A stretch of 64,000 nucleotides of DNA, taken from an uncultured virus (IMG/VR IMGVR_UViG_3300009376_000004) (taxonomy: Duplodnaviria; Heunggongvirae; Uroviricota; Caudoviricetes). Positions 1 through 64,000 of the stretch are shown here, one piece after another (within the stretch, counting starts at the first letter, position 1; the number at the start of each line of letters is the position of its first letter). The translations under genes and the position numbers were made by a program. The stretch is from the IMG/VR virus record IMGVR_UViG_3300009376_000004, one strand, 5' to 3'. The notes under the pieces were generated by a model, which saw nothing but the letters and a program-made list of their open reading frames with translations, did no database searches and had not been told where the DNA came from.

Positions 1-300
1 ACACCAGCACATGGTAATAATGGATTTTTCCTAGCATTTAATTCGCCAAATTCTGACGATTATTCACCTAACGCAGTTTATAGAACAGAGGGTTACACAG
101 CATCAGCAATTACTCATCTTCATGGTGCAAAGAGATATAGTGGAAGTTGGACTGATGAAACCACAAATCAATATATTATTCATCTAACATATGATGCTAA
201 CGCCTTACCAAATATTCCTTCTGGATCAATCTTCGAGGAATCTGACACAGGCAAACACTATATGTTAGACGGATCGGCATCGTGGAATGAGATAGCATGA
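1..300 (+). CDS. Partial (5'-truncated) CDS, probable tail fibre/virion surface protein C-terminus
   Basis: Frame 1 is open from base 1 to TGA at 298-300. It ends ...PNIPSGSIFEESDTGKHYMLDGSASWNEIA, a motif typical of viral fibre/adhesin ends. Not in the ORF track. Confidence 0.6.
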   Translation, partial: TPAHGNNGFFLAFNSPNSDDYSPNAVYRTEGYTASAITHLHGAKRYSGSWTDETTNQYIIHLTYDANALPNIPSGSIFEESDTGKHYMLDGSASWNEIA

Positions 301-303
301 TAA

Positions 304-3300
304 ATGGCAAAAGTAGGAAAAGTTTTTCAAACTAATATTTTTCAATCATTTTTTCAAGATGAATGGGGTGGAGCTGACGATGTATTCCAGACAAATATAT
401 TTCAATCAAATGTTTATCAAGATTCATTTGAACCTTTTGTATTTCAAAAAGGTGTATTTCAGAATGATGTATTTGACGTAATTTCTGCAATAGTTAAGGC
501 AATCAATGAAACATTACAAACATCTGAAAGTAAAAATCAATTACGAGTTCTCATAAGATCAATAGCCGAATCAGTATCTATTTCACAGGCTAGAACAAGA
601 GCAAGAGTATTACTTAGAGTAATAGATGAAATAGTCAGGTCGCAAGAAAATGCTAGTGCTGTTCAAGGATTAGTTAGAATAGCAGATGAATCATTAGAGT
701 ATGCAGAAAATGTAACTAGATTAAGAGATATGCTTAGAACAATATCTGAAACGCAACGGACAACAGAATCCTTTTCACAGAAATATCTATTTGGAATACT
801 TGAAACTGTAAATGTTTCACAGGTCAGGTCAAGACTTAGATCAATAAAGAGAGTTATCACCGAGAAAGTTCAGATAGGATTAGAAGCATTCCAAAGAAAT
901 GTTTATCAGAATAATGTATTTCAGGGTGCGGTAGAAACTGTAAGAGTATTAGGATCTGTAAAGAGCATAACCGAAACTGTTCAAACAGCAGATTCGTTTA
1001 GCAGACTAAGAAATATGATAAAATCTGTAACCGAATCTGTATCAATATCCCAAGCGAGAGCAAGATTATTACATATTGTAAAATCAATTAATGAAACTGT
1101 CAATACAAGTATCACAATTAATTACATAAAGGGATTATGGCGAACCATTACTGAAACAGAAAAGATAAGACGATCTCAATCTGGAACGATAGTTTTCCAA
1201 GACGGATTATTCCAATCAGATGTATATCAGTTAGGACTTGATGAAACTGTAAGACTTCGAGGACTTTCAAGAATAATTAATGAATCATTAAGCATATCAC
1301 AGGTAAGAGCAAGACTTAGATTACTACGAAGAGTAATAGACGAAACTGTCCAAGTTGCACAAGTAAGAGTTAGACTTAGAACTCTTAGAAGAATTATAAC
1401 AGAAACTTTAGAGATATCAGATACAATTTCATATATTCGTGGAAGATTTAAGTCAATAGCAGAAACAGTTGAAGTATCACAAGTAAGGGCTAGACTTCGA
1501 GCATTAACCAGAATAGTCACTGAATCAATAGAATTAGCAATAGGATTAAGCAATTCATTCAAATTTGGAATTAATGAAACAATTCAGGTATCACAAGCGA
1601 GAGATAGACTTAGAGTAATTGTCAGAACGATTACAGAAACATTACAAAGTATTGAATCCATCGGATTAGGATTTGCATTGGGAATAACTGAAACAGTAGA
1701 AGTTAGTCAGGCTAGGGATAGACTTAGAGCATTAAGACGAATCATTACAGAATCAGTAGAGATTGCCACAGCAATATCTTATGTAAAAGATATGTTCAGA
1801 TTTGCCAATGAAACTATAAACATAACCAAGATATTATTCCAAACGAATGTATTCCAAAATAATATGTTCCAGATACGAGATGAAATTATAACAGTAAAGG
1901 GATTGGTAGAACGATTAAATGAAACCATACAAGTTTCTCAAACAAGGTCTAGACTTAGAATACTCAAAAGAATAATTACAGAATCTATTAGTATAGAAAC
2001 TGTATCTAGCACAGCGAGAGGTATTGCTAGATATGTAACAGAATCAGTTAGCATAGAACAAGCTAGAAGTAGATTAAGAATACTCAAACGAACAATAACA
2101 GAATCAGTAAGTCTTGCAGATACTATTGGATATATTCGTGGAAGATGGAAGTGGATTAACGAATCAATTAGTTATGCAGAAACAATTTCAAATAGATTTG
2201 TATTCGGAATACTTGATACGATAAATGTTGGATTTAGTAAGGTATTCCAATCAAGCATATTCCAAGATGGCATATTCCAATTAAATCCAGAGTTTATTCA
2301 AAGAAGATTAGGATTAGGAAGAATAATTACAGAAGAAGTTCGTATATCACAAATTCGTGCTAGACTTAGAGATCTAAGAAGAATAATCACAGAGGAAGTA
2401 GAATCAGCAGTATCATTTGTTAGTTATAGAACGCTTAGAAGAATACTTGATGAAGATGTAGAAGTTTCTCAATTAAGAACGAGATTAAGAGTTATGCTAA
2501 GAGTGATTACGGAAAGCATTGAGATAGCCACAAGAATCGGACTTTCATTTAAACTAGGAATTAATGAAGCAGTTAATTACATTGAAAAGATTGGATTAGG
2601 ATTCAAGTTAGGAATCAATGAATCAGTAAGATATGTAGAATCACTATCATTAAGATATGTATTCGGAATCAATGAGGATATTTCAGTATCTCAATTAAGG
2701 ACTAGATTAAGAACACTAAGAAGAACCATAACTGAAAGTATAGAATATGCCGAATCAATTAGTCTTAAATTCCTATTTGGAATACTTGAATCATTAGAGA
2801 TAGAGCAATCTAGAACACGAAGGAGGGTAATGCGAAGAATCATTACTGAAACAGTTAGATTTGTAGAAACAATATCTGCGTCATTCAAGTTTGGAATATT
2901 AGAATCAGTAGAATATTCAGAAGCATTAAACCATATAAAGAATATGTTCAGAGCAATAGATGAACAGATAAGGATAGGATTCATCAAGATATTCCAGAGT
3001 AATATATTCCAAAATAATCTATTCCAAGTATCACCACAAGAATATACAAGACTTATGACATTGGGAAGAATAATAACAGAATCCGTTGAGGTAGAACAGA
3101 TCAGAACAAGACTTCGCGTAATGAGGAGAATTATAACTGAATCATTAGAAGTATCAGAACAACTTGCGATAAAATGGATAACTACATTCAATGAAACAAT
3201 CCAAGTATCACAGGTCAGAAATAGATTACGAAGTCTTAGAAGAATCATTACGGAAGAATTGCGTTATACAGAATCAATAGTAAGGCTTAGAACATTAGGC

Positions 3301-4206
3301 AGAATTATAACCGAATCTGTTGAGGTAGAACAGTTAAGATCTAGACTTAGATCTTTGAGGAGAATAATAACCGAATCTATTGAGATTGGAGATGGAATAG
3401 GACTTGCATTTAAGATGGGAATTAATCAAACCATTAACTACGCAGAGAAAGTCGGATTGGCATATAAGATGGGAATAAATGATACGATAGATTATGCTGA
3501 ATCATTATCACTTAGATTTGTATTTGGAATAAATGAAAGTATGGAGATTGAACAACTTAGGTCTAGGTTAAGAGCATTAAGGAGAGTTATCACAGAATCA
3601 ATCGAATATGCAGAATCACTATCTACAAAATACCTATTCGGAATATTAGAAAGTATTGAGATAGAGCAGATACGAACAAGACGTAGAGTTCTTAGAAGAA
3701 TAATCACAGAAGAAATAGAGATAGCAAAGACGATTGGATTAAGATTCCTATTAGGAATTACAGAAGAATTGAGATATGCAGAAAAGGTTGGACTTGCTTT
3801 CAAGATGGGAGTAACCGAATCAATAGAGTATGTAGAAAAAATTGGATTGAAATTTGCATTAGGTATAACAGAAGAATTGAGATCAACCGAAACATTCGCA
3901 AAGAAATATCTATTCGGAATAATCGAGGAGATGGAAATCCCACAAATAGATACTAGATGGAGAGGACTTATCAGATCTATAACAGAAGAATTGAGAATTG
4001 CAGATTATGTAATAATACCATTCAAGCAGATATTAAAGACCATATCAAGAATAGTGACCGAAACATCATCTACGAGCAGAATAATCCTAACGAAGTCAAG
4101 TATATCTCGAATAATATCCACAAATACCTTAACATCTAGAATAATATCTACGAAGCAGACAGTAAGCCGAATAATCAAATATTTAAGTATTATAGGAAGG
4201 CATTAA
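304..4206 (+). CDS. 1300-aa repetitive probable virion structural (fibre/filament) protein
   Basis: Dozens of ~19-21 aa units like RxRLRxLRRIITESIE or FxFGINE, punctuated by FQxNxFQ motifs; lies in structural context. Confidence 0.6.
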   Translation: MAKVGKVFQTNIFQSFFQDEWGGADDVFQTNIFQSNVYQDSFEPFVFQKGVFQNDVFDVISAIVKAINETLQTSESKNQLRVLIRSIAESVSISQARTRARVLLRVIDEIVRSQENASAVQGLVRIADESLEYAENVTRLRDMLRTISETQRTTESFSQKYLFGILETVNVSQVRSRLRSIKRVITEKVQIGLEAFQRNVYQNNVFQGAVETVRVLGSVKSITETVQTADSFSRLRNMIKSVTESVSISQARARLLHIVKSINETVNTSITINYIKGLWRTITETEKIRRSQSGTIVFQDGLFQSDVYQLGLDETVRLRGLSRIINESLSISQVRARLRLLRRVIDETVQVAQVRVRLRTLRRIITETLEISDTISYIRGRFKSIAETVEVSQVRARLRALTRIVTESIELAIGLSNSFKFGINETIQVSQARDRLRVIVRTITETLQSIESIGLGFALGITETVEVSQARDRLRALRRIITESVEIATAISYVKDMFRFANETINITKILFQTNVFQNNMFQIRDEIITVKGLVERLNETIQVSQTRSRLRILKRIITESISIETVSSTARGIARYVTESVSIEQARSRLRILKRTITESVSLADTIGYIRGRWKWINESISYAETISNRFVFGILDTINVGFSKVFQSSIFQDGIFQLNPEFIQRRLGLGRIITEEVRISQIRARLRDLRRIITEEVESAVSFVSYRTLRRILDEDVEVSQLRTRLRVMLRVITESIEIATRIGLSFKLGINEAVNYIEKIGLGFKLGINESVRYVESLSLRYVFGINEDISVSQLRTRLRTLRRTITESIEYAESISLKFLFGILESLEIEQSRTRRRVMRRIITETVRFVETISASFKFGILESVEYSEALNHIKNMFRAIDEQIRIGFIKIFQSNIFQNNLFQVSPQEYTRLMTLGRIITESVEVEQIRTRLRVMRRIITESLEVSEQLAIKWITTFNETIQVSQVRNRLRSLRRIITEELRYTESIVRLRTLGRIITESVEVEQLRSRLRSLRRIITESIEIGDGIGLAFKMGINQTINYAEKVGLAYKMGINDTIDYAESLSLRFVFGINESMEIEQLRSRLRALRRVITESIEYAESLSTKYLFGILESIEIEQIRTRRRVLRRIITEEIEIAKTIGLRFLLGITEELRYAEKVGLAFKMGVTESIEYVEKIGLKFALGITEELRSTETFAKKYLFGIIEEMEIPQIDTRWRGLIRSITEELRIADYVIIPFKQILKTISRIVTETSSTSRIILTKSSISRIISTNTLTSRIISTKQTVSRIIKYLSIIGRH

Positions 4207-4210
4207 TACT

Positions 4211-4552
4211 ATGTCATATGAGGATGCTGTCATCAGAATCGGAAATAAGGGAACAGTATTAGAGATGACAATGTATTCAGTTTTAGGAAATACACAGACA
4301 GTGTTAGATTTATCACAAGGTAATTCTTATCAGATGGAATTTAAGAGAAAAGATAATTCAACACAGACAGTCACAGCTACGATAAAAAATGCACCGGGAT
4401 CAGATGGAATTATAACTTATACAGATACAGGTGGAGCTGTCTTTGCTCATACAAATGCAAGTAAAGGAAGATGGACAGTTAGAGGAATTATTGGTTATGC
4501 TAGTGGAAATACTTTTAAGGGATCATGGCAAGGTTTTACGGTAGGAGAATGA
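4211..4552 (+). CDS. Small beta-sandwich virion protein, BppU N-terminal-like
   Basis: VLDLS..(GSDG)IITYT..GRW pattern resembles BppU-N/Ig-like phage domains; TATA-like ATTTAAG 30 nt upstream. Confidence 0.5.
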   Translation: MSYEDAVIRIGNKGTVLEMTMYSVLGNTQTVLDLSQGNSYQMEFKRKDNSTQTVTATIKNAPGSDGIITYTDTGGAVFAHTNASKGRWTVRGIIGYASGNTFKGSWQGFTVGE

Positions 4553-4553
4553 T

Positions 4554-6482
4554 ATGGGACTAAGAAAAGCTTTTGAGGGAGCATATCAAACATTTAACAA
4601 CTATTTAAGTAATATTGTAAGAAAAAGTAATGCTTCAGTAGTAGGACCATCTAAGCAGATTACTGGTGAGTTTCCAGAAATTACATTCACAAGGTTATAT
4701 GAATATTATCATGGTTGGGATCAGATTAAAAGAGCAGTAGATACGATGCATCAAAAATTCATGGGAGCAGGTATGGAGATAAGAAGTGATAATGATGATT
4801 TTGATTATTTTATAGAAGCATGGATGGAGATAGTCAATTTCCAAAAAAAGATGTCAGAATTTTTCTTATCAGTGTTTATCACAGGTAACGGATTCTTAGA
4901 ATTGCAATGGACAGAGGACGGAAGAATAGGAAACCTAGAACAAATTCCAATGCAGACTATTTATAGGATATTTCGAGATGAATTTGGAGCAGAGTTAAAA
5001 CTCGTTCAAAACATTGATGGTATATTCAAAGAATTAGATCCTCAATACTATGTTCATTGGATGATTAACAATCCAGATAGGTCAGCATTTGGAAAATCTG
5101 AATTTCACAGTTTAGCCGCACCCAGAAAAATATCAGGAACGATTGATCCAAATACAGGTGAAGAAGTCAATCCTGAAAGAACAACAGTTTCATTACTAGA
5201 TGCACAGGCAGAATTACAAAATGCAGAAATAGAGATTAAAAAATTAATGGCAAAACCTAGAATCTTTGCTAGTTTTCCGGGTATGCCACAACATCAGTTA
5301 GAGAAACTTCAAAAAGAATTACAAGATAGTGCATCAGCACAGACAATTTGGGCTTTTGATAAGGAAGCTAAAATGGCAGAAGCACAATTTTCAGGTCAGG
5401 CAAAATACGAATCTTATGGAGAACACGTTGATGAACACATTGACGTTGGAACAGGATTCGCAAGTAAGATAGTCAAGACACCGGGAGCATTTTCATATTC
5501 ATCTAGTCAAACGCCTTTTGATGTAATGGATCAAAGAATGGTAGATTTACAATCAGAAGCAAAGGAGATGATTAGAGATAAGATACTTAGACCATTGGCA
5601 GAAGCATGGGGAATAGAGGACTTTGATGATTTGAACGTAGAGATACATTTTCAACCAAGTGTTAGAAGATTGACGATGGAAGATATTCAGAAATTACCAA
5701 CTGATTCAGTTTCACCTATTGAGAAAAGAGAGATATTAAAAACATTACATATACCATTAGACGATTCAGAATTTCAGAAATATCAAGATAGTGGAGAACA
5801 AGATAAAATTCTTGCAGGTCCTAGACGAACACCAACAGAATCTCCGATAGGAAAACCATCACAAGGTCAGGGTAAGGCAGAAATTAATCAAGATAATGGT
5901 CAAGCACCAACTCCTCAAAGTCAGCAAAGACCAAAACCGACTAGGGAAAGTATTAAGATAAACGAGGCTATGAGAGATCCAAGCATACTAGAAGCATATA
6001 TCAAAGAACAGGTGGCAAAATCACTTGAAAGGATTACAATGTCACCAAGAGTAAATAATTCTGATCTTTACGTTCCCGGTGGGTTAAATGAGGAAGATGC
6101 TAATCCACAAATTACAGATGATGCAATTATGGATAGAATATTAAATACGTTTGACAGTGATTCAGAAAAAGTAAAAGAAGAACCAGAACAAAAGGCAGAA
6201 CCAATACAAGTAAGCCCAATACCAGCAGAAGGTTATCCTATGGAGGAAGAAAGTGAAAATAAATATCCACAACCTTTTGAATTTAATTCACAGTTTTATA
6301 ATGACGATGATGAAGCAATACAGAGTGATATGGATAATAGCACTCCTGTCGAAACATCAAAACCAGCTAAGACCATGAATGTTCCAAAACAAGTGCCAGA
6401 ATCTAGGAATGAACGATTACGAAAATATCTCAATAAAGGAACTGATAAGGATAAATTAAGAGAATTTTTCAATGACAACTGA
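4554..6482 (+). CDS. Portal protein with acidic low-complexity C-terminal extension
   Basis: FITGNGFLE, LEQIPMQTI..I.RDEFG and FGKSE motifs fit the HK97/lambda-type portal pattern; lies upstream of protease and MCP. Confidence 0.85.
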   Translation: MGLRKAFEGAYQTFNNYLSNIVRKSNASVVGPSKQITGEFPEITFTRLYEYYHGWDQIKRAVDTMHQKFMGAGMEIRSDNDDFDYFIEAWMEIVNFQKKMSEFFLSVFITGNGFLELQWTEDGRIGNLEQIPMQTIYRIFRDEFGAELKLVQNIDGIFKELDPQYYVHWMINNPDRSAFGKSEFHSLAAPRKISGTIDPNTGEEVNPERTTVSLLDAQAELQNAEIEIKKLMAKPRIFASFPGMPQHQLEKLQKELQDSASAQTIWAFDKEAKMAEAQFSGQAKYESYGEHVDEHIDVGTGFASKIVKTPGAFSYSSSQTPFDVMDQRMVDLQSEAKEMIRDKILRPLAEAWGIEDFDDLNVEIHFQPSVRRLTMEDIQKLPTDSVSPIEKREILKTLHIPLDDSEFQKYQDSGEQDKILAGPRRTPTESPIGKPSQGQGKAEINQDNGQAPTPQSQQRPKPTRESIKINEAMRDPSILEAYIKEQVAKSLERITMSPRVNNSDLYVPGGLNEEDANPQITDDAIMDRILNTFDSDSEKVKEEPEQKAEPIQVSPIPAEGYPMEEESENKYPQPFEFNSQFYNDDDEAIQSDMDNSTPVETSKPAKTMNVPKQVPESRNERLRKYLNKGTDKDKLREFFNDN

Positions 6483-6732
6483 ACAGGCTACAATCAAAAA
6501 GGGTTGGTGGAAGAAACCACCTAGATCTAGTCGTATCTGTTATAGGTGTGAGCATAAATATTCCTCACATATAGATGTCAGATGTCTAAAAATCGTGAGT
6601 AGAAAGCCAAGAACCGAATGTGATTGTAAGGGATTCGTTAAAGATAAGGCAGAATGGGATTTTATGCTTAGATGTAAAGCAGTAAAAAGACGTACAAAAA
6701 ATGCTTTTAAGAGAATTATGAGTTTTAAATGA
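6472..6732 (+). CDS. Small basic Zn-binding protein
   Basis: CYRCEHKYSSH..C..CDCKGF motif; overlaps the portal stop. Confidence 0.6.
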   Translation: MTTEQATIKKGWWKKPPRSSRICYRCEHKYSSHIDVRCLKIVSRKPRTECDCKGFVKDKAEWDFMLRCKAVKRRTKNAFKRIMSFK

Positions 6733-6733
6733 T

Positions 6734-8869
6734 ATGGCTATCAATGAATTAGAATGTCCTGAATGTCAAGGAACAGGATTTGTCCAACCTGCGTCAGAAC
6801 AAGATTATGATGCAGGTGGTGGTAATAAATTATTTTCTCAACAAGATTATGAGGATGAATATGCTAAAGGTAAAATGAGAGAAGCACAAGATGATGATAA
6901 ATCGGATTATGATCTAGATCAAGAATTAAAACATTATCAGGTAACACCATTTAGGAATAAATCAAAAAAGAAAATGCGAGAGGAAGTATTAAAAGCGAAT
7001 GACGATGGTTCGCCAGAACATAAAGAGATAATAGATCAATTTGTAAATGTGAGGCAAAATCTTTGGCAAGATACCTTTTCAGGTGGAGGTGATTCTAATC
7101 CATACAACGAATTAAATGCAAGCTTAAATCAGGCTTACAAAGACAATGAAGATCTTAATGGTTATGTAGTGCAAAGTCTTAAAGGATTAGATAAGGCAAT
7201 AGAGCATGAGATAGAGGAAGAATTATCTCAACAGGAAATGCCAAATCAGGTTGAAGAAATTAGTGAGGAGGAAGAAACCTTACAAAGTCTAAAGACACAA
7301 TATACGATTGATACGTTAAAGGGCGATATTAAAAATTTAAAGTTAGAACAAGATAAACAAGATGCGAGAATTATAATGGACGAAATAGTTCAGGAAGAAA
7401 TACTTCCTATAATAGATCAACTCAAAACAGATATTGTGCAAGGAATACAATCAACAGATCAAGTTGGTAATGATGAAATTAAAGCTATGCAAGAGGAATC
7501 ACATATGTGTAATGATTGTATGGGAAAGGCTTATGAAATGTTAAAGCAGATAGAAAAACCACATGAGGTAGTTGTTATGAGAACTAGAGGATTTGATGAT
7601 GGATTTGGAGGTGATCAAGACTTGGATGATATTATTGATACGTTAGAAGAGGATTTACAACATATAGAAAAAAATAGTCCTAATCCACAAGAAGATAGGG
7701 ATAGATTAACTAAAGCAATAGAATTGGATTGTCCTGATTGTGATATGCAATGGTTTGACAATGATGAACCACAAGATAGATTAAAAAGACATCAAGACAA
7801 AGCTCATTCCAATCAACCGTCTAATACTTGGAAGAAAGATAATACTTGGAATCAATATAGAGATAAACAAATGAAAAAGGAAGATAAGGGAGAAACACTA
7901 CGCACATTGCAGGAAGTACCAGATAAGACAGGAGTATTTGATAGCAATATAGCAAGAGTGGCAGATTTGTTAGAAGAAATAGATACAGGTGTGTTTGGCA
8001 GTGGTAGTTATGACCTTAATGATAGGGATAAATTAGCAAAAGCAATAGAATTAGATCTTGTAGATGTAACAACAGGAGATATAGGCATAAAGGATCAACT
8101 ACGAAGATTGAAAAAATATTTCAAAGATCTTGACCAAAAAATTTCTCCAAGTCCTTTCGAAGTAGAGGGCGGACTAACATTAGAAGATATTCAAAAATTG
8201 TCAGATGAACAAGATCCTGAAGTAGATGAGGAAGAATTTCTTATCAACGAAGTCGCAAAGAGAACTGATCCTGACGAATTTGTTTGTCCAAAGTGTGATT
8301 ATAAGACAAACATAAAAGAAGAATATGAAGATCATAAGATTACCCATGACGATTATTATATGAGGCAAGATGAATCAATATCACGCTTACAAGAAGTTCA
8401 TCATATGTGTGGTGGTTGTAATAAAGATTTTCTAAGTAGAGCAGGAGAACATCATCTCTTTTCCAAATCTGACAATAGCAAACACGCCCAAATTATAAAT
8501 AAAGCAACAGGTGTTATGCAAACCTATGATACCAAAGACGAGATTGTAATGGGAGCAAATTGTAATGTATGTGGTATGCACTTTGAGGGTAACTTGATGA
8601 GTGAATCCGATTGGACAGATCAACACCATGAAGAAACTGGTCATAGAGAGTTTTCTATATTCATGCTATCAGATAAGAAAGGTAGGAACAGGCGTTCCAT
8701 TCAAACTGCCATAAAAGATTGGGACGATGCAGGAGAATCCGATATAGATCCTGAATACAAATGGGAATTAATTGACAATGAATGGATTCCGATAGGAAAG
8801 AATAAAAATATACAATCAAAAATAAAAAGAAAAAATATATTCGTAGGCGATATGATTGAGGCAGATTAA
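6734..8869 (+). CDS. Acidic modular head-associated polyprotein (Zn fingers, coiled coil)
   Basis: CPECQGTG, several CxxC..H..H fingers and three KAIE motifs; between portal and protease. Confidence 0.65.
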   Translation: MAINELECPECQGTGFVQPASEQDYDAGGGNKLFSQQDYEDEYAKGKMREAQDDDKSDYDLDQELKHYQVTPFRNKSKKKMREEVLKANDDGSPEHKEIIDQFVNVRQNLWQDTFSGGGDSNPYNELNASLNQAYKDNEDLNGYVVQSLKGLDKAIEHEIEEELSQQEMPNQVEEISEEEETLQSLKTQYTIDTLKGDIKNLKLEQDKQDARIIMDEIVQEEILPIIDQLKTDIVQGIQSTDQVGNDEIKAMQEESHMCNDCMGKAYEMLKQIEKPHEVVVMRTRGFDDGFGGDQDLDDIIDTLEEDLQHIEKNSPNPQEDRDRLTKAIELDCPDCDMQWFDNDEPQDRLKRHQDKAHSNQPSNTWKKDNTWNQYRDKQMKKEDKGETLRTLQEVPDKTGVFDSNIARVADLLEEIDTGVFGSGSYDLNDRDKLAKAIELDLVDVTTGDIGIKDQLRRLKKYFKDLDQKISPSPFEVEGGLTLEDIQKLSDEQDPEVDEEEFLINEVAKRTDPDEFVCPKCDYKTNIKEEYEDHKITHDDYYMRQDESISRLQEVHHMCGGCNKDFLSRAGEHHLFSKSDNSKHAQIINKATGVMQTYDTKDEIVMGANCNVCGMHFEGNLMSESDWTDQHHEETGHREFSIFMLSDKKGRNRRSIQTAIKDWDDAGESDIDPEYKWELIDNEWIPIGKNKNIQSKIKRKNIFVGDMIEAD

Positions 8870-11868
8870 TGTCCTCGAAAACGTTTGACAAGTTTCTCGA
8901 TCAACAGATTAAAATCCTAAAATCAAAGGCTAGTGAAACCGAAGATGTGATGGGATTACTTGTAGGTGAACCTCAAACATCACAAGGTGGTAAAAAGATT
9001 AAAGGCACATTGGCATATGCAGGTGTTTCATTGAATAATAGATTGTATCTTCCTGAAGAATTAAAAAAGGGAGATGGTATGACAGTTCCGTTAATTCTGA
9101 ATCATGCTTCAACAGCTGGTGCAGAGGAAGAATTAGATAGACTTCCACAAGAATTTAGAACTGGATTAGAACAAGGCAAAGAGATGCGAGTAGGAGAGGT
9201 TTCATTACAATGGGACGCAGAAAATTTAACACTTTACTATACAGGTGAAGTTGTAGATCAATTTTTCCAAAGGGAAGTAGATGATGCTCATATGGCAGTA
9301 TCATTGGGAATGTATTATGATTCTGATAGCCCACAAGTTTGTGATGAATCATGCTATACTGTAATAAAGGGTGCAGAGTTTCACGAAGTATCTTTAGTTT
9401 ATCATCCCGGTTTTCCAATAGCAACCATAGAAGCCTATGAAGCATTACAAAGAAAAACAAGACTTGGAGAATCATTGGTAAAGGTAAAATTTAATGAGGG
9501 TATTACAGATAACTTAACATTTAGAAATTATAACGATCCATTAAGATGTAAGATTTGTGGGACACAATTTTTCAGTGAAGATCATCTAGCAAAGCATATG
9601 AAGAAAACAGGTCATAAAGAAGAGGAAAAACCAGAAAGAGAGATAACAAATGACTTGCCACCAAAGGAACAACCAGATAGATCATACTTTAGTCAAAGAG
9701 GAATGTCGGAATCTTTATTTGCAAAAGCAACTGAAGATTCACTAATTAAAATTGAAGATGACGAAGATGACGATACACAGGTAACTGTTTTAGATGAATG
9801 GAAGAATGAAACCCATCCCGATAAAAACGGAAAAACCGAAGGCATAAGAACAACAAAAGCAATCGAAATTAATGTAATGACCAATTATGAGGAAGATGAA
9901 ATGCGAAAAGGTTATTTTATTTGTAAGAGATGTGGTGGAACAATCCGAGATATACCCAAAGAAGAAACTGGTCAGGGTAAAGGGATGCTAGAATTACATC
10001 TAATTGGACATGATCGAGATGATAAGAATAAAAATGCAAGAGATGGTCATAGAGAAAGATATGACAATATGAAAAAATGGTGGGAGAAACCAATAGCAAG
10101 TGAAATTTATCAGCAAGGAGGACAAGACAAAAATGATTATGACTTTGGAGCAGATGAAAGGAAATATTATGAAAGACATTCTGGTAAAAAGTTTTCAGAA
10201 CTAACTGAAGAAGATTTAGATCTTATTGATGAGAAAGCTGGTAGTGGTGAAATCCCAACATTCGAGGAATCGTCTTTTGTGGATGAAGCATATGGAGAAG
10301 AATCAAAATCAAATGAAGATGTAACTTTTGGAGATATGGAAGAGTTTAATCAAATAGCTCGTATTGGATTTGGAACTGAATATAGTTCAACAGGGAATGG
10401 TAGTAAATTATTAAGAGATGCATTTAACTCATTAGGAAGTCAATACAATGCTAAATGGCGTATAAATGGTGGTGTGGGTCATGGGATTTTTAGTGAATCT
10501 TGTTCATTTTGGGTTGACAGAAAATATGCATCAAATCTTGTCTTAGAATTGAAAGCACTTGATGGTTCGGCTTGGGCAAAAGATGGGGTCGTAGATCGTT
10601 GGACACCGAAAGTTACTGGTGCACGCATCATAGGATATGTGAATGATTATGGGGAGAATAAAACAAAAGCAGTAGAGATGCCAGAATTAGTTATTTCAAG
10701 AAGGCAGGGAGAAAACATATTGGCAATATTACAGGAAGAATTAGAAGAATTGAGAGCAGAGGAACCTAAAGATTACAACGCGATAGGCAGGGTTAGATTA
10801 TTAATAATGAAAACAAGAAAAGAAATATATCCAGATCAAGATCCATATCTTACCATTGACCTAGATTATAAAAAATTAGAAGATCAAGAATCATTATGGA
10901 ATACAAAAAAGGAAAAGGAAGACGTACAAAGATATAGTCAATGGGGTTGGAGAGATCCACACGACCAAACAATTCATAATCCAGATGGATCTAGCAGTAG
11001 TGATCCTGTATATAATAGAACAGGTGCTATGAGGGATTCCAAATATCAGCATGATCATATTGAAGATAGCCAAACTGATAATTGGAGTAGAGGAGGTTAT
11101 GGTGATAGGAGAGAAGGTCAAATAATACACGCTTGGCAAATGTTCAGAAACCAATTAAAACCATTCAATCCAGATGATATGGAAAGAACATTTTCACTAT
11201 GGATTAACTTTGCACAGAATCAGGGAATTTCTTATGAGAAAGCAAACCAACTTTGGAAAGATCAAGATATAGAATCAATGAAAGGGAGTAGTTTGGGTGT
11301 GAAATCTTCAATGGGTTGGGAATCATCATGGAAACATTGTAAAAAATGTAATCAGATGAGGAAATTTAGTCAATCATATGATCATTCTACTGGAACAAGA
11401 GTTATTGACCATAAACCAGATGAACGGGGTGGATTATATAGAATCAATGATGGAGATCCACAACCACGCTATTTACAATATTGTGAAACTTGTGATATGC
11501 CAGATGAGGACGAAGTAACTAGAACAAGTCCGATTTTAATAACAGAAGTAATCTATTGCAATTATTGTAATAAAACATTCCCTGAAAATAATTGGCAGAA
11601 GAAAGAACAACATGAATTAGATGATCATGGTGGTAAGCAATCAAAATTATTTGAGGGTGTAGATGATATAATATCCCAAGTTAAAAAAGCACAGAAGAAA
11701 AGAAAGAGAGAAAAATCAACAGGTGATCAACTCATTGACGAATTAACAGGAGGTGGTAGTTTCTTTAAAGAAGATCCAAGACATATGCCAGATTGGATGA
11801 AAAATATAGATATGTCAAAGGCAAAAAAAATAACATTTGGAAAGAAGAAGTCTAAAAAGAAGCGGTAA
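8869..11868 (+). CDS. Prohead (maturation) protease fused to an ~800-aa modular acidic extension
   Basis: N-terminal IKG..GVSLNNRLY..EL, PLILNH (His), AVSLG (Ser) and FHEVSLVYHPG give the HK97/T4-type prohead protease pattern. C2H2 fingers and KAxE motifs follow. Confidence 0.85.
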   Translation: MSSKTFDKFLDQQIKILKSKASETEDVMGLLVGEPQTSQGGKKIKGTLAYAGVSLNNRLYLPEELKKGDGMTVPLILNHASTAGAEEELDRLPQEFRTGLEQGKEMRVGEVSLQWDAENLTLYYTGEVVDQFFQREVDDAHMAVSLGMYYDSDSPQVCDESCYTVIKGAEFHEVSLVYHPGFPIATIEAYEALQRKTRLGESLVKVKFNEGITDNLTFRNYNDPLRCKICGTQFFSEDHLAKHMKKTGHKEEEKPEREITNDLPPKEQPDRSYFSQRGMSESLFAKATEDSLIKIEDDEDDDTQVTVLDEWKNETHPDKNGKTEGIRTTKAIEINVMTNYEEDEMRKGYFICKRCGGTIRDIPKEETGQGKGMLELHLIGHDRDDKNKNARDGHRERYDNMKKWWEKPIASEIYQQGGQDKNDYDFGADERKYYERHSGKKFSELTEEDLDLIDEKAGSGEIPTFEESSFVDEAYGEESKSNEDVTFGDMEEFNQIARIGFGTEYSSTGNGSKLLRDAFNSLGSQYNAKWRINGGVGHGIFSESCSFWVDRKYASNLVLELKALDGSAWAKDGVVDRWTPKVTGARIIGYVNDYGENKTKAVEMPELVISRRQGENILAILQEELEELRAEEPKDYNAIGRVRLLIMKTRKEIYPDQDPYLTIDLDYKKLEDQESLWNTKKEKEDVQRYSQWGWRDPHDQTIHNPDGSSSSDPVYNRTGAMRDSKYQHDHIEDSQTDNWSRGGYGDRREGQIIHAWQMFRNQLKPFNPDDMERTFSLWINFAQNQGISYEKANQLWKDQDIESMKGSSLGVKSSMGWESSWKHCKKCNQMRKFSQSYDHSTGTRVIDHKPDERGGLYRINDGDPQPRYLQYCETCDMPDEDEVTRTSPILITEVIYCNYCNKTFPENNWQKKEQHELDDHGGKQSKLFEGVDDIISQVKKAQKKRKREKSTGDQLIDELTGGGSFFKEDPRHMPDWMKNIDMSKAKKITFGKKKSKKKR

Positions 11869-11873
11869 TTCAT

Positions 11874-14800
11874 ATGCCATTCAAATCAAAGAAGCAACAA
11901 AGATGGTATAATGCAACTGATCAAGATTTTTTAGATGATAAGCCATCTTCGCATAGACAGGTAGAAAATATTTCCTTTGCTGATGAAGTAGAAAAGAAAT
12001 GGTTTTGTAATCTTTGTAATATGTCCTTTGAAGATACGCCTGACGTTGAACAAAGAAAAAAAAGACATGAGGACTTTCATAAAGATGAATCAGTTGGAAA
12101 GGCAGGTGCAAGACGAAGAAATTGGACATTCGGAAAAGTAGATTGGGACTTTAAAGAAGATAGAAACAAAACGAGTATGTATGAAGTCAAAAAGAAAAAA
12201 GAAATCAAAAAAGAAATGCTAAAGGAGATGATAGAGGAGGAAAAGAAAGCAGATGAAGTATCAAAAGCACCTCATAATACATGGAGTTGCCCAGTTTGTA
12301 ATGATGTTTTTGATAATCAATGGCAATATCATCCACTATGTGAAGATTGTCGTTTGCCAGATTATTACAGAAAGTATGGAGATAAGGGTGCGAAATATTA
12401 TGAAGGTGGAAAAGACAAAATTTATCCTACATTACCAGAAGATTCACACGTTACTGTTGATCTTTCAGAAGCACGAAGGCGAGATTTTGGAACAGAAGAA
12501 TTTAAGGAAGAAGATCATCCGAGAGATGAAAATAATCAGAAGTTCGTAAAGAAAGGTGGTGGTAGTTCTTCAAGTGATGTATCAGGAAAAGATGCCATGC
12601 TAAAAGCATTAAAAGAAAAACCTTTGAAGCCAAAGGATATAGTAGATAAATTTGGTGATGTTAGTATTTTGGAAATTGAGAGAGAGGGAAAAATATTTTA
12701 CGATGATGGAACATGGAAACTCGTAGGTCATAAATATGATAGTAAGATTCCTGCTGGTGTTCTAGAAAAGGATATGGTAGAAAAAACAAAAACTGCTTTA
12801 GATTTACAAGATGAAATAAGTGATAAACAAAAAGGTAGAATAGAAAATCATTTTAAACGTAATAAAGAGGCAATAGAAAAATCCGATTATACAGATATGT
12901 TACAAGACTTAGTAACTGATTTTTCTGATATGCAAGAAAAGATAGCAGATAAGAGAGATGGTTGTGATTATGATTCAAAGACAGATACTTTTGGTGAATA
13001 TGGAGAAATGTTATGTGGTGCTAGTACGACAGCAATATGGCAAGAAAAGATTGACCTATCATCTGTCAGTAATATCTATCATGGCGTTGTTAATAATAAG
13101 GAGGGAAACCATAGACGGCATCCAAACTTTGAAAAAATTGGTCATGTGTTCCTACAATTAGATGATGGAACAATAGTAGATCCATCTTATGGTCAGATGT
13201 ACCCACCAGATGTAAATATAAATTCAGATTTACGATTAAGAATTATAAGTCCTGACGATCCTGAACATGAAAAATATTTACCTGAATTTAGAGATTATCC
13301 ATTTCTTAATACAACAAGAAGATTAACAGAGGACAATAACTATGGAAAGGATCTTCCGAGATCTCGGGTTATGAGCTTAGGAAAGAGTGAAGCAGATAAA
13401 AAAGCCTCAAAGGTTAGATTGAATATGAATCCAAAAAATGTTAATTTAATTAGTGGGTTTAGTTCCGATGAGGAACGAGCAAAAGTAAAGAAAGGTATGA
13501 GTGATGAATGTCTTTGTATTTATTGCACAGGAACAGAGTTATCCACAGAAACAGGAACAACTGATGGAGCTATCAAAGGTTGGATTACTAGACGAGCTGG
13601 TGGAAAAGGTGGAATAGATGGATCTGATAAATTATCTCCCAATGAACAGGAAAAACCAGATATAGATCCTAATGAAATTCAGATCATTGGAGATAATGAT
13701 AAGCGACTTGAAAAAATGATTGATAGTATGATGAAGAAAGAGTATAACGCATATCTAAAGGGAAAACCACTTAATGATGAAGCACGAAGAATAGCATACT
13801 TGGATAAAAAATATGATGATGTTTTTTCTTTACAAACTTCAAAGGTATTCCACCCTAGAAATGCAACAGATTTAGATTCGATATTTGGTGCTAATAGTAT
13901 TTTATTTCCGAATGATACGAGTGAAGATGCAAGTGGAAGGTATTTTAGTGATGTTAAAAAATCAGATATTGCAAAATTAGATCCTTATCAAAAAGCTTTG
14001 TTTAATAAAATGAAAAGAATACATGAAGCCATTGAATCCGATGATAGTATAAGAAAAGTAGGATTCCCACGTTCAGAACTAACTATTGAAACAACTAGAA
14101 ATTATAGGCTTAACTTAGAGAAAAGCTATATGTATGCATCGGCACAAAAAAAAGAGAGAGATGTAAGAGAATTTGCTGATCGAATAGGAACAGAAGTTAT
14201 TACACCATTGATAAATTCTAATGTTCATTTGTATTATATTCAAAAGGATAAAACAGGAGAAGAAGATGAAAAATTCTTCCAAGAAAGAATGTCCGATAGG
14301 TTAGATGCCACATATAATGAATTGAAATATATGAACAGTAAAAATATTTGGACAAAAGAATTGGGAAGACAGATGAATTTGAAACTCTACGCAAAGAAAG
14401 GACATTTCAAACCATCGGACTTTGACCTATCTGATATAGAAAGTGGAGATTTTCATGCTAACGCATTTTGGAGTAGAAACGGAAACAGTATAAACATATT
14501 TGATAATCACCCAAGAATACCATTTAGAAGTCCTATTTCACAAACTCTTGCACATGAATTAACACATTCAGTTTATGATGCTAGAAAACATCAAGCAGAT
14601 AGTGATCCAGCTATCAAAGCACAATTAGATGAATTAACACGTATTGCCGAAAATATAGATCCAAAAATTGTAGGAAAGTATCTTGGCAGTTATGCAAAAG
14701 GCTATGTTGATATATTCCGTAAGGAAGGCAGAAAAGGGTGGGGTATTAATCTAGAAACCGAATTACTATCAGCGATAACTGATAAAATTAATCCTAGATA

Positions 14801-15278
14801 TGGTTGGATATTTAGACAGGCGAGAGGTAAAACATACACAATAGCAACCATGAAAAAACATATGCCAGAATTGATGAAAGTATATGAAAAATTATTTGGA
14901 GAGGAACATAAATGGGAGGAAGATCCACCTTTAACAAGATTAAAGCGGTCGGATCCAAAAGATGAAGATGACGAAGAAACGCTATCTTATTTCCCTCGAG
15001 ATGGATATGACGATAGTACCGAATCGGTTGGTATAGAGTATGATGTTCAATTCTTAGATTATAATAGAGATATCGTGCCTAAAGAAGAAGCAACACAGGT
15101 TATAAGGAAAGGTTATCAGAATAATGAGTTAATCATTTTTGAACATCTAGAAAAATCTGAAAATGCAGATGAAGTAGGCGGTCAGGTGGCAAAAAGTGAG
15201 ATAATTGGATCAGATACTGTGAAATATGGCAAACTTGACCCTAAAAAATACTTAAATGATATTTCATGGTCAAACTAA
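11874..15278 (+). CDS. Multidomain (polyvalent-like) head-associated protein: C2H2 finger, transglutaminase/papain-like Cys-His-Asp domain, HExxH zincin
   Basis: MPFKSKKQQRW N-terminus; EEDHPRDENNQKF; LCGAST..GHVFLQLDDGTIVDPSYGQ; LAHELTH..ETELLS. Confidence 0.65.
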   Translation: MPFKSKKQQRWYNATDQDFLDDKPSSHRQVENISFADEVEKKWFCNLCNMSFEDTPDVEQRKKRHEDFHKDESVGKAGARRRNWTFGKVDWDFKEDRNKTSMYEVKKKKEIKKEMLKEMIEEEKKADEVSKAPHNTWSCPVCNDVFDNQWQYHPLCEDCRLPDYYRKYGDKGAKYYEGGKDKIYPTLPEDSHVTVDLSEARRRDFGTEEFKEEDHPRDENNQKFVKKGGGSSSSDVSGKDAMLKALKEKPLKPKDIVDKFGDVSILEIEREGKIFYDDGTWKLVGHKYDSKIPAGVLEKDMVEKTKTALDLQDEISDKQKGRIENHFKRNKEAIEKSDYTDMLQDLVTDFSDMQEKIADKRDGCDYDSKTDTFGEYGEMLCGASTTAIWQEKIDLSSVSNIYHGVVNNKEGNHRRHPNFEKIGHVFLQLDDGTIVDPSYGQMYPPDVNINSDLRLRIISPDDPEHEKYLPEFRDYPFLNTTRRLTEDNNYGKDLPRSRVMSLGKSEADKKASKVRLNMNPKNVNLISGFSSDEERAKVKKGMSDECLCIYCTGTELSTETGTTDGAIKGWITRRAGGKGGIDGSDKLSPNEQEKPDIDPNEIQIIGDNDKRLEKMIDSMMKKEYNAYLKGKPLNDEARRIAYLDKKYDDVFSLQTSKVFHPRNATDLDSIFGANSILFPNDTSEDASGRYFSDVKKSDIAKLDPYQKALFNKMKRIHEAIESDDSIRKVGFPRSELTIETTRNYRLNLEKSYMYASAQKKERDVREFADRIGTEVITPLINSNVHLYYIQKDKTGEEDEKFFQERMSDRLDATYNELKYMNSKNIWTKELGRQMNLKLYAKKGHFKPSDFDLSDIESGDFHANAFWSRNGNSINIFDNHPRIPFRSPISQTLAHELTHSVYDARKHQADSDPAIKAQLDELTRIAENIDPKIVGKYLGSYAKGYVDIFRKEGRKGWGINLETELLSAITDKINPRYGWIFRQARGKTYTIATMKKHMPELMKVYEKLFGEEHKWEEDPPLTRLKRSDPKDEDDEETLSYFPRDGYDDSTESVGIEYDVQFLDYNRDIVPKEEATQVIRKGYQNNELIIFEHLEKSENADEVGGQVAKSEIIGSDTVKYGKLDPKKYLNDISWSN

Positions 15279-15279
15279 C

Positions 15280-17286
15280 ATGGGTAGGAAAGCAGATAAG
15301 GTTAAGGAATCCCTTAACGAAAACATCAAAGCTCAGTCACTACTGTATGAATTTCTAGACGCAAATCCGAAAGGAACTGGAACAGAAGCATTCAATTTTC
15401 TGACCAAGCGTAATATTGGAAATAGAACAGCAATCGAAACTATAAGAAAGTATGGACGGGAAGACGACACTACTACTAATAACACTATCATTCCACCGAC
15501 ACCAGATGTAGCATCTGTATTTACGGAGGATGGTAGATTAAAAAAAATAGAAACACCAAATACAGCATTAGAAGATGTATCACTACCACCAGCTAGTGAT
15601 ATACCAACCGAAAAAGACACCCCTTTAAATACTAATATAGTGAAAGAAGCGAACAATAAACAGTATATGACTAGCGAAAATCGAAAGAAAAAGCAAGTTG
15701 AAAACGAAGATACTGAAATGCCAAATGCAAAAACAGCACCAGTTCAAGCACCTGTGGAAGAATCACAAGCTGACGGTACTTATGCAGACGGCGGAAGTGG
15801 AAATTGTGATGAGAAAAGTCAAACTTGGAATCCGAACACACGACAGTGTGAACCAAAAGATTCAGGCACATTAGAACAGAAGCCACCAGCAACTGTTTCT
15901 AGTAATGTAGAATCAAACGTTCCAAATGCAGACATAGCATCAGAAAAAAGACGAGTTCAAGAATATTACAAGAAATTGGATAGACTTGAAGCAATGCGAA
16001 ATATGAAAGTAGCAGATGCAAGAATTTCTGCCAAAGAAAAATTCCTGAAAGAGAAACGTCTTGACAGGCTAATTCGAGAGGCAAAATCTGGAGTTCAAAG
16101 AAGAGCACCAGTTGTATCACGACCAGCTATGAAAATTGGAGAATCTGTAAAGAAAATTTCAGCAACAGAAGCTGAAGTAGCAGGACCAGTTTCATGGATG
16201 AAAAACGTGGCACAAGAAAAGAATGTATCACCTTCTTATGTTTGGCACGTTAATAAGCAAAGAATTTATGATCAAGCAGGAGAACGCTTTGTCAAAGACT
16301 TTGATGCTAACGAAAATGCAAAATACACTCCATTGACCGAAACACAGAAATCTGTGGCATCGGAAACAGTTTCAGGACCAGCTTCAAACGACTTTATGCG
16401 AATCATGTCGGAACAAGTATTAGTCTTACCAAACGGTAAAGTGGTAACACCAATTAGACAATTCTGTGAAACCAAAGTTCTAGCACCCGGAACCAAAGAA
16501 GCATTCTTCTATGACTTCGGAGCAGTGACCTTTAGTGCAGTAACAGAAGATGGATCCACACAGGTAGGAGAATCCGCAGTTTCTATAAGAAGCAGTGGAG
16601 GATCAGCAACACCTAGAGGAACAAAACTAACTATTGGTTACACACAACTGGAAGAAAGCCCAATAGATATTGTTTCTGCCGCAAACAGATCTTACGCACT
16701 AGAATCAGTAAATGACGAAAGTGTAGAAGTTCTATCACGTGCATTCAACGATGATGTTGGATCAGGTGGAGATGCGACTAACAGAAAGGATAAAGGTGGC
16801 GGTGTAAAGACAAACAGATGGGTAGATCATGCAGGATCACAAGTAACCGCAGATGCCTCTGGATTAGGAAACTTAACCTTTGCAGGTTTGGTTGCCGCAA
16901 AAGGAGTTATCGAGGACGAGGGACTTGACCCAAGTAACTTAGTTACATACACGACAGGAAAAGCAATAAGAGATTTGATATTCGATCCAGATTTGGATTC
17001 CTTCATATCATTCAGCAGACCAGCTATCATCACAGAAGCTACTGTTGAGAGAATTGCAGGAACAAACGTAGTTCGTTCATCAGCTCCAGCCGCAGGTACT
17101 CAAGCCAATTCATCTAGATCAACAATGTTCGTTCCGAATATTGCATTTGGATTAATTACAGGTAGAGATCTGACAATGGAAGCACAAAGAAGAAACGAAC
17201 TTCAAGTAGTATTCTTGACTGGAACACAAAGAATTGCAGGTTTTGTAAAGAACGTAGAAGCAACTTGTAGAATATCTCACTTGTAG
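15280..17286 (+). CDS. Major capsid protein (HK97 fold) with long N-terminal scaffold/propeptide
   Basis: The C-terminal ~306 aa (TPIRQFC, VTE, LEESPID, IAGTNVVRS) fit an HK97 MCP. Start moved to ATG 15280 (TATA-like CTTAAAT at 15251). Followed by a hairpin, T-tract and a head-tail adaptor gene. Confidence 0.85.
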   Translation: MGRKADKVKESLNENIKAQSLLYEFLDANPKGTGTEAFNFLTKRNIGNRTAIETIRKYGREDDTTTNNTIIPPTPDVASVFTEDGRLKKIETPNTALEDVSLPPASDIPTEKDTPLNTNIVKEANNKQYMTSENRKKKQVENEDTEMPNAKTAPVQAPVEESQADGTYADGGSGNCDEKSQTWNPNTRQCEPKDSGTLEQKPPATVSSNVESNVPNADIASEKRRVQEYYKKLDRLEAMRNMKVADARISAKEKFLKEKRLDRLIREAKSGVQRRAPVVSRPAMKIGESVKKISATEAEVAGPVSWMKNVAQEKNVSPSYVWHVNKQRIYDQAGERFVKDFDANENAKYTPLTETQKSVASETVSGPASNDFMRIMSEQVLVLPNGKVVTPIRQFCETKVLAPGTKEAFFYDFGAVTFSAVTEDGSTQVGESAVSIRSSGGSATPRGTKLTIGYTQLEESPIDIVSAANRSYALESVNDESVEVLSRAFNDDVGSGGDATNRKDKGGGVKTNRWVDHAGSQVTADASGLGNLTFAGLVAAKGVIEDEGLDPSNLVTYTTGKAIRDLIFDPDLDSFISFSRPAIITEATVERIAGTNVVRSSAPAAGTQANSSRSTMFVPNIAFGLITGRDLTMEAQRRNELQVVFLTGTQRIAGFVKNVEATCRISHL

Positions 17287-17318
17287 ATATAGAGCATTGA
17301 TATTGAGAAGTATCAGTC

Positions 17319-17362
17319 ACTTGGATAAAACCAAGTCAAAAATTCTCTTTTTTTATATTTTT
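17319..17362 (+). terminator. Hairpin plus T-rich tract after MCP
   Basis: ACTTGG-ataaaa-CCAAGT inverted repeat (17319-17336) followed by a pyrimidine/T-rich stretch. Confidence 0.5.
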
Positions 17363-17387
17363 AATAACTAGCAAAACAACGATAGGT

Positions 17388-18041
17388 ATGGCACATTACG
17401 CTACATTGTCAATGGTAAAGCAAAGACTTCGAGTAGAAGATACTACTCTTGACGATGAATTATCTGGCTATATTGATGAAATTGATACATATATCAATAG
17501 AAAACTTAGAAAGACATTAGGATTCAGAAACGAATATGGAGATGATATATCATTACCTTTAACGACTTCAACAGTTCCAAAACTTACATATGATCTTAAT
17601 ACTGTCGCAAATGATTTAGTTGTAGGAAAATTCAGACATGAAACCACAGCAGATTCAGCTTTATGGGATAAGGCAGATAAGGAATTGGAAGAATATCTTG
17701 CTAATGAATTTGGTTGGGGAGAAAGTGGATCATTCAAGATGAATCCATCTATAACATTCACACCTACAAGTGGTAGTGCAGGTGCAACTGTAACTGTAAG
17801 TGGAACAGAGTTTGGCGTAAGAAATAAACTGAAAGTATATTTCAACGGACAGGAAATGAATACATCACCAGATCCTTTAATTTCAGGAGATATAGGCGAC
17901 TTTTCTTCTACGACATTTACAATTCCAGCAGGTACTGGAACAGGTACATATGAATTAAAAGTAGTTGGCGTAACGCCTAATGATTGGAAAAAATTTGGAT
18001 TAAAAACAGGACACGCAAGACATAGATTCAGGGTGGTTTGA
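17388..18041 (+). CDS. Head-tail adaptor (gp6/gp15-like) fused to an IPT/TIG Ig-like domain
   Basis: YATLSMVKQRLRV..DDEL..YI N-terminus typical of adaptors; C-terminal PTSGSAGATVTVSGTEF Ig-like motif. Confidence 0.7.
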   Translation: MAHYATLSMVKQRLRVEDTTLDDELSGYIDEIDTYINRKLRKTLGFRNEYGDDISLPLTTSTVPKLTYDLNTVANDLVVGKFRHETTADSALWDKADKELEEYLANEFGWGESGSFKMNPSITFTPTSGSAGATVTVSGTEFGVRNKLKVYFNGQEMNTSPDPLISGDIGDFSSTTFTIPAGTGTGTYELKVVGVTPNDWKKFGLKTGHARHRFRVV

Positions 18042-18251
18042 TTGGTAGAAGTTGAATTGACAGAAACCGATTATCTGCAATTAGAAAAATGGTTTGGATT
18101 GTTATTTGGTGGAAGATCAAAAGAAGTTAAAAGTAATATTGAACCTGATGGAAGTGATAAAATATTATTTCAAAAATTATCTGTAATGCACTTAGCATTA
18201 ATGGAAGAGCAAATGGAAGAAATAGAAAGTATGAGGGATGATGATAAATAA
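18042..18251 (+). CDS. Hypothetical protein
   Basis: TTG start abutting the upstream stop; coupled to the next gene. Confidence 0.55.
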   Translation: MVEVELTETDYLQLEKWFGLLFGGRSKEVKSNIEPDGSDKILFQKLSVMHLALMEEQMEEIESMRDDDK

Positions 18252-18460
18252 TGGCTAATTCTGGAACAGGTACAAGAATTTTAGCACAATTAAGTGGTGG
18301 TAATAAAACAGTTCAACAATTACTAGATAATATTACAGTTCCGAGTGGAAAGAAAACCAAAAGACATCAATTAAAACATTGGCTAGAATATCTTAAAACA
18401 CAGGGAACGATAAGTATGGCTAGTGGAACAAAATGGCATAATGCAACATGGAGTAGTTAA
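18251..18460 (+). CDS. Small basic protein, possible winged helix
   Basis: ILAQL..KTVQQL..LEYLKTQGTI pattern; TAATG coupling on both sides. Confidence 0.5.
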   Translation: MANSGTGTRILAQLSGGNKTVQQLLDNITVPSGKKTKRHQLKHWLEYLKTQGTISMASGTKWHNATWSS

Positions 18461-19230
18461 TGGCTTCTAAAACTGCTACGCAGATAAAGACCACGTTAGA
18501 AGCACTGACATATCCATATGTAGTTAGATTTTATACTTTTGAACCAAAGTTTCCCGTCTATCCTTATGTTTCAGTCATAAAAACACAACCTCAATCTACT
18601 ACAAGTGAAAATATAACTGATATTACAAAGACAGAAACCTTTGAAATAAAACTTCATGTTAGATATACGAGATCACAAGCTGATGAGGAAGCCGACCAAA
18701 CCACAATAGAAAATTCCATATTATCTGCCATTGAAACCCAAGACTTTGGTACTTCCTATTTATTCTCGGAAACGAAAAGATGGCAAAGAAATGCGATAGA
18801 TAGACCAATTTATGGTAGCACAAGTTCTATCACAATTTCAATTACCGAGAAAGCTTCTACGACAGGATCAGGTATTCTTGGTGCTGAAACAAGTCTTGCA
18901 ATTTCAGGTGGATCAACAATAAAAATTTTAGGATTAGATCAGAGTGAGGGAGTTGGTGTTGTTTCACATCATATAGACAGTGGTGAGGTACTTCGAGATG
19001 CAACTACCTTTGATAGAGGACAGATAACTATAACCTATGAATCAAGTAATGCAATAGATTCTGAAATAGCAACCATTAGAGATTCAGGAGATGATAAAAA
19101 TATAACATTAACAAAAAAGGGAAGTGCCAAACAATTTGTGGTTAAATTTGGTCAAACATCTAAAAGAGGACAATTTGATAGTGTTGAGAGAGCAACTACA
19201 ACATTATATGTTCAGGGAGTATGGACTTAA
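18460..19230 (+). CDS. Tail completion/terminator-like virion protein
   Basis: FPVYPYVSV motif and position between the adaptor and tail tube. Confidence 0.5.
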   Translation: MASKTATQIKTTLEALTYPYVVRFYTFEPKFPVYPYVSVIKTQPQSTTSENITDITKTETFEIKLHVRYTRSQADEEADQTTIENSILSAIETQDFGTSYLFSETKRWQRNAIDRPIYGSTSSITISITEKASTTGSGILGAETSLAISGGSTIKILGLDQSEGVGVVSHHIDSGEVLRDATTFDRGQITITYESSNAIDSEIATIRDSGDDKNITLTKKGSAKQFVVKFGQTSKRGQFDSVERATTTLYVQGVWT

Positions 19231-19267
19231 AAAAAATGCTTAATTATCATATAGGGGATTATTAGTC

Positions 19268-19819
19268 ATGGCACTAATCAACGAGCAATCGCTGAGGACT
19301 TCAACCTTTAAGGGATTTGTTCAATTTCAGGATCCGGGAAGTGGATCATCATATTATCGAATGAAAGAAAGACAAGCATTTGGAATAACACTTAATTTTT
19401 CTTATTCAGAACATTACTCTGATAGTGGAGTAAAGGCTTTTGATCCTAGTGGATATAATCATACTTTCAATATGACATTAAAGGTAACTTCTGATATGAT
19501 TGATGATTCAGCACAGTCAGGAGATGCACCACAGGACGAGAAAACCATATCCTATTGGATTTACAAGGCAATTCGGAACGAACCATTAGATATTACATTT
19601 GTAGGAAAAATGGTCGCATTAAACGCACCATCAGGACAATCCAATGAGCATAGACTTTGGTACAAGTTTAAGGGTAGAGTTGATTCATTCTCTACTGGTT
19701 GGAGTGCATCAGGTGGAAGTCAAGATTGGGTTATGAGTGGCGATATATTAGAGATTAACGCTATTGAAAGAAGTGACAGCGATACGGAACCATCGGCTAC
19801 AACGAATTGGTTTCCTTAA
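19268..19819 (+). CDS. Probable major tail tube protein
   Basis: 183 aa, beta-rich, with YKFKGRVDSF near the C-terminus as in siphovirus tube proteins; own TATA promoter. Confidence 0.5.
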   Translation: MALINEQSLRTSTFKGFVQFQDPGSGSSYYRMKERQAFGITLNFSYSEHYSDSGVKAFDPSGYNHTFNMTLKVTSDMIDDSAQSGDAPQDEKTISYWIYKAIRNEPLDITFVGKMVALNAPSGQSNEHRLWYKFKGRVDSFSTGWSASGGSQDWVMSGDILEINAIERSDSDTEPSATTNWFP

Positions 19820-20346
19820 ATAGAGTTAAAATAACTGACTTAATGAGTGCAGTTCAGTTTAGAAGATTAGGATTAGCCCAAATAAGATTACAATATGTAG
19901 ATTTTATCAAAGAAAGATTGCGAATAAGATCGAGGCAGTTAATACTAACACCATTAAGGGCTAAAATGAGATCACATAATTTCTCAAATAAAATAGTTAT
20001 GAATACTGAAATTGCAGATATTAGACTTGTAGGGTTAAAAAAATTTAGGGTGGTAGTAAGATCAGAATATATCGTAGATGGATTTGATGTCGGTCTTGCG
20101 AGAGAAAAAGGAACGAGAGATCATTGGATATTTCCTGTTCATGCTAAAGCATTACATTGGCAGGGTAGAGGTAGAAATGTAAAATCAGGCAGATATGAAC
20201 GTCAGGATAAATTCTCTAAGGGACATGAAGTTTCAGGTATGCCAAGATTGATGCTTATACGCAATACCTTAGAAGAACAAAGCCCAAAAGTTAGGAGGGC
20301 AGTGAAAAGGGATCTTAAATTATGGATGGCTAAAATACTAGCATAA
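19807..20346 (+). CDS. Neck/tail completion protein (HK97 gp10-like)
   Basis: Basic; EKGTRDHWIFP..KALHW..V.G.P motif typical of gp10-like proteins. Confidence 0.65.
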   Translation: MVSLNRVKITDLMSAVQFRRLGLAQIRLQYVDFIKERLRIRSRQLILTPLRAKMRSHNFSNKIVMNTEIADIRLVGLKKFRVVVRSEYIVDGFDVGLAREKGTRDHWIFPVHAKALHWQGRGRNVKSGRYERQDKFSKGHEVSGMPRLMLIRNTLEEQSPKVRRAVKRDLKLWMAKILA

Positions 20347-20380
20347 AAATATTTAAACACTTCAAACGACTTTATTAGAC

Positions 20381-21307
20381 ATGGTTGATGAGGAAGAAGA
20401 TCTAGATATTCTAGCCGAAGATGAATTAATAGAATTAGAGATTAAAGCTGAAAAGGCAGAAGAATTAGCCCAAAGGATCGTAACTTCCAAACAAACAATA
20501 GATGATGGAGTAGAAGAAATTGAGGGTGCTATGCCGAGAGGTTGGGGATCAAGTGGAGGAGCACCGATTGGTGGAGGATCAGAAGGAAAATTATTAGGAT
20601 TTAAAAAAGCTAAACAGATTGGTGGTGGAGTACAGCGAGGCGGAGATTCAAGAAGTAGAACACCAGCTTCTAGGGAATCATGGGCAGAAAAACAAAAAGA
20701 GATAGAAGAAAGAATTGCCGAATTGGAAAAACTCCAACAAGAAGATATTGAGATAGATGAAAACCAAGAAGGTAGGCTTGAACAAAATGAAAAATTAGAT
20801 GATATACAAGAAGCAAAAATAAAAGAGATACAAGAAAAATTAAAAGATATACAAAGTAAAGCAAACCAAATGAAACAAAAGACAAGTCAGATGATGCAGA
20901 TATTTGGAAAAGGAGGTAAAGGCGTACCGAATATGCTGACCAAAGGAATACAAGGAAAGATGTTAGGTATGATTGGAAAACTTGGAGGTCCTTGGGGAAT
21001 GATTATAGCATTTTTGATAGAGTTTGCGATTACCTACATTACAATGATGTATAATTTTATCATGGGCGAAATAAAAGGAATGTTTAAACCGGGAGGAATT
21101 TATGACGTTAGAAAATTAGTTAGAGATGAAGCAAAACAATATCAAGACTTGGAAAACTTGATGAAGATAAGACATGGTGAAGTTTTTTTCACATCAAATA
21201 CAAGTGAAATTCTTAGACAGGGAACACCTACTGGAACTACATATATACAGCAGATGGGAGAATCAATGCAACAATATATAAAAACACATGATACGGATGT
21301 TGAATAA
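20381..21307 (+). CDS. Short tape-measure-like protein (coiled coil plus Gly-rich hydrophobic helix)
   Basis: Long heptad region, then LGGPWGMIIAFLI; precedes distal-tail/hub-like genes. Confidence 0.5.
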   Translation: MVDEEEDLDILAEDELIELEIKAEKAEELAQRIVTSKQTIDDGVEEIEGAMPRGWGSSGGAPIGGGSEGKLLGFKKAKQIGGGVQRGGDSRSRTPASRESWAEKQKEIEERIAELEKLQQEDIEIDENQEGRLEQNEKLDDIQEAKIKEIQEKLKDIQSKANQMKQKTSQMMQIFGKGGKGVPNMLTKGIQGKMLGMIGKLGGPWGMIIAFLIEFAITYITMMYNFIMGEIKGMFKPGGIYDVRKLVRDEAKQYQDLENLMKIRHGEVFFTSNTSEILRQGTPTGTTYIQQMGESMQQYIKTHDTDVE

Positions 21308-21861
21308 TGGCTAATGCACATTTATTTTTCAGAACAGTAAGCACACCGAAAAGTAATGCTCTTTATGATACTTCGGCAAAAATGTTAGCAAGAGCAAATA
21401 GTGATACGCATACTGATTTGGGTTATACACTTCAAGTCAATAAACAGGTATTGGCTTTTGATATTTCTGATTACATATTGGAAAGTATAGGAGAGAGTTA
21501 TTCTAATAACATAATTGATCTTCCTGTTCCTACAAGTGATGGTACGAGAAAAATAAATAAACAAGAAAATGGATTGCGATCTAAATCCCTTACAATAAAA
21601 GGAATATTCAGAAATGCTTCAGGTTCTGATATAGAAAAACTAGAAAGAATGAGGCAAATTCCACAGGTAGATGCTACTCATAAATTTGGTGTCATAGGAT
21701 TTTATAGTCCTAATGCAACAAGATTTTCCTTAGATCCAGATGGCGATGCAGGTTATACGATAACAGATACAATGATAGGATTTGTAAGTGGTTCTCAAAA
21801 GAAATATGATTTTCAGGTGACTTTAAGTTTCGGTGGAACAGTTGCATCAATAGGTGGTTAG
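21307..21861 (+). CDS. Probable distal tail protein
   Basis: GLRSKSLTIKG motif and YDFQVTL C-terminus; position after the tape measure. Confidence 0.45.
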   Translation: MANAHLFFRTVSTPKSNALYDTSAKMLARANSDTHTDLGYTLQVNKQVLAFDISDYILESIGESYSNNIIDLPVPTSDGTRKINKQENGLRSKSLTIKGIFRNASGSDIEKLERMRQIPQVDATHKFGVIGFYSPNATRFSLDPDGDAGYTITDTMIGFVSGSQKKYDFQVTLSFGGTVASIGG

Positions 21862-24800
21862 ATTGGCATATTATACTGACAGTATATTTCTATTGGATAG
21901 AATGAGTGGAACAAATTCACAAATTTCTAGAACACCTGCAAGTGCATTGACATCTACAATGACAGGTACTACTACTGGTGATATGAAACCTTGGAGAATA
22001 AGAATGGAATTAACTCATCATGGTATAAGTGAATTTAATCGAGGAACGTTAATCTTACGAATGGATGAGAATAAGACTTTCATTAATACGGGTCCCATTC
22101 TCACAGATGAAAATGCAAAAAATAATTACATAATTGAATGTAAAATTTCTCAAAACATAGGTGGTTCAAACGTTGATGGAAAAACCTTTCAATTTCAGAT
22201 AAAAGGGTGTTCAATAGATGTTGATAAGCATAAGGGATCAATCATCATTTTGGAATTAGTAGAGATACAAGTTAGGTTATCAGAATCGGTTACTACGAAA
22301 AGAAATTTGTTTATTACTCCAAAAGATGAATTTACGAGAAGATTAATTGATTTTAATTATTTTCAAAACTCAAAGTATGAAGCAGGTTCTCCAAACGTAA
22401 ATATGATACTTACAGCTTGTGGTGAAGATGATTATAGTGATTGTACAGGAGATAAAAAAATAGCATTACCATTTTCAGATAATCTAAAACAAAACTATAC
22501 TCCTGTCGGATTAGAAACGTATCATGAATTGATGATAGAATGTATAAAACGATTATCTAATGAGGAAACTATTGGTGGTGTATTCACAGATTTTTATTTT
22601 GACTTTGAAGCTACTTCGGCAACAAACACAATGAAATGTTTCGCAGAAGAATTTGGTGGAGTAGATAGTGGGATAACATTAGATCCAAAAGCCATTGATA
22701 CGATAGATGCGACAAAATCTCAACAGGCATCAATCAACCACGTTAAATTCAAGAATCATGTATTGATTAAAGGTTCTACTAATTCTGGAACATTACCTAT
22801 GGAAGAATGTAGATATGCTTCAATATTAGAACACGCACTGCTAAGACCTAAATGGGATTCTGGTACAGCTTATAGAGTAAATGCACAAGTAAAAGTTTTA
22901 ACTACCTTTACAGGAACATCAATTACAAATTGGACTTCAAAGCCACAAACAATCGTAAGATATTACAAGTGCATACAAAATAGATCGGCTACTTCTACCA
23001 CGCCTGATCAAGATACAAGTTATTGGCAAGAAGATTTTGTAAATATAACTCCCTTTGATAAGTATGGTAGGTATGATATGGATGATGTGGTATATTTCAA
23101 AGTTGGAAGCACAGTAAAATTTTATCGAGCAGAAAAAAGTATAATGACGATATCATTAAAGACATTAAGAAAGGCTAATCCTCTTAATCCTGATGATTTG
23201 GAACCTACTGATAGTGCAAGTCATTGGGAAGATCTTACAACAGGTAGTAGCCCAAAAATAGCTAGTCGTTCATTTGGAACAGTTACAGTTGGTGGTACTG
23301 ATTATGACAGTTTCGTGGATTTTGAAAGTCCTAACCCTTGGACTAATGATATTTTTGATTGGGAAAAAAGTCTAGCAGGTCTTGAAAGTGGAAGTTTGCC
23401 AGAAGATTCAGGCGACTTCGTAGGATTCGCACAAGATTGGAATATAGCAAGAGTAGTTCATTCTAAAGAAGATTATACAGATAGGTTTCGTCAGGTAACA
23501 GCAAAACCAGTTTATAAAATGTTTGTAAATAATCCTACTGAATTAAATGCGAAAGAAATTTTTGATGGTCAAAGGGTTGTTGTCGGACAAAGCCCAGCTG
23601 GTGATTTTGATCCAAATAATAATAATGAGCATAAATCCAAAGTGGCAGAATATGTAAAGGAACCTGTTGAGGGTGGCGCAGGTTGGTTTTTTTCTAAATC
23701 ACCAGAAGATAATGATACTGTGTTGGATATGGGTAGAGGAGCAGTATTTCGTTATGATGGATCTGCACAGGCTTGGGAAATTAAATGGAATATACAAGGC
23801 ACAGGCAGTAGCCCACTTGTTCCAGAAAATAAAAATATGCCATTCCATTTGGTTTGGGATATTTACAAAGGTCCTGATTCTACTGGATTACCTAATCAAG
23901 CGATAGAGTTTAGATACTGTTGGAAAAGAACGGAGGGAAGTATTGCTGGTGGCGATTTAAAAATTTATGGTGCTAATAGTAGAGGTTGTTGGATAAATCA
24001 ATGGTTTCCATTTCCTAGAATGGATTCTACGAATGGCGATCTAGGTTATCAATTTGGTGGTAATGGTTCTACAAGTGGGACGAAGTTTTGTATGCTATCT
24101 TCATATAATGACAAGTCCGATAGAACAGGAAACGTAGCAGGTTGGAATAACGGAAAAAATTCAGAGGATATGGGAAAGATTAGTGGATTAGAAATGTTTG
24201 TAAAAGTTGGATTTTGGAATGCGTCAGTAGGAGAGGATCTAGATTCAAGTGGAACATATAATGAAGCAGGTACGGGTGGTAGTCCATATACAGGTCATAT
24301 GAAAGACTTGGAGTTCAATCCTTTCAGTTCTTCAGGTCCTACTATAACAAGAACAGTTACAGGAGATAATATGGGTAATATTAAAATGGTATTTTGGTGT
24401 ATTGATAAATTTGATAGGATTTGGAATTATAGATTCCAGATTCCACGAAACAATGAATATCATAGATTGGTAATTCCATTTGGACATATGGCAGGTGGTG
24501 GTACAAGAAACTTATATTTTGGTAAATGGAATAGACTTCCAATGATGTTAGATTATACCTTAGCCAATCTAGATTTTACATTGAAAGAGAAAGAGCATAC
24601 AGGTGCAGGTTTTGATTGGAGATTTGTAAAAGGTTGGGGACTTCAAACCGAGATGGGATATAACATGAGCATAGGCGATTATAATGGTGGATCAATTATG
24701 TATCAAGAAGCATTTACACAACAAGTGATGCATCACGTTCAATCGGTCGTCAATATCGCAACAGATCTTTCTACATATGCTATCAATGGAATTAGTTGGA

Positions 24801-25267
24801 TAAAAGAACAATTATTTGGTAGTGGCAATACAAATCCACCAGCTAATACAGAACCAGTAGTGTTAAACCATCAGAATAGTGTCATTGATTGGAGTACGAT
24901 AGCAATATGTAATTTGCACTTTAAGAAAGAATTGATTGTAAGTTCAGATGACGATGCAGTTGGAGGTGCTAGAACAATTATTCATAATAAGAGTGATGAA
25001 TTTGATTATATCAATGCAAAACTTCATGCAAAGGCAAAAAGAGCAAGAGCATCATTTTATCCTCAAACGTGGAATATGACAACAAATGGAGATGTTAGAA
25101 TGAAATTTGGTCAATCATTCAAGATAAAGGGAGATAGAGTTCCGAATAAAGATGCCAATCAAGATTATATTACTATGGTTTGTAAAAGAGTTGTTCATAC
25201 AATAGACCATGAGGGCTATACAATGCAGGTAGTAGGACAAAAGAAGTTCCTAACAACAGGGGATTAG
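21854..25267 (+). CDS. Large tail tip/baseplate hub protein with carbohydrate-binding-like inserts
   Basis: C-terminal GDVRMKFGQ..VVHTID..YTM hub motif; WDSGTAY..YYKC..TPDQD..W CBM-like repeats. Confidence 0.55.
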   Translation: MVRLAYYTDSIFLLDRMSGTNSQISRTPASALTSTMTGTTTGDMKPWRIRMELTHHGISEFNRGTLILRMDENKTFINTGPILTDENAKNNYIIECKISQNIGGSNVDGKTFQFQIKGCSIDVDKHKGSIIILELVEIQVRLSESVTTKRNLFITPKDEFTRRLIDFNYFQNSKYEAGSPNVNMILTACGEDDYSDCTGDKKIALPFSDNLKQNYTPVGLETYHELMIECIKRLSNEETIGGVFTDFYFDFEATSATNTMKCFAEEFGGVDSGITLDPKAIDTIDATKSQQASINHVKFKNHVLIKGSTNSGTLPMEECRYASILEHALLRPKWDSGTAYRVNAQVKVLTTFTGTSITNWTSKPQTIVRYYKCIQNRSATSTTPDQDTSYWQEDFVNITPFDKYGRYDMDDVVYFKVGSTVKFYRAEKSIMTISLKTLRKANPLNPDDLEPTDSASHWEDLTTGSSPKIASRSFGTVTVGGTDYDSFVDFESPNPWTNDIFDWEKSLAGLESGSLPEDSGDFVGFAQDWNIARVVHSKEDYTDRFRQVTAKPVYKMFVNNPTELNAKEIFDGQRVVVGQSPAGDFDPNNNNEHKSKVAEYVKEPVEGGAGWFFSKSPEDNDTVLDMGRGAVFRYDGSAQAWEIKWNIQGTGSSPLVPENKNMPFHLVWDIYKGPDSTGLPNQAIEFRYCWKRTEGSIAGGDLKIYGANSRGCWINQWFPFPRMDSTNGDLGYQFGGNGSTSGTKFCMLSSYNDKSDRTGNVAGWNNGKNSEDMGKISGLEMFVKVGFWNASVGEDLDSSGTYNEAGTGGSPYTGHMKDLEFNPFSSSGPTITRTVTGDNMGNIKMVFWCIDKFDRIWNYRFQIPRNNEYHRLVIPFGHMAGGGTRNLYFGKWNRLPMMLDYTLANLDFTLKEKEHTGAGFDWRFVKGWGLQTEMGYNMSIGDYNGGSIMYQEAFTQQVMHHVQSVVNIATDLSTYAINGISWIKEQLFGSGNTNPPANTEPVVLNHQNSVIDWSTIAICNLHFKKELIVSSDDDAVGGARTIIHNKSDEFDYINAKLHAKAKRARASFYPQTWNMTTNGDVRMKFGQSFKIKGDRVPNKDANQDYITMVCKRVVHTIDHEGYTMQVVGQKKFLTTGD

Positions 25268-25268
25268 A

Positions 25269-27008
25269 ATGTCATACGATTTACCAACAGGAGATGAAGC
25301 AATAAAATCTCTAAGGAGAGAATTAGAAATACTTAGGGAATCAATACCTGTAAATACTTTCTTTATTGGTCAAGAACAAGGACATACTGGTACAGGTCAA
25401 TTATCAGATTCAGGTTCAATAGATACAGGAATCACAACATATCATCCGTCACATGAAACATTGATCAATACTAATCAGTTACAAGTAACAGCAACAACGA
25501 TAATAGTAGATGGTAGCGGAAATGATTTAGAATTACAAACCCTCATTGGTACTCAATATAATGGACAGATTTTAACATTAAAACCAAAAGAAGGTAAGAC
25601 CTTAACTCTGAAAAGTGGTGGAAATATTGATACGTCTAGTGATATAGAAATATCTGATACAGAATTTACAATATTACAGTATTTTGAAGATGCTACTGCA
25701 ACAGCTAATGAGGGAAATTATCTTATCTTAAATTCTAGTGGAGGTGGAAGTAGTGGTGTTGCATTGGGAGATACACCAACATGGACAGGTAATCATATAT
25801 TTCAAGAAGATGTTGAAATAGGAACTGGAACAGATGATTTACTTACAATAAAGTCAGCAATAAAAGGTCATACAGTAAATATATCAGATGTGGGAAATAC
25901 TGCCGATACAGTATTCGTAGATGCCAATCTTGACATGAATACTTGGAATATTTATGATTTGGATTCTCTTTACTTTAGTGTAGGATCAAGTTCAACAAGT
26001 CCAGCACATGATACAGCTTCATATTCAATAGATGCTACGGATTCTGGCAGTAATGAATCTTTGAATTTCTATACAAAGAGTGGTAAGGACTTTAAATGGT
26101 TTGAGGGCGGAAGTGAAAAATTCAGATATGATGGTGCAGATGACGAATTAAGAATGAGTGTAAAAATAGATATGAATACTAATAGAATTGAAAATTGTGG
26201 AGATCCAGTGAATAACAATGATGTAGTAAATAAACAATGGTTTAATGCCAATCAAAGTGGCGGAATATCTGCAAGTGATGATGTAACTTGGACAGGCGAT
26301 CACATATTTCGTGGTGGAAATAATTCGCCTGTAAAGTTTCAGGGAGATAATACCGACAGTGTTCAAACTGTTGCAGAGTTAGGAAGTGAGGGTAGCCATA
26401 TTGTAAAAATTGTTGGAGAGATACATGGGGTATCACCATGGGAGGATATGCAAAATCCTGACGGAAGTGGTCAAAACAATTATGATATACCATCTAATGG
26501 TGCAGGACTTAATGTTGATACCTCATTAATTTTAAACACCCATAATATTTATGATATAGATCAATTAGTATTTGCAAGAGGAACATCATCACTTACCCCT
26601 ACATGGGAAGCAGATCATATTGGACTTGAGTTCACGCAAGATAATTCATACAATGATACAGGTTTGGGCTATCATGTTGATACAGGACTAAGACACAGAT
26701 TCTTTGTATATAATAATGAAATATTGACCATTGATAATAATGGAATTACTGCTGGTGGAGATGCAGGAAAAATAGGAATCCATGTTTCAGAAAGCACTGG
26801 TAAAGGAACAAAAGGACAGATGGAAATTCCGTATGCTTATGGAAGTTCATATCCAAGTAATTCTGATCTAGATAGCTGGTTTGGAGATGAAAGTGGTAGC
26901 ATAGGCGTTTTTAGAAATAGTAATAGTAGTCTTAATAGTGGAAAAGATAGATTTTATTTTAATGGGTTTGATGGGTGGAATTATATAGATTCAGACGGAC
27001 TAGCATAA
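25269..27008 (+). CDS. Tail fibre/receptor-binding protein
   Basis: Gly/Ser/Thr/Asp-rich; duplicated TWTG(N/D)HIF and NIYD(L/I)D blocks; DMNTNRI..DPV..DVVNKQ neck-like motif. Confidence 0.65.
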   Translation: MSYDLPTGDEAIKSLRRELEILRESIPVNTFFIGQEQGHTGTGQLSDSGSIDTGITTYHPSHETLINTNQLQVTATTIIVDGSGNDLELQTLIGTQYNGQILTLKPKEGKTLTLKSGGNIDTSSDIEISDTEFTILQYFEDATATANEGNYLILNSSGGGSSGVALGDTPTWTGNHIFQEDVEIGTGTDDLLTIKSAIKGHTVNISDVGNTADTVFVDANLDMNTWNIYDLDSLYFSVGSSSTSPAHDTASYSIDATDSGSNESLNFYTKSGKDFKWFEGGSEKFRYDGADDELRMSVKIDMNTNRIENCGDPVNNNDVVNKQWFNANQSGGISASDDVTWTGDHIFRGGNNSPVKFQGDNTDSVQTVAELGSEGSHIVKIVGEIHGVSPWEDMQNPDGSGQNNYDIPSNGAGLNVDTSLILNTHNIYDIDQLVFARGTSSLTPTWEADHIGLEFTQDNSYNDTGLGYHVDTGLRHRFFVYNNEILTIDNNGITAGGDAGKIGIHVSESTGKGTKGQMEIPYAYGSSYPSNSDLDSWFGDESGSIGVFRNSNSSLNSGKDRFYFNGFDGWNYIDSDGLA

Positions 27009-27039
27009 GTTTTATTAGTAAAGAAGTGAAAGATAAATT

Positions 27040-27222
27040 ATGTCGGAAAACCAACCTACTGTGGATAGCATATTAAGTGGATATTTCGGAAATCAGGCTA
27101 AAAATAACCAAGTATTACTGAATGTGATAGATATCATAGTAAGACAAGCTAAGGTATCAGAACAAAATTATCAAAACGCATTAAAAGAGATAGAAAAATT
27201 AAAGAAAGGTAAGAATAAATAG
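27040..27222 (+). CDS. Small coiled-coil protein
   Basis: 60-aa ORF with TATA-like TTTATTAG 29 nt upstream. Confidence 0.55.
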   Translation: MSENQPTVDSILSGYFGNQAKNNQVLLNVIDIIVRQAKVSEQNYQNALKEIEKLKKGKNK

Positions 27223-27264
27223 AGTTCTAAAGATATAAATATCTAGATATATAGATATTTAGTT

Positions 27265-28011
27265 ATGAAGACAGTAATAGCTTCCATAATGGCATTAGTC
27301 TTAGTAATGTCAGTAAGCTACGCATACGCTGATTCTTATACTGTCGAGATGACAGAAAATGGATTTAGCCAAACAAGTCTTTCTATCGCAGATGGTGATT
27401 CTGTAACGTTTGTTAATACACATATGAAAGCAAACGGAAACTTAGAACCTCACGCAATAAGTGATCCATTCGCAAATCCATATACTGAAAGCAGTTATTG
27501 GATCCTAGACAATTCAACACCAAGTCAAACATATACGCTGAATTGTGATGGATATGAGTTCTTTGACAGGTTCTTTGATGTTCCCTCAATAACCATTGAG
27601 TGTGGAGTATCAGTTCCAGAATACACAGGCGAATACACACTTCTATCATTACAAGAAGAATTGGCAGAAATTACTGCTGATCTTAACGTAGCAATAGAAG
27701 AAGCAGGTATTTTGCAGAACAGTATAACCAATCTGAATGGAATCATATCAGATCTACAAGATGATATTTCCGAAAGAAATACAACAATAGCCAATTTAGA
27801 GGCACAACTGACACAAGTAGAATTAACAAGTAATTCTGAAGTAACAGGATTACAAAGTATAATCTCTACATTAGAAACATCTAATGACAATCTAGAATCG
27901 GAAAAGGCAGATCTCATTATTGAGAGAGATGGTTGGAAACAGCTATCTGATAATTGGTATGCAGTAGCACTCGAACAAGTTAGGGTAATGGTTGAAGTTC
28001 TCGGACTTTAA
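27265..28011 (+). CDS. Exported cupredoxin-like domain plus coiled-coil protein
   Basis: Signal peptide ending AYA; VEMTENGFSQ.LSI..GDSVTFVN..PHAI plastocyanin-like pattern; long C-terminal heptads. Confidence 0.65.
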   Translation: MKTVIASIMALVLVMSVSYAYADSYTVEMTENGFSQTSLSIADGDSVTFVNTHMKANGNLEPHAISDPFANPYTESSYWILDNSTPSQTYTLNCDGYEFFDRFFDVPSITIECGVSVPEYTGEYTLLSLQEELAEITADLNVAIEEAGILQNSITNLNGIISDLQDDISERNTTIANLEAQLTQVELTSNSEVTGLQSIISTLETSNDNLESEKADLIIERDGWKQLSDNWYAVALEQVRVMVEVLGL

Positions 28012-28019
28012 TCATTCCT

Positions 28020-28030
28020 ATTTTTTTTTT
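28020..28030 (+). terminator. Oligo-T archaeal terminator ending the structural block
   Basis: Run of about 10 T just after the stop at 28011. Confidence 0.6.
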
Positions 28031-28091
28031 AATAATCAGTTATGAAAAAACAGTAACTTAGCTTACGAGAGTATATGTATCAGTTTATTTA

Positions 28092-28316
28092 ATGAATAGT
28101 ATGACAACAATGACAAGTAAGAGAGGAACATCAACCACAAAAGATGATGGATTAGTTTTTGGTAAGAAATCTTCAGTATTACCTAAGAATGAAACAATCA
28201 CGACTAATCGTGGAACAGAAGTAGTCAAGACGAAAGATATTCCTACACAGAAAAAAGTTAGCTTGAAAGGGCAAACAATATCCGTTAAGCGAGGAACGGA
28301 CAGTATAATCCTCTAA
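28092..28316 (+). CDS. Small basic protein with three (K/N)RGT repeats
   Basis: TSKRGTST, TTNRGTEV, SVKRGTDS; followed by a T-tract. Confidence 0.55.
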   Translation: MNSMTTMTSKRGTSTTKDDGLVFGKKSSVLPKNETITTNRGTEVVKTKDIPTQKKVSLKGQTISVKRGTDSIIL

Positions 28317-28368
28317 TCTTTTTTATTTCAATACAAAAGATTATATATCTTTAATTCTATATTTCATT

Positions 28369-28554
28369 ATGCAAAAGATGAATCTTTCAAAAGACAAAAT
28401 AGTTGCCATAGATCCTGACTTTCATAAAGCGTTGATTTTAGCATCAGCACATGATCCTAATGGTCGTTCTATGAAAGGAATAACGCAAGAAGCATTGTTG
28501 AAAGATACCGTTTTTAGCAAACAATACAAAGCTCTAAAAGGAGGTAAAGTGTAA
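28369..28554 (+). CDS. Ribbon-helix-helix-like regulator
   Basis: VAIDPDFHKAL..GRSMK..QEAL pattern; TTATATAT 28 nt upstream. Confidence 0.5.
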   Translation: MQKMNLSKDKIVAIDPDFHKALILASAHDPNGRSMKGITQEALLKDTVFSKQYKALKGGKV

Positions 28555-28929
28555 ATGGGTTCTAAGATGGAATCTCAATACGATGGAAAATGTCAAAAGT
28601 GTGGCAAGAGTTGGACAAAGGGAAACTCGATTTTTTATCAAAAAGGCGATGGCACTGATGCAAATCCAAAATTGGTTTGCACAGATGAACAATGCTTTAA
28701 GATGAATGGTGGAACAATTTCCGAGTTCAATCCTAATTTCAAAAAAGGAGGAAGCACTTTTCAGGCAAAACCAGTCAAGACTATTGAGCAAAAGATGGCA
28801 GATATTGATGTAGCATATGCACACGCATTATCTATGTTAAAAGACTTTCAATCAAAAGTTGGAAGTATAAGTCCAAGTGAATCTGCAATTTTCATAGAAA
28901 GCATGACACGAACAACAATTCAGGTATGA
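28555..28929 (+). CDS. Zn-binding hypothetical protein in the recombination operon
   Basis: YDGKCQKCG..VC....C; coupled to radA. Confidence 0.6.
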   Translation: MGSKMESQYDGKCQKCGKSWTKGNSIFYQKGDGTDANPKLVCTDEQCFKMNGGTISEFNPNFKKGGSTFQAKPVKTIEQKMADIDVAYAHALSMLKDFQSKVGSISPSESAIFIESMTRTTIQV

Positions 28930-30125
28930 ATCGAATGGCAACTAAAAAATCAAAGGATGAGGTATCAAAACCCATTGATAAGGAAAAACAAACCAAAGAC
29001 CGAAGCAAAGATCTGAAAGAACAGATTGCAAAAGATGTTCATGAGGATCATGTAGAAGTTCAAAAAGCAGTGGATTTTGATATTTCTCAACTTGAAGGTG
29101 TTGGTTCTGTAAGAAGAAATAGATTGGCAGAAAGTGGAATAACTACACCAATGGATTTGATGGTAAGAGGTCCTATTGAAATTGCAGATATAACAGGTCT
29201 TACAAAAGAACAAGCATCAACTATTTGTGAAAAGGCAAGACAGTATTGTGTAGATAACGGAGTATTTCAAAAATCTTTTCAGAAAGCAGGAGATGTATTA
29301 GAATATCGTAAAAATCAGATTAATACAAATAGAATAACAACAGGTGCAAAAAGTCTTGATGATCTTTTAGGTGGAGGTATAGAAACCGAAGCACTTACAG
29401 AATTTTATGGAGCTTATGGTAGTGGTAAATCACAAGTTTGTCATACATTAGCTGTCATGGCACAATTACCAAAAGATGGGGGAGGACTTAATGCAGAAGT
29501 AATATTTTTCGATACAGAAGATACATTTAGACCAGAAAGAATACGAGATATTGTAATCAATAGAGGATTAGTTCCTTTAAAAGATAAAGCAAAGAAGTCC
29601 GATCCGAATGAACCTGAAAGTGAAAAGGACGTAATGAAATTTATTGATAGAATAACAGTAGCCAAATGTTATAATACTTCACATCAAATGCTTTTGGCAG
29701 ATCAAGTATCAGATATTTTGAATAAAGAAAAAGTGGATAAGAATCCAAAAAAAGATCCAATGACTAGATTATTAATCATTGATTCTGTCAGCACACACTT
29801 TAGAAGTGAATATGCAGGTAGAGGATTATTAGCAGAAAAACAACAGGCATTAAACAAGTATATTCATAAATTAAAGAGAACAGCAGAAGCATACAAGTTG
29901 GCAATAGTAATAACAAATCAAGTAATGGGTAATCCGGGTGGCTTTGGAAGTCCTGTCGTACCAGTAGGAGGTCATGTATTAGGACATGGATCTACATATA
30001 GAATTTATCTTAAAAAGAGTTTGAAAACAAAGAGAATAGCAAAGATGGATGATAGTCCAATGCACGCACAGAATGAAATTGTATTTGATTTAACAAAAGC
30101 AGGAGTAAAAGATAGTGAAGATTAA
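28926..30125 (+). CDS. radA: Archaeal-type RadA recombinase
   Basis: N-terminal HhH (LEGVG), Walker A GAYGSGKSQ, DTEDTFRPERI, IIDS..FRSEY.GRG.L.E.QQ, TNQV and GGHVLGH. Confidence 0.95.
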   Translation: MNRMATKKSKDEVSKPIDKEKQTKDRSKDLKEQIAKDVHEDHVEVQKAVDFDISQLEGVGSVRRNRLAESGITTPMDLMVRGPIEIADITGLTKEQASTICEKARQYCVDNGVFQKSFQKAGDVLEYRKNQINTNRITTGAKSLDDLLGGGIETEALTEFYGAYGSGKSQVCHTLAVMAQLPKDGGGLNAEVIFFDTEDTFRPERIRDIVINRGLVPLKDKAKKSDPNEPESEKDVMKFIDRITVAKCYNTSHQMLLADQVSDILNKEKVDKNPKKDPMTRLLIIDSVSTHFRSEYAGRGLLAEKQQALNKYIHKLKRTAEAYKLAIVITNQVMGNPGGFGSPVVPVGGHVLGHGSTYRIYLKKSLKTKRIAKMDDSPMHAQNEIVFDLTKAGVKDSED

Positions 30126-30904
30126 TGCCTAGAACACCAAAACCTGATTTATCTTATTTACAAGATGATGTTTATTTCAGATTTAGAAAGGCACAAGTAA
30201 AAGCTATGGAAACTGTAAGGGAGGGTGTTCTCCACGTTAGTGATGTTATTTCCCCATGTCTTAGAATGGTACATTACAAAAAGACCGATCCTCAACCATC
30301 AATGACGACAGAATCTATGAGAGCATTATACATGGGACAGATTATTCATGCACATAGTATGTTATCAGATAATAAGAAATTTCATGAAATAAAATTAGCA
30401 TATGATTATGTAGAAGATAAGGTAATCAATCTTCCAAGAGCAATAGATCCTGATTCAAAAGAATACATAAAGCCAGATGATCCAAAATGGTATGATATTT
30501 TGATAGGAAGTATTGATGATTTAGTAAAAATCGGAGAGAATTATATGATTTGTGATAAGAAAACAACAGCAAGTATTGATTGGTTTAGTAAGGCAACTTC
30601 AAAGCCTAGTGAATATCATGTAGATCAAATAAATCACTATCGAGTTCTTCTAAAAAAATGTATGGATATTGATGCAACATATGGTTGCGTAATCTATATT
30701 TCCAGCGTTAAAACATTAAAAAATGATAGACCTGTTCCATTGGCATTTCCATTGGCAGAAGTAGATGAAACGTTAGAAAAGATAAAGTCCAATGGTGCAA
30801 AAATTAAAGATATGATGTTAAATGGAGAGCAACCAGAAAGAACACGATGTTATATGTGTGATGGTATATGTGATTATGCACAGATTTGTTTTGCCAAAGA
30901 TTAA
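30125..30904 (+). CDS. Cas4-like PD-(D/E)xK exonuclease with four Cys (Fe-S)
   Basis: HVSD..CLR, G..IH, GSIDD..ICDKKT, QINHY and C-terminal CYMCDGIC.Y..IC. Confidence 0.8.
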   Translation: MPRTPKPDLSYLQDDVYFRFRKAQVKAMETVREGVLHVSDVISPCLRMVHYKKTDPQPSMTTESMRALYMGQIIHAHSMLSDNKKFHEIKLAYDYVEDKVINLPRAIDPDSKEYIKPDDPKWYDILIGSIDDLVKIGENYMICDKKTTASIDWFSKATSKPSEYHVDQINHYRVLLKKCMDIDATYGCVIYISSVKTLKNDRPVPLAFPLAEVDETLEKIKSNGAKIKDMMLNGEQPERTRCYMCDGICDYAQICFAKD

Positions 30905-30981
30905 GATAGTTAGTTATAAGGATTTAATCAGTAAGGAAAAAAATCCTAATATACGTTTAGATACCAAATTCTTCGTAGAGA

Positions 30982-31140
30982 ATGGCGACTTTAAACAAAG
31001 AGGATATAAAGGATTTAAGGGAAAAGTTGGAGGAGTTGGAAACCAGATTGGCACGAATAGAGCAGATATTAGCACCAATGCTATCAGAAACGATGCAATC
31101 AAAATTCTTTAAAGTATGGTTTGATGATAATAATTCGTGA
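30982..31140 (+). CDS. 52-aa coiled-coil microprotein (not in ORF track)
   Basis: MATLNKEDIKDLREKLEELETRLARIEQILAP...; its stop overlaps the GTG of the next gene. Confidence 0.55.
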   Translation: MATLNKEDIKDLREKLEELETRLARIEQILAPMLSETMQSKFFKVWFDDNNS

Positions 31141-31505
31141 ATAAATGTAAAAAATGTCAAAAGGACTTTAAGGCACATGGAAATTCTAAGTATTGTGAAA
31201 ACTGTGGAGTTAAGGTAGCAGGTAGTTCTAGAAAGATAAGTAGAATAAAGGTAAGGTCTATCTCTAAAAGTTCATATCAGAAACATAGGAAAATTCACAT
31301 TTGTCAGATATGTAAGAAGAAATTAGACTATAAGGAGGGTAAAAAGTTCTGTAAAAAGTGTAAGGAATCGTTCTTGAATAGAATGAAAGAATTACATTCA
31401 CAGGTTTGTTTCATATGTGGTAAGGCTAAAAAACAGCAGATCTATTGTTCAAAGAAATGCTATAAGATAGGCAATTATTTTCTTAAAAGTAAAAAACTAA
31501 AATAG
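31137..31505 (+). CDS. Basic multi-CxxC Zn-finger protein
   Basis: Three CxxC...YC/FC units. Confidence 0.6.
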   Translation: MNKCKKCQKDFKAHGNSKYCENCGVKVAGSSRKISRIKVRSISKSSYQKHRKIHICQICKKKLDYKEGKKFCKKCKESFLNRMKELHSQVCFICGKAKKQQIYCSKKCYKIGNYFLKSKKLK

Positions 31506-31525
31506 GTAGATGTTTCCTAAACTTC

Positions 31526-32032
31526 GTGAAGAGTAAGAAATGGATTATGCACAATATGGGTAATAATACTGAATATAGAAAAGAACAGATGTTATTAGCA
31601 GATATGATTCGTATTTTATTACCTAAATCAAATGTAAAATTGGAGGAACCATTGGGAAACCTAGATAAAATTGATGAAATAGAATGTAAATGTATTCCAG
31701 ATATCTTAATAGAAGATAAGAAGATAGTTATAAGAATGATGGGAGAAATACATAGAAATAGTAAGAGGACTTTGAAAGATGAGGATCAAAAAATCGTTTT
31801 AGAGGGAAATGGATATATCGTAATTGATGTTTGGTATGATGAATATCCAGAATTTTGGAATCCAAAGGCATACAAAGACGATCAGGTAATCGAAAAAGCA
31901 AAATCTTTAATATATAAACATCTCGGTGAGAGTGTTGAGAGTATTGATACTAAAGATACCTTTGATACTAAATCTACCAATAATCGTAAAATAATGATTG
32001 AGATGGGAGAGTTGAAAGATGGTAAAGTGTAA
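31526..32032 (+). CDS. Vsr/DUF559-like endonuclease
   Basis: IPDILI..KIVI..GEIH..KDEDQK..LE.NGYIVI.VW. Confidence 0.65.
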   Translation: MKSKKWIMHNMGNNTEYRKEQMLLADMIRILLPKSNVKLEEPLGNLDKIDEIECKCIPDILIEDKKIVIRMMGEIHRNSKRTLKDEDQKIVLEGNGYIVIDVWYDEYPEFWNPKAYKDDQVIEKAKSLIYKHLGESVESIDTKDTFDTKSTNNRKIMIEMGELKDGKV

Positions 32033-32411
32033 AAGATGTAAAGATGGTAGGGATTACATTTGGGATAGAACCTATAATGAATCAACGGGTAAGTGGAGAT
32101 TATGGGATTCAGAAAGAGAATTACCGCATAAATGTGGCACACAGCAGAAGCAAACAGAAGAACAGTTCATGTCAAAGCATGATAGAGAGCTTTGGAAAAA
32201 AGATTGGAAACCCGAAATGGATGAACCTACATACATATTATGTGGAATATGTAATGACGGAACCGAGTGCGTAACAGTAACAGATTGTGAAGAATGTGAG
32301 AAGTTTAAGCTAAATCCGTGTAAGCATTGGTGTCCAAAATGTAAGGAACACCCAAAAATCAGCTTACACGCAAGAAATAAGATGGATAGGCTAGAAAATG
32401 TAGGACCCTAA
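32019..32411 (+). CDS. Cys-rich hypothetical protein
   Basis: CKRC..W...GKW.L..PHKC N-terminal motif plus a C-terminal Cys cluster. Confidence 0.6.
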   Translation: MVKCKRCKDGRDYIWDRTYNESTGKWRLWDSERELPHKCGTQQKQTEEQFMSKHDRELWKKDWKPEMDEPTYILCGICNDGTECVTVTDCEECEKFKLNPCKHWCPKCKEHPKISLHARNKMDRLENVGP

Positions 32412-32700
32412 TCATTCATAATATATAATCGTATTCACTACAAATATTTATTTTTTTATATATTATCTATAATAAAAAAAATTTTAGCAATCCTTTTATA
32501 TTATCATAGTAAGGTTGTTATTTTGTGAGGAGAGATTTTGGGAAGAAAATATAAAAATAAATATATTTTTGCCATCTTTTTGATTTAAAAAGATTAATCA
32601 AATTTATTATATATTAGATTGATATCAATCTTTTGATGATTCATGTCGTAGAATTTTTTAAGACACTTATTCATCGTATGCGACATGAATCAGATTTGAA
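32412..32700. promoter_or_regulatory. AT-rich intergenic region with palindromes (candidate origin or regulatory hub)
   Basis: Perfect 16-bp palindrome AGATTGATATCAATCT (32616-32631); 12-bp inverted repeat TGATTCATGTCG/CGACATGAATCA (32637-32648, 32681-32692). Confidence 0.5.
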
Positions 32701-32731
32701 TGATTTGGAAGAAGCTTTTGGGGATAAATAA

Positions 32732-32908
32732 TTGAACAAAAATCAGTTAATAAAAACATGGCATGAACAATATCATGGATTAGCAACAGATGTTCATCTT
32801 AAAGATGGAGGAAAATTATGGTATTGTAAAGAATGTTTAAGAGAACAGTATAAAAAAACACCAAAATTGGAAGGACAAATTCAGGTGAAATTGAATGAAA
32901 TTGTGTAG
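32732..32908 (+). CDS. 58-aa hypothetical protein (not in ORF track)
   Basis: TTG start, H..H..WYCKEC motif; read by hand. Confidence 0.45.
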   Translation: MNKNQLIKTWHEQYHGLATDVHLKDGGKLWYCKECLREQYKKTPKLEGQIQVKLNEIV

Positions 32909-32999
32909 ATTTTGTCGTGAGGACTTTAAGAATAAAGAGGAATTATTGATCCATATAAAAAAACGTCATATCTCGTACATGATGGAGAAGAAAGAATGA
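32895..32999 (+). CDS. 34-aa C2H2 zinc-finger microprotein (not in ORF track)
   Basis: MKLCRFCREDFKNKEELLIHIKKRH... Confidence 0.6.
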   Translation: MKLCRFCREDFKNKEELLIHIKKRHISYMMEKKE

Positions 33000-33169
33000 A
33001 AAGGAAGTTAATGAGTTTTTGTGTAAGAGCTACTGACGTAGAATATGTATCGGTAGATAATGATGATAATACTTGTAGTTGTGGTGGAGATGATCATTAC
33101 ATTCTAGCAGAACAGCAGGGTTGTGAATGTTGGTGTCATGGTAATAATTCACAGGAGAAATATAAATGA
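32996..33169 (+). CDS. 57-aa Cys/His microprotein (not in ORF track)
   Basis: ATGA-coupled at both ends; CECWCH motif. Confidence 0.55.
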   Translation: MKRKLMSFCVRATDVEYVSVDNDDNTCSCGGDDHYILAEQQGCECWCHGNNSQEKYK

Positions 33170-33429
33170 GTTCAAAAGAGATGTATAGATTATTGCAGTT
33201 ATGTAATATAATCGAAAAGAACGGAGAGATTGGAGAATTTGAATTAAGACACGCAATGGGATTAAGTCATTCATTATATTCACAAGTAAAATCTGATTTA
33301 CTTCACGCATCAGCGTTTAAGTGGAGAGTTGAATTTAACAAGAGAACAAAGACTTGGAAATATATCGGAGGAATTGCAGAAGCAGAAGCGAGGAGGAAAG
33401 CAGATGAAAAAAGAAAAGAAGGAGATTAA
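33166..33429 (+). CDS. Winged-helix-like protein
   Basis: IIEKNGEI..ELRHAMGLS..Y helix-turn-helix pattern. Confidence 0.5.
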   Translation: MSSKEMYRLLQLCNIIEKNGEIGEFELRHAMGLSHSLYSQVKSDLLHASAFKWRVEFNKRTKTWKYIGGIAEAEARRKADEKRKEGD

Positions 33430-33619
33430 ACATAGAAAAGAAAGTTTGCAGAAGAGGATAGATTTTATCTCGTCAGCAATTAGAGAAAATAAAATAGAAC
33501 ATCATCAACTACAAAGAGAATTACATGAACATCTTAAAGAATTTGAAATAAAGAAAATTCAGATTGAATTAAAAAGATTGAAAGAAGAACTAAAGGAGCT
33601 TGATAAAAATGAAATGTGA
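33404..33619 (+). CDS. Coiled-coil hypothetical protein
   Basis: Likely starts at ATG 33404 inside the tracked ORF; heptad-rich. Confidence 0.5.
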   Translation: MKKEKKEIKHRKESLQKRIDFISSAIRENKIEHHQLQRELHEHLKEFEIKKIQIELKRLKEELKELDKNEM

Positions 33620-33869
33620 TATATGTGGTTGGCAACCAACAATGAATCGTATAGAAGATGTATTATGCGAATGGAGTTTTCATAGAGCAGTAAAACACGC
33701 AGATGAAATAATTAGCAATGATCCCATAATACAACAATCAAAGGAAGCATTAAAGACGAGATTTTGGAGTAAAAAGGAAGAAAAGTGGATTAATACTGCA
33801 CCGATGGACGACTTTAGTTATGACTTAGGTTATGCGGGTGTGATAAAAAGAGATGGTGTAGATGAGTGA
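33600..33869 (+). CDS. Hypothetical protein with C2H2-like finger
   Basis: CDICG...H...H. Confidence 0.55.
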   Translation: MIKMKCDICGWQPTMNRIEDVLCEWSFHRAVKHADEIISNDPIIQQSKEALKTRFWSKKEEKWINTAPMDDFSYDLGYAGVIKRDGVDE

Positions 33870-34317
33870 TTTTTTTAGCAGTTCATTAGATGTGGCAGAA
33901 TATGTTGCAGGTCATTTGGAATTTCAAAAGAAAGTATTTGACGTTGAAATAAACCATAATTATTCTAACAAAGGAAGTGTGGGAAAACATATAGACATAA
34001 TTGAGAAAGATACAGGTAAGAAACATCATATAAAATTTGCCTTAGAATCTTTCCACAAGTTTTCACAATTTTTTAATACTGATGAGGGCGAGGGAGAAAC
34101 GTTAGACAAAGAAGTGTTAGATAAGTTAAGAGAAGGTGATATTCTATACTTTGGTTATCCTGATAAAATATTATTTACAACGAAAAAAGAGTTTGTTAGG
34201 AGGAAGCTTTGGCGAAAGATGAAAAACGGAATAGAGGTATGTTCTTATCCTATTAAAAATCTAGAAATAATGTTCGGAAAAAAATTGGTGAAAAAAGGAC
34301 TTGATAAATACACATAG
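33862..34317 (+). CDS. Hypothetical protein (possibly degenerate nuclease fold)
   Basis: Coupled ORF; ID..E..H.K only weakly PD-(D/E)xK-like. Confidence 0.5.
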   Translation: MSDFFSSSLDVAEYVAGHLEFQKKVFDVEINHNYSNKGSVGKHIDIIEKDTGKKHHIKFALESFHKFSQFFNTDEGEGETLDKEVLDKLREGDILYFGYPDKILFTTKKEFVRRKLWRKMKNGIEVCSYPIKNLEIMFGKKLVKKGLDKYT

Positions 34318-34450
34318 TAAAAGTAAAGGAAGTAAGCTAACGAGGACTTGTAGTGGTTGTGGTATGCCTTTGACAAAAGATGAACCTGAATGTGTAGGTA
34401 TAGATTGGGATTGGTGGATTTATCAAGATGATTAGTGAGGGCGGACTTTA

Positions 34451-34663
34451 ATGATTTTCAAAGATGGTATAGCATCTTTCAAGATGGATGAGTATATCTG
34501 GAATGCCTATGGTAAAGATGACGTTGATCAAGAAAATGTTTTAACAGATGAACAATGGCGAGAGTTCGTTAGGCAATATGGCAAAGGTGTTAGTGTAGAT
34601 GGTGTAATAGATTGGGAAAACATTTCAGTCGAATTTGATAATTTTTGTGAGGAATCAAAATGA
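34451..34663 (+). CDS. Acidic hypothetical protein
   Basis: LTDEQWREF motif; coupled to the next gene. Confidence 0.5.
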   Translation: MIFKDGIASFKMDEYIWNAYGKDDVDQENVLTDEQWREFVRQYGKGVSVDGVIDWENISVEFDNFCEESK

Positions 34664-34842
34664 AATGCGTAAAATATAACAAATGCGGAAATAGAACAAG
34701 TGCATCACAACATAAGAAGTGTTGGAAAAAATGGCGAATGTGTGGTGAATGTGCAATACGATATCATCCAGAAGAATACAGTGATATGTATGTTCAAAGA
34801 GTATTAACACAGATGAGGAAGAAATATGGCACAGGTAAATAA
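34660..34842 (+). CDS. Cys-rich microprotein
   Basis: CW..WRMCGECA..HPE.Y. Confidence 0.55.
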   Translation: MKCVKYNKCGNRTSASQHKKCWKKWRMCGECAIRYHPEEYSDMYVQRVLTQMRKKYGTGK

Positions 34843-35179
34843 TCTATCAAAAAGATTCCCAAGAGGAAAGGATATGAAAATATCATGGTTATGTTGGCAA
34901 TATGGTCATAGAAGATGTAAGGGTAGAAACTGTAAATGTGAATGTCATGACAAATAGATGTATTTGTGAATGTGGTTGTATGAATAGAATATCAGATAGT
35001 GAGATGTTATGCATAATGTGTAAAGATGGTCATCGTAAATAATGGCACTTTATTGTAGATTATGTGGTGGTAAAATAAAGGCGATGGATAGAAAATACAA
35101 GCATGGTCATTTTAAGAAATTATGTCTAAGATGTTATCAAGAACAATTACTTCAGGGAAAGGTAGAGGGAGATAATTGA
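34826..35179 (+). other. Three coupled Cys-rich microprotein ORFs (34826-34957, 34947-35042, 35042-35179)
   Basis: Read by hand: ..CWQYGHRRC..CKCECH (43 aa), MTNRCICECGC..CIMC..H (31 aa), MALYCRLCG..LCLRC (45 aa). Confidence 0.55.
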
Positions 35180-35252
35180 AGGCAGAAGATAATCCAGAAA
35201 TGTCATGTTATGAATGGTTAAAGAAATATAGAAGAAGTAGAAAGAGTAATCA

Positions 35253-35486
35253 TTGAGTATTTTTACACCTGATGATTATAGGAAAGAAGCAGAAAAAAAC
35301 CTAGCCAAAGAAAAAAAGAAAGAGAAAAGTAAGAAACCACATTGGGAGGTAAAACATAGAGGTAGTTCGCACTTTAAGAAAAAACTGAAACATTGTCCCC
35401 GTTTATGTCAGCAAAAAGAGAATGGAAACTATGGAAAGAGAACATTTGACGGAAAAGTATGCTTTTCATGTGGATTTAAAAAATAG
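35253..35486 (+). CDS. Basic Zn-ribbon protein
   Basis: CPRLC...CFSCG. Confidence 0.55.
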   Translation: MSIFTPDDYRKEAEKNLAKEKKKEKSKKPHWEVKHRGSSHFKKKLKHCPRLCQQKENGNYGKRTFDGKVCFSCGFKK

Positions 35487-35537
35487 GTAAAAAACAGGTA
35501 AAAAACAGCGTATTTTATCATTTTTATCATATTCTTA

Positions 35538-35591
35538 TATTTCTATATAAATATAGAAATAGATATCTTTATATACTATGCTGAGAGATAA
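35538..35591 (+). promoter_or_regulatory. Archaeal promoter (copy 1 of a duplicated element) with upstream palindrome
   Basis: TTTATATA box; 11-bp inverted repeat TATTTCTATAT-aa-ATATAGAAATA; 39/41 identical to 59252-59292. Confidence 0.7.
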
Positions 35592-35594
35592 TAA

Positions 35595-36815
35595 TTGAGA
35601 GAAGAAATGACAACGAAAGAACAGAAAAAAATAGCAATCGAAAAACGACTAGCACTTAATAAAAAGAAGTTAGACAAAGAATTAGGTAAGTTAGACAGAA
35701 TTTTTCAAAGTGCAGAAAGGAAAGGAATTGTTCTTGACAAGTCAAAGTATTTACAAAGTTTAACTCTCACACCTTCTAGCAGAATGATAGTGAATGAGAA
35801 TGCTTCAACCGACATTCCAGAAGAGGAACGAGTTGATAAAAGTGTTCCAAAAATTACAGAAATAGCAGGAAAGAGAGTAGATGTAATTCCAGAATTTCCG
35901 GTATATTATGAGGAATTTTTAGTCCCTGAAGATATGCCTGAATACATTGAACGTGGTAGAGAAATCGAAATTTTGAATCGAATTATCAGTATGGAAAATC
36001 CAGAGAACCTTATGTTATATGGTCCAAGTGGTACAGGTAAAACCATGTTAGCAATGGATATCGCAAAACGGAATGATATGTGTTTAATTCAAGCAGATAT
36101 GAGTGAAGATATGCGAAGAAGCAATGTAATAGGCGGACTTAAAACAACCGAGGAAAATGGAGTTATGGTAACTAAATGGAAACATGGATTCGCCGGAGAG
36201 GCAATAGAATGTGCAAATCAGAATCCAAATGGATGTATTCTCGTTTTAGAGGAGGGTAATCAACCAAGAGGAGAAATACAAAAATTAACAAATGGTCTTT
36301 GTGATTTTAGACGATCAGTATATGTTTCTGAATTAGGTAAATATTTGAGATTAAAGAAAGGAGCAAAACTAATGGTCATTATGACATTAAATCCAGCAGG
36401 AGATGGTTATTCTGGTAACGAAGTAGAATTATCAGTAGATGACAGATTCAGACTGCAATGGGAATGGACATATCCAACAATAGCAGAAATGCGAAAAATC
36501 ATGGCAAAAGACATGAAAGACATTCCAAAAAAATTCGTAAATAATATGTTCAAGTTAGTTCTCGAAGTACAAAACGCAGTAGCATCAGAGGAGTTATCAA
36601 AAATGATAAGTCCAAGACAGTTAGCAGGAGTATTTGAGGCATATAGGACTTTTAACGGAATGGAGAATTTCGAGCAATTAGTATTAGACATGACAGTATC
36701 AAGTCGTTTTCCTGATGACGAGAAGGATCTCGTAAAATCTCGTATGGAATCAATTTTCGGTGCAGAAGCAGTAAGTGAGAAAGCTGACGCAAGTGAGGGG
36801 ATGACAGATGAGTAA
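35595..36815 (+). CDS. MoxR/CobS/NorQ-like AAA+ ATPase
   Basis: Walker A GPSGTGKT, Walker B LVLEEGN, TLNP..GYSG, DRF. Confidence 0.88.
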   Translation: MREEMTTKEQKKIAIEKRLALNKKKLDKELGKLDRIFQSAERKGIVLDKSKYLQSLTLTPSSRMIVNENASTDIPEEERVDKSVPKITEIAGKRVDVIPEFPVYYEEFLVPEDMPEYIERGREIEILNRIISMENPENLMLYGPSGTGKTMLAMDIAKRNDMCLIQADMSEDMRRSNVIGGLKTTEENGVMVTKWKHGFAGEAIECANQNPNGCILVLEEGNQPRGEIQKLTNGLCDFRRSVYVSELGKYLRLKKGAKLMVIMTLNPAGDGYSGNEVELSVDDRFRLQWEWTYPTIAEMRKIMAKDMKDIPKKFVNNMFKLVLEVQNAVASEELSKMISPRQLAGVFEAYRTFNGMENFEQLVLDMTVSSRFPDDEKDLVKSRMESIFGAEAVSEKADASEGMTDE

Positions 36816-36869
36816 ATTATTATTTTTAATTATGGCATTAACAAGTTTAAGCATAAGTGAGGTATCAGA

Positions 36870-39347
36870 ATGGCTTTAGAGGAAGAAAGAAAAGTAGAGG
36901 CATTAAAATGTCCAAAGTGTGACGGTAAATTCTTAGATAGTAAAGTGGATTCACCAGCAGATGAATTAATTTGTGGTAAATGTGGTTTTACATTAGGTGT
37001 AGATAAATTAGTATCATTGATGAAATTTGAGAAAGAAAATATAGAAAGTATTTTAGGTGGCACAAAGGAATTATTCTCAAAATTAACAGATAAAAAAATT
37101 GATGTTCGTGATTCGGATGAACCAACAGTTTCGGAAGATACAAGGAGAAAGCAAATTTATGTAGGTGTAGATATGGATAGTCCATCAGTTAAGACCGACT
37201 TTGAAAGATTTATGGCACAATTAATTTACAATAGTCCCAATGCGTCAATGTCAAGAAGAACAGCAAAGATGGTAAGAGAATTGGATGACAAAAGAAAGGG
37301 AGTAGGTAAAAAATTGGCAAAGAAAATTTATCAATTATTCGAGAACAGAAGAATAGAAAGTAATTTCGGTGAAAATTATTCAGGTGCATTAAACAGGTTT
37401 AAACAAGCAAGACAGGATCGTCAAGCAAGAGTTCTCATTGAGAAAGGATTGGTTGATGGTTTAGGAAATAAACAAATGGGAAAATTAAACGATCCATTTA
37501 CAGCATTAGAATTAGCAGAAGTTGATTATGATTTAACAGGTACAGATTATGAATTTGCAAATGAAATTATGAAACAAGCAGAAGGAGGTTTGGGTAGAAG
37601 TGGAGCAATTCAGTTAGCAAAGGAGTATTGGAATAAATATTGTTTAGATTGGATTAAGAAATTAACATTACCACCAGTACCACCAGTAGGCAAAGGTGGA
37701 GATGGAGATGACGAAGATGGAGAAGAACCAGAAGATGGAGAAGATGGAGAGCAAAAACCAGAAGATGGAGAAGGTGGTTGTGGAGGATTCCCAATGCCAA
37801 AAGATCCAAATGAAGATGACGAAGAGCAAGACGAAGATGGAGAAGAGCAAGATGGAGATGACGAAGATGGAGAAGGTGGTTGTGGAATAAATGTAAATCC
37901 AAAAGGTCAAGAAAGTGATGACGAAGAAACAAATGGTCAAAGCGGTAGTGGTCAAGGTGGAGAAGATTCTGAAAACGAGGATGAGGATTCTGACGAAGAT
38001 GGAGAAGGTCAAGATGGAGAAAGTCAAGACGGAGAAGGTCAAGACGGAAATGGAGATCCAGTAAATGGAAACCCAACAAGTCAAGAAGGTCAGAAAAAAG
38101 GAAAGGATTATGAGCAGAAAGATGACCGACCTTGGAGAAAGAAAAAAATGAGTTATGCACAGGAGAAATATTTAGATAGTTTAGGATTTCCAGAAACAAG
38201 CAAATATCCAGAGATGACACAGGGAGAAGCATCGGACTTGATTGAAAAATGGAAAGAAATGCAGAAAGAGCAGAAAAAAATGGAACAAGAGTTAGCAGAT
38301 GCAAAAGAGGATAAGGAATTAGACAGTGACCAAGCAATGAGAGATATCGAGGCATGGAGAGAGATGGAGAAAAAAGCAGAAGTTAATAAAATTATTAAGA
38401 ATTTACAAAATTATAAGGGTAAAGAAAAAGTAAAGATGACAAATAGCCTTGAAGCTTCCAAGAAGCAGGGAGCAAAGGAGATTGAAGCAGTTGATGATTT
38501 GATATTAAGTAAAGGTGTATTGGATATGGTAAATCAGCAACCGAATTTTGATGATGCAATCAGAAGTTGTTGGTTAGCAGAAATAGATAACATAGAACCT
38601 TATGTGGAGTTAGAAGCAATAGACATTGATGAAGCATTAGTGAGAAAAATGTCAAGATTTTTCAAGAAGTTCAAAGGCAAGAAAAAAGAAATTTTAGATG
38701 AGGAAGGCAGTGATATGGATATAGACGCATTAATTGACGATTATTTCAAACCACAAAAATTATGTTTTAGAGAAACAGAGATCAAGAAAGGATTAGATGT
38801 TGTAATAGCATATGACCAATCGGCATCAATGGGAGGAGCACCGATACAAATAGTAAGAAACATGGTAGCAACTTTGATGAAGTCAATGGAAAAAAGTCCA
38901 AAGATTGATGTTAAAGCATTAGGTTGGTGTTCAAGTTATGATAGAAATGGAAATGGAGGATCAGTTAGGATTGAGGAAATTAAAGATTGGAAGCAAGTTA
39001 CAAAAATAGGAACATATGGTTCAACACCGATGACTGAATCAATCGTATTCGCAAAAAATTATTTAGATACAAAAATGAAAGGAGATAAAAAATTATTATT
39101 TGTGATTACAGATGGAAGTCCAAATGGATCAGCATGGCTTAAAGCAGCACAAAAATCAATTAGAGATATACGAGCAAAGAAAGGAATTGTAATCGGTATA
39201 AGAATTGGTGGTGGAGGATATAACGTAGATAAAGTAATGACAGAATATTTCGGTAAAAACGGTTATGTAGTATTTGACGGAGCAGAGGAGATGTCAAAAT
39301 TCATCAAGACGAAAGTAAAGAAGCAAGCTATGAGGTATTTGAATTGA
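36870..39347 (+). CDS. vWA-domain partner (CobT/NorD-like) with N-terminal Zn ribbon and acidic Gly-rich linker
   Basis: MIDAS DQSAS, GSTP and VITDG; FENRRIE motif; D/E/G-rich repeat at about 37690-38060. Confidence 0.85.
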   Translation: MALEEERKVEALKCPKCDGKFLDSKVDSPADELICGKCGFTLGVDKLVSLMKFEKENIESILGGTKELFSKLTDKKIDVRDSDEPTVSEDTRRKQIYVGVDMDSPSVKTDFERFMAQLIYNSPNASMSRRTAKMVRELDDKRKGVGKKLAKKIYQLFENRRIESNFGENYSGALNRFKQARQDRQARVLIEKGLVDGLGNKQMGKLNDPFTALELAEVDYDLTGTDYEFANEIMKQAEGGLGRSGAIQLAKEYWNKYCLDWIKKLTLPPVPPVGKGGDGDDEDGEEPEDGEDGEQKPEDGEGGCGGFPMPKDPNEDDEEQDEDGEEQDGDDEDGEGGCGINVNPKGQESDDEETNGQSGSGQGGEDSENEDEDSDEDGEGQDGESQDGEGQDGNGDPVNGNPTSQEGQKKGKDYEQKDDRPWRKKKMSYAQEKYLDSLGFPETSKYPEMTQGEASDLIEKWKEMQKEQKKMEQELADAKEDKELDSDQAMRDIEAWREMEKKAEVNKIIKNLQNYKGKEKVKMTNSLEASKKQGAKEIEAVDDLILSKGVLDMVNQQPNFDDAIRSCWLAEIDNIEPYVELEAIDIDEALVRKMSRFFKKFKGKKKEILDEEGSDMDIDALIDDYFKPQKLCFRETEIKKGLDVVIAYDQSASMGGAPIQIVRNMVATLMKSMEKSPKIDVKALGWCSSYDRNGNGGSVRIEEIKDWKQVTKIGTYGSTPMTESIVFAKNYLDTKMKGDKKLLFVITDGSPNGSAWLKAAQKSIRDIRAKKGIVIGIRIGGGGYNVDKVMTEYFGKNGYVVFDGAEEMSKFIKTKVKKQAMRYLN
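37690..38060 (+). repeat. Coding low-complexity repeat (GAAGATGGAGAA-type units)
   Basis: Repeated gatggagatgacgaagatggagaag and gaagatggagaaggtggttgtgga encoding the EDGE/GGCG linker. Confidence 0.7.
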
Positions 39348-39790
39348 GATCAGACAAATGGGATAAACAAGAGAGGAAAAAAGTCGAGGACTTTAAGAAA
39401 AAAAGACGAAAGAAGAAGTCTAAGGTGAGAACAGTTCATTTTATCACGATAGACGAAGAGTTTCAGTTAAAGGGATCACGCAAAGTTCAAAAAGTATTTG
39501 TAAAATTTGGCTTAGAGGATAGAAGTGGAAGACCATTAAAGGAAAATATGTCATGTGTAGGAATGAATGATGATGGAGATGTAGCACTTCTTAACGAGGG
39601 ATTTTGGAGAAATGATGGTAAGGAGTATAAAGTTGAAACAATTTTTGAGAACGATCAGATAATAATGCAATATGGAACACCAGAAGAATTATTGTTTTCA
39701 AAGAAATATTCGTATAAAGAAATTTTCAAATTTCAAGAGGACTTGATGAAGATGTTTAAAGAATTTAAAATGGAGGTAATTGCAAAATGA
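39344..39790 (+). CDS. Hypothetical protein
   Basis: TTGA-coupled ORF. Confidence 0.55.
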   Translation: MRSDKWDKQERKKVEDFKKKRRKKKSKVRTVHFITIDEEFQLKGSRKVQKVFVKFGLEDRSGRPLKENMSCVGMNDDGDVALLNEGFWRNDGKEYKVETIFENDQIIMQYGTPEELLFSKKYSYKEIFKFQEDLMKMFKEFKMEVIAK

Positions 39791-40284
39791 CAAGTGTAAA
39801 TATATCTACTCCAAAAAGATATTCAGCAATAGATTCACCAGATTGGAGAAGTTGGAGAGATCATTATGATAATATTTACTATTGGACTTTGAATAAACCA
39901 GACGGTAAAAAGTATTGGGGTAAAATTTGGAGTGCAAAGAAACGTAATATTGTAAAACAAATGATGTATTCACAAAAAAGTATGGTAAAGAAATACTTAT
40001 TGAAAGAAATAAGGAAACAAAATACAAGATATAATCGAGCAGAAAACAAAAGAGTGGATAGGTATTATGCAAAGAAACAAAAGGCAATAGAACGGAGAGC
40101 AGATGAAGGTTATCAATCAGATTTAAGAGTAAAGAAATACAAAGAAAGTGTAATAACTTCTGAAAAGGCAATCAAGAAGTATAGCACAAAAATTAAACTA
40201 AGCAATACGATGATTAAGAAGCACATTAAAAAGATTAAACAACTACAAAAGAAGATATTAAAAGAATTGGGGGAATCAGAATGA
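39787..40284 (+). CDS. Very basic coiled-coil hypothetical protein
   Basis: ATGA-coupled, GGAGG upstream. Confidence 0.6.
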   Translation: MTSVNISTPKRYSAIDSPDWRSWRDHYDNIYYWTLNKPDGKKYWGKIWSAKKRNIVKQMMYSQKSMVKKYLLKEIRKQNTRYNRAENKRVDRYYAKKQKAIERRADEGYQSDLRVKKYKESVITSEKAIKKYSTKIKLSNTMIKKHIKKIKQLQKKILKELGESE

Positions 40285-40397
40285 GAAGTTGTAGTTTGAA
40301 AAGTTATAAAATGTGGATTCTAAGCAAGATGAAAAAAGAATTAAAGGATAATAGGCTTACTAGAATGATGGGAATTAACGAGGTGTTAGATAATTAA

Positions 40398-40565
40398 ATG
40401 ACTATTCTAACTAAAGCAGGTAAAGATTACAAATGTAATTCTTGTAAAAATATAATTTCTAAAGGCAGTAAGTATTTGGCAAAGCCAAGATTCCAATATG
40501 GGACAGATAGATTCTGTGTAAATTGTATCATGAGTGAGTTAAAGGATATGGTGTGTGAAGAATGA
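40398..40565 (+). CDS. 55-aa Zn-ribbon microprotein (not in ORF track)
   Basis: KAGKDYKCNSC..I.KG..Y...FCVNC. Confidence 0.55.
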   Translation: MTILTKAGKDYKCNSCKNIISKGSKYLAKPRFQYGTDRFCVNCIMSELKDMVCEE

Positions 40566-40879
40566 ATGCGAAAGAAGAAGCAAAAATGCAATTAAGATTA
40601 AAGACATTAAATGGATTATTCGGTAAAGATCCAACGTTTGATTTTATGTTGTCAGGCAAACGAATAAGATTGGAAAATACGAATGATCCATATACGCGAC
40701 TAAAAAAAGGAGATGTGGGTACAGTAGAATTAATCAAGAAGAATGATAGTTTAAAATTTGATCAGATGTGGGTACAATGGGATAGTGGTTCGACTTTGAT
40801 GTTAATAGATGAAACACCTTATGGTAGAGATAAGAAAGACGAATTTGAAATTATAGGAGCATTAAGAGGTTATGAATAA
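40562..40879 (+). CDS. DUF4314-like protein
   Basis: G.RIRL...DPY..L..GD.GTV..Q.WVQWDSGSTL.L. Confidence 0.7.
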   Translation: MNAKEEAKMQLRLKTLNGLFGKDPTFDFMLSGKRIRLENTNDPYTRLKKGDVGTVELIKKNDSLKFDQMWVQWDSGSTLMLIDETPYGRDKKDEFEIIGALRGYE

Positions 40880-41283
40880 TGAAAAATAAAACAGTAGTAG
40901 AAAAGAAAAGCAAGAAAGCCTTAGCCTATGAGAACTTGGTAAGTGAGATTAGGAAGGTAGGTGGTCTTGTAAAATACGTTGGTATAGCAGATGCACATGG
41001 TATTGAATTTTTTATGACAGAAGCAGAATTTAAGGCAAGTCCATATCCAATGCAAATGAGAGCTGACGCAAATAGGCAAAGACACGCAGTAGCATTTGTG
41101 TGTGAATTGACGAAAGATAGAGCAGATACAATTCAGAAAAGCATAGAAGATCAGAAGTTCAAAAAGGCTTTGAAAGAGTTGAAAAATCTGGCAGTAACAA
41201 TAGGGTTTCCAGAAAATAGAGTTGAAGCATATGAGAAGTCATGGACTTTGATTCCAAATAGTAAATTGGATCCTTGGAGATAA
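40879..41283 (+). CDS. Hypothetical protein
   Basis: GIADAHGIE..RADANRQRHAV; coupled. Confidence 0.6.
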   Translation: MKNKTVVEKKSKKALAYENLVSEIRKVGGLVKYVGIADAHGIEFFMTEAEFKASPYPMQMRADANRQRHAVAFVCELTKDRADTIQKSIEDQKFKKALKELKNLAVTIGFPENRVEAYEKSWTLIPNSKLDPWR

Positions 41284-41711
41284 TTATGAATTTACTTAAT
41301 AAAATATTTCCAAAAGTCTTTAATAGAAAGCCGAGAATAAGAAATATGGCAAAAGCACCGAAGATTGGTTCTAGATTGAAAGTTGCGAAGTTCGCACATG
41401 AAAAGGCATTGAAAGGAGATAAACAATACAAGGTTATACAACCACAAATTTTATCATATCATGATGAAACGTATTTTTGGTCATGTAAAGTAATATCGGT
41501 AGGCGAAACAAGTTCTGTTGGAATAGCAAGAAAGAGTGAGGAGGGATTCATAATAATTATTGAGAAAGGAAAAAAAATGAAAGTTTTGATGAAAGTTGTT
41601 AAAGATAAAGTAACTATGTTGCCTTTACCAGTTGAAGGTGATCCAACACTTGCAGTAAAAGAAATTAAAAAATTAACAGTGAAAAAATTTAAGGAGGTAG
41701 TGAAAAAGTAA
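41274..41711 (+). CDS. Basic hypothetical protein
   Basis: Co-oriented ORF in the operon. Confidence 0.5.
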   Translation: MEIIMNLLNKIFPKVFNRKPRIRNMAKAPKIGSRLKVAKFAHEKALKGDKQYKVIQPQILSYHDETYFWSCKVISVGETSSVGIARKSEEGFIIIIEKGKKMKVLMKVVKDKVTMLPLPVEGDPTLAVKEIKKLTVKKFKEVVKK

Positions 41712-42139
41712 TGTTTGCAAAAGATAAGACGGTTAGAAGATTTGAAAAGCATACGTTCAGAGGAGAAGAAATACCAGCACCATATCAATATAAGATTAAC
41801 GAGATAGATGAATTTTACAAAGGCGAACCAAAAACATTTACAGATGGAGGACATGGAGTTACAGAAGAAAGTATAAAATATTTCAAAAAACTTAGAGGTA
41901 AATTGGGAGAGATAGTTCAGATTAACATAGATAGTAATAGAGAATATGATATGGAAATAAATTGTTCAGCAGGTTTGGTATTGTTAAGTGGCGTAACTTG
42001 TGGATATGGTGGTACGGGTCCTAATGGGACTTTGAAATTATTGGAAATGATCGGATTAGATTCTGAAGATTATAGACAAAAAGTGTTTGCTAATAACCAT
42101 GTTATGATAGATCTAAGAGATAAGAGGGTGTATTATTGA
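41711..42139 (+). CDS. Hypothetical protein with GYGGTGP motif
   Basis: LSGVTCGYGGTGPNGT; GGAGG upstream. Confidence 0.6.
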   Translation: MFAKDKTVRRFEKHTFRGEEIPAPYQYKINEIDEFYKGEPKTFTDGGHGVTEESIKYFKKLRGKLGEIVQINIDSNREYDMEINCSAGLVLLSGVTCGYGGTGPNGTLKLLEMIGLDSEDYRQKVFANNHVMIDLRDKRVYY

Positions 42140-42324
42140 CAGGCGAGTTAGTTCCTTGTGAGGAATGTGGGTTTCCACGTTGGAAATGTGGAGATTGTTT
42201 TGACACATTAATCATAACAGAATTTCATGGAGAATATGGTGGGGAATATACAACCGAGTACGCTTGTCCTAAATGTGATCCAGAAGATCCGAACAAAGGT
42301 CTATGGGAACCGAATCATATATGA
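42136..42324 (+). CDS. Zn-ribbon microprotein
   Basis: CEECG..CGDC..CPKC. Confidence 0.55.
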   Translation: MTGELVPCEECGFPRWKCGDCFDTLIITEFHGEYGGEYTTEYACPKCDPEDPNKGLWEPNHI

Positions 42325-42545
42325 ACGAGAAAGATGAAAACGATTTATTAGCAATAATAATGGAGATGACACCATTGACTAATTATCCGAATTTAAAATC
42401 TTGGAACAGTGATTTTAAACGAAGAATGAATAAAGTCCTAAAACCAATAAAATTTGTAGATAAAATAGATGAACAGATTGAACAAGTAAAGAAACGTGCA
42501 GTAGCGAAAAAAAAGAGAGGTAAGAAAAATGTTAGACGAACTTGA
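42321..42545 (+). CDS. Hypothetical protein
   Basis: ATGA-coupled start at 42321. Confidence 0.5.
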   Translation: MNEKDENDLLAIIMEMTPLTNYPNLKSWNSDFKRRMNKVLKPIKFVDKIDEQIEQVKKRAVAKKKRGKKNVRRT

Positions 42546-42665
42546 TAAGAGTGAAATAAAATTTGGTTTTTGGATGGCTATACATCACCCATTCGCTTAC
42601 AGAGGAAAGTTCGCTTTTGGTATGATAAAATATTCATTGGGAATAATTTGGAGAAGATTACTTTG

Positions 42666-43040
42666 ATGAAAAAAAGATTAACCTATGTTCCAAAGGGAAT
42701 TATAAAAGCAATACCTAGTATGATGATAGAAAGAAAAAATACATCATCAACAGATAATATCCTAAAAATTAAAACTCGTCAATTTGATATTTTAGCGATA
42801 TTAAAACTTCTGTATGCTGTTAAAAATAAACCATTAGGTTTTTCAAGATTATATGAAAAATCACAAATTAGAATGAAAAAATCATTTTTAAATTATTTGG
42901 ATTTAGTATCAAGTCGTGGGTTTATAATTAAAACTCAATTAGAAAAACAACAGTATATGCTTGAAAATCCAAGAGAAAGAGTGTCATATCATCTAACAGA
43001 TGATGGCAAAAACTTACTAAAATTATTCGGTGTGATATAA
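42666..43040 (+). CDS. Winged-helix transcription regulator (archaeal ArnR/HTH_45-like)
   Basis: F..L..KS....FLNYL.L...GFI..YHLTDDGK.LL. Start probably 42666, coupled to an untracked 45-aa ORF at 42529-42666. Confidence 0.65.
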   Translation: MKKRLTYVPKGIIKAIPSMMIERKNTSSTDNILKIKTRQFDILAILKLLYAVKNKPLGFSRLYEKSQIRMKKSFLNYLDLVSSRGFIIKTQLEKQQYMLENPRERVSYHLTDDGKNLLKLFGVI

Positions 43041-43510
43041 TGAAGAAATATCTTCAACAATTTTTCAAACGTTGTGAAAATACCTACATAACTGCAACAA
43101 AAAAGACGGGTGGTAGCGAACCTGTACTGTTTTATTACAAAAATGGTAGGGATCATGCAGTTGCAATACCGAAATTACCAACCGGATTGGGAAAAGCATT
43201 ACAAAGTATAAGCCCTATGGATTTGTTAAAACCATTCGTCTATGATTTATCACCAGAAGCATATTTGTTTTGTTCAGAAGCATATCTTAGAACATTTACA
43301 AAGTGTAAGGATAATGATGTAGAAAAAATGGGTTGGAATGATTTAGGAGAACAGATAGCAAAGCAAGAAGTTATTGCCATGATAGGTGCTACAATGAAGG
43401 GAGATAGACATCGTGTTATGTTTAATGTTAAAAGAAAGAATGGAATATTACAAAAGTTAGAAAAACAGAGTAAAAGGTTAGATGTTTTCTTTACCAATAA
43501 AGAACCATAA
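43040..43510 (+). CDS. Hypothetical protein
   Basis: PEAYLFCSEAY..QEVI; coupled. Confidence 0.6.
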   Translation: MKKYLQQFFKRCENTYITATKKTGGSEPVLFYYKNGRDHAVAIPKLPTGLGKALQSISPMDLLKPFVYDLSPEAYLFCSEAYLRTFTKCKDNDVEKMGWNDLGEQIAKQEVIAMIGATMKGDRHRVMFNVKRKNGILQKLEKQSKRLDVFFTNKEP

Positions 43511-43539
43511 ATATTTTATATTATAGTTATGATCATTAT

Positions 43540-43920
43540 TTGATGAGTGAGATTTTTAAAGATGGTCAATCATATCTAGTAGTTGGCGAAAATCATAAAG
43601 TCCGATTACCAAGCGAATTTGTGAAATTTTGGAATGTAAAGGTGGGAGATGAGTTATTAATCTTCAAAGGAAAAGAATCGGTAATGTTAATTCCATCTGG
43701 TTACAAGCCGACAAAAAGAAAACATATACGAGGAAAGGTTACAGTATCAGATCATCTTTTATCAATGATTGATAGAGCAGGACACCCATTACCTCATAGT
43801 GAATTACAAATTCCTAATAGATCAGAAACAACGATAAGGGGAAGATTATCCGAGCTTGTTAGTCAGGGCGTTTTAAGAAGATTTGTTAGTAATGGGGTAA
43901 CATATTTTGGCAGAAAATAA
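43540..43920 (+). CDS. AbrB-like plus HTH DNA-binding protein
   Basis: KVRLPSEF..WNVKVGDEL (AbrB-like); SETTIRGRLSELV..G (HTH). Confidence 0.6.
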   Translation: MMSEIFKDGQSYLVVGENHKVRLPSEFVKFWNVKVGDELLIFKGKESVMLIPSGYKPTKRKHIRGKVTVSDHLLSMIDRAGHPLPHSELQIPNRSETTIRGRLSELVSQGVLRRFVSNGVTYFGRK

Positions 43921-44563
43921 AAACCTAGAATCTTTTTTTTCACCAGAAGATAGGAAAAAAGAAAAGAAGAAAAAAATTACAAAAGATATTGATGAAGTAA
44001 GAAAGACGAACAAGAGTTATGCAAACAGTTACGATTCAAAGGTAGAATGGAATAAGAAGAAAGATGATTGGGAAGAAAAGAAATATGCAAAAGAAAAGCC
44101 TAGTGAAGAAAGACCTTTTGTAAATGGGAATTTCCATCATCAGAAGCATAGATTATTAGATCTAAGGTGGGGATCAACTTTTGTGTATAAGACGAAAGGG
44201 AAATTTTATGGACATGGAGATATGGCACATTGTGATGAGGGAGATATAAAATGGAATATGGTAAGGATGAGAGAAATAATGATTTTGTTATCATTGAAAA
44301 GTCCTAAATCAAAGATTACTGCAATTTGGAAAGCATATGATTCTGATATGGGAGATCACTCGGGCGAAAAGCATGATTTGGAAACTATTCTGAAAGAGGC
44401 AGAACAATATGGTGAGCAGGTATATGAAATACTTGAATATTCTGGATCAGCTTGTGATGATCAAGTCAGAGTAATTCCTGAAAATAAAATAAAAGAAGTC
44501 ATGAAATATACTGATTGTTATCCTACACCTGATACGTTTGACGATGGAATAATAATATCATAA
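43907..44563 (+). CDS. Hypothetical protein
   Basis: Co-oriented 218-aa ORF. Confidence 0.55.
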   Translation: MAENKNLESFFSPEDRKKEKKKKITKDIDEVRKTNKSYANSYDSKVEWNKKKDDWEEKKYAKEKPSEERPFVNGNFHHQKHRLLDLRWGSTFVYKTKGKFYGHGDMAHCDEGDIKWNMVRMREIMILLSLKSPKSKITAIWKAYDSDMGDHSGEKHDLETILKEAEQYGEQVYEILEYSGSACDDQVRVIPENKIKEVMKYTDCYPTPDTFDDGIIIS

Positions 44564-44597
44564 ACCTTTAAAACCGATAATATTCAAGTCAAACTAC

Positions 44598-44948
44598 ATG
44601 AAACGGATCGTTTATTCAACGAATTTAAACTTTACACATATGATATCTGATAGACCAGAATTGGTGGATAAGGCTTGTGCTATTCCACATACTCATACAA
44701 GTAGAATAAATGTTACTGTTCCTATATTTGACCATGAATTTTTGGATTTTAAATCAGTGAAAAAAGGTGTGGAAAACATAGTAGGAAAAATGAGAGGAAA
44801 AAATATAACCGATGATTTTGGGATTGAATCAACTGAAGAATTTGTAGAGTATATTGCAAAGGCAGTAAAAAAAGAATTGAATAGGGAGAAGGTAGATGTC
44901 TATATTCAAGAAACCGAAAAGTATGGTATGGAATATGTTAGCGATTAA
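44598..44948 (+). CDS. queD: 6-carboxytetrahydropterin synthase-like (QueD)
   Basis: F..H..C..PHTH, LDFK.VK, STEEF and V.IQET; first gene of the que cluster. Confidence 0.75.
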   Translation: MKRIVYSTNLNFTHMISDRPELVDKACAIPHTHTSRINVTVPIFDHEFLDFKSVKKGVENIVGKMRGKNITDDFGIESTEEFVEYIAKAVKKELNREKVDVYIQETEKYGMEYVSD

Positions 44949-45528
44949 TGAAGAATTTGTTTCTGTGCAAGGAGAGGGAAAGAATACAGGCGTATTACAA
45001 TATTTTGTAAGAACACAGGGTTGTGCTGTTGGGTGTTATTTTTGTGATACAAAATATACTTGGAAAGAAAGTGATGCGATAACCGATGAATATGACATTG
45101 TTAAAAGAGTGCTTGAAAGTGGAGCTAAATGGTGTTGTATCACTGGTGGGGAACCATTAGAACAAGATATAGGAAAATTAATTTATCTTCTTAATTTCAA
45201 TAACATAAAAACACAGATAGAAACAAGTGGAATGTATTATAGTCCAATAGTGGCAAAGATAGATTGGGTTTGCTGTTCTCCAAAAATGTTATACTCTAAG
45301 AAAAAATTTGAAGATAAGATACTTGAAGATACTGATGAAGTAAAATGTGTAGTAACCAATGAAAAGGATTTGGATTTTTATCTAGATTACTTTAAGGACT
45401 TTAAGGGAGATAAGGTATTCCAACCAGTTGATTCTGATAAGAAAAAAATTAGTAAAATGATTGTTGATAGAAAACTGAATGATTGGAAAGTGATGATACA
45501 ACAGCACGTTATAATGGAGTTAAGATGA
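44935..45528 (+). CDS. queE: 7-carboxy-7-deazaguanine synthase (radical SAM)
   Basis: INEEFVSVQGEG, CAVGCYFCDT, ITGGEP, IETSG and SPK; start moved to 44935. Confidence 0.92.
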   Translation: MLAINEEFVSVQGEGKNTGVLQYFVRTQGCAVGCYFCDTKYTWKESDAITDEYDIVKRVLESGAKWCCITGGEPLEQDIGKLIYLLNFNNIKTQIETSGMYYSPIVAKIDWVCCSPKMLYSKKKFEDKILEDTDEVKCVVTNEKDLDFYLDYFKDFKGDKVFQPVDSDKKKISKMIVDRKLNDWKVMIQQHVIMELR

Positions 45529-46085
45529 GTGCGTGTAGAGATTTGTCAGATGACAGTAGAAAAAAATCAACCTTAGTAAGTGAATGGTTTGAAAGATTAG
45601 GTGGAAAAGATTTTCCGAAAGATACTGATCAAAGAGTAGAAAATTATTTCAAAGAAATGGAAAAAAAGAGAAATTATACAAAATTTACAGCATTTCCTAC
45701 AACCAATGACGAGATGATAATTATAAATAAAATAAAGATATTTTCATTCTGTGAACATCATCTACTACCATTCTTTGGTCATTGTAGTGTTGGTTATATT
45801 CCTGATGGTAAGATTTTAGGATTATCTAAATTTCAAAGACTTGTGGATTCGGTTTCTACACTTCCGACATTACAAGAAGATGTAACACAGGCAATAGCTA
45901 ATAAAGTTGAAAAATTATTAAGTCCGAAAGGATTGGGTGTAGTTGCTAATTGTCAGCATAGTTGTATGTTTGGTAGAGGGATAGAAAGACCAGAAATATA
46001 TGTTTCAACACAAGTGTTACAAGGAATATTTTCTGATACAGATGTTCGTTCAGAATTTCTTAATAGGGTGAAGAATGATATATGA
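45525..46085 (+). CDS. folE: GTP cyclohydrolase I
   Basis: SFCEHHLLPFFG, LGLSKF.R, LQE and HSCM.GRG; start moved to 45525 (ATGA overlap). Confidence 0.93.
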   Translation: MSACRDLSDDSRKKSTLVSEWFERLGGKDFPKDTDQRVENYFKEMEKKRNYTKFTAFPTTNDEMIIINKIKIFSFCEHHLLPFFGHCSVGYIPDGKILGLSKFQRLVDSVSTLPTLQEDVTQAIANKVEKLLSPKGLGVVANCQHSCMFGRGIERPEIYVSTQVLQGIFSDTDVRSEFLNRVKNDI

Positions 46086-46861
46086 CTTCAAAAATTGCGA
46101 TAGCATTTTCAGGTGGTTGGGATTCTATGATTACATATTTTTGGTTAAAACATAATGGGTACAAAGACGAAGATTTATTTCTCTATACATTAAGATATGG
46201 ACAACCATATGAAAAGGAAGAAATTAATGCAATAGAAATATTATCTGAAAAATATGGATTTAAGGTAAAACAATATAACATAAATCTTCTTGATGATATG
46301 AATAGTCCTGACATTGTTAATCCAGTAATACCTGCTAGAAATTTATTAATTGCATATCTTGGTGCATTTAATTGTGATACTATTGCATTTTCTGCTCCAT
46401 TTGGAGAACATAGATTCGCAGAACAGAAATGGAATACACAAGATGAAAATCCTATCGCTTATCAAAAAATGAGTGAGGCATTATCATTTTTAATGGGTAA
46501 AAAAATTACAGTTATGAATTTTGTAGGGCATAAGACGAAAAGTGAATGGTTATCATGGTTAATGGACGTAGGGGAATATGGTAATCCTTCTGATTGGGAA
46601 TTTATACTTAGAAATACTGTATCATGTTATCAGGATAATTATTGTGGTAAATGTCTAGCTTGTTTATTGAAGTGGTGTATGTTAAAGAATAATGATTTGT
46701 CTATTGATGATTATTTTGTTAATGGGTTTGATATAAAATCCGTTCCTATTCAAAAAGCTATAAATGGATTGGAAAAATTGAAAGATAAAATCAATCCCTC
46801 CGATATTCATTATAATAACTTCTTGGCTAGATATAGAGAATTACAAAGTGCTTTAACATAA
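46082..46861 (+). CDS. queC: 7-cyano-7-deazaguanine synthase
   Basis: PP-loop FSGGWDS, YGQ, IPARNL and TVSCY..CGKCLAC. Confidence 0.88.
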   Translation: MTSKIAIAFSGGWDSMITYFWLKHNGYKDEDLFLYTLRYGQPYEKEEINAIEILSEKYGFKVKQYNINLLDDMNSPDIVNPVIPARNLLIAYLGAFNCDTIAFSAPFGEHRFAEQKWNTQDENPIAYQKMSEALSFLMGKKITVMNFVGHKTKSEWLSWLMDVGEYGNPSDWEFILRNTVSCYQDNYCGKCLACLLKWCMLKNNDLSIDDYFVNGFDIKSVPIQKAINGLEKLKDKINPSDIHYNNFLARYRELQSALT

Positions 46862-47628
46862 TGGTAAAAATGCACTTCGTAACCAGTGGAGGTTATTGGG
46901 ATATATACAAAAAAATGAATATTCAAACATACCTAGTTTCATATTGGTATGATAAGAATGTTAGATTAATAAAAAAAATTCGAGATTCATTTCCAAAGGC
47001 ACATATAATTTTAGATTCAGGAGCTTATTCTGCAAGATATTTGGGTGCAGAAGTAAAGGTTGATGATTATATTAAATATTGTAAAAAACATAGACATCTT
47101 GTCGATAAAATTGTATCATTAGATGTGATGGATCCAGAACATGATCCTATGGCTACTGAAAGTATTTCAAATTATGATAAAATGCGAGATGCTGGTCTAG
47201 ACGTAATGCCAGTATTTCATAAAGGTGAAGATAAATCAATTATGAAAGAATATCTGAAAACAGCAAAGATGATAGGTCTAGGTGCAAATTCTATTCGAGA
47301 TAAAAGGGTATATCACAACTATCTAACTGATATTCTAAAAATGATACCTAATAATATTTATGTTCATTTATTCGGTGTTATGTTTATGGAATTAATGCTG
47401 AAATATAATGAGAAATTATCTTCATGTGATTCTACTAGCGTAATTAGACAATCTGCGTTTAATACAACAGTTTCATATACGGGAATTGGAAAAGCTTGCA
47501 TTGGAGGAACATCTAGAATATCACCAAAGGAAGCTTTAAAACTACATGAATATACATTATATAGGTATGTGCAGTTGCAAGAACAATTAGATGAGGTAAT
47601 GATAAAAAATGGTAGAGTTCAACACTGA
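46861..47628 (+). CDS. TGT-fold protein, probable DNA 7-deazaguanine transglycosylase (DpdA-like)
   Basis: ILDSGAYS, SLDV, PVFH.G, VHLFG and SCDST; follows queC. Confidence 0.7.
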   Translation: MVKMHFVTSGGYWDIYKKMNIQTYLVSYWYDKNVRLIKKIRDSFPKAHIILDSGAYSARYLGAEVKVDDYIKYCKKHRHLVDKIVSLDVMDPEHDPMATESISNYDKMRDAGLDVMPVFHKGEDKSIMKEYLKTAKMIGLGANSIRDKRVYHNYLTDILKMIPNNIYVHLFGVMFMELMLKYNEKLSSCDSTSVIRQSAFNTTVSYTGIGKACIGGTSRISPKEALKLHEYTLYRYVQLQEQLDEVMIKNGRVQH

Positions 47629-48481
47629 AATTAAATGGTTTGATATTTCGGAAGTAAAGCCGAATGACTATAATCCGAATTATATGCCATCGGATATTTT
47701 TGAATCGCTGAAAGATAATATCAAGAAGAATAAATTTTATGGTGCTATCATAATAAGAAAAGATAAGACCATAATTGATGGAGAGCATAGATATTTGGCA
47801 TTGAAAGCTTTAGGTTTTAAAAAAATACCATGCCTTATTGCAGGAGATGATATAGATGATGTAAAGGCAAAATTATTAACAATACGAATGAATCGAGAAC
47901 GTGGTTATCTCTTACCAGTAGAAACAGGTAAGGTATTGACAGATGTAGCAAATACAGTTCCACAAGATATTCTATCAAAGGCATCAGGAATACCAGAGCA
48001 AGAAATAGGGGTTTTAATGAATGTGGGATTTGATCCAAACTTATCACAATTAACACCAGAAATAAAAAATGTAAAATCATGGGGAGAAATTGAAAATATC
48101 ATGCAGAAATTGGAAGCAAAGTTAAAGGAGATTAATACTGATAAAATTTATACGAAAAGTAGAGGGGGTCTTGTTCCAGCAAGATTGATTGCAGATAGAT
48201 TGAACATCAATGAAATTATTATAGATCCAAAAAAAATTCCCAAAGGTTCTATTTTTATTGATGACATTTATGATATAGGTAAAACGTATAAAGAGATAAT
48301 GAAGTTAGGTGAAGATATAACATTTATTACATTATTTCTTAGAAAGAAAACAAAAGCACCAAAAAATCTAATTTATGCAATAGAAACAGAAGGAGATGAA
48401 TATATCGTCTTTCCGTGGGATAGGTATGAATACAAGCGTGAAACGCAAGTCGCAAAGACAAAACACATGGAATCGACTTAA
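47609..48481 (+). CDS. ParB/Srx N-terminal domain fused to a purine phosphoribosyltransferase domain
   Basis: PNDYNPN..IIDGEHRY (ParB); SRGGLVPA, IDDIYDIGKT and YIVFPWD (Gpt-like PRTase). Confidence 0.8.
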   Translation: MVEFNTEIKWFDISEVKPNDYNPNYMPSDIFESLKDNIKKNKFYGAIIIRKDKTIIDGEHRYLALKALGFKKIPCLIAGDDIDDVKAKLLTIRMNRERGYLLPVETGKVLTDVANTVPQDILSKASGIPEQEIGVLMNVGFDPNLSQLTPEIKNVKSWGEIENIMQKLEAKLKEINTDKIYTKSRGGLVPARLIADRLNINEIIIDPKKIPKGSIFIDDIYDIGKTYKEIMKLGEDITFITLFLRKKTKAPKNLIYAIETEGDEYIVFPWDRYEYKRETQVAKTKHMEST

Positions 48482-48508
48482 ATACGATGAATGTCGAATT
48501 GTATTACA

Positions 48509-49072
48509 ATGTCGGTAGAATCTAAACCGAAGGTAGGAAGACCTACTCTACAAGAAGAAGTAGCAATCAAAAGCCAATTAAAGTTCTACTTCGAGAATGG
48601 AGTGGGGGTAGAGGCAACAGCATCAACAACAGGACGTTCTACTGCTACTGTTTCAAAATACTTTCGCATATGGTCAGATGAGTTAAAAGAAGCTATGGTA
48701 AAAGATTTTGCTGATGAACAGCATGAATCAAAACGTAGAGCAATAGCAGGTATAGATAAACAAATACTTCAATTATACACTATTCAAGAACAGATAAATC
48801 AAAGAATACAAAAAATGGCGACGAATGAGGACGATAAAACAGTAGATTATGGTAGAGTTCCAGATTCTAAAATGCACTTTGGAATTAGAGATTCATTGGC
48901 ACATGGTATAGCAAGTCTTATTGATAAACGTGCTTCAATAGAGATGACAATGACAGTAAAGGATTCATTAGATAAGATGGTAAAAGAAGTTATGATTAAG
49001 AATAACTTAGTGGATGATTATTATGCCAAGTTGGGTAGAGAGGAAACTAAAGAGCTCACAGACAGCGGTTGA
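48509..49072 (+). CDS. terS: Terminase small subunit (probable)
   Basis: GRPT, N-terminal HTH (TATVSKY) and coiled coil, directly upstream of TerL. Start moved to 48509 on TATA spacing. Confidence 0.6.
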   Translation: MSVESKPKVGRPTLQEEVAIKSQLKFYFENGVGVEATASTTGRSTATVSKYFRIWSDELKEAMVKDFADEQHESKRRAIAGIDKQILQLYTIQEQINQRIQKMATNEDDKTVDYGRVPDSKMHFGIRDSLAHGIASLIDKRASIEMTMTVKDSLDKMVKEVMIKNNLVDDYYAKLGREETKELTDSG

Positions 49073-50834
49073 AAGAGCTTGGTTAGATGGTGTTGAAAAA
49101 TACAACATTCTTTCAAAGTCCTTACCAAAGTTATCTGCGAATAGATTAGATTGGATTGAACAGGCAAGACCTGTTGTAGATGGAAGACCTAGAAATTTTC
49201 TCGCATCACCAATGTGGGAAGATGTCTATCTAGACAATCATGGATTTATGATGATACTTGCAGGAAGACAGGTCTATAAATCAACATATTGCACAGATGA
49301 ATTATCTTGTATGGCTACTTCAAAGGCAGGTGTCCAAGCCTGTTATGTAACACATAGTATGTCATCTTTGACAACCTTTTCCACGCAGAGATTAAGGGTG
49401 GGAACATTCCTACAAAATGCGATATTAGCACAATTCCCTCGTAGAGATATTGGAAGTGTTGGAGAAATATCAATGAAGAACAACTCTACCATTTACATGA
49501 CAACTGATAACCATGAATATAGAAAGGTAGAGGGAAAATCACTAGACCTTACAATGTTAGACGAGGCACAGTATCATGCGATTGAACATTTGCCGAGAGT
49601 TAGAGAAGCCATGACATCTACAAAAGGAAAATTAAAAATATTGGGAATTGGTGGAGAGGCAGGTTCAGCTTATGAAAGATTATGGTCAGAAACTGACCAA
49701 AGGGAATGGGTTTATGATGATCCTTTATGGAGAGAGAAATTACAGTTTGATGAAAAGGGTTTGGTTATAGGAGAATATATGAAAAATGCGTTAAAGGGTA
49801 AATGGATTCCTCAAAAACCAGAAAATTATTTACATCATGGTTACCATATGCCACAAACAATATTTGCGATGATTCCAGTAACAATAGATGATGCCATAGA
49901 AAAATATCATGTAGATCCTGAATATTCATTAGAATGGAAAGAAAGACATTATAGTAATGCAGTTTGGAATATGCACGTTCTTGGATCATTCTACAAGGCA
50001 CAAAGACGACCTGTTACAAGGGAAATGGTATTTGCCTGTATGACACCTTACAGAAATATTGCACTAAATACACCAGAAGAAATAGCAGAATTAAAAGACA
50101 TATTTGGTAATCAAATAAGAGTTTCACTTGGCGTAGATTTTGGAAGTGGTCCATCTAACTCATTGACGGTTATATCAATAATGATACATTGGAAAAAATC
50201 TGATAGATATCATTTAGCATTTATTGAAAGACGACCAGCTGAACATCAACTAGATCAAGCCAAATACATAACGGAAGTATTCAAAAGAGCAAAATGTGAC
50301 ATAGGAGTAGGCGATTTGGGTTATGGACAGATACAGGTAAAGGTAATTCAAGATGGTGGTGCTGATAGAACAACAGGGGAAGTTTTTTCAGGCGTTGGCA
50401 ATACAATGTTTATCGGTTGTAAATCAATAGGTAATGAAACAAAACCTGTAATGAAATATGACATAAAGGTGGATGAACATGGAGAAGAAGCAGGAAGATT
50501 TACGATAGATAAGGCTACTGCTATACAAGGATTTATTGATCTATTAGAGGTCTATCGCAAACACCCAAAATATTCATCAGGTAAAAATCAGGTTCCAAAA
50601 CTTATGATTCCATATCATAAAGATAAGGAATGGGAAACAGATTGGTTAGTTAATGATTTTACAGATATTACTAGAAAGGATTTGGTGGAGGCATCTGAAG
50701 AAGCAGATCATCTAGTAGATAGACGACAAAGGGCAAGAAAAGAATTTAATCATCCAAAAGATAGCACAATGTCAGTTATATATGCAAAATTAGGAATTGA
50801 ACAAGAACGTGAATGGTCTTGGGTTAGTGCATAA
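49023..50834 (+). CDS. terL: Terminase large subunit (GpA-like ATPase plus RNase H nuclease)
   Basis: AGRQVYKST Walker A variant, MLDEAQ Walker B, LGVDFG nuclease Asp and HPKD..MS.IYA. Confidence 0.85.
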   Translation: MPSWVERKLKSSQTAVERAWLDGVEKYNILSKSLPKLSANRLDWIEQARPVVDGRPRNFLASPMWEDVYLDNHGFMMILAGRQVYKSTYCTDELSCMATSKAGVQACYVTHSMSSLTTFSTQRLRVGTFLQNAILAQFPRRDIGSVGEISMKNNSTIYMTTDNHEYRKVEGKSLDLTMLDEAQYHAIEHLPRVREAMTSTKGKLKILGIGGEAGSAYERLWSETDQREWVYDDPLWREKLQFDEKGLVIGEYMKNALKGKWIPQKPENYLHHGYHMPQTIFAMIPVTIDDAIEKYHVDPEYSLEWKERHYSNAVWNMHVLGSFYKAQRRPVTREMVFACMTPYRNIALNTPEEIAELKDIFGNQIRVSLGVDFGSGPSNSLTVISIMIHWKKSDRYHLAFIERRPAEHQLDQAKYITEVFKRAKCDIGVGDLGYGQIQVKVIQDGGADRTTGEVFSGVGNTMFIGCKSIGNETKPVMKYDIKVDEHGEEAGRFTIDKATAIQGFIDLLEVYRKHPKYSSGKNQVPKLMIPYHKDKEWETDWLVNDFTDITRKDLVEASEEADHLVDRRQRARKEFNHPKDSTMSVIYAKLGIEQEREWSWVSA

Positions 50835-50869
50835 GATATGATTAATAATACGTTAGATATCATATTAGT

Positions 50870-51271
50870 ATGAATGTAGCTATTTTAGGAGTTAGGGGAT
50901 CCAAAATGAACGATTATGAATGTCAAAAGGCACAGCAAAAAATCATTGAGATATCTAAGGCATATGATAATCTGAAACTGATGACGATGAAAAGTCCTAA
51001 CGGTGGGATAAACACATTGGTCGAGATTTATGCTAATACGATGGATATTCCTTTAGAGATATTAGATTATGGTGATAATATGGACACTTGGAGGAAGAAT
51101 TGTGTGAGAATAGCCGATAGGTGTGATCACTTTCATTGTATAACCACTTTACCAAAAGGAAAAAAATCATGCCATCACTGTCTAGATTATACCCATGAGA
51201 ATACAGGTGGTTGTAATGTAATGAAGTGGGCGAAGTCATTTGGAAAGCCTACTGATCTAACTATACTTTAA
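50870..51271 (+). CDS. SLOG/YspA-like Rossmannoid protein
   Basis: VAILGVR, GGINTLVEIYA, RIADRCD and GG...AK..GKP. Confidence 0.5.
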   Translation: MNVAILGVRGSKMNDYECQKAQQKIIEISKAYDNLKLMTMKSPNGGINTLVEIYANTMDIPLEILDYGDNMDTWRKNCVRIADRCDHFHCITTLPKGKKSCHHCLDYTHENTGGCNVMKWAKSFGKPTDLTIL

Positions 51272-51304
51272 ATACTTATAACTGATTTTTTACTTTAAAT
51301 AGGC

Positions 51305-51763
51305 ATGACAATAAGCCCAGCAGATGAGTTTTACGGAGGAATCCTAAACGGATTAGGTGAGTTTAACTCAACCCAATTTAAGACTTCAATCAGTGAAAGT
51401 TGGAATGGAAAATCTAATAGTCAGCGATATACAATAGCAAAAGAATCGGGACTATCTGATAATGATGCTAGGGCAATTCACAGACAATCTTTTGAGAATA
51501 TTAGTGGTTTTCTAAGGGAAAAAATAGAACAGTTTGCGTTGTTTGAATCTTTTAAAAATACAAGTATGACCGATGTTAATTCGGACTTTAAGAAAGGAGT
51601 AAAAAATAGTGCAGATGTTTATGATCCAAATGCAGATAGAAAAGATGGAAAGCGAAGTTCTATTGATTCTATTCCAACAGCAGATGACGATGAAAATTAT
51701 AATAAATTAATTGGCTATAATCCAAAACCAAACGCCATGTTCTCAACAGATAGTGAAGATTAA
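51305..51763 (+). CDS. Acidic protein with one WNxxSxxQR helical module
   Basis: First gene of the second polyprotein operon; TATA-like CTTATAA 30 nt upstream. Confidence 0.6.
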   Translation: MTISPADEFYGGILNGLGEFNSTQFKTSISESWNGKSNSQRYTIAKESGLSDNDARAIHRQSFENISGFLREKIEQFALFESFKNTSMTDVNSDFKKGVKNSADVYDPNADRKDGKRSSIDSIPTADDDENYNKLIGYNPKPNAMFSTDSED

Positions 51764-53346
51764 TGACTACGATCTGGACTAATAATAAATCAAAAGCAAT
51801 AGAGGCTTATAGTGATCCTGAATGTAATGTTTGTGGTGCTGTAATTCATAACTCATTTGAACAGAATGATGATAGAGAAGCAATAGAAAATGCAATTTAT
51901 CAACATTATACAAATAATCATTCCGATGAAAGCAATCTTTCACAACTTATAGAACAACAAATCTATGACCAATTTGCAAAAACAAAGCGTACTCTCTACC
52001 ATAAATCACAATTTACAAAAAGAGGAGAAATGCTTGTTGATATTGCTAGAGGTGGAAACTCTGATGGAATGAAAATAGCAGGAGTGGCAGATTTGTTAGA
52101 AGAAATAGATCCAGATGTTATTGGAAATACACCTGATGCTAATAGATTAGCAAAAGCAATAGAAGATACTACTATTAATCCAGAAGAAACAGCAGTTGAT
52201 CGTGCAGGTCAGTTAATGCGAGATCAGAAAGCAACATCAAATTTTTGGGAAGATTCACAAAAGTCTAAAGTTCCACAGGGACAAGGACATAAGTGGCAAA
52301 GACATGGAGAAGCAGATTTTCCAGCTAATAGATATGGTGAGATAAAAAATGAGGATGACATTCAACAACTATTTGAAGATTGGAAGGAACACGTTATTGA
52401 TGTTAATGATAAGTTTTCATGGATAGACTTTGCAGATGGTGATGGTTATACAGAAGAACAAGCTGAAAAATTGTGGAATAATGTTCAAAAGTTTGGTTTT
52501 GGAGAAGGAAGATGGTCAGGTGCAACTGATGACGAATTACAAGATGCACTGACGATGCCAAGCACACTTGATTATAAAAGACGAATAGATGATAGACCAA
52601 AGGATTCCCATATTACTGTTGATCTTTCAGATAAAAAATCACATGACCAATTAGACGATGAATTTTGGAAAGGTATTAGAGAAAGTAAAGCAAGTGAAGT
52701 AAAAGAAGAATTTAGTGAAGATGCTTATTTATCATTAATTAATGATTCATATGAAGTTCCAATGGAATTTCATGGCAGATTTTATAATAGTGCAGAAGAA
52801 TGGAAAGACCATGATCCTATTGCATTTAGGGAAGATTACCTTAATTGGATTGATGGTAATGAGAAAGATGGAATTGATACAGGACATGATGATTACCATA
52901 ACCAATCATCATCAGATGATCAATTTAAAGGGCAAAGTACAGAGGACTTTGATTCTTATAATTTAGGTAATCCAAAAGATGACTTGGAAAAACCAACGAG
53001 TGCCGATCAAAGAATTGCCGATACACAGGAATCAGGTCAAGTAGATACAGATCCTCATTGGAAATCAGGTAGGTTCCGAAGAGGAGGTAGTTGGGCAGAT
53101 AAAAAAGAAGAATGGCAAAAATCACAAGGAGAAGCAAAAGAAGTCATAGATGACACCGAGAAAGATGAAATTTTCCAATATCTATTTGAATTACAATCTA
53201 GTGGAAAAACAAATATGTTCGGATCTATTCCGTGGGTTCAAGGAGAATTTCCTCACTTGGATGTGAAAGAAGTTAAGGCAGTAGTTATGGAATGGATGCA
53301 GAATTATCAAGAAATACACGATAGAATGGGAATTGACTTTATATGA
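51763..53346 (+). CDS. Acidic modular polyprotein (C2H2, helical modules, C-terminal SGKTNMFG domain)
   Basis: KSKAIE, LAKAIE and ESKASE motifs; shares segments with the 6734 and 11874 ORFs. Confidence 0.7.
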   Translation: MTTIWTNNKSKAIEAYSDPECNVCGAVIHNSFEQNDDREAIENAIYQHYTNNHSDESNLSQLIEQQIYDQFAKTKRTLYHKSQFTKRGEMLVDIARGGNSDGMKIAGVADLLEEIDPDVIGNTPDANRLAKAIEDTTINPEETAVDRAGQLMRDQKATSNFWEDSQKSKVPQGQGHKWQRHGEADFPANRYGEIKNEDDIQQLFEDWKEHVIDVNDKFSWIDFADGDGYTEEQAEKLWNNVQKFGFGEGRWSGATDDELQDALTMPSTLDYKRRIDDRPKDSHITVDLSDKKSHDQLDDEFWKGIRESKASEVKEEFSEDAYLSLINDSYEVPMEFHGRFYNSAEEWKDHDPIAFREDYLNWIDGNEKDGIDTGHDDYHNQSSSDDQFKGQSTEDFDSYNLGNPKDDLEKPTSADQRIADTQESGQVDTDPHWKSGRFRRGGSWADKKEEWQKSQGEAKEVIDDTEKDEIFQYLFELQSSGKTNMFGSIPWVQGEFPHLDVKEVKAVVMEWMQNYQEIHDRMGIDFI

Positions 53347-55649
53347 CCACTATCTGGTCAAACGATGATTACGGTAAAGAATATACTCCTAAAGTAAAAG
53401 CAAATGAAGTAATGGATGCTGAAGTAGAAACATGGTATAATTCATTATCTTCACATGACCAAGATAAACTTATGAAAGATTATACAGGAACTGCTGGACA
53501 AGATGGAAAAATGCATTATTCAGATGCAAAAAGTGAATTTAGTGAATTAGACGTAGATGCACAACATCACATTCATGATGTATTCCATAATAGACTTCAA
53601 GTTAATCAGGGTGCATCACAAAAAGATGATTGGGGTTATACATTAGATGATAGGTGGTGGGGAGAATCCAGAGGAGATGTATTCAAATGTCCAAGATGTT
53701 CTTTCAAAACATCTGACGATGATAAATGGCAACATCACATGGAAGAGCATGATGAAGCCGATATCCTGTATAAAGAAGCAGAATTAGAGTTTGCAAATTA
53801 TACAGATAAGGATTATGAAAGATTAGGACTTAAATGGAATGATGATCATAGTGAGTTAGTCAATCTTGATGGATCACAACCTAAGAATCCGATGCATGAA
53901 GTTCATGGATCAAGTGTAAATGGATATGATGCTAAAGAGTTTAAGAATTTTTGTTTAGCTTGTGCAGGTAGAGGATTCATGTTCCCAACAGGAATGAGAT
54001 GTCCTAATTGTAAAGGCACAGGAATTTATGATAGTGAAAGAGAGTATGAGGATCCAAAACCATCTGTTTCAAGAGCACCTGATGATAAACCATATTCACC
54101 ATTATCAGATCAAGAACCTAGAACAGCAAGTGGAAATAGATTATACGAGGCGGTATGTGAAGATTGTATGGGATCTGGAACAAAATCAGTTTATAATAAA
54201 CATAGAGTTCGTGCAGGGGATGATGGATCATTCAGGGCAGGACATTTTAAAGCAGATTATCAATTTCCTTGTAAAAAATGTGCAGGTGGTGGCTATGTTA
54301 AAAAAGAAGATCAACCAACAAATATTTTAGATACTGAACCAGAATGGCGTATTGCAAACAAACGTCATTCCGATGTTAAAGAAGGTAGACCAAAAGATAA
54401 AAGACAAACACAAATTTTCAATGCACCACCAGAAAACTTAGCAAGAATAGGAAATCTAAAACAAGAGGGCGATCCTGATTGGACAACTACACCTGATCCA
54501 TCTGGACACACTTGGAATGAATTTGGTCAGAAAGAAAAAACATCTCGCAGTAATTACACACAATATCACGATAGACCAAGAGCAAAGGCAGAACAAGATG
54601 CCAATAGAGGAGATATAGAACATGATTCACTTGAAGATCCGTTGTCATGGTATAGCAGTGAGGATATTATGCCATTATCAGAATTAAAAGAAGCATCAAC
54701 TGAAATACAAGATATTTATCCAACAGATCCAGTAGGAGATGACCTTAGAGATAATCCAAATCTTAGTGATTATCATTATAATATGGATGCTAGTCAAATG
54801 TATGACCTATATGTAGATACAATGAAAAAACATCTTGGAGATTATACAAGAAATGCAACGCCAGAAAAACTGCAACGAGCAAAAGAATTGTTAGATGGAT
54901 GGTCACAGAATACAATGATTTTCGATATGCCAAATTCTAAGAGAAATTCGCCAGAAGGTATAAAGGAATTTACACACGCCAAACATTTCGTACAAATGTG
55001 GTTAGATAGTTGGATTCAGACTGTAAGTGGCACAATGCCAGATCCATCATGGGAATCAAAAGCAAGTGAAGCTTCGGTAGAAGAAATTGTGGATATATTA
55101 GATGAGGAAAATGCTAGATGGCAAAGAGGAGTTGATACAGCACCATTTGTTGCTTATGATTTTTTATTTGCTAATATGAGAATAGATAGACAGTCAGCAG
55201 TTCAAGCTGTAATACAATGGTGGGCGTTAAGACAAAATGAAATAATTACAGAGGATGACATATTTCAAGGATTTGATGATCCAGATGAACTTGATTATCA
55301 AGCTGGGGGAGATTCGGCAACAGGTCTTGGAGAAACAGTTAGACAAATGACAGGGCATACAGGAGAAGCTCACAAACATGAATGGGTTTCAGGAACACCA
55401 GCTGGTTCAATAGCGACAGATAAGGATGACGATTGGTGTGAGATATGTGGAGTATCGAGAGATGAAGTTGATGAAGTAAAATATGGTGATGATGTAAGAA
55501 CATATCTTGAAAAATTAAAAGATTCTGATAAAAAAGAAGATAAGAAAGAAAGTGAGGAAGATTTATCAATAGACCTTAAACCTAAAACCGAAGATGATAT
55601 TAGTCATGCTAACAAAGACCATTTACTTTTGGAACAGTTTAGGGGATAA
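53343..55649 (+). CDS. Acidic modular polyprotein (C2H2, DnaJ-type CxxCxGxG fingers)
   Basis: KVKANE and ESKASE; same MTTIW N-terminus as the upstream gene. Confidence 0.7.
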   Translation: MTTIWSNDDYGKEYTPKVKANEVMDAEVETWYNSLSSHDQDKLMKDYTGTAGQDGKMHYSDAKSEFSELDVDAQHHIHDVFHNRLQVNQGASQKDDWGYTLDDRWWGESRGDVFKCPRCSFKTSDDDKWQHHMEEHDEADILYKEAELEFANYTDKDYERLGLKWNDDHSELVNLDGSQPKNPMHEVHGSSVNGYDAKEFKNFCLACAGRGFMFPTGMRCPNCKGTGIYDSEREYEDPKPSVSRAPDDKPYSPLSDQEPRTASGNRLYEAVCEDCMGSGTKSVYNKHRVRAGDDGSFRAGHFKADYQFPCKKCAGGGYVKKEDQPTNILDTEPEWRIANKRHSDVKEGRPKDKRQTQIFNAPPENLARIGNLKQEGDPDWTTTPDPSGHTWNEFGQKEKTSRSNYTQYHDRPRAKAEQDANRGDIEHDSLEDPLSWYSSEDIMPLSELKEASTEIQDIYPTDPVGDDLRDNPNLSDYHYNMDASQMYDLYVDTMKKHLGDYTRNATPEKLQRAKELLDGWSQNTMIFDMPNSKRNSPEGIKEFTHAKHFVQMWLDSWIQTVSGTMPDPSWESKASEASVEEIVDILDEENARWQRGVDTAPFVAYDFLFANMRIDRQSAVQAVIQWWALRQNEIITEDDIFQGFDDPDELDYQAGGDSATGLGETVRQMTGHTGEAHKHEWVSGTPAGSIATDKDDDWCEICGVSRDEVDEVKYGDDVRTYLEKLKDSDKKEDKKESEEDLSIDLKPKTEDDISHANKDHLLLEQFRG

Positions 55650-57310
55650 AAATGTCCGATATTGATGAGGCTTTTGGAGAACAATATACAACAGCAGGTC
55701 ATGATCAATTAGATCCACCTAGGAATCCAGAAGCAAAAGAAGCTACATTCAAGAATCAAGATGATGGTGGTCTAACCATTGATGGTAAAAAAGTATTAAA
55801 AATGTGGGAATCATTTAGTGGTTGGTATTGGTATGGAATAGAAGATACAGGAAGTTATGAATATACTGATGCAAGTGGTAATACGCAAACAGCTCATTCA
55901 TGGTTTGGTTTTGTTCAGGGCTTTGCAGAAGAATGGGGATCGTTTGACGAGAATGAATTAAATTCAATGGAAGGTAAAGTATGGGAAGTTCCAAGAGAAA
56001 ATTGGCACTTTTCAGGTAGAAGAAATACATATGAAGCAGAACATGACGGAACAGTATGGTCGGACTTTCATCAAAAATGGATAGACGAAGATGAATTAAA
56101 AAAAGATAGAAAGGCGAGAGGCTTTAGTTCAGAATCAGAAGCAGATGAGGATTGGTGGAATGGTCTAAGTCCAGCAGAACGTGTAGAGATTAATAAGAAA
56201 CATGGAATACTGAATTGGGATGATGTAGATCCTAAAGATAATCCAATGGGTCATACAGGAAAAGGAGATTATTCTGTAAATATATCGTCAAGAAGATATG
56301 AAGCACAAAGACCAGAAGCACAAGACACAATAACATCTTGGTATAAGGAAATACATGGAGTAGAATCAAAAGCAGGTGAAGGCTATGATTGGGATCTTCC
56401 TGAAAACCCTACTAAAAGACAGATTAAAAAAGCAATTAAAGAATTACGGATGTTTATTCATTACGCAAGTATGGAGAATCCAATGCACATGGGAGAATTT
56501 AGGGAAGAATTGGCAGAATTGGAAGCAAAATTAGCAAGTGCAAATGAATACCTACCAGATCACTTTGAATTAGATGAAGATAGGGTAAATGATATTATGG
56601 ATGATAAGGCACAAGATGATTTAGTTATTTGTAGGTATTGTAGTAAAAAGTTTGACTTGGAAGAATACGGACATGAAGATTTAAACAAACATCTTTTAGA
56701 GGTACATAATATTCTTAATAAAGGAGAATCAAAAGCAAATGAAGCTGTATGCCCACATTGTAAAGGCACAGGTTTAGCTAGACAAGATCAAGATGTTCAT
56801 ATACCTATGAAGTCGGATTGGGATGAATGTAGATGGTGTAACGGAACAGGAGAAATTTCAACAGAATCAAAAGCAAGTGAAGATTGGCAACAGCATTTGC
56901 CAAAAGGTATGACAATAAGAGGTTATGAATGTCCTATCTGTTTCATGTCTATCAAATTTGAAAAGGAATTTGGTGGAACGGGGAAAAATCTATACAATCA
57001 CTTGTTAGAAAAACATGGTGTAGATGATTCTGAAGCAAAAGATATGGTACAAACAGCAAAGTCAAACGTTGAAGATTATGAAAAAGTATTCAAAGATTAT
57101 GAATCGCCTTACACAGAATCAAAAGCAAATGAATATCTTCTTGACAAAGTATGTCCTAAATGTGGTAGTGAGATAGGGGACGCAGAGGACGAGTTTGAAA
57201 ATTCCTATTCTATAACCTGTCCTTTATGTAAGGAAACCATTAATCGTGATGATTATGATTTTACTGCTTCGCCTGAATGGAAATTAGAGGGGGAATCAAA
57301 AGCAAATGAA
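55053..57310 (+). repeat. Dispersed in-frame 18-nt repeat GAATCAAAAGCARRTGAA (ESKAxE)
   Basis: Copies at 55053, 56363, 56726, 56864, 57116 and 57293; a synonymous variant at 52681. Confidence 0.9.
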
Positions 57311-58774
57311 GCATATCCAGATGCAGTTTGGGAAGAATGGTGGAATACAGATCAAACAGAAAAATCAGATTGGTTGAATTTTGCATTTGATAAAGGTATT
57401 TCGGATGAGATAGCCGAAGGAGCATGGGAACATTATATGGGAACTGAAGCAGATAGTAAATCTAATCAGAATATTAAAAATCTAAAACTTCGTAATCAAA
57501 AAAGACAATGGGGAAGACGAGGTGAAGCACTTCAAGATACAGAATATCCTAACCCAAAATATCATGGTAAATCACTAGAAGAATTATTAAAAATTAAAGA
57601 TGAGTATTTTGGAGATGTTGGTAACTTAGATTTAGGAGATGATCCAGATATGTCAGATTATCACGATCTCATGTGGGAGATAGGTGTCTTACAAGGACTA
57701 TATGGTCATGCTCATAAAACAGATGAAGGTCTAGGCGATTTTTTTAAAAAACTTTCAGGTAGAGGAGATAAAACTTGGGGTAGTGATCCTATAACTCATG
57801 GGGACTTTGAAGTAATGTGGAATAATGCAGGTGTTCAGCAAAGAATAAAATGGTTAGAAGATGTTCAGGGTAGTGCTGACGGATTACAAAATGAAGCATA
57901 TGATAAATTGCCACAATGGATTCAGGTACAGTTATTTTATCATATAGGAGATCTTGATAAACATGAGGATTTACTTGAAACACCAACCATTAGTCTTGAA
58001 TCATATGACTATTATTATCCAAAGAAAAATAAACCAAGAACGAAATACAGTGTTAATAAAGCCCATAAAATTCGTAAGGGAACAGGCGAATTAACAAAAG
58101 ATAATTTATTGAAACATATAAAGTCCGAAGGTACTTATGATCCAGAATCAAATAATAATTATAATACTTCTTCATCAATAAGAAATAAAACAGATCAATA
58201 TCTACAAGAGTTAGAAAGTGAGGGTTGGATTGAACAGAAGATGCAGAGTAACAAATTGGTTTGGGTTCCTACTAGACATGGTAGTGGTAGGGTAGGAACA
58301 GTAGAAGCATGGGAACCAGAAGATAGAGGTGGAAATAATCCGGGTATGACGAATGAGATGATGTTAGAATATGCAAAACATATTTGGGACGTTGATGAAA
58401 GTTCAAAAGAACAAAGGATAAAACTTTTGGAGGATTTGGGTAATGCAGGTATAGGAAAAACTCTTGTTATGCTTTCCATGATGGACTTTAATTCACTAGG
58501 ACAAAAAATTCAACAAGATTTGGCAAATGCTTTGGAAATGGATTTAGCGATGGATGAAAGAGATTTTGCTAAGAAAATTCAGGGTATAGAGGGCGGAAAT
58601 GGATCAGGTAAGAGATATCATCAACAATGGATGAATGATGCAGACAAGATTGATTCGATAAAGTCCGAAGATATGACAAAAGATAAATTTCTGAAAAGAG
58701 CAAAGGCAATCGAGATAGAATATACTGACGAAGATCAATATAGGCGAATGTTTGAGCAGTTAAAAGATGATTAA
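55652..58774 (+). CDS. Acidic modular polyprotein (DUF2958-like, Zn fingers, helical modules, wHTH-like)
   Basis: Five exact ESKA[G/N/S]E motifs plus variants, each bracketing one small domain. Confidence 0.75.
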   Translation: MSDIDEAFGEQYTTAGHDQLDPPRNPEAKEATFKNQDDGGLTIDGKKVLKMWESFSGWYWYGIEDTGSYEYTDASGNTQTAHSWFGFVQGFAEEWGSFDENELNSMEGKVWEVPRENWHFSGRRNTYEAEHDGTVWSDFHQKWIDEDELKKDRKARGFSSESEADEDWWNGLSPAERVEINKKHGILNWDDVDPKDNPMGHTGKGDYSVNISSRRYEAQRPEAQDTITSWYKEIHGVESKAGEGYDWDLPENPTKRQIKKAIKELRMFIHYASMENPMHMGEFREELAELEAKLASANEYLPDHFELDEDRVNDIMDDKAQDDLVICRYCSKKFDLEEYGHEDLNKHLLEVHNILNKGESKANEAVCPHCKGTGLARQDQDVHIPMKSDWDECRWCNGTGEISTESKASEDWQQHLPKGMTIRGYECPICFMSIKFEKEFGGTGKNLYNHLLEKHGVDDSEAKDMVQTAKSNVEDYEKVFKDYESPYTESKANEYLLDKVCPKCGSEIGDAEDEFENSYSITCPLCKETINRDDYDFTASPEWKLEGESKANEAYPDAVWEEWWNTDQTEKSDWLNFAFDKGISDEIAEGAWEHYMGTEADSKSNQNIKNLKLRNQKRQWGRRGEALQDTEYPNPKYHGKSLEELLKIKDEYFGDVGNLDLGDDPDMSDYHDLMWEIGVLQGLYGHAHKTDEGLGDFFKKLSGRGDKTWGSDPITHGDFEVMWNNAGVQQRIKWLEDVQGSADGLQNEAYDKLPQWIQVQLFYHIGDLDKHEDLLETPTISLESYDYYYPKKNKPRTKYSVNKAHKIRKGTGELTKDNLLKHIKSEGTYDPESNNNYNTSSSIRNKTDQYLQELESEGWIEQKMQSNKLVWVPTRHGSGRVGTVEAWEPEDRGGNNPGMTNEMMLEYAKHIWDVDESSKEQRIKLLEDLGNAGIGKTLVMLSMMDFNSLGQKIQQDLANALEMDLAMDERDFAKKIQGIEGGNGSGKRYHQQWMNDADKIDSIKSEDMTKDKFLKRAKAIEIEYTDEDQYRRMFEQLKDD

Positions 58775-58803
58775 TTTTTAAGTAAGCATGACAACTAGAA
58801 TTA

Positions 58804-59241
58804 TTGCCAAACCGAAATAAGATAAAGGGAACAAATTTCGAGTATGAATGGATGTATTACTTGTTATATCATCACTTTGACAATGTGAGAAGTTATGCAA
58901 GTAAGGGTGTTGCAGATGTAAGAAGTGTTCCACCAAAATGGGCTAAATCAACAATAGCGTTAGCAAGTCAATGTAAGAATACGAAGAAAAATGATTACAT
59001 TGATCCAGCAGAAAGGAGAAGATTGGAAGCATATTCAAAAAAATACTCTTACTTGGTCGTAGAACCATTTAAGATGAATAGAACTTGTTATGTCAAATTA
59101 GAACCTTGGAAACTAGACGGTAAAATAATGACACCAGAGCAGTTTTTGAAGAAATATTACGGAATATTTGCAGATACATGGAAAAGGCAAAGAACGAATT
59201 GGAAACATGGTGTTAAGCGACAACCTATTAATAGAGTATAA
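58804..59241 (+). CDS. Holliday junction resolvase (archaeal Hjc-like)
   Basis: NKIKGTNFE.E, VRSYASKGVADV and QCK. Confidence 0.8.
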   Translation: MPNRNKIKGTNFEYEWMYYLLYHHFDNVRSYASKGVADVRSVPPKWAKSTIALASQCKNTKKNDYIDPAERRRLEAYSKKYSYLVVEPFKMNRTCYVKLEPWKLDGKIMTPEQFLKKYYGIFADTWKRQRTNWKHGVKRQPINRV

Positions 59242-59251
59242 TTCTTTATTT

Positions 59252-59292
59252 ATATAGAAATAGATATCTTTATATACTATTATGAGAGATAA
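59252..59292 (+). promoter_or_regulatory. Archaeal promoter (copy 2 of the duplicated element)
   Basis: ATATAGAAATAGATATCTTTATATACTAT..TGAGAGATAA; ATG 59297 lies 29 nt after the TATA box. Confidence 0.7.
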
Positions 59293-59296
59293 GAAT

Positions 59297-59473
59297 ATGA
59301 AGAATATTATAATTACTTATTGTGATATGTGTTCTCAACGAATCGTGAAAAATGGCGTTTATGAGATAACAAAAATGCCCTTTAGCGTGAGAGGAGCAAA
59401 GAATGGATCAAAGGGTTTGATCTGTCGAAAGTGTTTCCAAGAAGTTGAACAAGTCATAGGTAAGAGGAGATAA
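59297..59473 (+). CDS. Zn-ribbon microprotein
   Basis: YCDMC...ICRKC; start moved on promoter spacing. Confidence 0.6.
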   Translation: MKNIIITYCDMCSQRIVKNGVYEITKMPFSVRGAKNGSKGLICRKCFQEVEQVIGKRR

Positions 59474-59475
59474 AA

Positions 59476-59682
59476 ATGGGAAAAACATATAGAAGGCATT
59501 ATTGGGACTTTGATGAAAAATTAATTGCAGATGGCGTAAAATACGGACATGATTCAAAAAAAATATGTGCATGGTGTCGTAGCAATAGATTAAACAAGAG
59601 AAATATCGAATTAGCAAAATTTGGTGGTGGTTCCGTAAGAGGAAATGCCGAGAAAGTAGTATTACAAAAGGTGTATGGATAA
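59476..59682 (+). CDS. Small basic hypothetical protein
   Basis: MGKTYRR..CAWCR; GAGGAG upstream. Confidence 0.55.
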   Translation: MGKTYRRHYWDFDEKLIADGVKYGHDSKKICAWCRSNRLNKRNIELAKFGGGSVRGNAEKVVLQKVYG

Positions 59683-59867
59683 TGAAAGATAATGAAATAG
59701 GAGTAATCGAGGACGTTTGTGGTCAATTAAATGATGTAGAGGGCGAATGGCAGAAACTCGTAGAAGAATGTATTGGCAGATTATTAAAGTTGATTGAAAA
59801 ACCAAAGGATCGTGAATCAATAATTCGTAATATCACAAAACATATTCATACAGAGGCGAGGGGATAA
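59682..59867 (+). CDS. Hypothetical protein
   Basis: TAATG-coupled. Confidence 0.5.
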   Translation: MKDNEIGVIEDVCGQLNDVEGEWQKLVEECIGRLLKLIEKPKDRESIIRNITKHIHTEARG

Positions 59868-60002
59868 AAGAATGAATCATAAACTTCTAGATATAGGTGA
59901 TATTAATTATATCCTAAGGAAGCATTCAGATAGTATTCCAGAAGATGTAGTTAGAGATATTTATTTTAAATTATTAGAATATGTTCCGGTGGAGGAATTA
60001 GA

Positions 60003-60671
60003 ATGACTAAGAAAATAAAGATAACTAATCCAGATGATTTTTCGGTGTTTATTGATAATAAAGGTAATCAGGTTAATGATATAACAGAAAGTTCAAAGCA
60101 AGTAGGATATTGTTGCATTCCAAAAATGAGAGAACAATCTCCTGAATTTGACAAGAAGTTATGGAATGAGTTAATCAGAATTGGAAAGGACGTGGAGAAA
60201 GATAGCGAACCAGATTTTGGTATTCTTGATCTTCCATTAGAATATGAAGTAGATGGTAAGAAAAAATCAAAGTTGGACTTTGAAGATACCATGCCAGATA
60301 GATCTAGAATTAAAGTAAGACCTAATCCAATGATTGAAGTTTTTATTAATACGCTGAAACATTATGGCATTGATGAAAGTCAGGTAAGGCAGATAAAAGA
60401 AGATATGTATATTGCAAGATATAGGTTATGGGATTTATTGGGAATGTATTATACAGGAGCTTTATGGGGTGCAAAAGGTCAAATATTTGATTGTATAGAA
60501 AAGATGGTAAAATTATATATTGAGATGAAAGATGTAGGTGGATTCTTTTGGTTTTTGAGAGGACATGACTTAGATGTCGAGGAACCAAAGCATTGTGATG
60601 ATTGTATTAAATCGTATAAAGATTGGGTTGCAGAAATACCAAAAGGGAGGACAATGAATGATTATGTATAA
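60003..60671 (+). CDS. Hypothetical protein
   Basis: 222-aa co-oriented ORF. Confidence 0.55.
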   Translation: MTKKIKITNPDDFSVFIDNKGNQVNDITESSKQVGYCCIPKMREQSPEFDKKLWNELIRIGKDVEKDSEPDFGILDLPLEYEVDGKKKSKLDFEDTMPDRSRIKVRPNPMIEVFINTLKHYGIDESQVRQIKEDMYIARYRLWDLLGMYYTGALWGAKGQIFDCIEKMVKLYIEMKDVGGFFWFLRGHDLDVEEPKHCDDCIKSYKDWVAEIPKGRTMNDYV

Positions 60672-61116
60672 AGAAACATTAAAAATAAAAAATAAGAAAT
60701 TGATTCCTAATTCATTTTACAGAACGTGGAAAATGTATGATGGCATTGAAAAGGGAGTGCGAATGAGAGAGATGACAAGACATGAATTAGCGAGGGAGGT
60801 TTTATTTAGAATGGTAGATAAGTTATCTCCAAAAGATAGACTTGATATTTTTAAAGATTTGACAAGTGTGTGGAGAAAATTGAATGATGTTTCAATTAAC
60901 AACGCAGATAATTGGACTGATGAACAGCTTGCGATTGCAGAAATAATAGGAGTTTATTGTCATATGTGTGGATATAATTGCAGACATGTAACAGATGAGG
61001 AACATGGTGAGGACTTTATGATTTGTAATAATGCCGATACACCAGCAGATAAATGTGAGCATTATGGAATGGAAACAGAAGGTCTATCGTATTTTTTTAA
61101 GGAGATGAAAGAGTAG
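60658..61116 (+). CDS. Hypothetical protein with Cys cluster
   Basis: YCHMCG..C; overlapping start. Confidence 0.55.
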   Translation: MIMYKETLKIKNKKLIPNSFYRTWKMYDGIEKGVRMREMTRHELAREVLFRMVDKLSPKDRLDIFKDLTSVWRKLNDVSINNADNWTDEQLAIAEIIGVYCHMCGYNCRHVTDEEHGEDFMICNNADTPADKCEHYGMETEGLSYFFKEMKE

Positions 61117-61202
61117 ATGTTCAAGTATTGTAAAAAATGTGTAGGTATTAGACAATTTTTGGGCGATCCAAGAAAATGTGATGTATGTGGAGATGAAGGC
61201 TA

Positions 61203-61817
61203 ATGGGTACTGATATTTATTTAAAATGGGATAAGATGAGTAAGAAAGATCGTGATGATCAGATTACAGGTTGGAGAATTGATAAAGGAAATACAGGTTA
61301 TCTAAGAGCAAGTATTGGAATGATACAAGAGAATGAATTTTTACGAAAGGTATTTCCAAAATGGGTTTGGCAACCTAATAATCCGAAATGTATTACTTGT
61401 GATGGTCAGGGAATATCAAAGGACTTTGATCAAAAGAGAGAATGGGATGACGAAAGAAATTGGTGTAGTGATTGTAAAGGTACTTGTGTAAAAGATGGAT
61501 TAGACGGAGCAAGATTTGAATTTAATGACGAGTTTATGAAAAAATTAAGCATTTGGTCAAGATTATATCTAGGTCACGCAATAATGGGAACGCCTATTGA
61601 AAGTTTGGATAGTGAAGAACAGAAAAGAGCAAATGGTATGATGAATACAGTTATGAAAGCAATAGGTGGTGGCATGGATAAGATAGAAGTATCAGAAGTA
61701 GGAGATGGTGATATATTTTGGAAGGCAGAATTTATTACAAATGTATTTCAATTTTGTAGATTAGGTTATGAGAAGGAGAAAGAGGGATTAAATCCGAGGG
61801 TGTATATATCATGGTAG
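61203..61817 (+). CDS. Hypothetical protein with inserted DnaJ-type Zn finger
   Basis: MGTDIYL..GYLRAS..CITCDGQG..CSDCKG..VYISW. Confidence 0.6.
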   Translation: MGTDIYLKWDKMSKKDRDDQITGWRIDKGNTGYLRASIGMIQENEFLRKVFPKWVWQPNNPKCITCDGQGISKDFDQKREWDDERNWCSDCKGTCVKDGLDGARFEFNDEFMKKLSIWSRLYLGHAIMGTPIESLDSEEQKRANGMMNTVMKAIGGGMDKIEVSEVGDGDIFWKAEFITNVFQFCRLGYEKEKEGLNPRVYISW

Positions 61818-62386
61818 AGGGAGATAAAGCATTCAAAGATTTTCCATTGGAACGTTGTTGGAAATGCAAAAAGGAAACGAGAATTTTATTTCCTTTCAGA
61901 GCAATAGACATAGACAAAAGACCAAAGGGTATGAGTGTGAATGAATATCTAGGTAAAATGAAAACCGAAGGTGGCGATATGGTTAAACTTTGTATAAGAT
62001 GTAATCCGATCACAGTAAATTTAGGACTATTAACGGAGGATAGTATTATGAATATGACCGAAGAGCAAAAAGCAGGTATGATAAATTATACTCCACAGAT
62101 AGCACATCTTAATATGAAGAAAGTATCGGATGTATCTTTTGATCTTGGTAATGGTATTCGAGATATACCCAAAGGAGCAAGAGTTTCAGGGACGGAAGTA
62201 TTAGCAAGTGCAAAGGCTATGGGACATAAAGTACGAGCAAGAGTGAAGATCGGTGGTAGAGAGAAAATAGTAACAGGTAGAAATAAAAAGGATTTACTTC
62301 GTCAGATAGAAATTGCAGGAGCAAAATTTATGATGTGGGAAAAAATGTTCGCACCATTAAAAAGAGAGGGGGTAAAATATGACTAG
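61811..62386 (+). CDS. Hypothetical protein with Zn ribbon
   Basis: CWKC...CIRC. Confidence 0.55.
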   Translation: MVEGDKAFKDFPLERCWKCKKETRILFPFRAIDIDKRPKGMSVNEYLGKMKTEGGDMVKLCIRCNPITVNLGLLTEDSIMNMTEEQKAGMINYTPQIAHLNMKKVSDVSFDLGNGIRDIPKGARVSGTEVLASAKAMGHKVRARVKIGGREKIVTGRNKKDLLRQIEIAGAKFMMWEKMFAPLKREGVKYD

Positions 62387-62750
62387 AAAGATAACTTGTG
62401 TTAGCTGTAATCACAAATTTGTTAAGAGTAAGAAGGGTGGTCTTATGGAAATGTTTCATGATATGAAATATTGTTTAATATGTGTCAGATATGATTATTG
62501 GTATCATGAATCACTGAGAAAGAAATTCATTAAGATAAGAAAACATAAAGGAGTTGAATATTTGACCATAACAAAAGCAGGAATTTTAGATGGAATCAAA
62601 GAAGGTCAAGGGATAAAAATGACTGATAAAGAGATACAAGATGTCGTGGATAAGCAGAAAAATCCAAAGATAACAGTTAAGGACTTTAAGAAAAATTATG
62701 TCGAGCATATATATGCAAAAATGAAAGAGGAAGAAAAAATTGAAATGTAA
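62379..62750 (+). CDS. Hypothetical protein with Zn ribbon
   Basis: CVSC...YCLIC. Confidence 0.55.
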   Translation: MTRKITCVSCNHKFVKSKKGGLMEMFHDMKYCLICVRYDYWYHESLRKKFIKIRKHKGVEYLTITKAGILDGIKEGQGIKMTDKEIQDVVDKQKNPKITVKDFKKNYVEHIYAKMKEEEKIEM

Positions 62751-63040
62751 AAATTGTAATCATCATAAATATGAACATACAGGCACATTTGGTTTTGTAA
62801 AACAAGAAGATCTATGTCCATGTTGTAATCTTCATAAGGACTTTGAAAAATTAAAGGTGTTGAAAAAATGAAAGAGGTAAAAAAATATGACTAAATGTTT
62901 CATAAAACAATGTGATGGTAAAGCAAAATATACGATTAAAGATGCAGAACAATATCCAAAAAAGTATAATGGTAAGAAAATATGTGAAGATTGTAATAGA
63001 GCAAGAACTTTATTAAAGGTTGAACCAGAGGAGGATAAAG

Positions 63041-63253
63041 ATGGTTTGTAATAATCAATGTAAATTATTTAAATCGAAAAGACCAGTAGGTGGTCAGCGA
63101 TATAATGATGGTCAGAAAAGATGTTCAGTATGTATTGAATGGATAAGGTGGGATGGTAAATATTGTCCATGTTGTGGTTACATTCTTAGATGTCATCCAA
63201 GAAAACCAAGAGGTAAGATGGTGTTAAAACCAATGGAGGTTAGATATAGATGA
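63041..63253 (+). CDS. Cys-rich small protein
   Basis: MVCNNQC..RY..GQKRCSVC..W.G..CPCCG..LR; likely start ATG 63041. Confidence 0.6.
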   Translation: MVCNNQCKLFKSKRPVGGQRYNDGQKRCSVCIEWIRWDGKYCPCCGYILRCHPRKPRGKMVLKPMEVRYR

Positions 63254-63822
63254 GTGATATCGCAATAATGATTGGAGTAAGTGGATCAGGCAAGTCATAT
63301 AAAGCCAAAGAAGTGCAGAGGAGAGCATTAGAATTGGGAGTAAATGAACCTACTGTAATATGTTCGACAGATAAATTCATTGAACGAGAAGCCAAAGAAA
63401 AAGGAATTACCTATCAAGAATGTATGAATATGATTCAAGAGGAAAAAAGATTCGGAGAAATAACAGGAAAATTCTATGATGAAATAGAAGAATGTATTAG
63501 AAACGATGTTAATATGGTAATTGATAGAACAAATCTGACAAAGGGTGGTAGGATAGCATTGATAACTAAACTTAACGAAATACATAAAAAGTATGGTAAA
63601 ACCATGCAAAGTATGGCTATGTGTCTTAGCGTTAAGAGAGAATTAATAAATATGAGATTAAAGGAAAGAGAGGATCGAGGAGAAAAGAAAATGGATCCTA
63701 AAATTATAGATCAACAAATTCAACGATTAGAATTACCGACAAAAGATGAAGGCTTTGATCGAGTTAGCGTTGCAGGGGACTTTGATGAAAAGACCGGATT
63801 ATACAAGGAGGTGAAAGCATAA
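63250..63822 (+). CDS. P-loop kinase (AAA_33/polynucleotide kinase-like)
   Basis: GVSGSGKS, STD, VIDRTN..R, R..R and P..EGFD. Confidence 0.8.
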   Translation: MSDIAIMIGVSGSGKSYKAKEVQRRALELGVNEPTVICSTDKFIEREAKEKGITYQECMNMIQEEKRFGEITGKFYDEIEECIRNDVNMVIDRTNLTKGGRIALITKLNEIHKKYGKTMQSMAMCLSVKRELINMRLKEREDRGEKKMDPKIIDQQIQRLELPTKDEGFDRVSVAGDFDEKTGLYKEVKA

Positions 63823-63824
63823 AA

Positions 63825-63974
63825 ATGAATGGAAGTATATGGCAATGTTCTGTGTGTGAAGCACAATTACCAGATGACGAATACATTGAAACACGAAAAA
63901 AGAAACATCTGTTAATGCACAATAATAAAGGAACAATGTCAAAAGAACAAACATTTTCCCTAAAGGTGAAATAA
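63825..63974 (+). CDS. 49-aa C2H2 microprotein (not in ORF track)
   Basis: WQCSVCE....RKKKHLLMH; GGAGGTG upstream. Confidence 0.55.
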   Translation: MNGSIWQCSVCEAQLPDDEYIETRKKKHLLMHNNKGTMSKEQTFSLKVK

Positions 63975-64000
63975 TTGAATGATAAAATACTAGATGGTAT

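Follow-up and report, generated by a model that had tools for sequence, protein, structure and literature searches.

Small modules joined by a conserved ESKAxE separator in large proteins of an uncultured tailed virus: candidate virion polyproteins and a predicted capsid protease

A stretch of 64,000 nucleotides from an uncultured Caudoviricetes virus (IMG/VR record IMGVR_UViG_3300009376_000004; hereafter the window) was analyzed. The source is probably a marine tailed virus with an archaeal host; the only two grounds for the host assignment are a RadA/Rad51-type gene and the placement of a single close relative in an 'archaeon' MAG. The genes and modules given below with coordinate ranges lie on the + strand. 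The block at 51305–58774 begins with a conserved 152-aa gene, ORF 51305 (51305..51763), which is devoid of the KAxE motif and shares its C-terminus with the first gene of relative G001. It is followed by three candidate polyprotein genes: ORF 51763 (51763..53346, 527 aa, with KSKAIE at 51787, LAKAIE at 52147 and ESKASE at 52681), ORF 53343 (53343..55649, 768 aa, with KVKANE at 53391 and ESKASE at 55053) and ORF 55652 (55652..58774, 1040 aa), the last assigned by motif scan, homologs and module indels. The N-terminal stretches MTTIW...KVKANE of ORF 53343 and MTTIW...KSKAIE of ORF 51763 look like propeptides. The terminase large subunit gene (49014..50834; phrog_675, 1.2e-31) is directly upstream of the block, which also adjoins a RusA-like gene. 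Because the block is outside the portal-to-capsid module and its position differs in G001, its association with the head rests on the motif and on fusions found elsewhere.

ORF 55652 contains five ESKAxE copies: ESKAGE at 56363, ESKANE at 56726, ESKASE at 56864, ESKANE at 57116 and ESKANE at 57293. There are, in addition, degenerate copies (EAKE at 55730, ESEADE at 56132 and ASANE at 56534) and a C-terminal site, RAKAIE, at 58697. Module 1 (about aa 31–128; 55742..56035) is related to free-standing proteins of about 95 aa and gave a DUF2958-like lead: of 12 proteins scanned with the Pfam model, one (P0318) came to E 0.0015, its 19.3 bits being below the cutoff of 21, and DUF2958 is found in 20–49% of the members of its atlas neighbours. 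A CxxCxGxG zinc module with the following separator occupies 56744..56881 (Pfam DnaJ_CXXCXGXG, 1.1e-5), and a zinc-ribbon module with the following separator occupies 57134..57310. In the five motif-bearing ORFs considered below the median module length is about 87 aa, and many modules are zinc fingers. The structure predicted for ORF 55652 has a mean pLDDT of 40; all five separators fall in stretches with pLDDT below 50, but so does 52% of the modelled region, and two separators are modelled as low-confidence helices. The predicted cut products are almost all acidic (pI 4.1–5.9). The internal proteins of T4 are basic, and this dissimilarity was counted against packaging and cleavage.

The sequence-only reading had proposed that about 16 kb of the window encodes polyproteins cut at this motif, and every motif it listed is in place. 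A total of 25 KAxE motifs was found in the 55 ORFs of the window (18,921 aa). ORFs 6734, 8869, 51763, 53343 and 55652 together hold 19 of them in 4,045 aa, or 4.70 per 1000 residues, versus 0.40 per 1000 (6 in 14,876 aa) in the remaining 50 ORFs, which bears out the expected restriction to few large ORFs. The large ORFs 304 (1300 aa) and 21854 (1137 aa) have no KAxE at all. When each ORF was shuffled 2000 times, the observed KAxE count was reached 0 times for ORF 6734, once for 8869, twice for 51763, 54 times for 53343 and 0 times for 55652; the five ESKAxE copies of ORF 55652, out of seven in the window, were likewise reached in none of the 2000 shuffles. ORF 11874 had also been listed among the ORFs with the motif. 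Its KKADE is present, yet 773 of 2000 shuffles reached its KAxE count; it is not enriched and does not count as a motif-rich polyprotein. Since this ORF drops out, the polyprotein share was corrected to about 12 kb.

Two of the enriched ORFs lie between the portal and capsid genes, in the order portal 4554, 6734, 8869, 11874 and capsid protein 15256. The portal protein (4554..6482), recognized by weak SPP1_portal/phrog_64 matches, has KAFE at residues 5–8, as does the G001 portal. ORF 6734 (6734..8869, 711 aa; motif scan) consists of zinc-finger modules with three KAIE and one KAYE separators (7187, 7520, 7706, 8033) in varied codons. ORF 8869 (8869..11868, 999 aa; motif scan and homologs) combines a propeptide site, KSKASE at 8920, a protease domain and an 800-aa tail of modules with AKATE at 9718, TKAIE at 9850, ESKSNE at 10300 and TKAVE at 10660. 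The gene at 15256..17286 encodes a scaffold-like N-terminal region followed by an HK97-type major capsid protein. By direct sequence search the capsid protein had no match in Pfam or the PDB; the assignment comes from hhalign of the capsid family profile to residues 203–466 of the distant homolog P0246 (probability 98.4, E 7e-15), a region matching Phage_capsid_4 at 1.4e-7, and from an atlas lead, the neighbours being phage major capsid clusters at 0.97.

The predicted maturation site of the capsid protein, VASE, is located at 16354–16365. A motif [A/G/S]-x-E was present 8–14 residues ahead of the conserved capsid core in all 119 anchored homologs (two of 121 had no anchor and were excluded), with G in 62, A in 54 and S in 3 at P3. 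In G001 the scaffold/capsid site reads KKASE. KAxE agrees with this small-x-E site at the scaffold/capsid junction, a likeness that the sequence-only reading had pointed out for VASE, and the capsid motif would be a cut site of the protease.

The protease domain (aa ~34–200; 8968..9468) was assigned the assemblin/T4 gp21 fold, to which HK97 gp4 also belongs, by alignment, model and structure match. Ser145 is shared by all 48 aligned sequences and His79 by at least 90% of them; the two residues would form the catalytic pair. The domain was modelled with a pLDDT of 84. VIA structure comparison gave Z 9.5 to the VZV protease (1vzv) and 9.4 to T4 gp21 (5jbl; rmsd 2.6 over 120 residues), the next unrelated fold scoring 4.4, and the best Foldseek matches were herpesvirus proteases, from 5.7e-4 (1o6e). 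Neither the domain (at E up to 5) nor any of 25 distant homologs matched a Pfam peptidase family (S77, S78, S21), and no sequence or profile match to the PDB was obtained. Because such matches are lacking, kinship gives no guide to a specificity for Glu. The model and the conserved His and Ser uphold the presence of a predicted capsid maturation protease at the N-terminus of ORF 8869. In the model KSKASE ends helix 3–21, and confidence is lowest just after it, over residues 24–33. In many homologs a KAxE stands about 18 residues ahead of the protease domain, and KAKA[SN]E often follows it. Among the 75 protease-domain homologs listed, 14 have ESKAxE in the same polypeptide. G001 carries protease, scaffold and capsid protein as one 916-aa ORF, and two distant homologs, P0246 and P0227, occur as fusions with Phage_capsid domains.

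Homologs of ORF 55652 contain 2–13 KAxE motifs each, nearly all of the form ESKA[SNT]E. At metagenomic loci the counts per tandem gene were 4+13+8+4 (L021), 4+9+10+1 (L014) and 10+4 (L019), the maximum being 13 ESKAxE in one protein and 29 KAxE in one locus of four adjacent genes. A logo of 130 KAxE sites, in which K, A and E were preset by the search pattern, had E at P6 in 98, S at P5 in 94 and S, N, T or I at P2 in 119, with G/S/T-rich, unconserved flanks. Comparison of relatives, a check suggested by the sequence-only reading, revealed gain and loss of modules exactly at the motif. Deletions in P0002–P0004 are exact separator-to-separator spans. The CxxCxGxG module is missing in P0002, P0003 and a contig of run X6, and the zinc-ribbon module is missing, separator to separator, in P0002 and in contigs of runs X6 and X17, which belong to two studies that do not include the best holder. 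No RNA dataset was among the holders listed. The X6 contig skips 56725>56864 (138 nt) and 57114>57292 (177 nt), and the X17 contig also skips the latter. Alignment (HSP) ends were enriched near the motif, a result that is partly circular, the motif itself being conserved.

Module 1 has 48 free-standing homologs of 84–120 aa. In 14 of 19 embedded copies the Glu of a KAxE falls at position 0 or −1 relative to the free-standing start, and the remaining five have [A/S/V]-x-E there. The modules had been described as self-contained, and module 1 is indeed a separate protein of about 95 aa elsewhere, with a start that coincides with the predicted cut. Many such small proteins also occur as orphan free-standing genes.

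Six of the seven ESKAxE copies in the window are written GAA TCA AAA GCA, the exception being the copy at 52681, with AGT for Ser. Over 76 unique copies GAA was used in 75, TCA in 73, AAA in 76 and GCA in 75; for conserved residues in eight ortholog pairs, taken as control, the corresponding fractions were 0.85, 0.38, 0.71 and 0.66. The constancy is therefore far above codon bias. The 12-mer occurs in 72 copies, each of them on the coding strand and translated as ESKA, and it is absent from the reverse strand and from intergenic DNA. Indel junctions run from repeat to repeat with 13 shared letters, and many contigs match only the junction of roughly 20 nt, being divergent on either side. At sites beyond the ESKAxE class (6734, 8869 and the capsid protein) the codons vary, so selection there would act on the peptide. 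The sequence-only reading had extended this conclusion to the whole motif from the codons at 52681; those do differ, but ESKAxE is otherwise near-invariant as DNA compared with the control. Because this near-invariance far exceeds codon bias, the ESKAxE separator is, judged from its nucleotides, also a DNA-level cassette junction. The codon constancy shows a constraint beyond what the peptide explains, and the DNA-level role could be primary.

The reading we favor, and hold to be fairly probable, is that the polyproteins are packed in the procapsid and cut at the separator by the virus's own capsid protease, ESKAxE serving also as a recombination junction. The five large ORFs would be beads on a string, autonomous small modules joined by (E-S)-K-A-x-E. 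The N-terminal domain of ORF 8869 would recognize the separator and cleave after its Glu, and the same enzyme would cut the scaffold/capsid [A/G/S]-x-E, its own flanks and short N-terminal propeptides. This protease reading has indirect support from the fold, the capsid-protein site, the KAxE beside the protease domain, the motif counts in relatives, the module indels and the free-standing module. Capsid proteases of the assemblin/gp21 fold act inside procapsids, and relatives fuse modules to the protease or to protease-scaffold-capsid chains; for these reasons loading into the procapsid, with processing there to many small products, appears the most likely course. At the nucleotide level ESKAxE would be a fixed 18-nt junction (GAATCAAAAGCA-AxT-GAA) at which modules are lost, gained and swapped, in the simplest case through recombination of one separator repeat with another, and such exchange would explain why the module set differs among close strains. 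As to the fate of the products, we tentatively suggest that they may be ejected as mini-proteins acting in the host; just as tentatively, they may be scaffold-like or charge-balancing filler that is chopped and then lost or kept. A more speculative extension is that the modules are in-gene cassettes, a single 18-nt sequence being both junction and protease site, and that a strain-specific library of small proteins is packaged, cut and delivered against the host. That library might run to dozens of members, including zinc fingers and DUF2958-like units, and be aimed at takeover or disarming, an idea we put forward with the same reserve.

Three other explanations have to be weighed against packaging and cleavage. 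The 18-nt repeat might be a recombination site in the first place, used through microhomology or by a dedicated recombinase, with ESKAxE a harmless hydrophilic linker that stays uncut; the comparison would be with integron cassettes and shufflons, here with shuffling inside multi-domain proteins. The codon constancy relative to the control, the repeat-to-repeat indels and the contigs that match the junction alone all fit this explanation, as do the viral genes for RadA, a Cas4-like nuclease and a RusA-like protein. We nevertheless think it unlikely, since K-A-x-E recurs in other codons at the capsid junction, at the protease flanks and in the modules of 6734 and 8869, hardly by coincidence, since all 72 copies keep one frame and one strand, and since the block has no linked recombinase gene.

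Cutting at KAxE might, alternatively, be a cytoplasmic event, carried out by the viral protease ahead of assembly, by the protein of ORF 11874, which has a HELTH (HExxH) motif and a weak metallopeptidase match (E 0.018), or by a host protease, and the modules would then work in the infected cell and be neither packaged nor injected. The position of the block beside terminase and recombination genes, outside the portal-to-capsid module, would suit such a scheme, as would the occurrence of module 1 homologs as ordinary small genes. The identity of the motif with the capsid-protein and protease-flank sites, the fusions of ESKAxE modules to the protease in relatives and the general rule that proteases of this fold work within procapsids make it decidedly unlikely in our view. 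Least probable, and in our judgment very improbable, is that the proteins stay uncut and ESKAxE is a short linear motif repeated between domains, for docking to a host factor or the inside of the capsid, or for modification of its Lys. In favor of this, six residues are conserved, whereas known phage head proteases require three (PMC10052503). Such a role would leave unexplained why the motif occurs at the scaffold/capsid junction, on the protease flanks and 11–24 residues from N-termini, and why embedded modules start right after the motif, matching the starts of free-standing homologs.

The processing we propose resembles several known systems in part. T4 has the gp21 protease and internal proteins with a capsid-targeting sequence. 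In SPN3US, gp245 cuts after A-x-E; it processes the capsid protein, the portal and ejection proteins, and it cleaves long propeptides at more than one position (PMC10052503). The predicted protease has the fold class of the proteases of phiKZ (gp175), SPN3US (gp245) and T4 (gp21), and its predicted site is likewise small-x-Glu; in those phages the substrates comprise the capsid protein, portal, protease itself and packaged ejection proteins, and short N-terminal propeptides are removed. Here, in contrast, the separator has six nearly invariant residues, is fixed at the nucleotide level and is repeated as many as 13 times in one protein; what lies between two predicted cuts looks like a folded, autonomous module rather than a discarded propeptide and one mature protein; and the genome is much smaller (78 kb in a complete relative), the host being probably archaeal. 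No sequence kinship of the ORF 8869 protease to gp21 or gp245 was detectable. The best fold match is the herpesvirus assemblin-scaffold fusion (pUL26-type), in which the protease is fused to the scaffold and releases itself at its flanks; unlike the predicted enzyme, assemblins cut after Ala and carry no cargo modules.

African swine fever virus pp220 and pp62 are cut at Gly-Gly-X and poxvirus sites are A-G-X. These are also structural polyproteins of dsDNA viruses, cut by a viral protease at a short repeated motif during particle maturation, but they belong to another realm, use another protease class and have products that are few and fixed, in contrast to the variable small modules here. 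In polymorphic toxins (VENN in CdiA, PxxxxDPxGL in Rhs) a junction motif marks swapped modules and its DNA provides homology for recombination, and MuF-toxin fusions of temperate phages are proposed capsid-packaged cargo. The likeness to polymorphic-toxin cassettes is limited to the conserved junction: those have one variable C-terminal toxin with a cognate immunity gene, whereas here there are many modules in series, and no toxin family was found in the five ORFs by Pfam and PHROGs scans. In the literature searched, no account of a comparable polyprotein strategy was met with for tailed dsDNA viruses.

No part of tailed-virus biology is less well charted than the proteins that are packaged in virions and released in the host. 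To our knowledge, each packaged protein described so far is a separate gene product, trimmed once. In the virus family studied here each genome appears to carry tens of small proteins within a handful of chains that a single fixed site divides, and presence or absence of the modules is polymorphic at the strain level in independent samples. The separator may also be of use in engineering as a protease-specific linker. If our reading is true, it would provide a simple sequence rule to find and delimit small viral proteins in metagenomes, and it would mean that domains are naturally shuffled at a defined nucleotide junction and that polyproteins are used by a tailed dsDNA virus whose hosts are likely marine archaea.

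KAxE occurs 25 times in the 18,921 aa encoded by the ORFs of the window (named here by their start coordinates), with seven copies of the ESKAxE form. Nineteen of the 25 sites are in ORFs 6734, 8869, 51763, 53343 and 55652, at a density of 4.70 per 1000 aa; the density in the other 50 ORFs is 0.40 per 1000. When individual ORFs were shuffled 2000 times each, the observed KAxE count was reached in none of the shuffles for 6734 and 55652, in 1 for 8869, in 2 for 51763 and in 54 for 53343. For ORF 11874 it was reached in 773, and this ORF is therefore outside the motif-rich set. The sequence-only reading had included 11874 among the ORFs sharing the motif. Every motif it listed was found at the coordinates it gave, and enrichment is seen in the five other ORFs.

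Eighteen homologs of 55652 were found. Thirteen more distant ones have only one or two modules in common with 55652, yet contain 3–13 KAxE sites each, nearly all ESKA[S/N/T]E. Eight metagenome loci were fetched with one homolog, P0011, as a query; their tandem genes contain 4+13+8+4 (locus L021), 4+9+10+1 (L014) and 10+4 (L019) KAxE sites. Among 130 sites picked by the KAxE pattern, the positions counted as E(P6)-S(P5)-K-A-x(P2)-E are occupied by E at P6 in 98, S at P5 in 94, and S, N, T or I at P2 in 119. The flanks are G/S/T-rich and lack conservation, and the median site-to-site distance is 87 aa. In several family members, and in 51763, 53343, 8869 and the portal protein of the window, the first KAxE is located 11–24 residues from the N-terminus; 51763 and 53343 also have a common MTTIW start. 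Internal proteins of T4 carry short targeting propeptides, which these near-N-terminal sites resemble.

The window has a GC content of ~33%, and its real-looking ORFs of at least 100 aa are all on the + strand. It encodes a weakly matched portal (4554), a head-tail connector (Phage_connect_1) fused to an IPT/TIG domain (17388–18041), a RadA of archaeal/eukaryotic type (28926; Rad51, 8.4e-69), a Cas4-like nuclease and a terminase large subunit (49014; phrog_675, 1.2e-31). A CobS/CobT-like pair (35595–39347), made up of an AAA_5 ATPase and, after it, an 825-aa VWA protein whose N-terminus bears a zinc ribbon, is also present in G001, a complete IMG/VR relative (77,876 bp with terminal repeats) that has most window genes in common, in the same order. 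A preQ0-type (7-deazaguanine) set consisting of PTPS/QueD-like, radical-SAM QueE-like, GTP cyclohydrolase I and QueC proteins (44598–46861) is followed by a 255-aa ORF and a ParB-N protein, up to 48481; this region, 44598–48481, probably reflects modification of viral DNA. Upstream of the portal, a 1300-aa ORF (304–4206) has no KAxE, and the G001 relative lies within a 3176-aa ORF (28599–38129). A small conserved Cys/His-rich protein (50870–51271) is encoded directly 5′ of the polyprotein block and is the last gene before the terminal repeat of the G001 assembly.

No close known phage was found, the terminase being only ~23% identical to those of Bacillus phages, and no RadA relatives were found in reference genomes. 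An IMG/VR search with 55652 and a homologous protein, P0008, as queries returned no relatives. The exact separator 18-mer is present in six IMG/VR contigs; G001 alone among them clearly belongs to the family. The window region is best represented in marine metagenomes, and no RNA runs are among the sequencing runs listed as containing it. A capsid protein 95% identical to that of the window is encoded on a contig filed under a MAG titled 'archaeon'. The host is probably archaeal.

A search at E <= 0.001 gave 137 homologs of residues ~34–200 of ORF 8869; the 48 that were aligned have an invariant Ser145 and a nearly invariant His79. The domain has no sequence match in Pfam, PHROGs or PDB. Its structural model (pLDDT 84, with every ten-residue block of 41–180 averaging at least 94) matched herpesvirus proteases best in Foldseek, and pairwise comparison gave Z scores of 9.5 for the VZV protease and 9.4 for T4 gp21 (rmsd 2.6 over 120 residues), with unrelated folds at 4.4 or below. 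The model thus points to a protease that could read the KAxE motif. A predicted complex of the domain with residues 345–420 of 55652 scored 0.00, which bears on neither side. ESKAxE is present in the same chain as the protease in 14 of 75 proteins among the homologs listed. More remote homologs carry Phage_capsid domains in the same protein, and in G001 a 916-aa ORF (41554–44304; 1554–4304 of fetched locus L006) combines a C2H2 finger, the protease, a scaffold-like region and the capsid protein. Compared with this fusion, the window has ~2000 aa of extra modules inserted and is split into 8869, 11874 and 15256. The 1134-aa ORF between protease and capsid protein (11874–15278) contains one KAxE, a HELTH motif and a weak metallopeptidase-toxin match (E 0.018); its opening 29 residues are found again at the N-termini of ORFs downstream of polyproteins in loci L019 and L020.

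The capsid domain of ORF 15256 has no direct match in Pfam, PHROGs or PDB sequence searches. Profile comparison of its C-terminal half with the Phage_capsid_4 region of P0246, a distant protease homolog (hhalign 98.4%), supported by an atlas lead, identifies it as a predicted HK97-type capsid protein. The VASE that had been noticed ahead of the mature capsid fold is borne out by the family: [A/G/S]-x-E is found 8–14 residues ahead of the conserved core in every one of the 119 homologs in which the core anchor is present, with the Glu in one alignment column. At this scaffold/capsid junction G001 has KKASE. Many protease homologs have a KAxE ~18 residues upstream of the domain, like KSKASE of the window, and often KAKA[S/N]E downstream. 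In the protease model KSKASE ends an N-terminal helix, and the least confident stretch follows directly. For SPN3US, PMC10052503 describes gp245 as cutting after A-x-E; its substrates there are the capsid protein, the portal, ejection proteins and the protease itself, and long propeptides are cut several times. The candidate small-x-E sites at the capsid junction and protease flanks resemble these substrates as described there.

The homologs P0002–P0004 are collinear with 55652 and 67–95% identical to it. Relative to 55652, a WW-helical unit, a CxxCxGxG finger and a zinc ribbon are absent among them, as is, in two of the three, a Trp-rich unit. Module gain and loss exactly at the motif had been expected; the first three deletions indeed run from separator to separator, but the fourth only begins at one and stops past the module. 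A contig from sequencing run X6 omits 56725>56864 (138 nt, with 13 letters common to both sides) and 57114>57292 (177 nt), and the latter skip is also present in run X17; both runs come from studies different from that of the best-matching run. Many more public contigs align just over the ~20-nt separator and diverge to either side.

Forty-eight free-standing proteins of 84–120 aa are homologous to module 1 of 55652. A widespread free-standing family related to it (P0275–P0322; ~95 aa, consensus MAKFE..LYIDGKKVLKGWESFSGWYWF...SGRR) is possibly related to DUF2958, the module 1 family having a DUF2958-like lead. Among 19 embedded copies, 14 have the Glu of the KAxE ahead of them at position 0 or −1 relative to the first residue of the free-standing protein; the remaining five, including PEAKE|ATFK of the window, have [A/S/V]-x-E at that place. 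The next KAxE ends 4–6 residues past the module in 13 of 19. Local-alignment ends fall within six residues of KAxE in 35% of cases versus 10% for random positions, a measure that is partly circular. A model of 55652 from a shallow 11-row alignment had a mean pLDDT of 40. Taken together, the alignments indicate that the polyprotein modules are autonomous units that come and go at the separator.

All but one of the window's seven ESKAxE copies are written GAA TCA AAA GCA at their first four positions; for a given copy, codon usage predicts all five fixed codons (closing GAA included) at ~0.10. A set of 76 unique copies was drawn from the window, G001 and seven metagenome loci. Its counts are 75 for the opening GAA, 73 for TCA, 76 for AAA, 75 for GCA and 71 for the closing GAA. 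At P2 the middle codon base is free to vary (G 45, A 21, C 5, T 5), and no signal is seen in the flanks. Codon optimality at conserved residues was ruled out as the cause, since in eight window/G001 ortholog pairs the conserved Glu, Ser, Lys and Ala positions use these codons at 0.85, 0.38, 0.71 and 0.66, and Ser codons are identical in only 29% of the columns. Conservation of the separator therefore extends to its DNA, further than the peptide or general codon preference would account for. The 12-mer occurs 72 times, always on the coding strand and in the frame that gives ESKA, with no reversed or intergenic copy. Non-ES sites have ordinary, varied codons, and the degenerate copies ESKSNE, ESEADE and KSKAIE are one or two bases off the consensus.

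A small RNA pairing with the separator is not supported because no antisense copy of it exists; Rfam and tRNA scans across the window gave no matches. On inspection, K-A-x-E does not fit the sumoylation-type K-x-E consensus. The simplest reading of these sequence patterns is that recombination between separators would shift modules and keep the junctions uniform. The separator may also have a direct role at the RNA or DNA level.

The strings 'ESKASE' and 'ESKANE' do not occur in the literature searched. The arrangement is likewise undescribed in abstracts on prohead proteases, archaeal-virus polyproteins, cargo proteins and DUF2958, and in portions of PMC10052503 and PMC5434244. Three features are without precedent in the literature searched: the stringing of many autonomous modules into one chain, the invariant separator of six residues, and the fact that this separator is also fixed in its nucleotides. 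The arrangement is best filed with prohead-protease processing, as a variant. We somewhat favor the prediction that the head protease cleaves the polyproteins at KAxE. The block 51305–58774 adjoins the terminase and a RusA-like gene, outside the portal-to-capsid module, and is syntenic in G001 but placed differently relative to the terminase. Almost all predicted products are acidic, which matches neither DNA-condensing internal proteins nor any known effector class. Should the head protease cleave these chains, the released modules may be injected effectors or else scaffold-like or filler material, the two being about equally likely.
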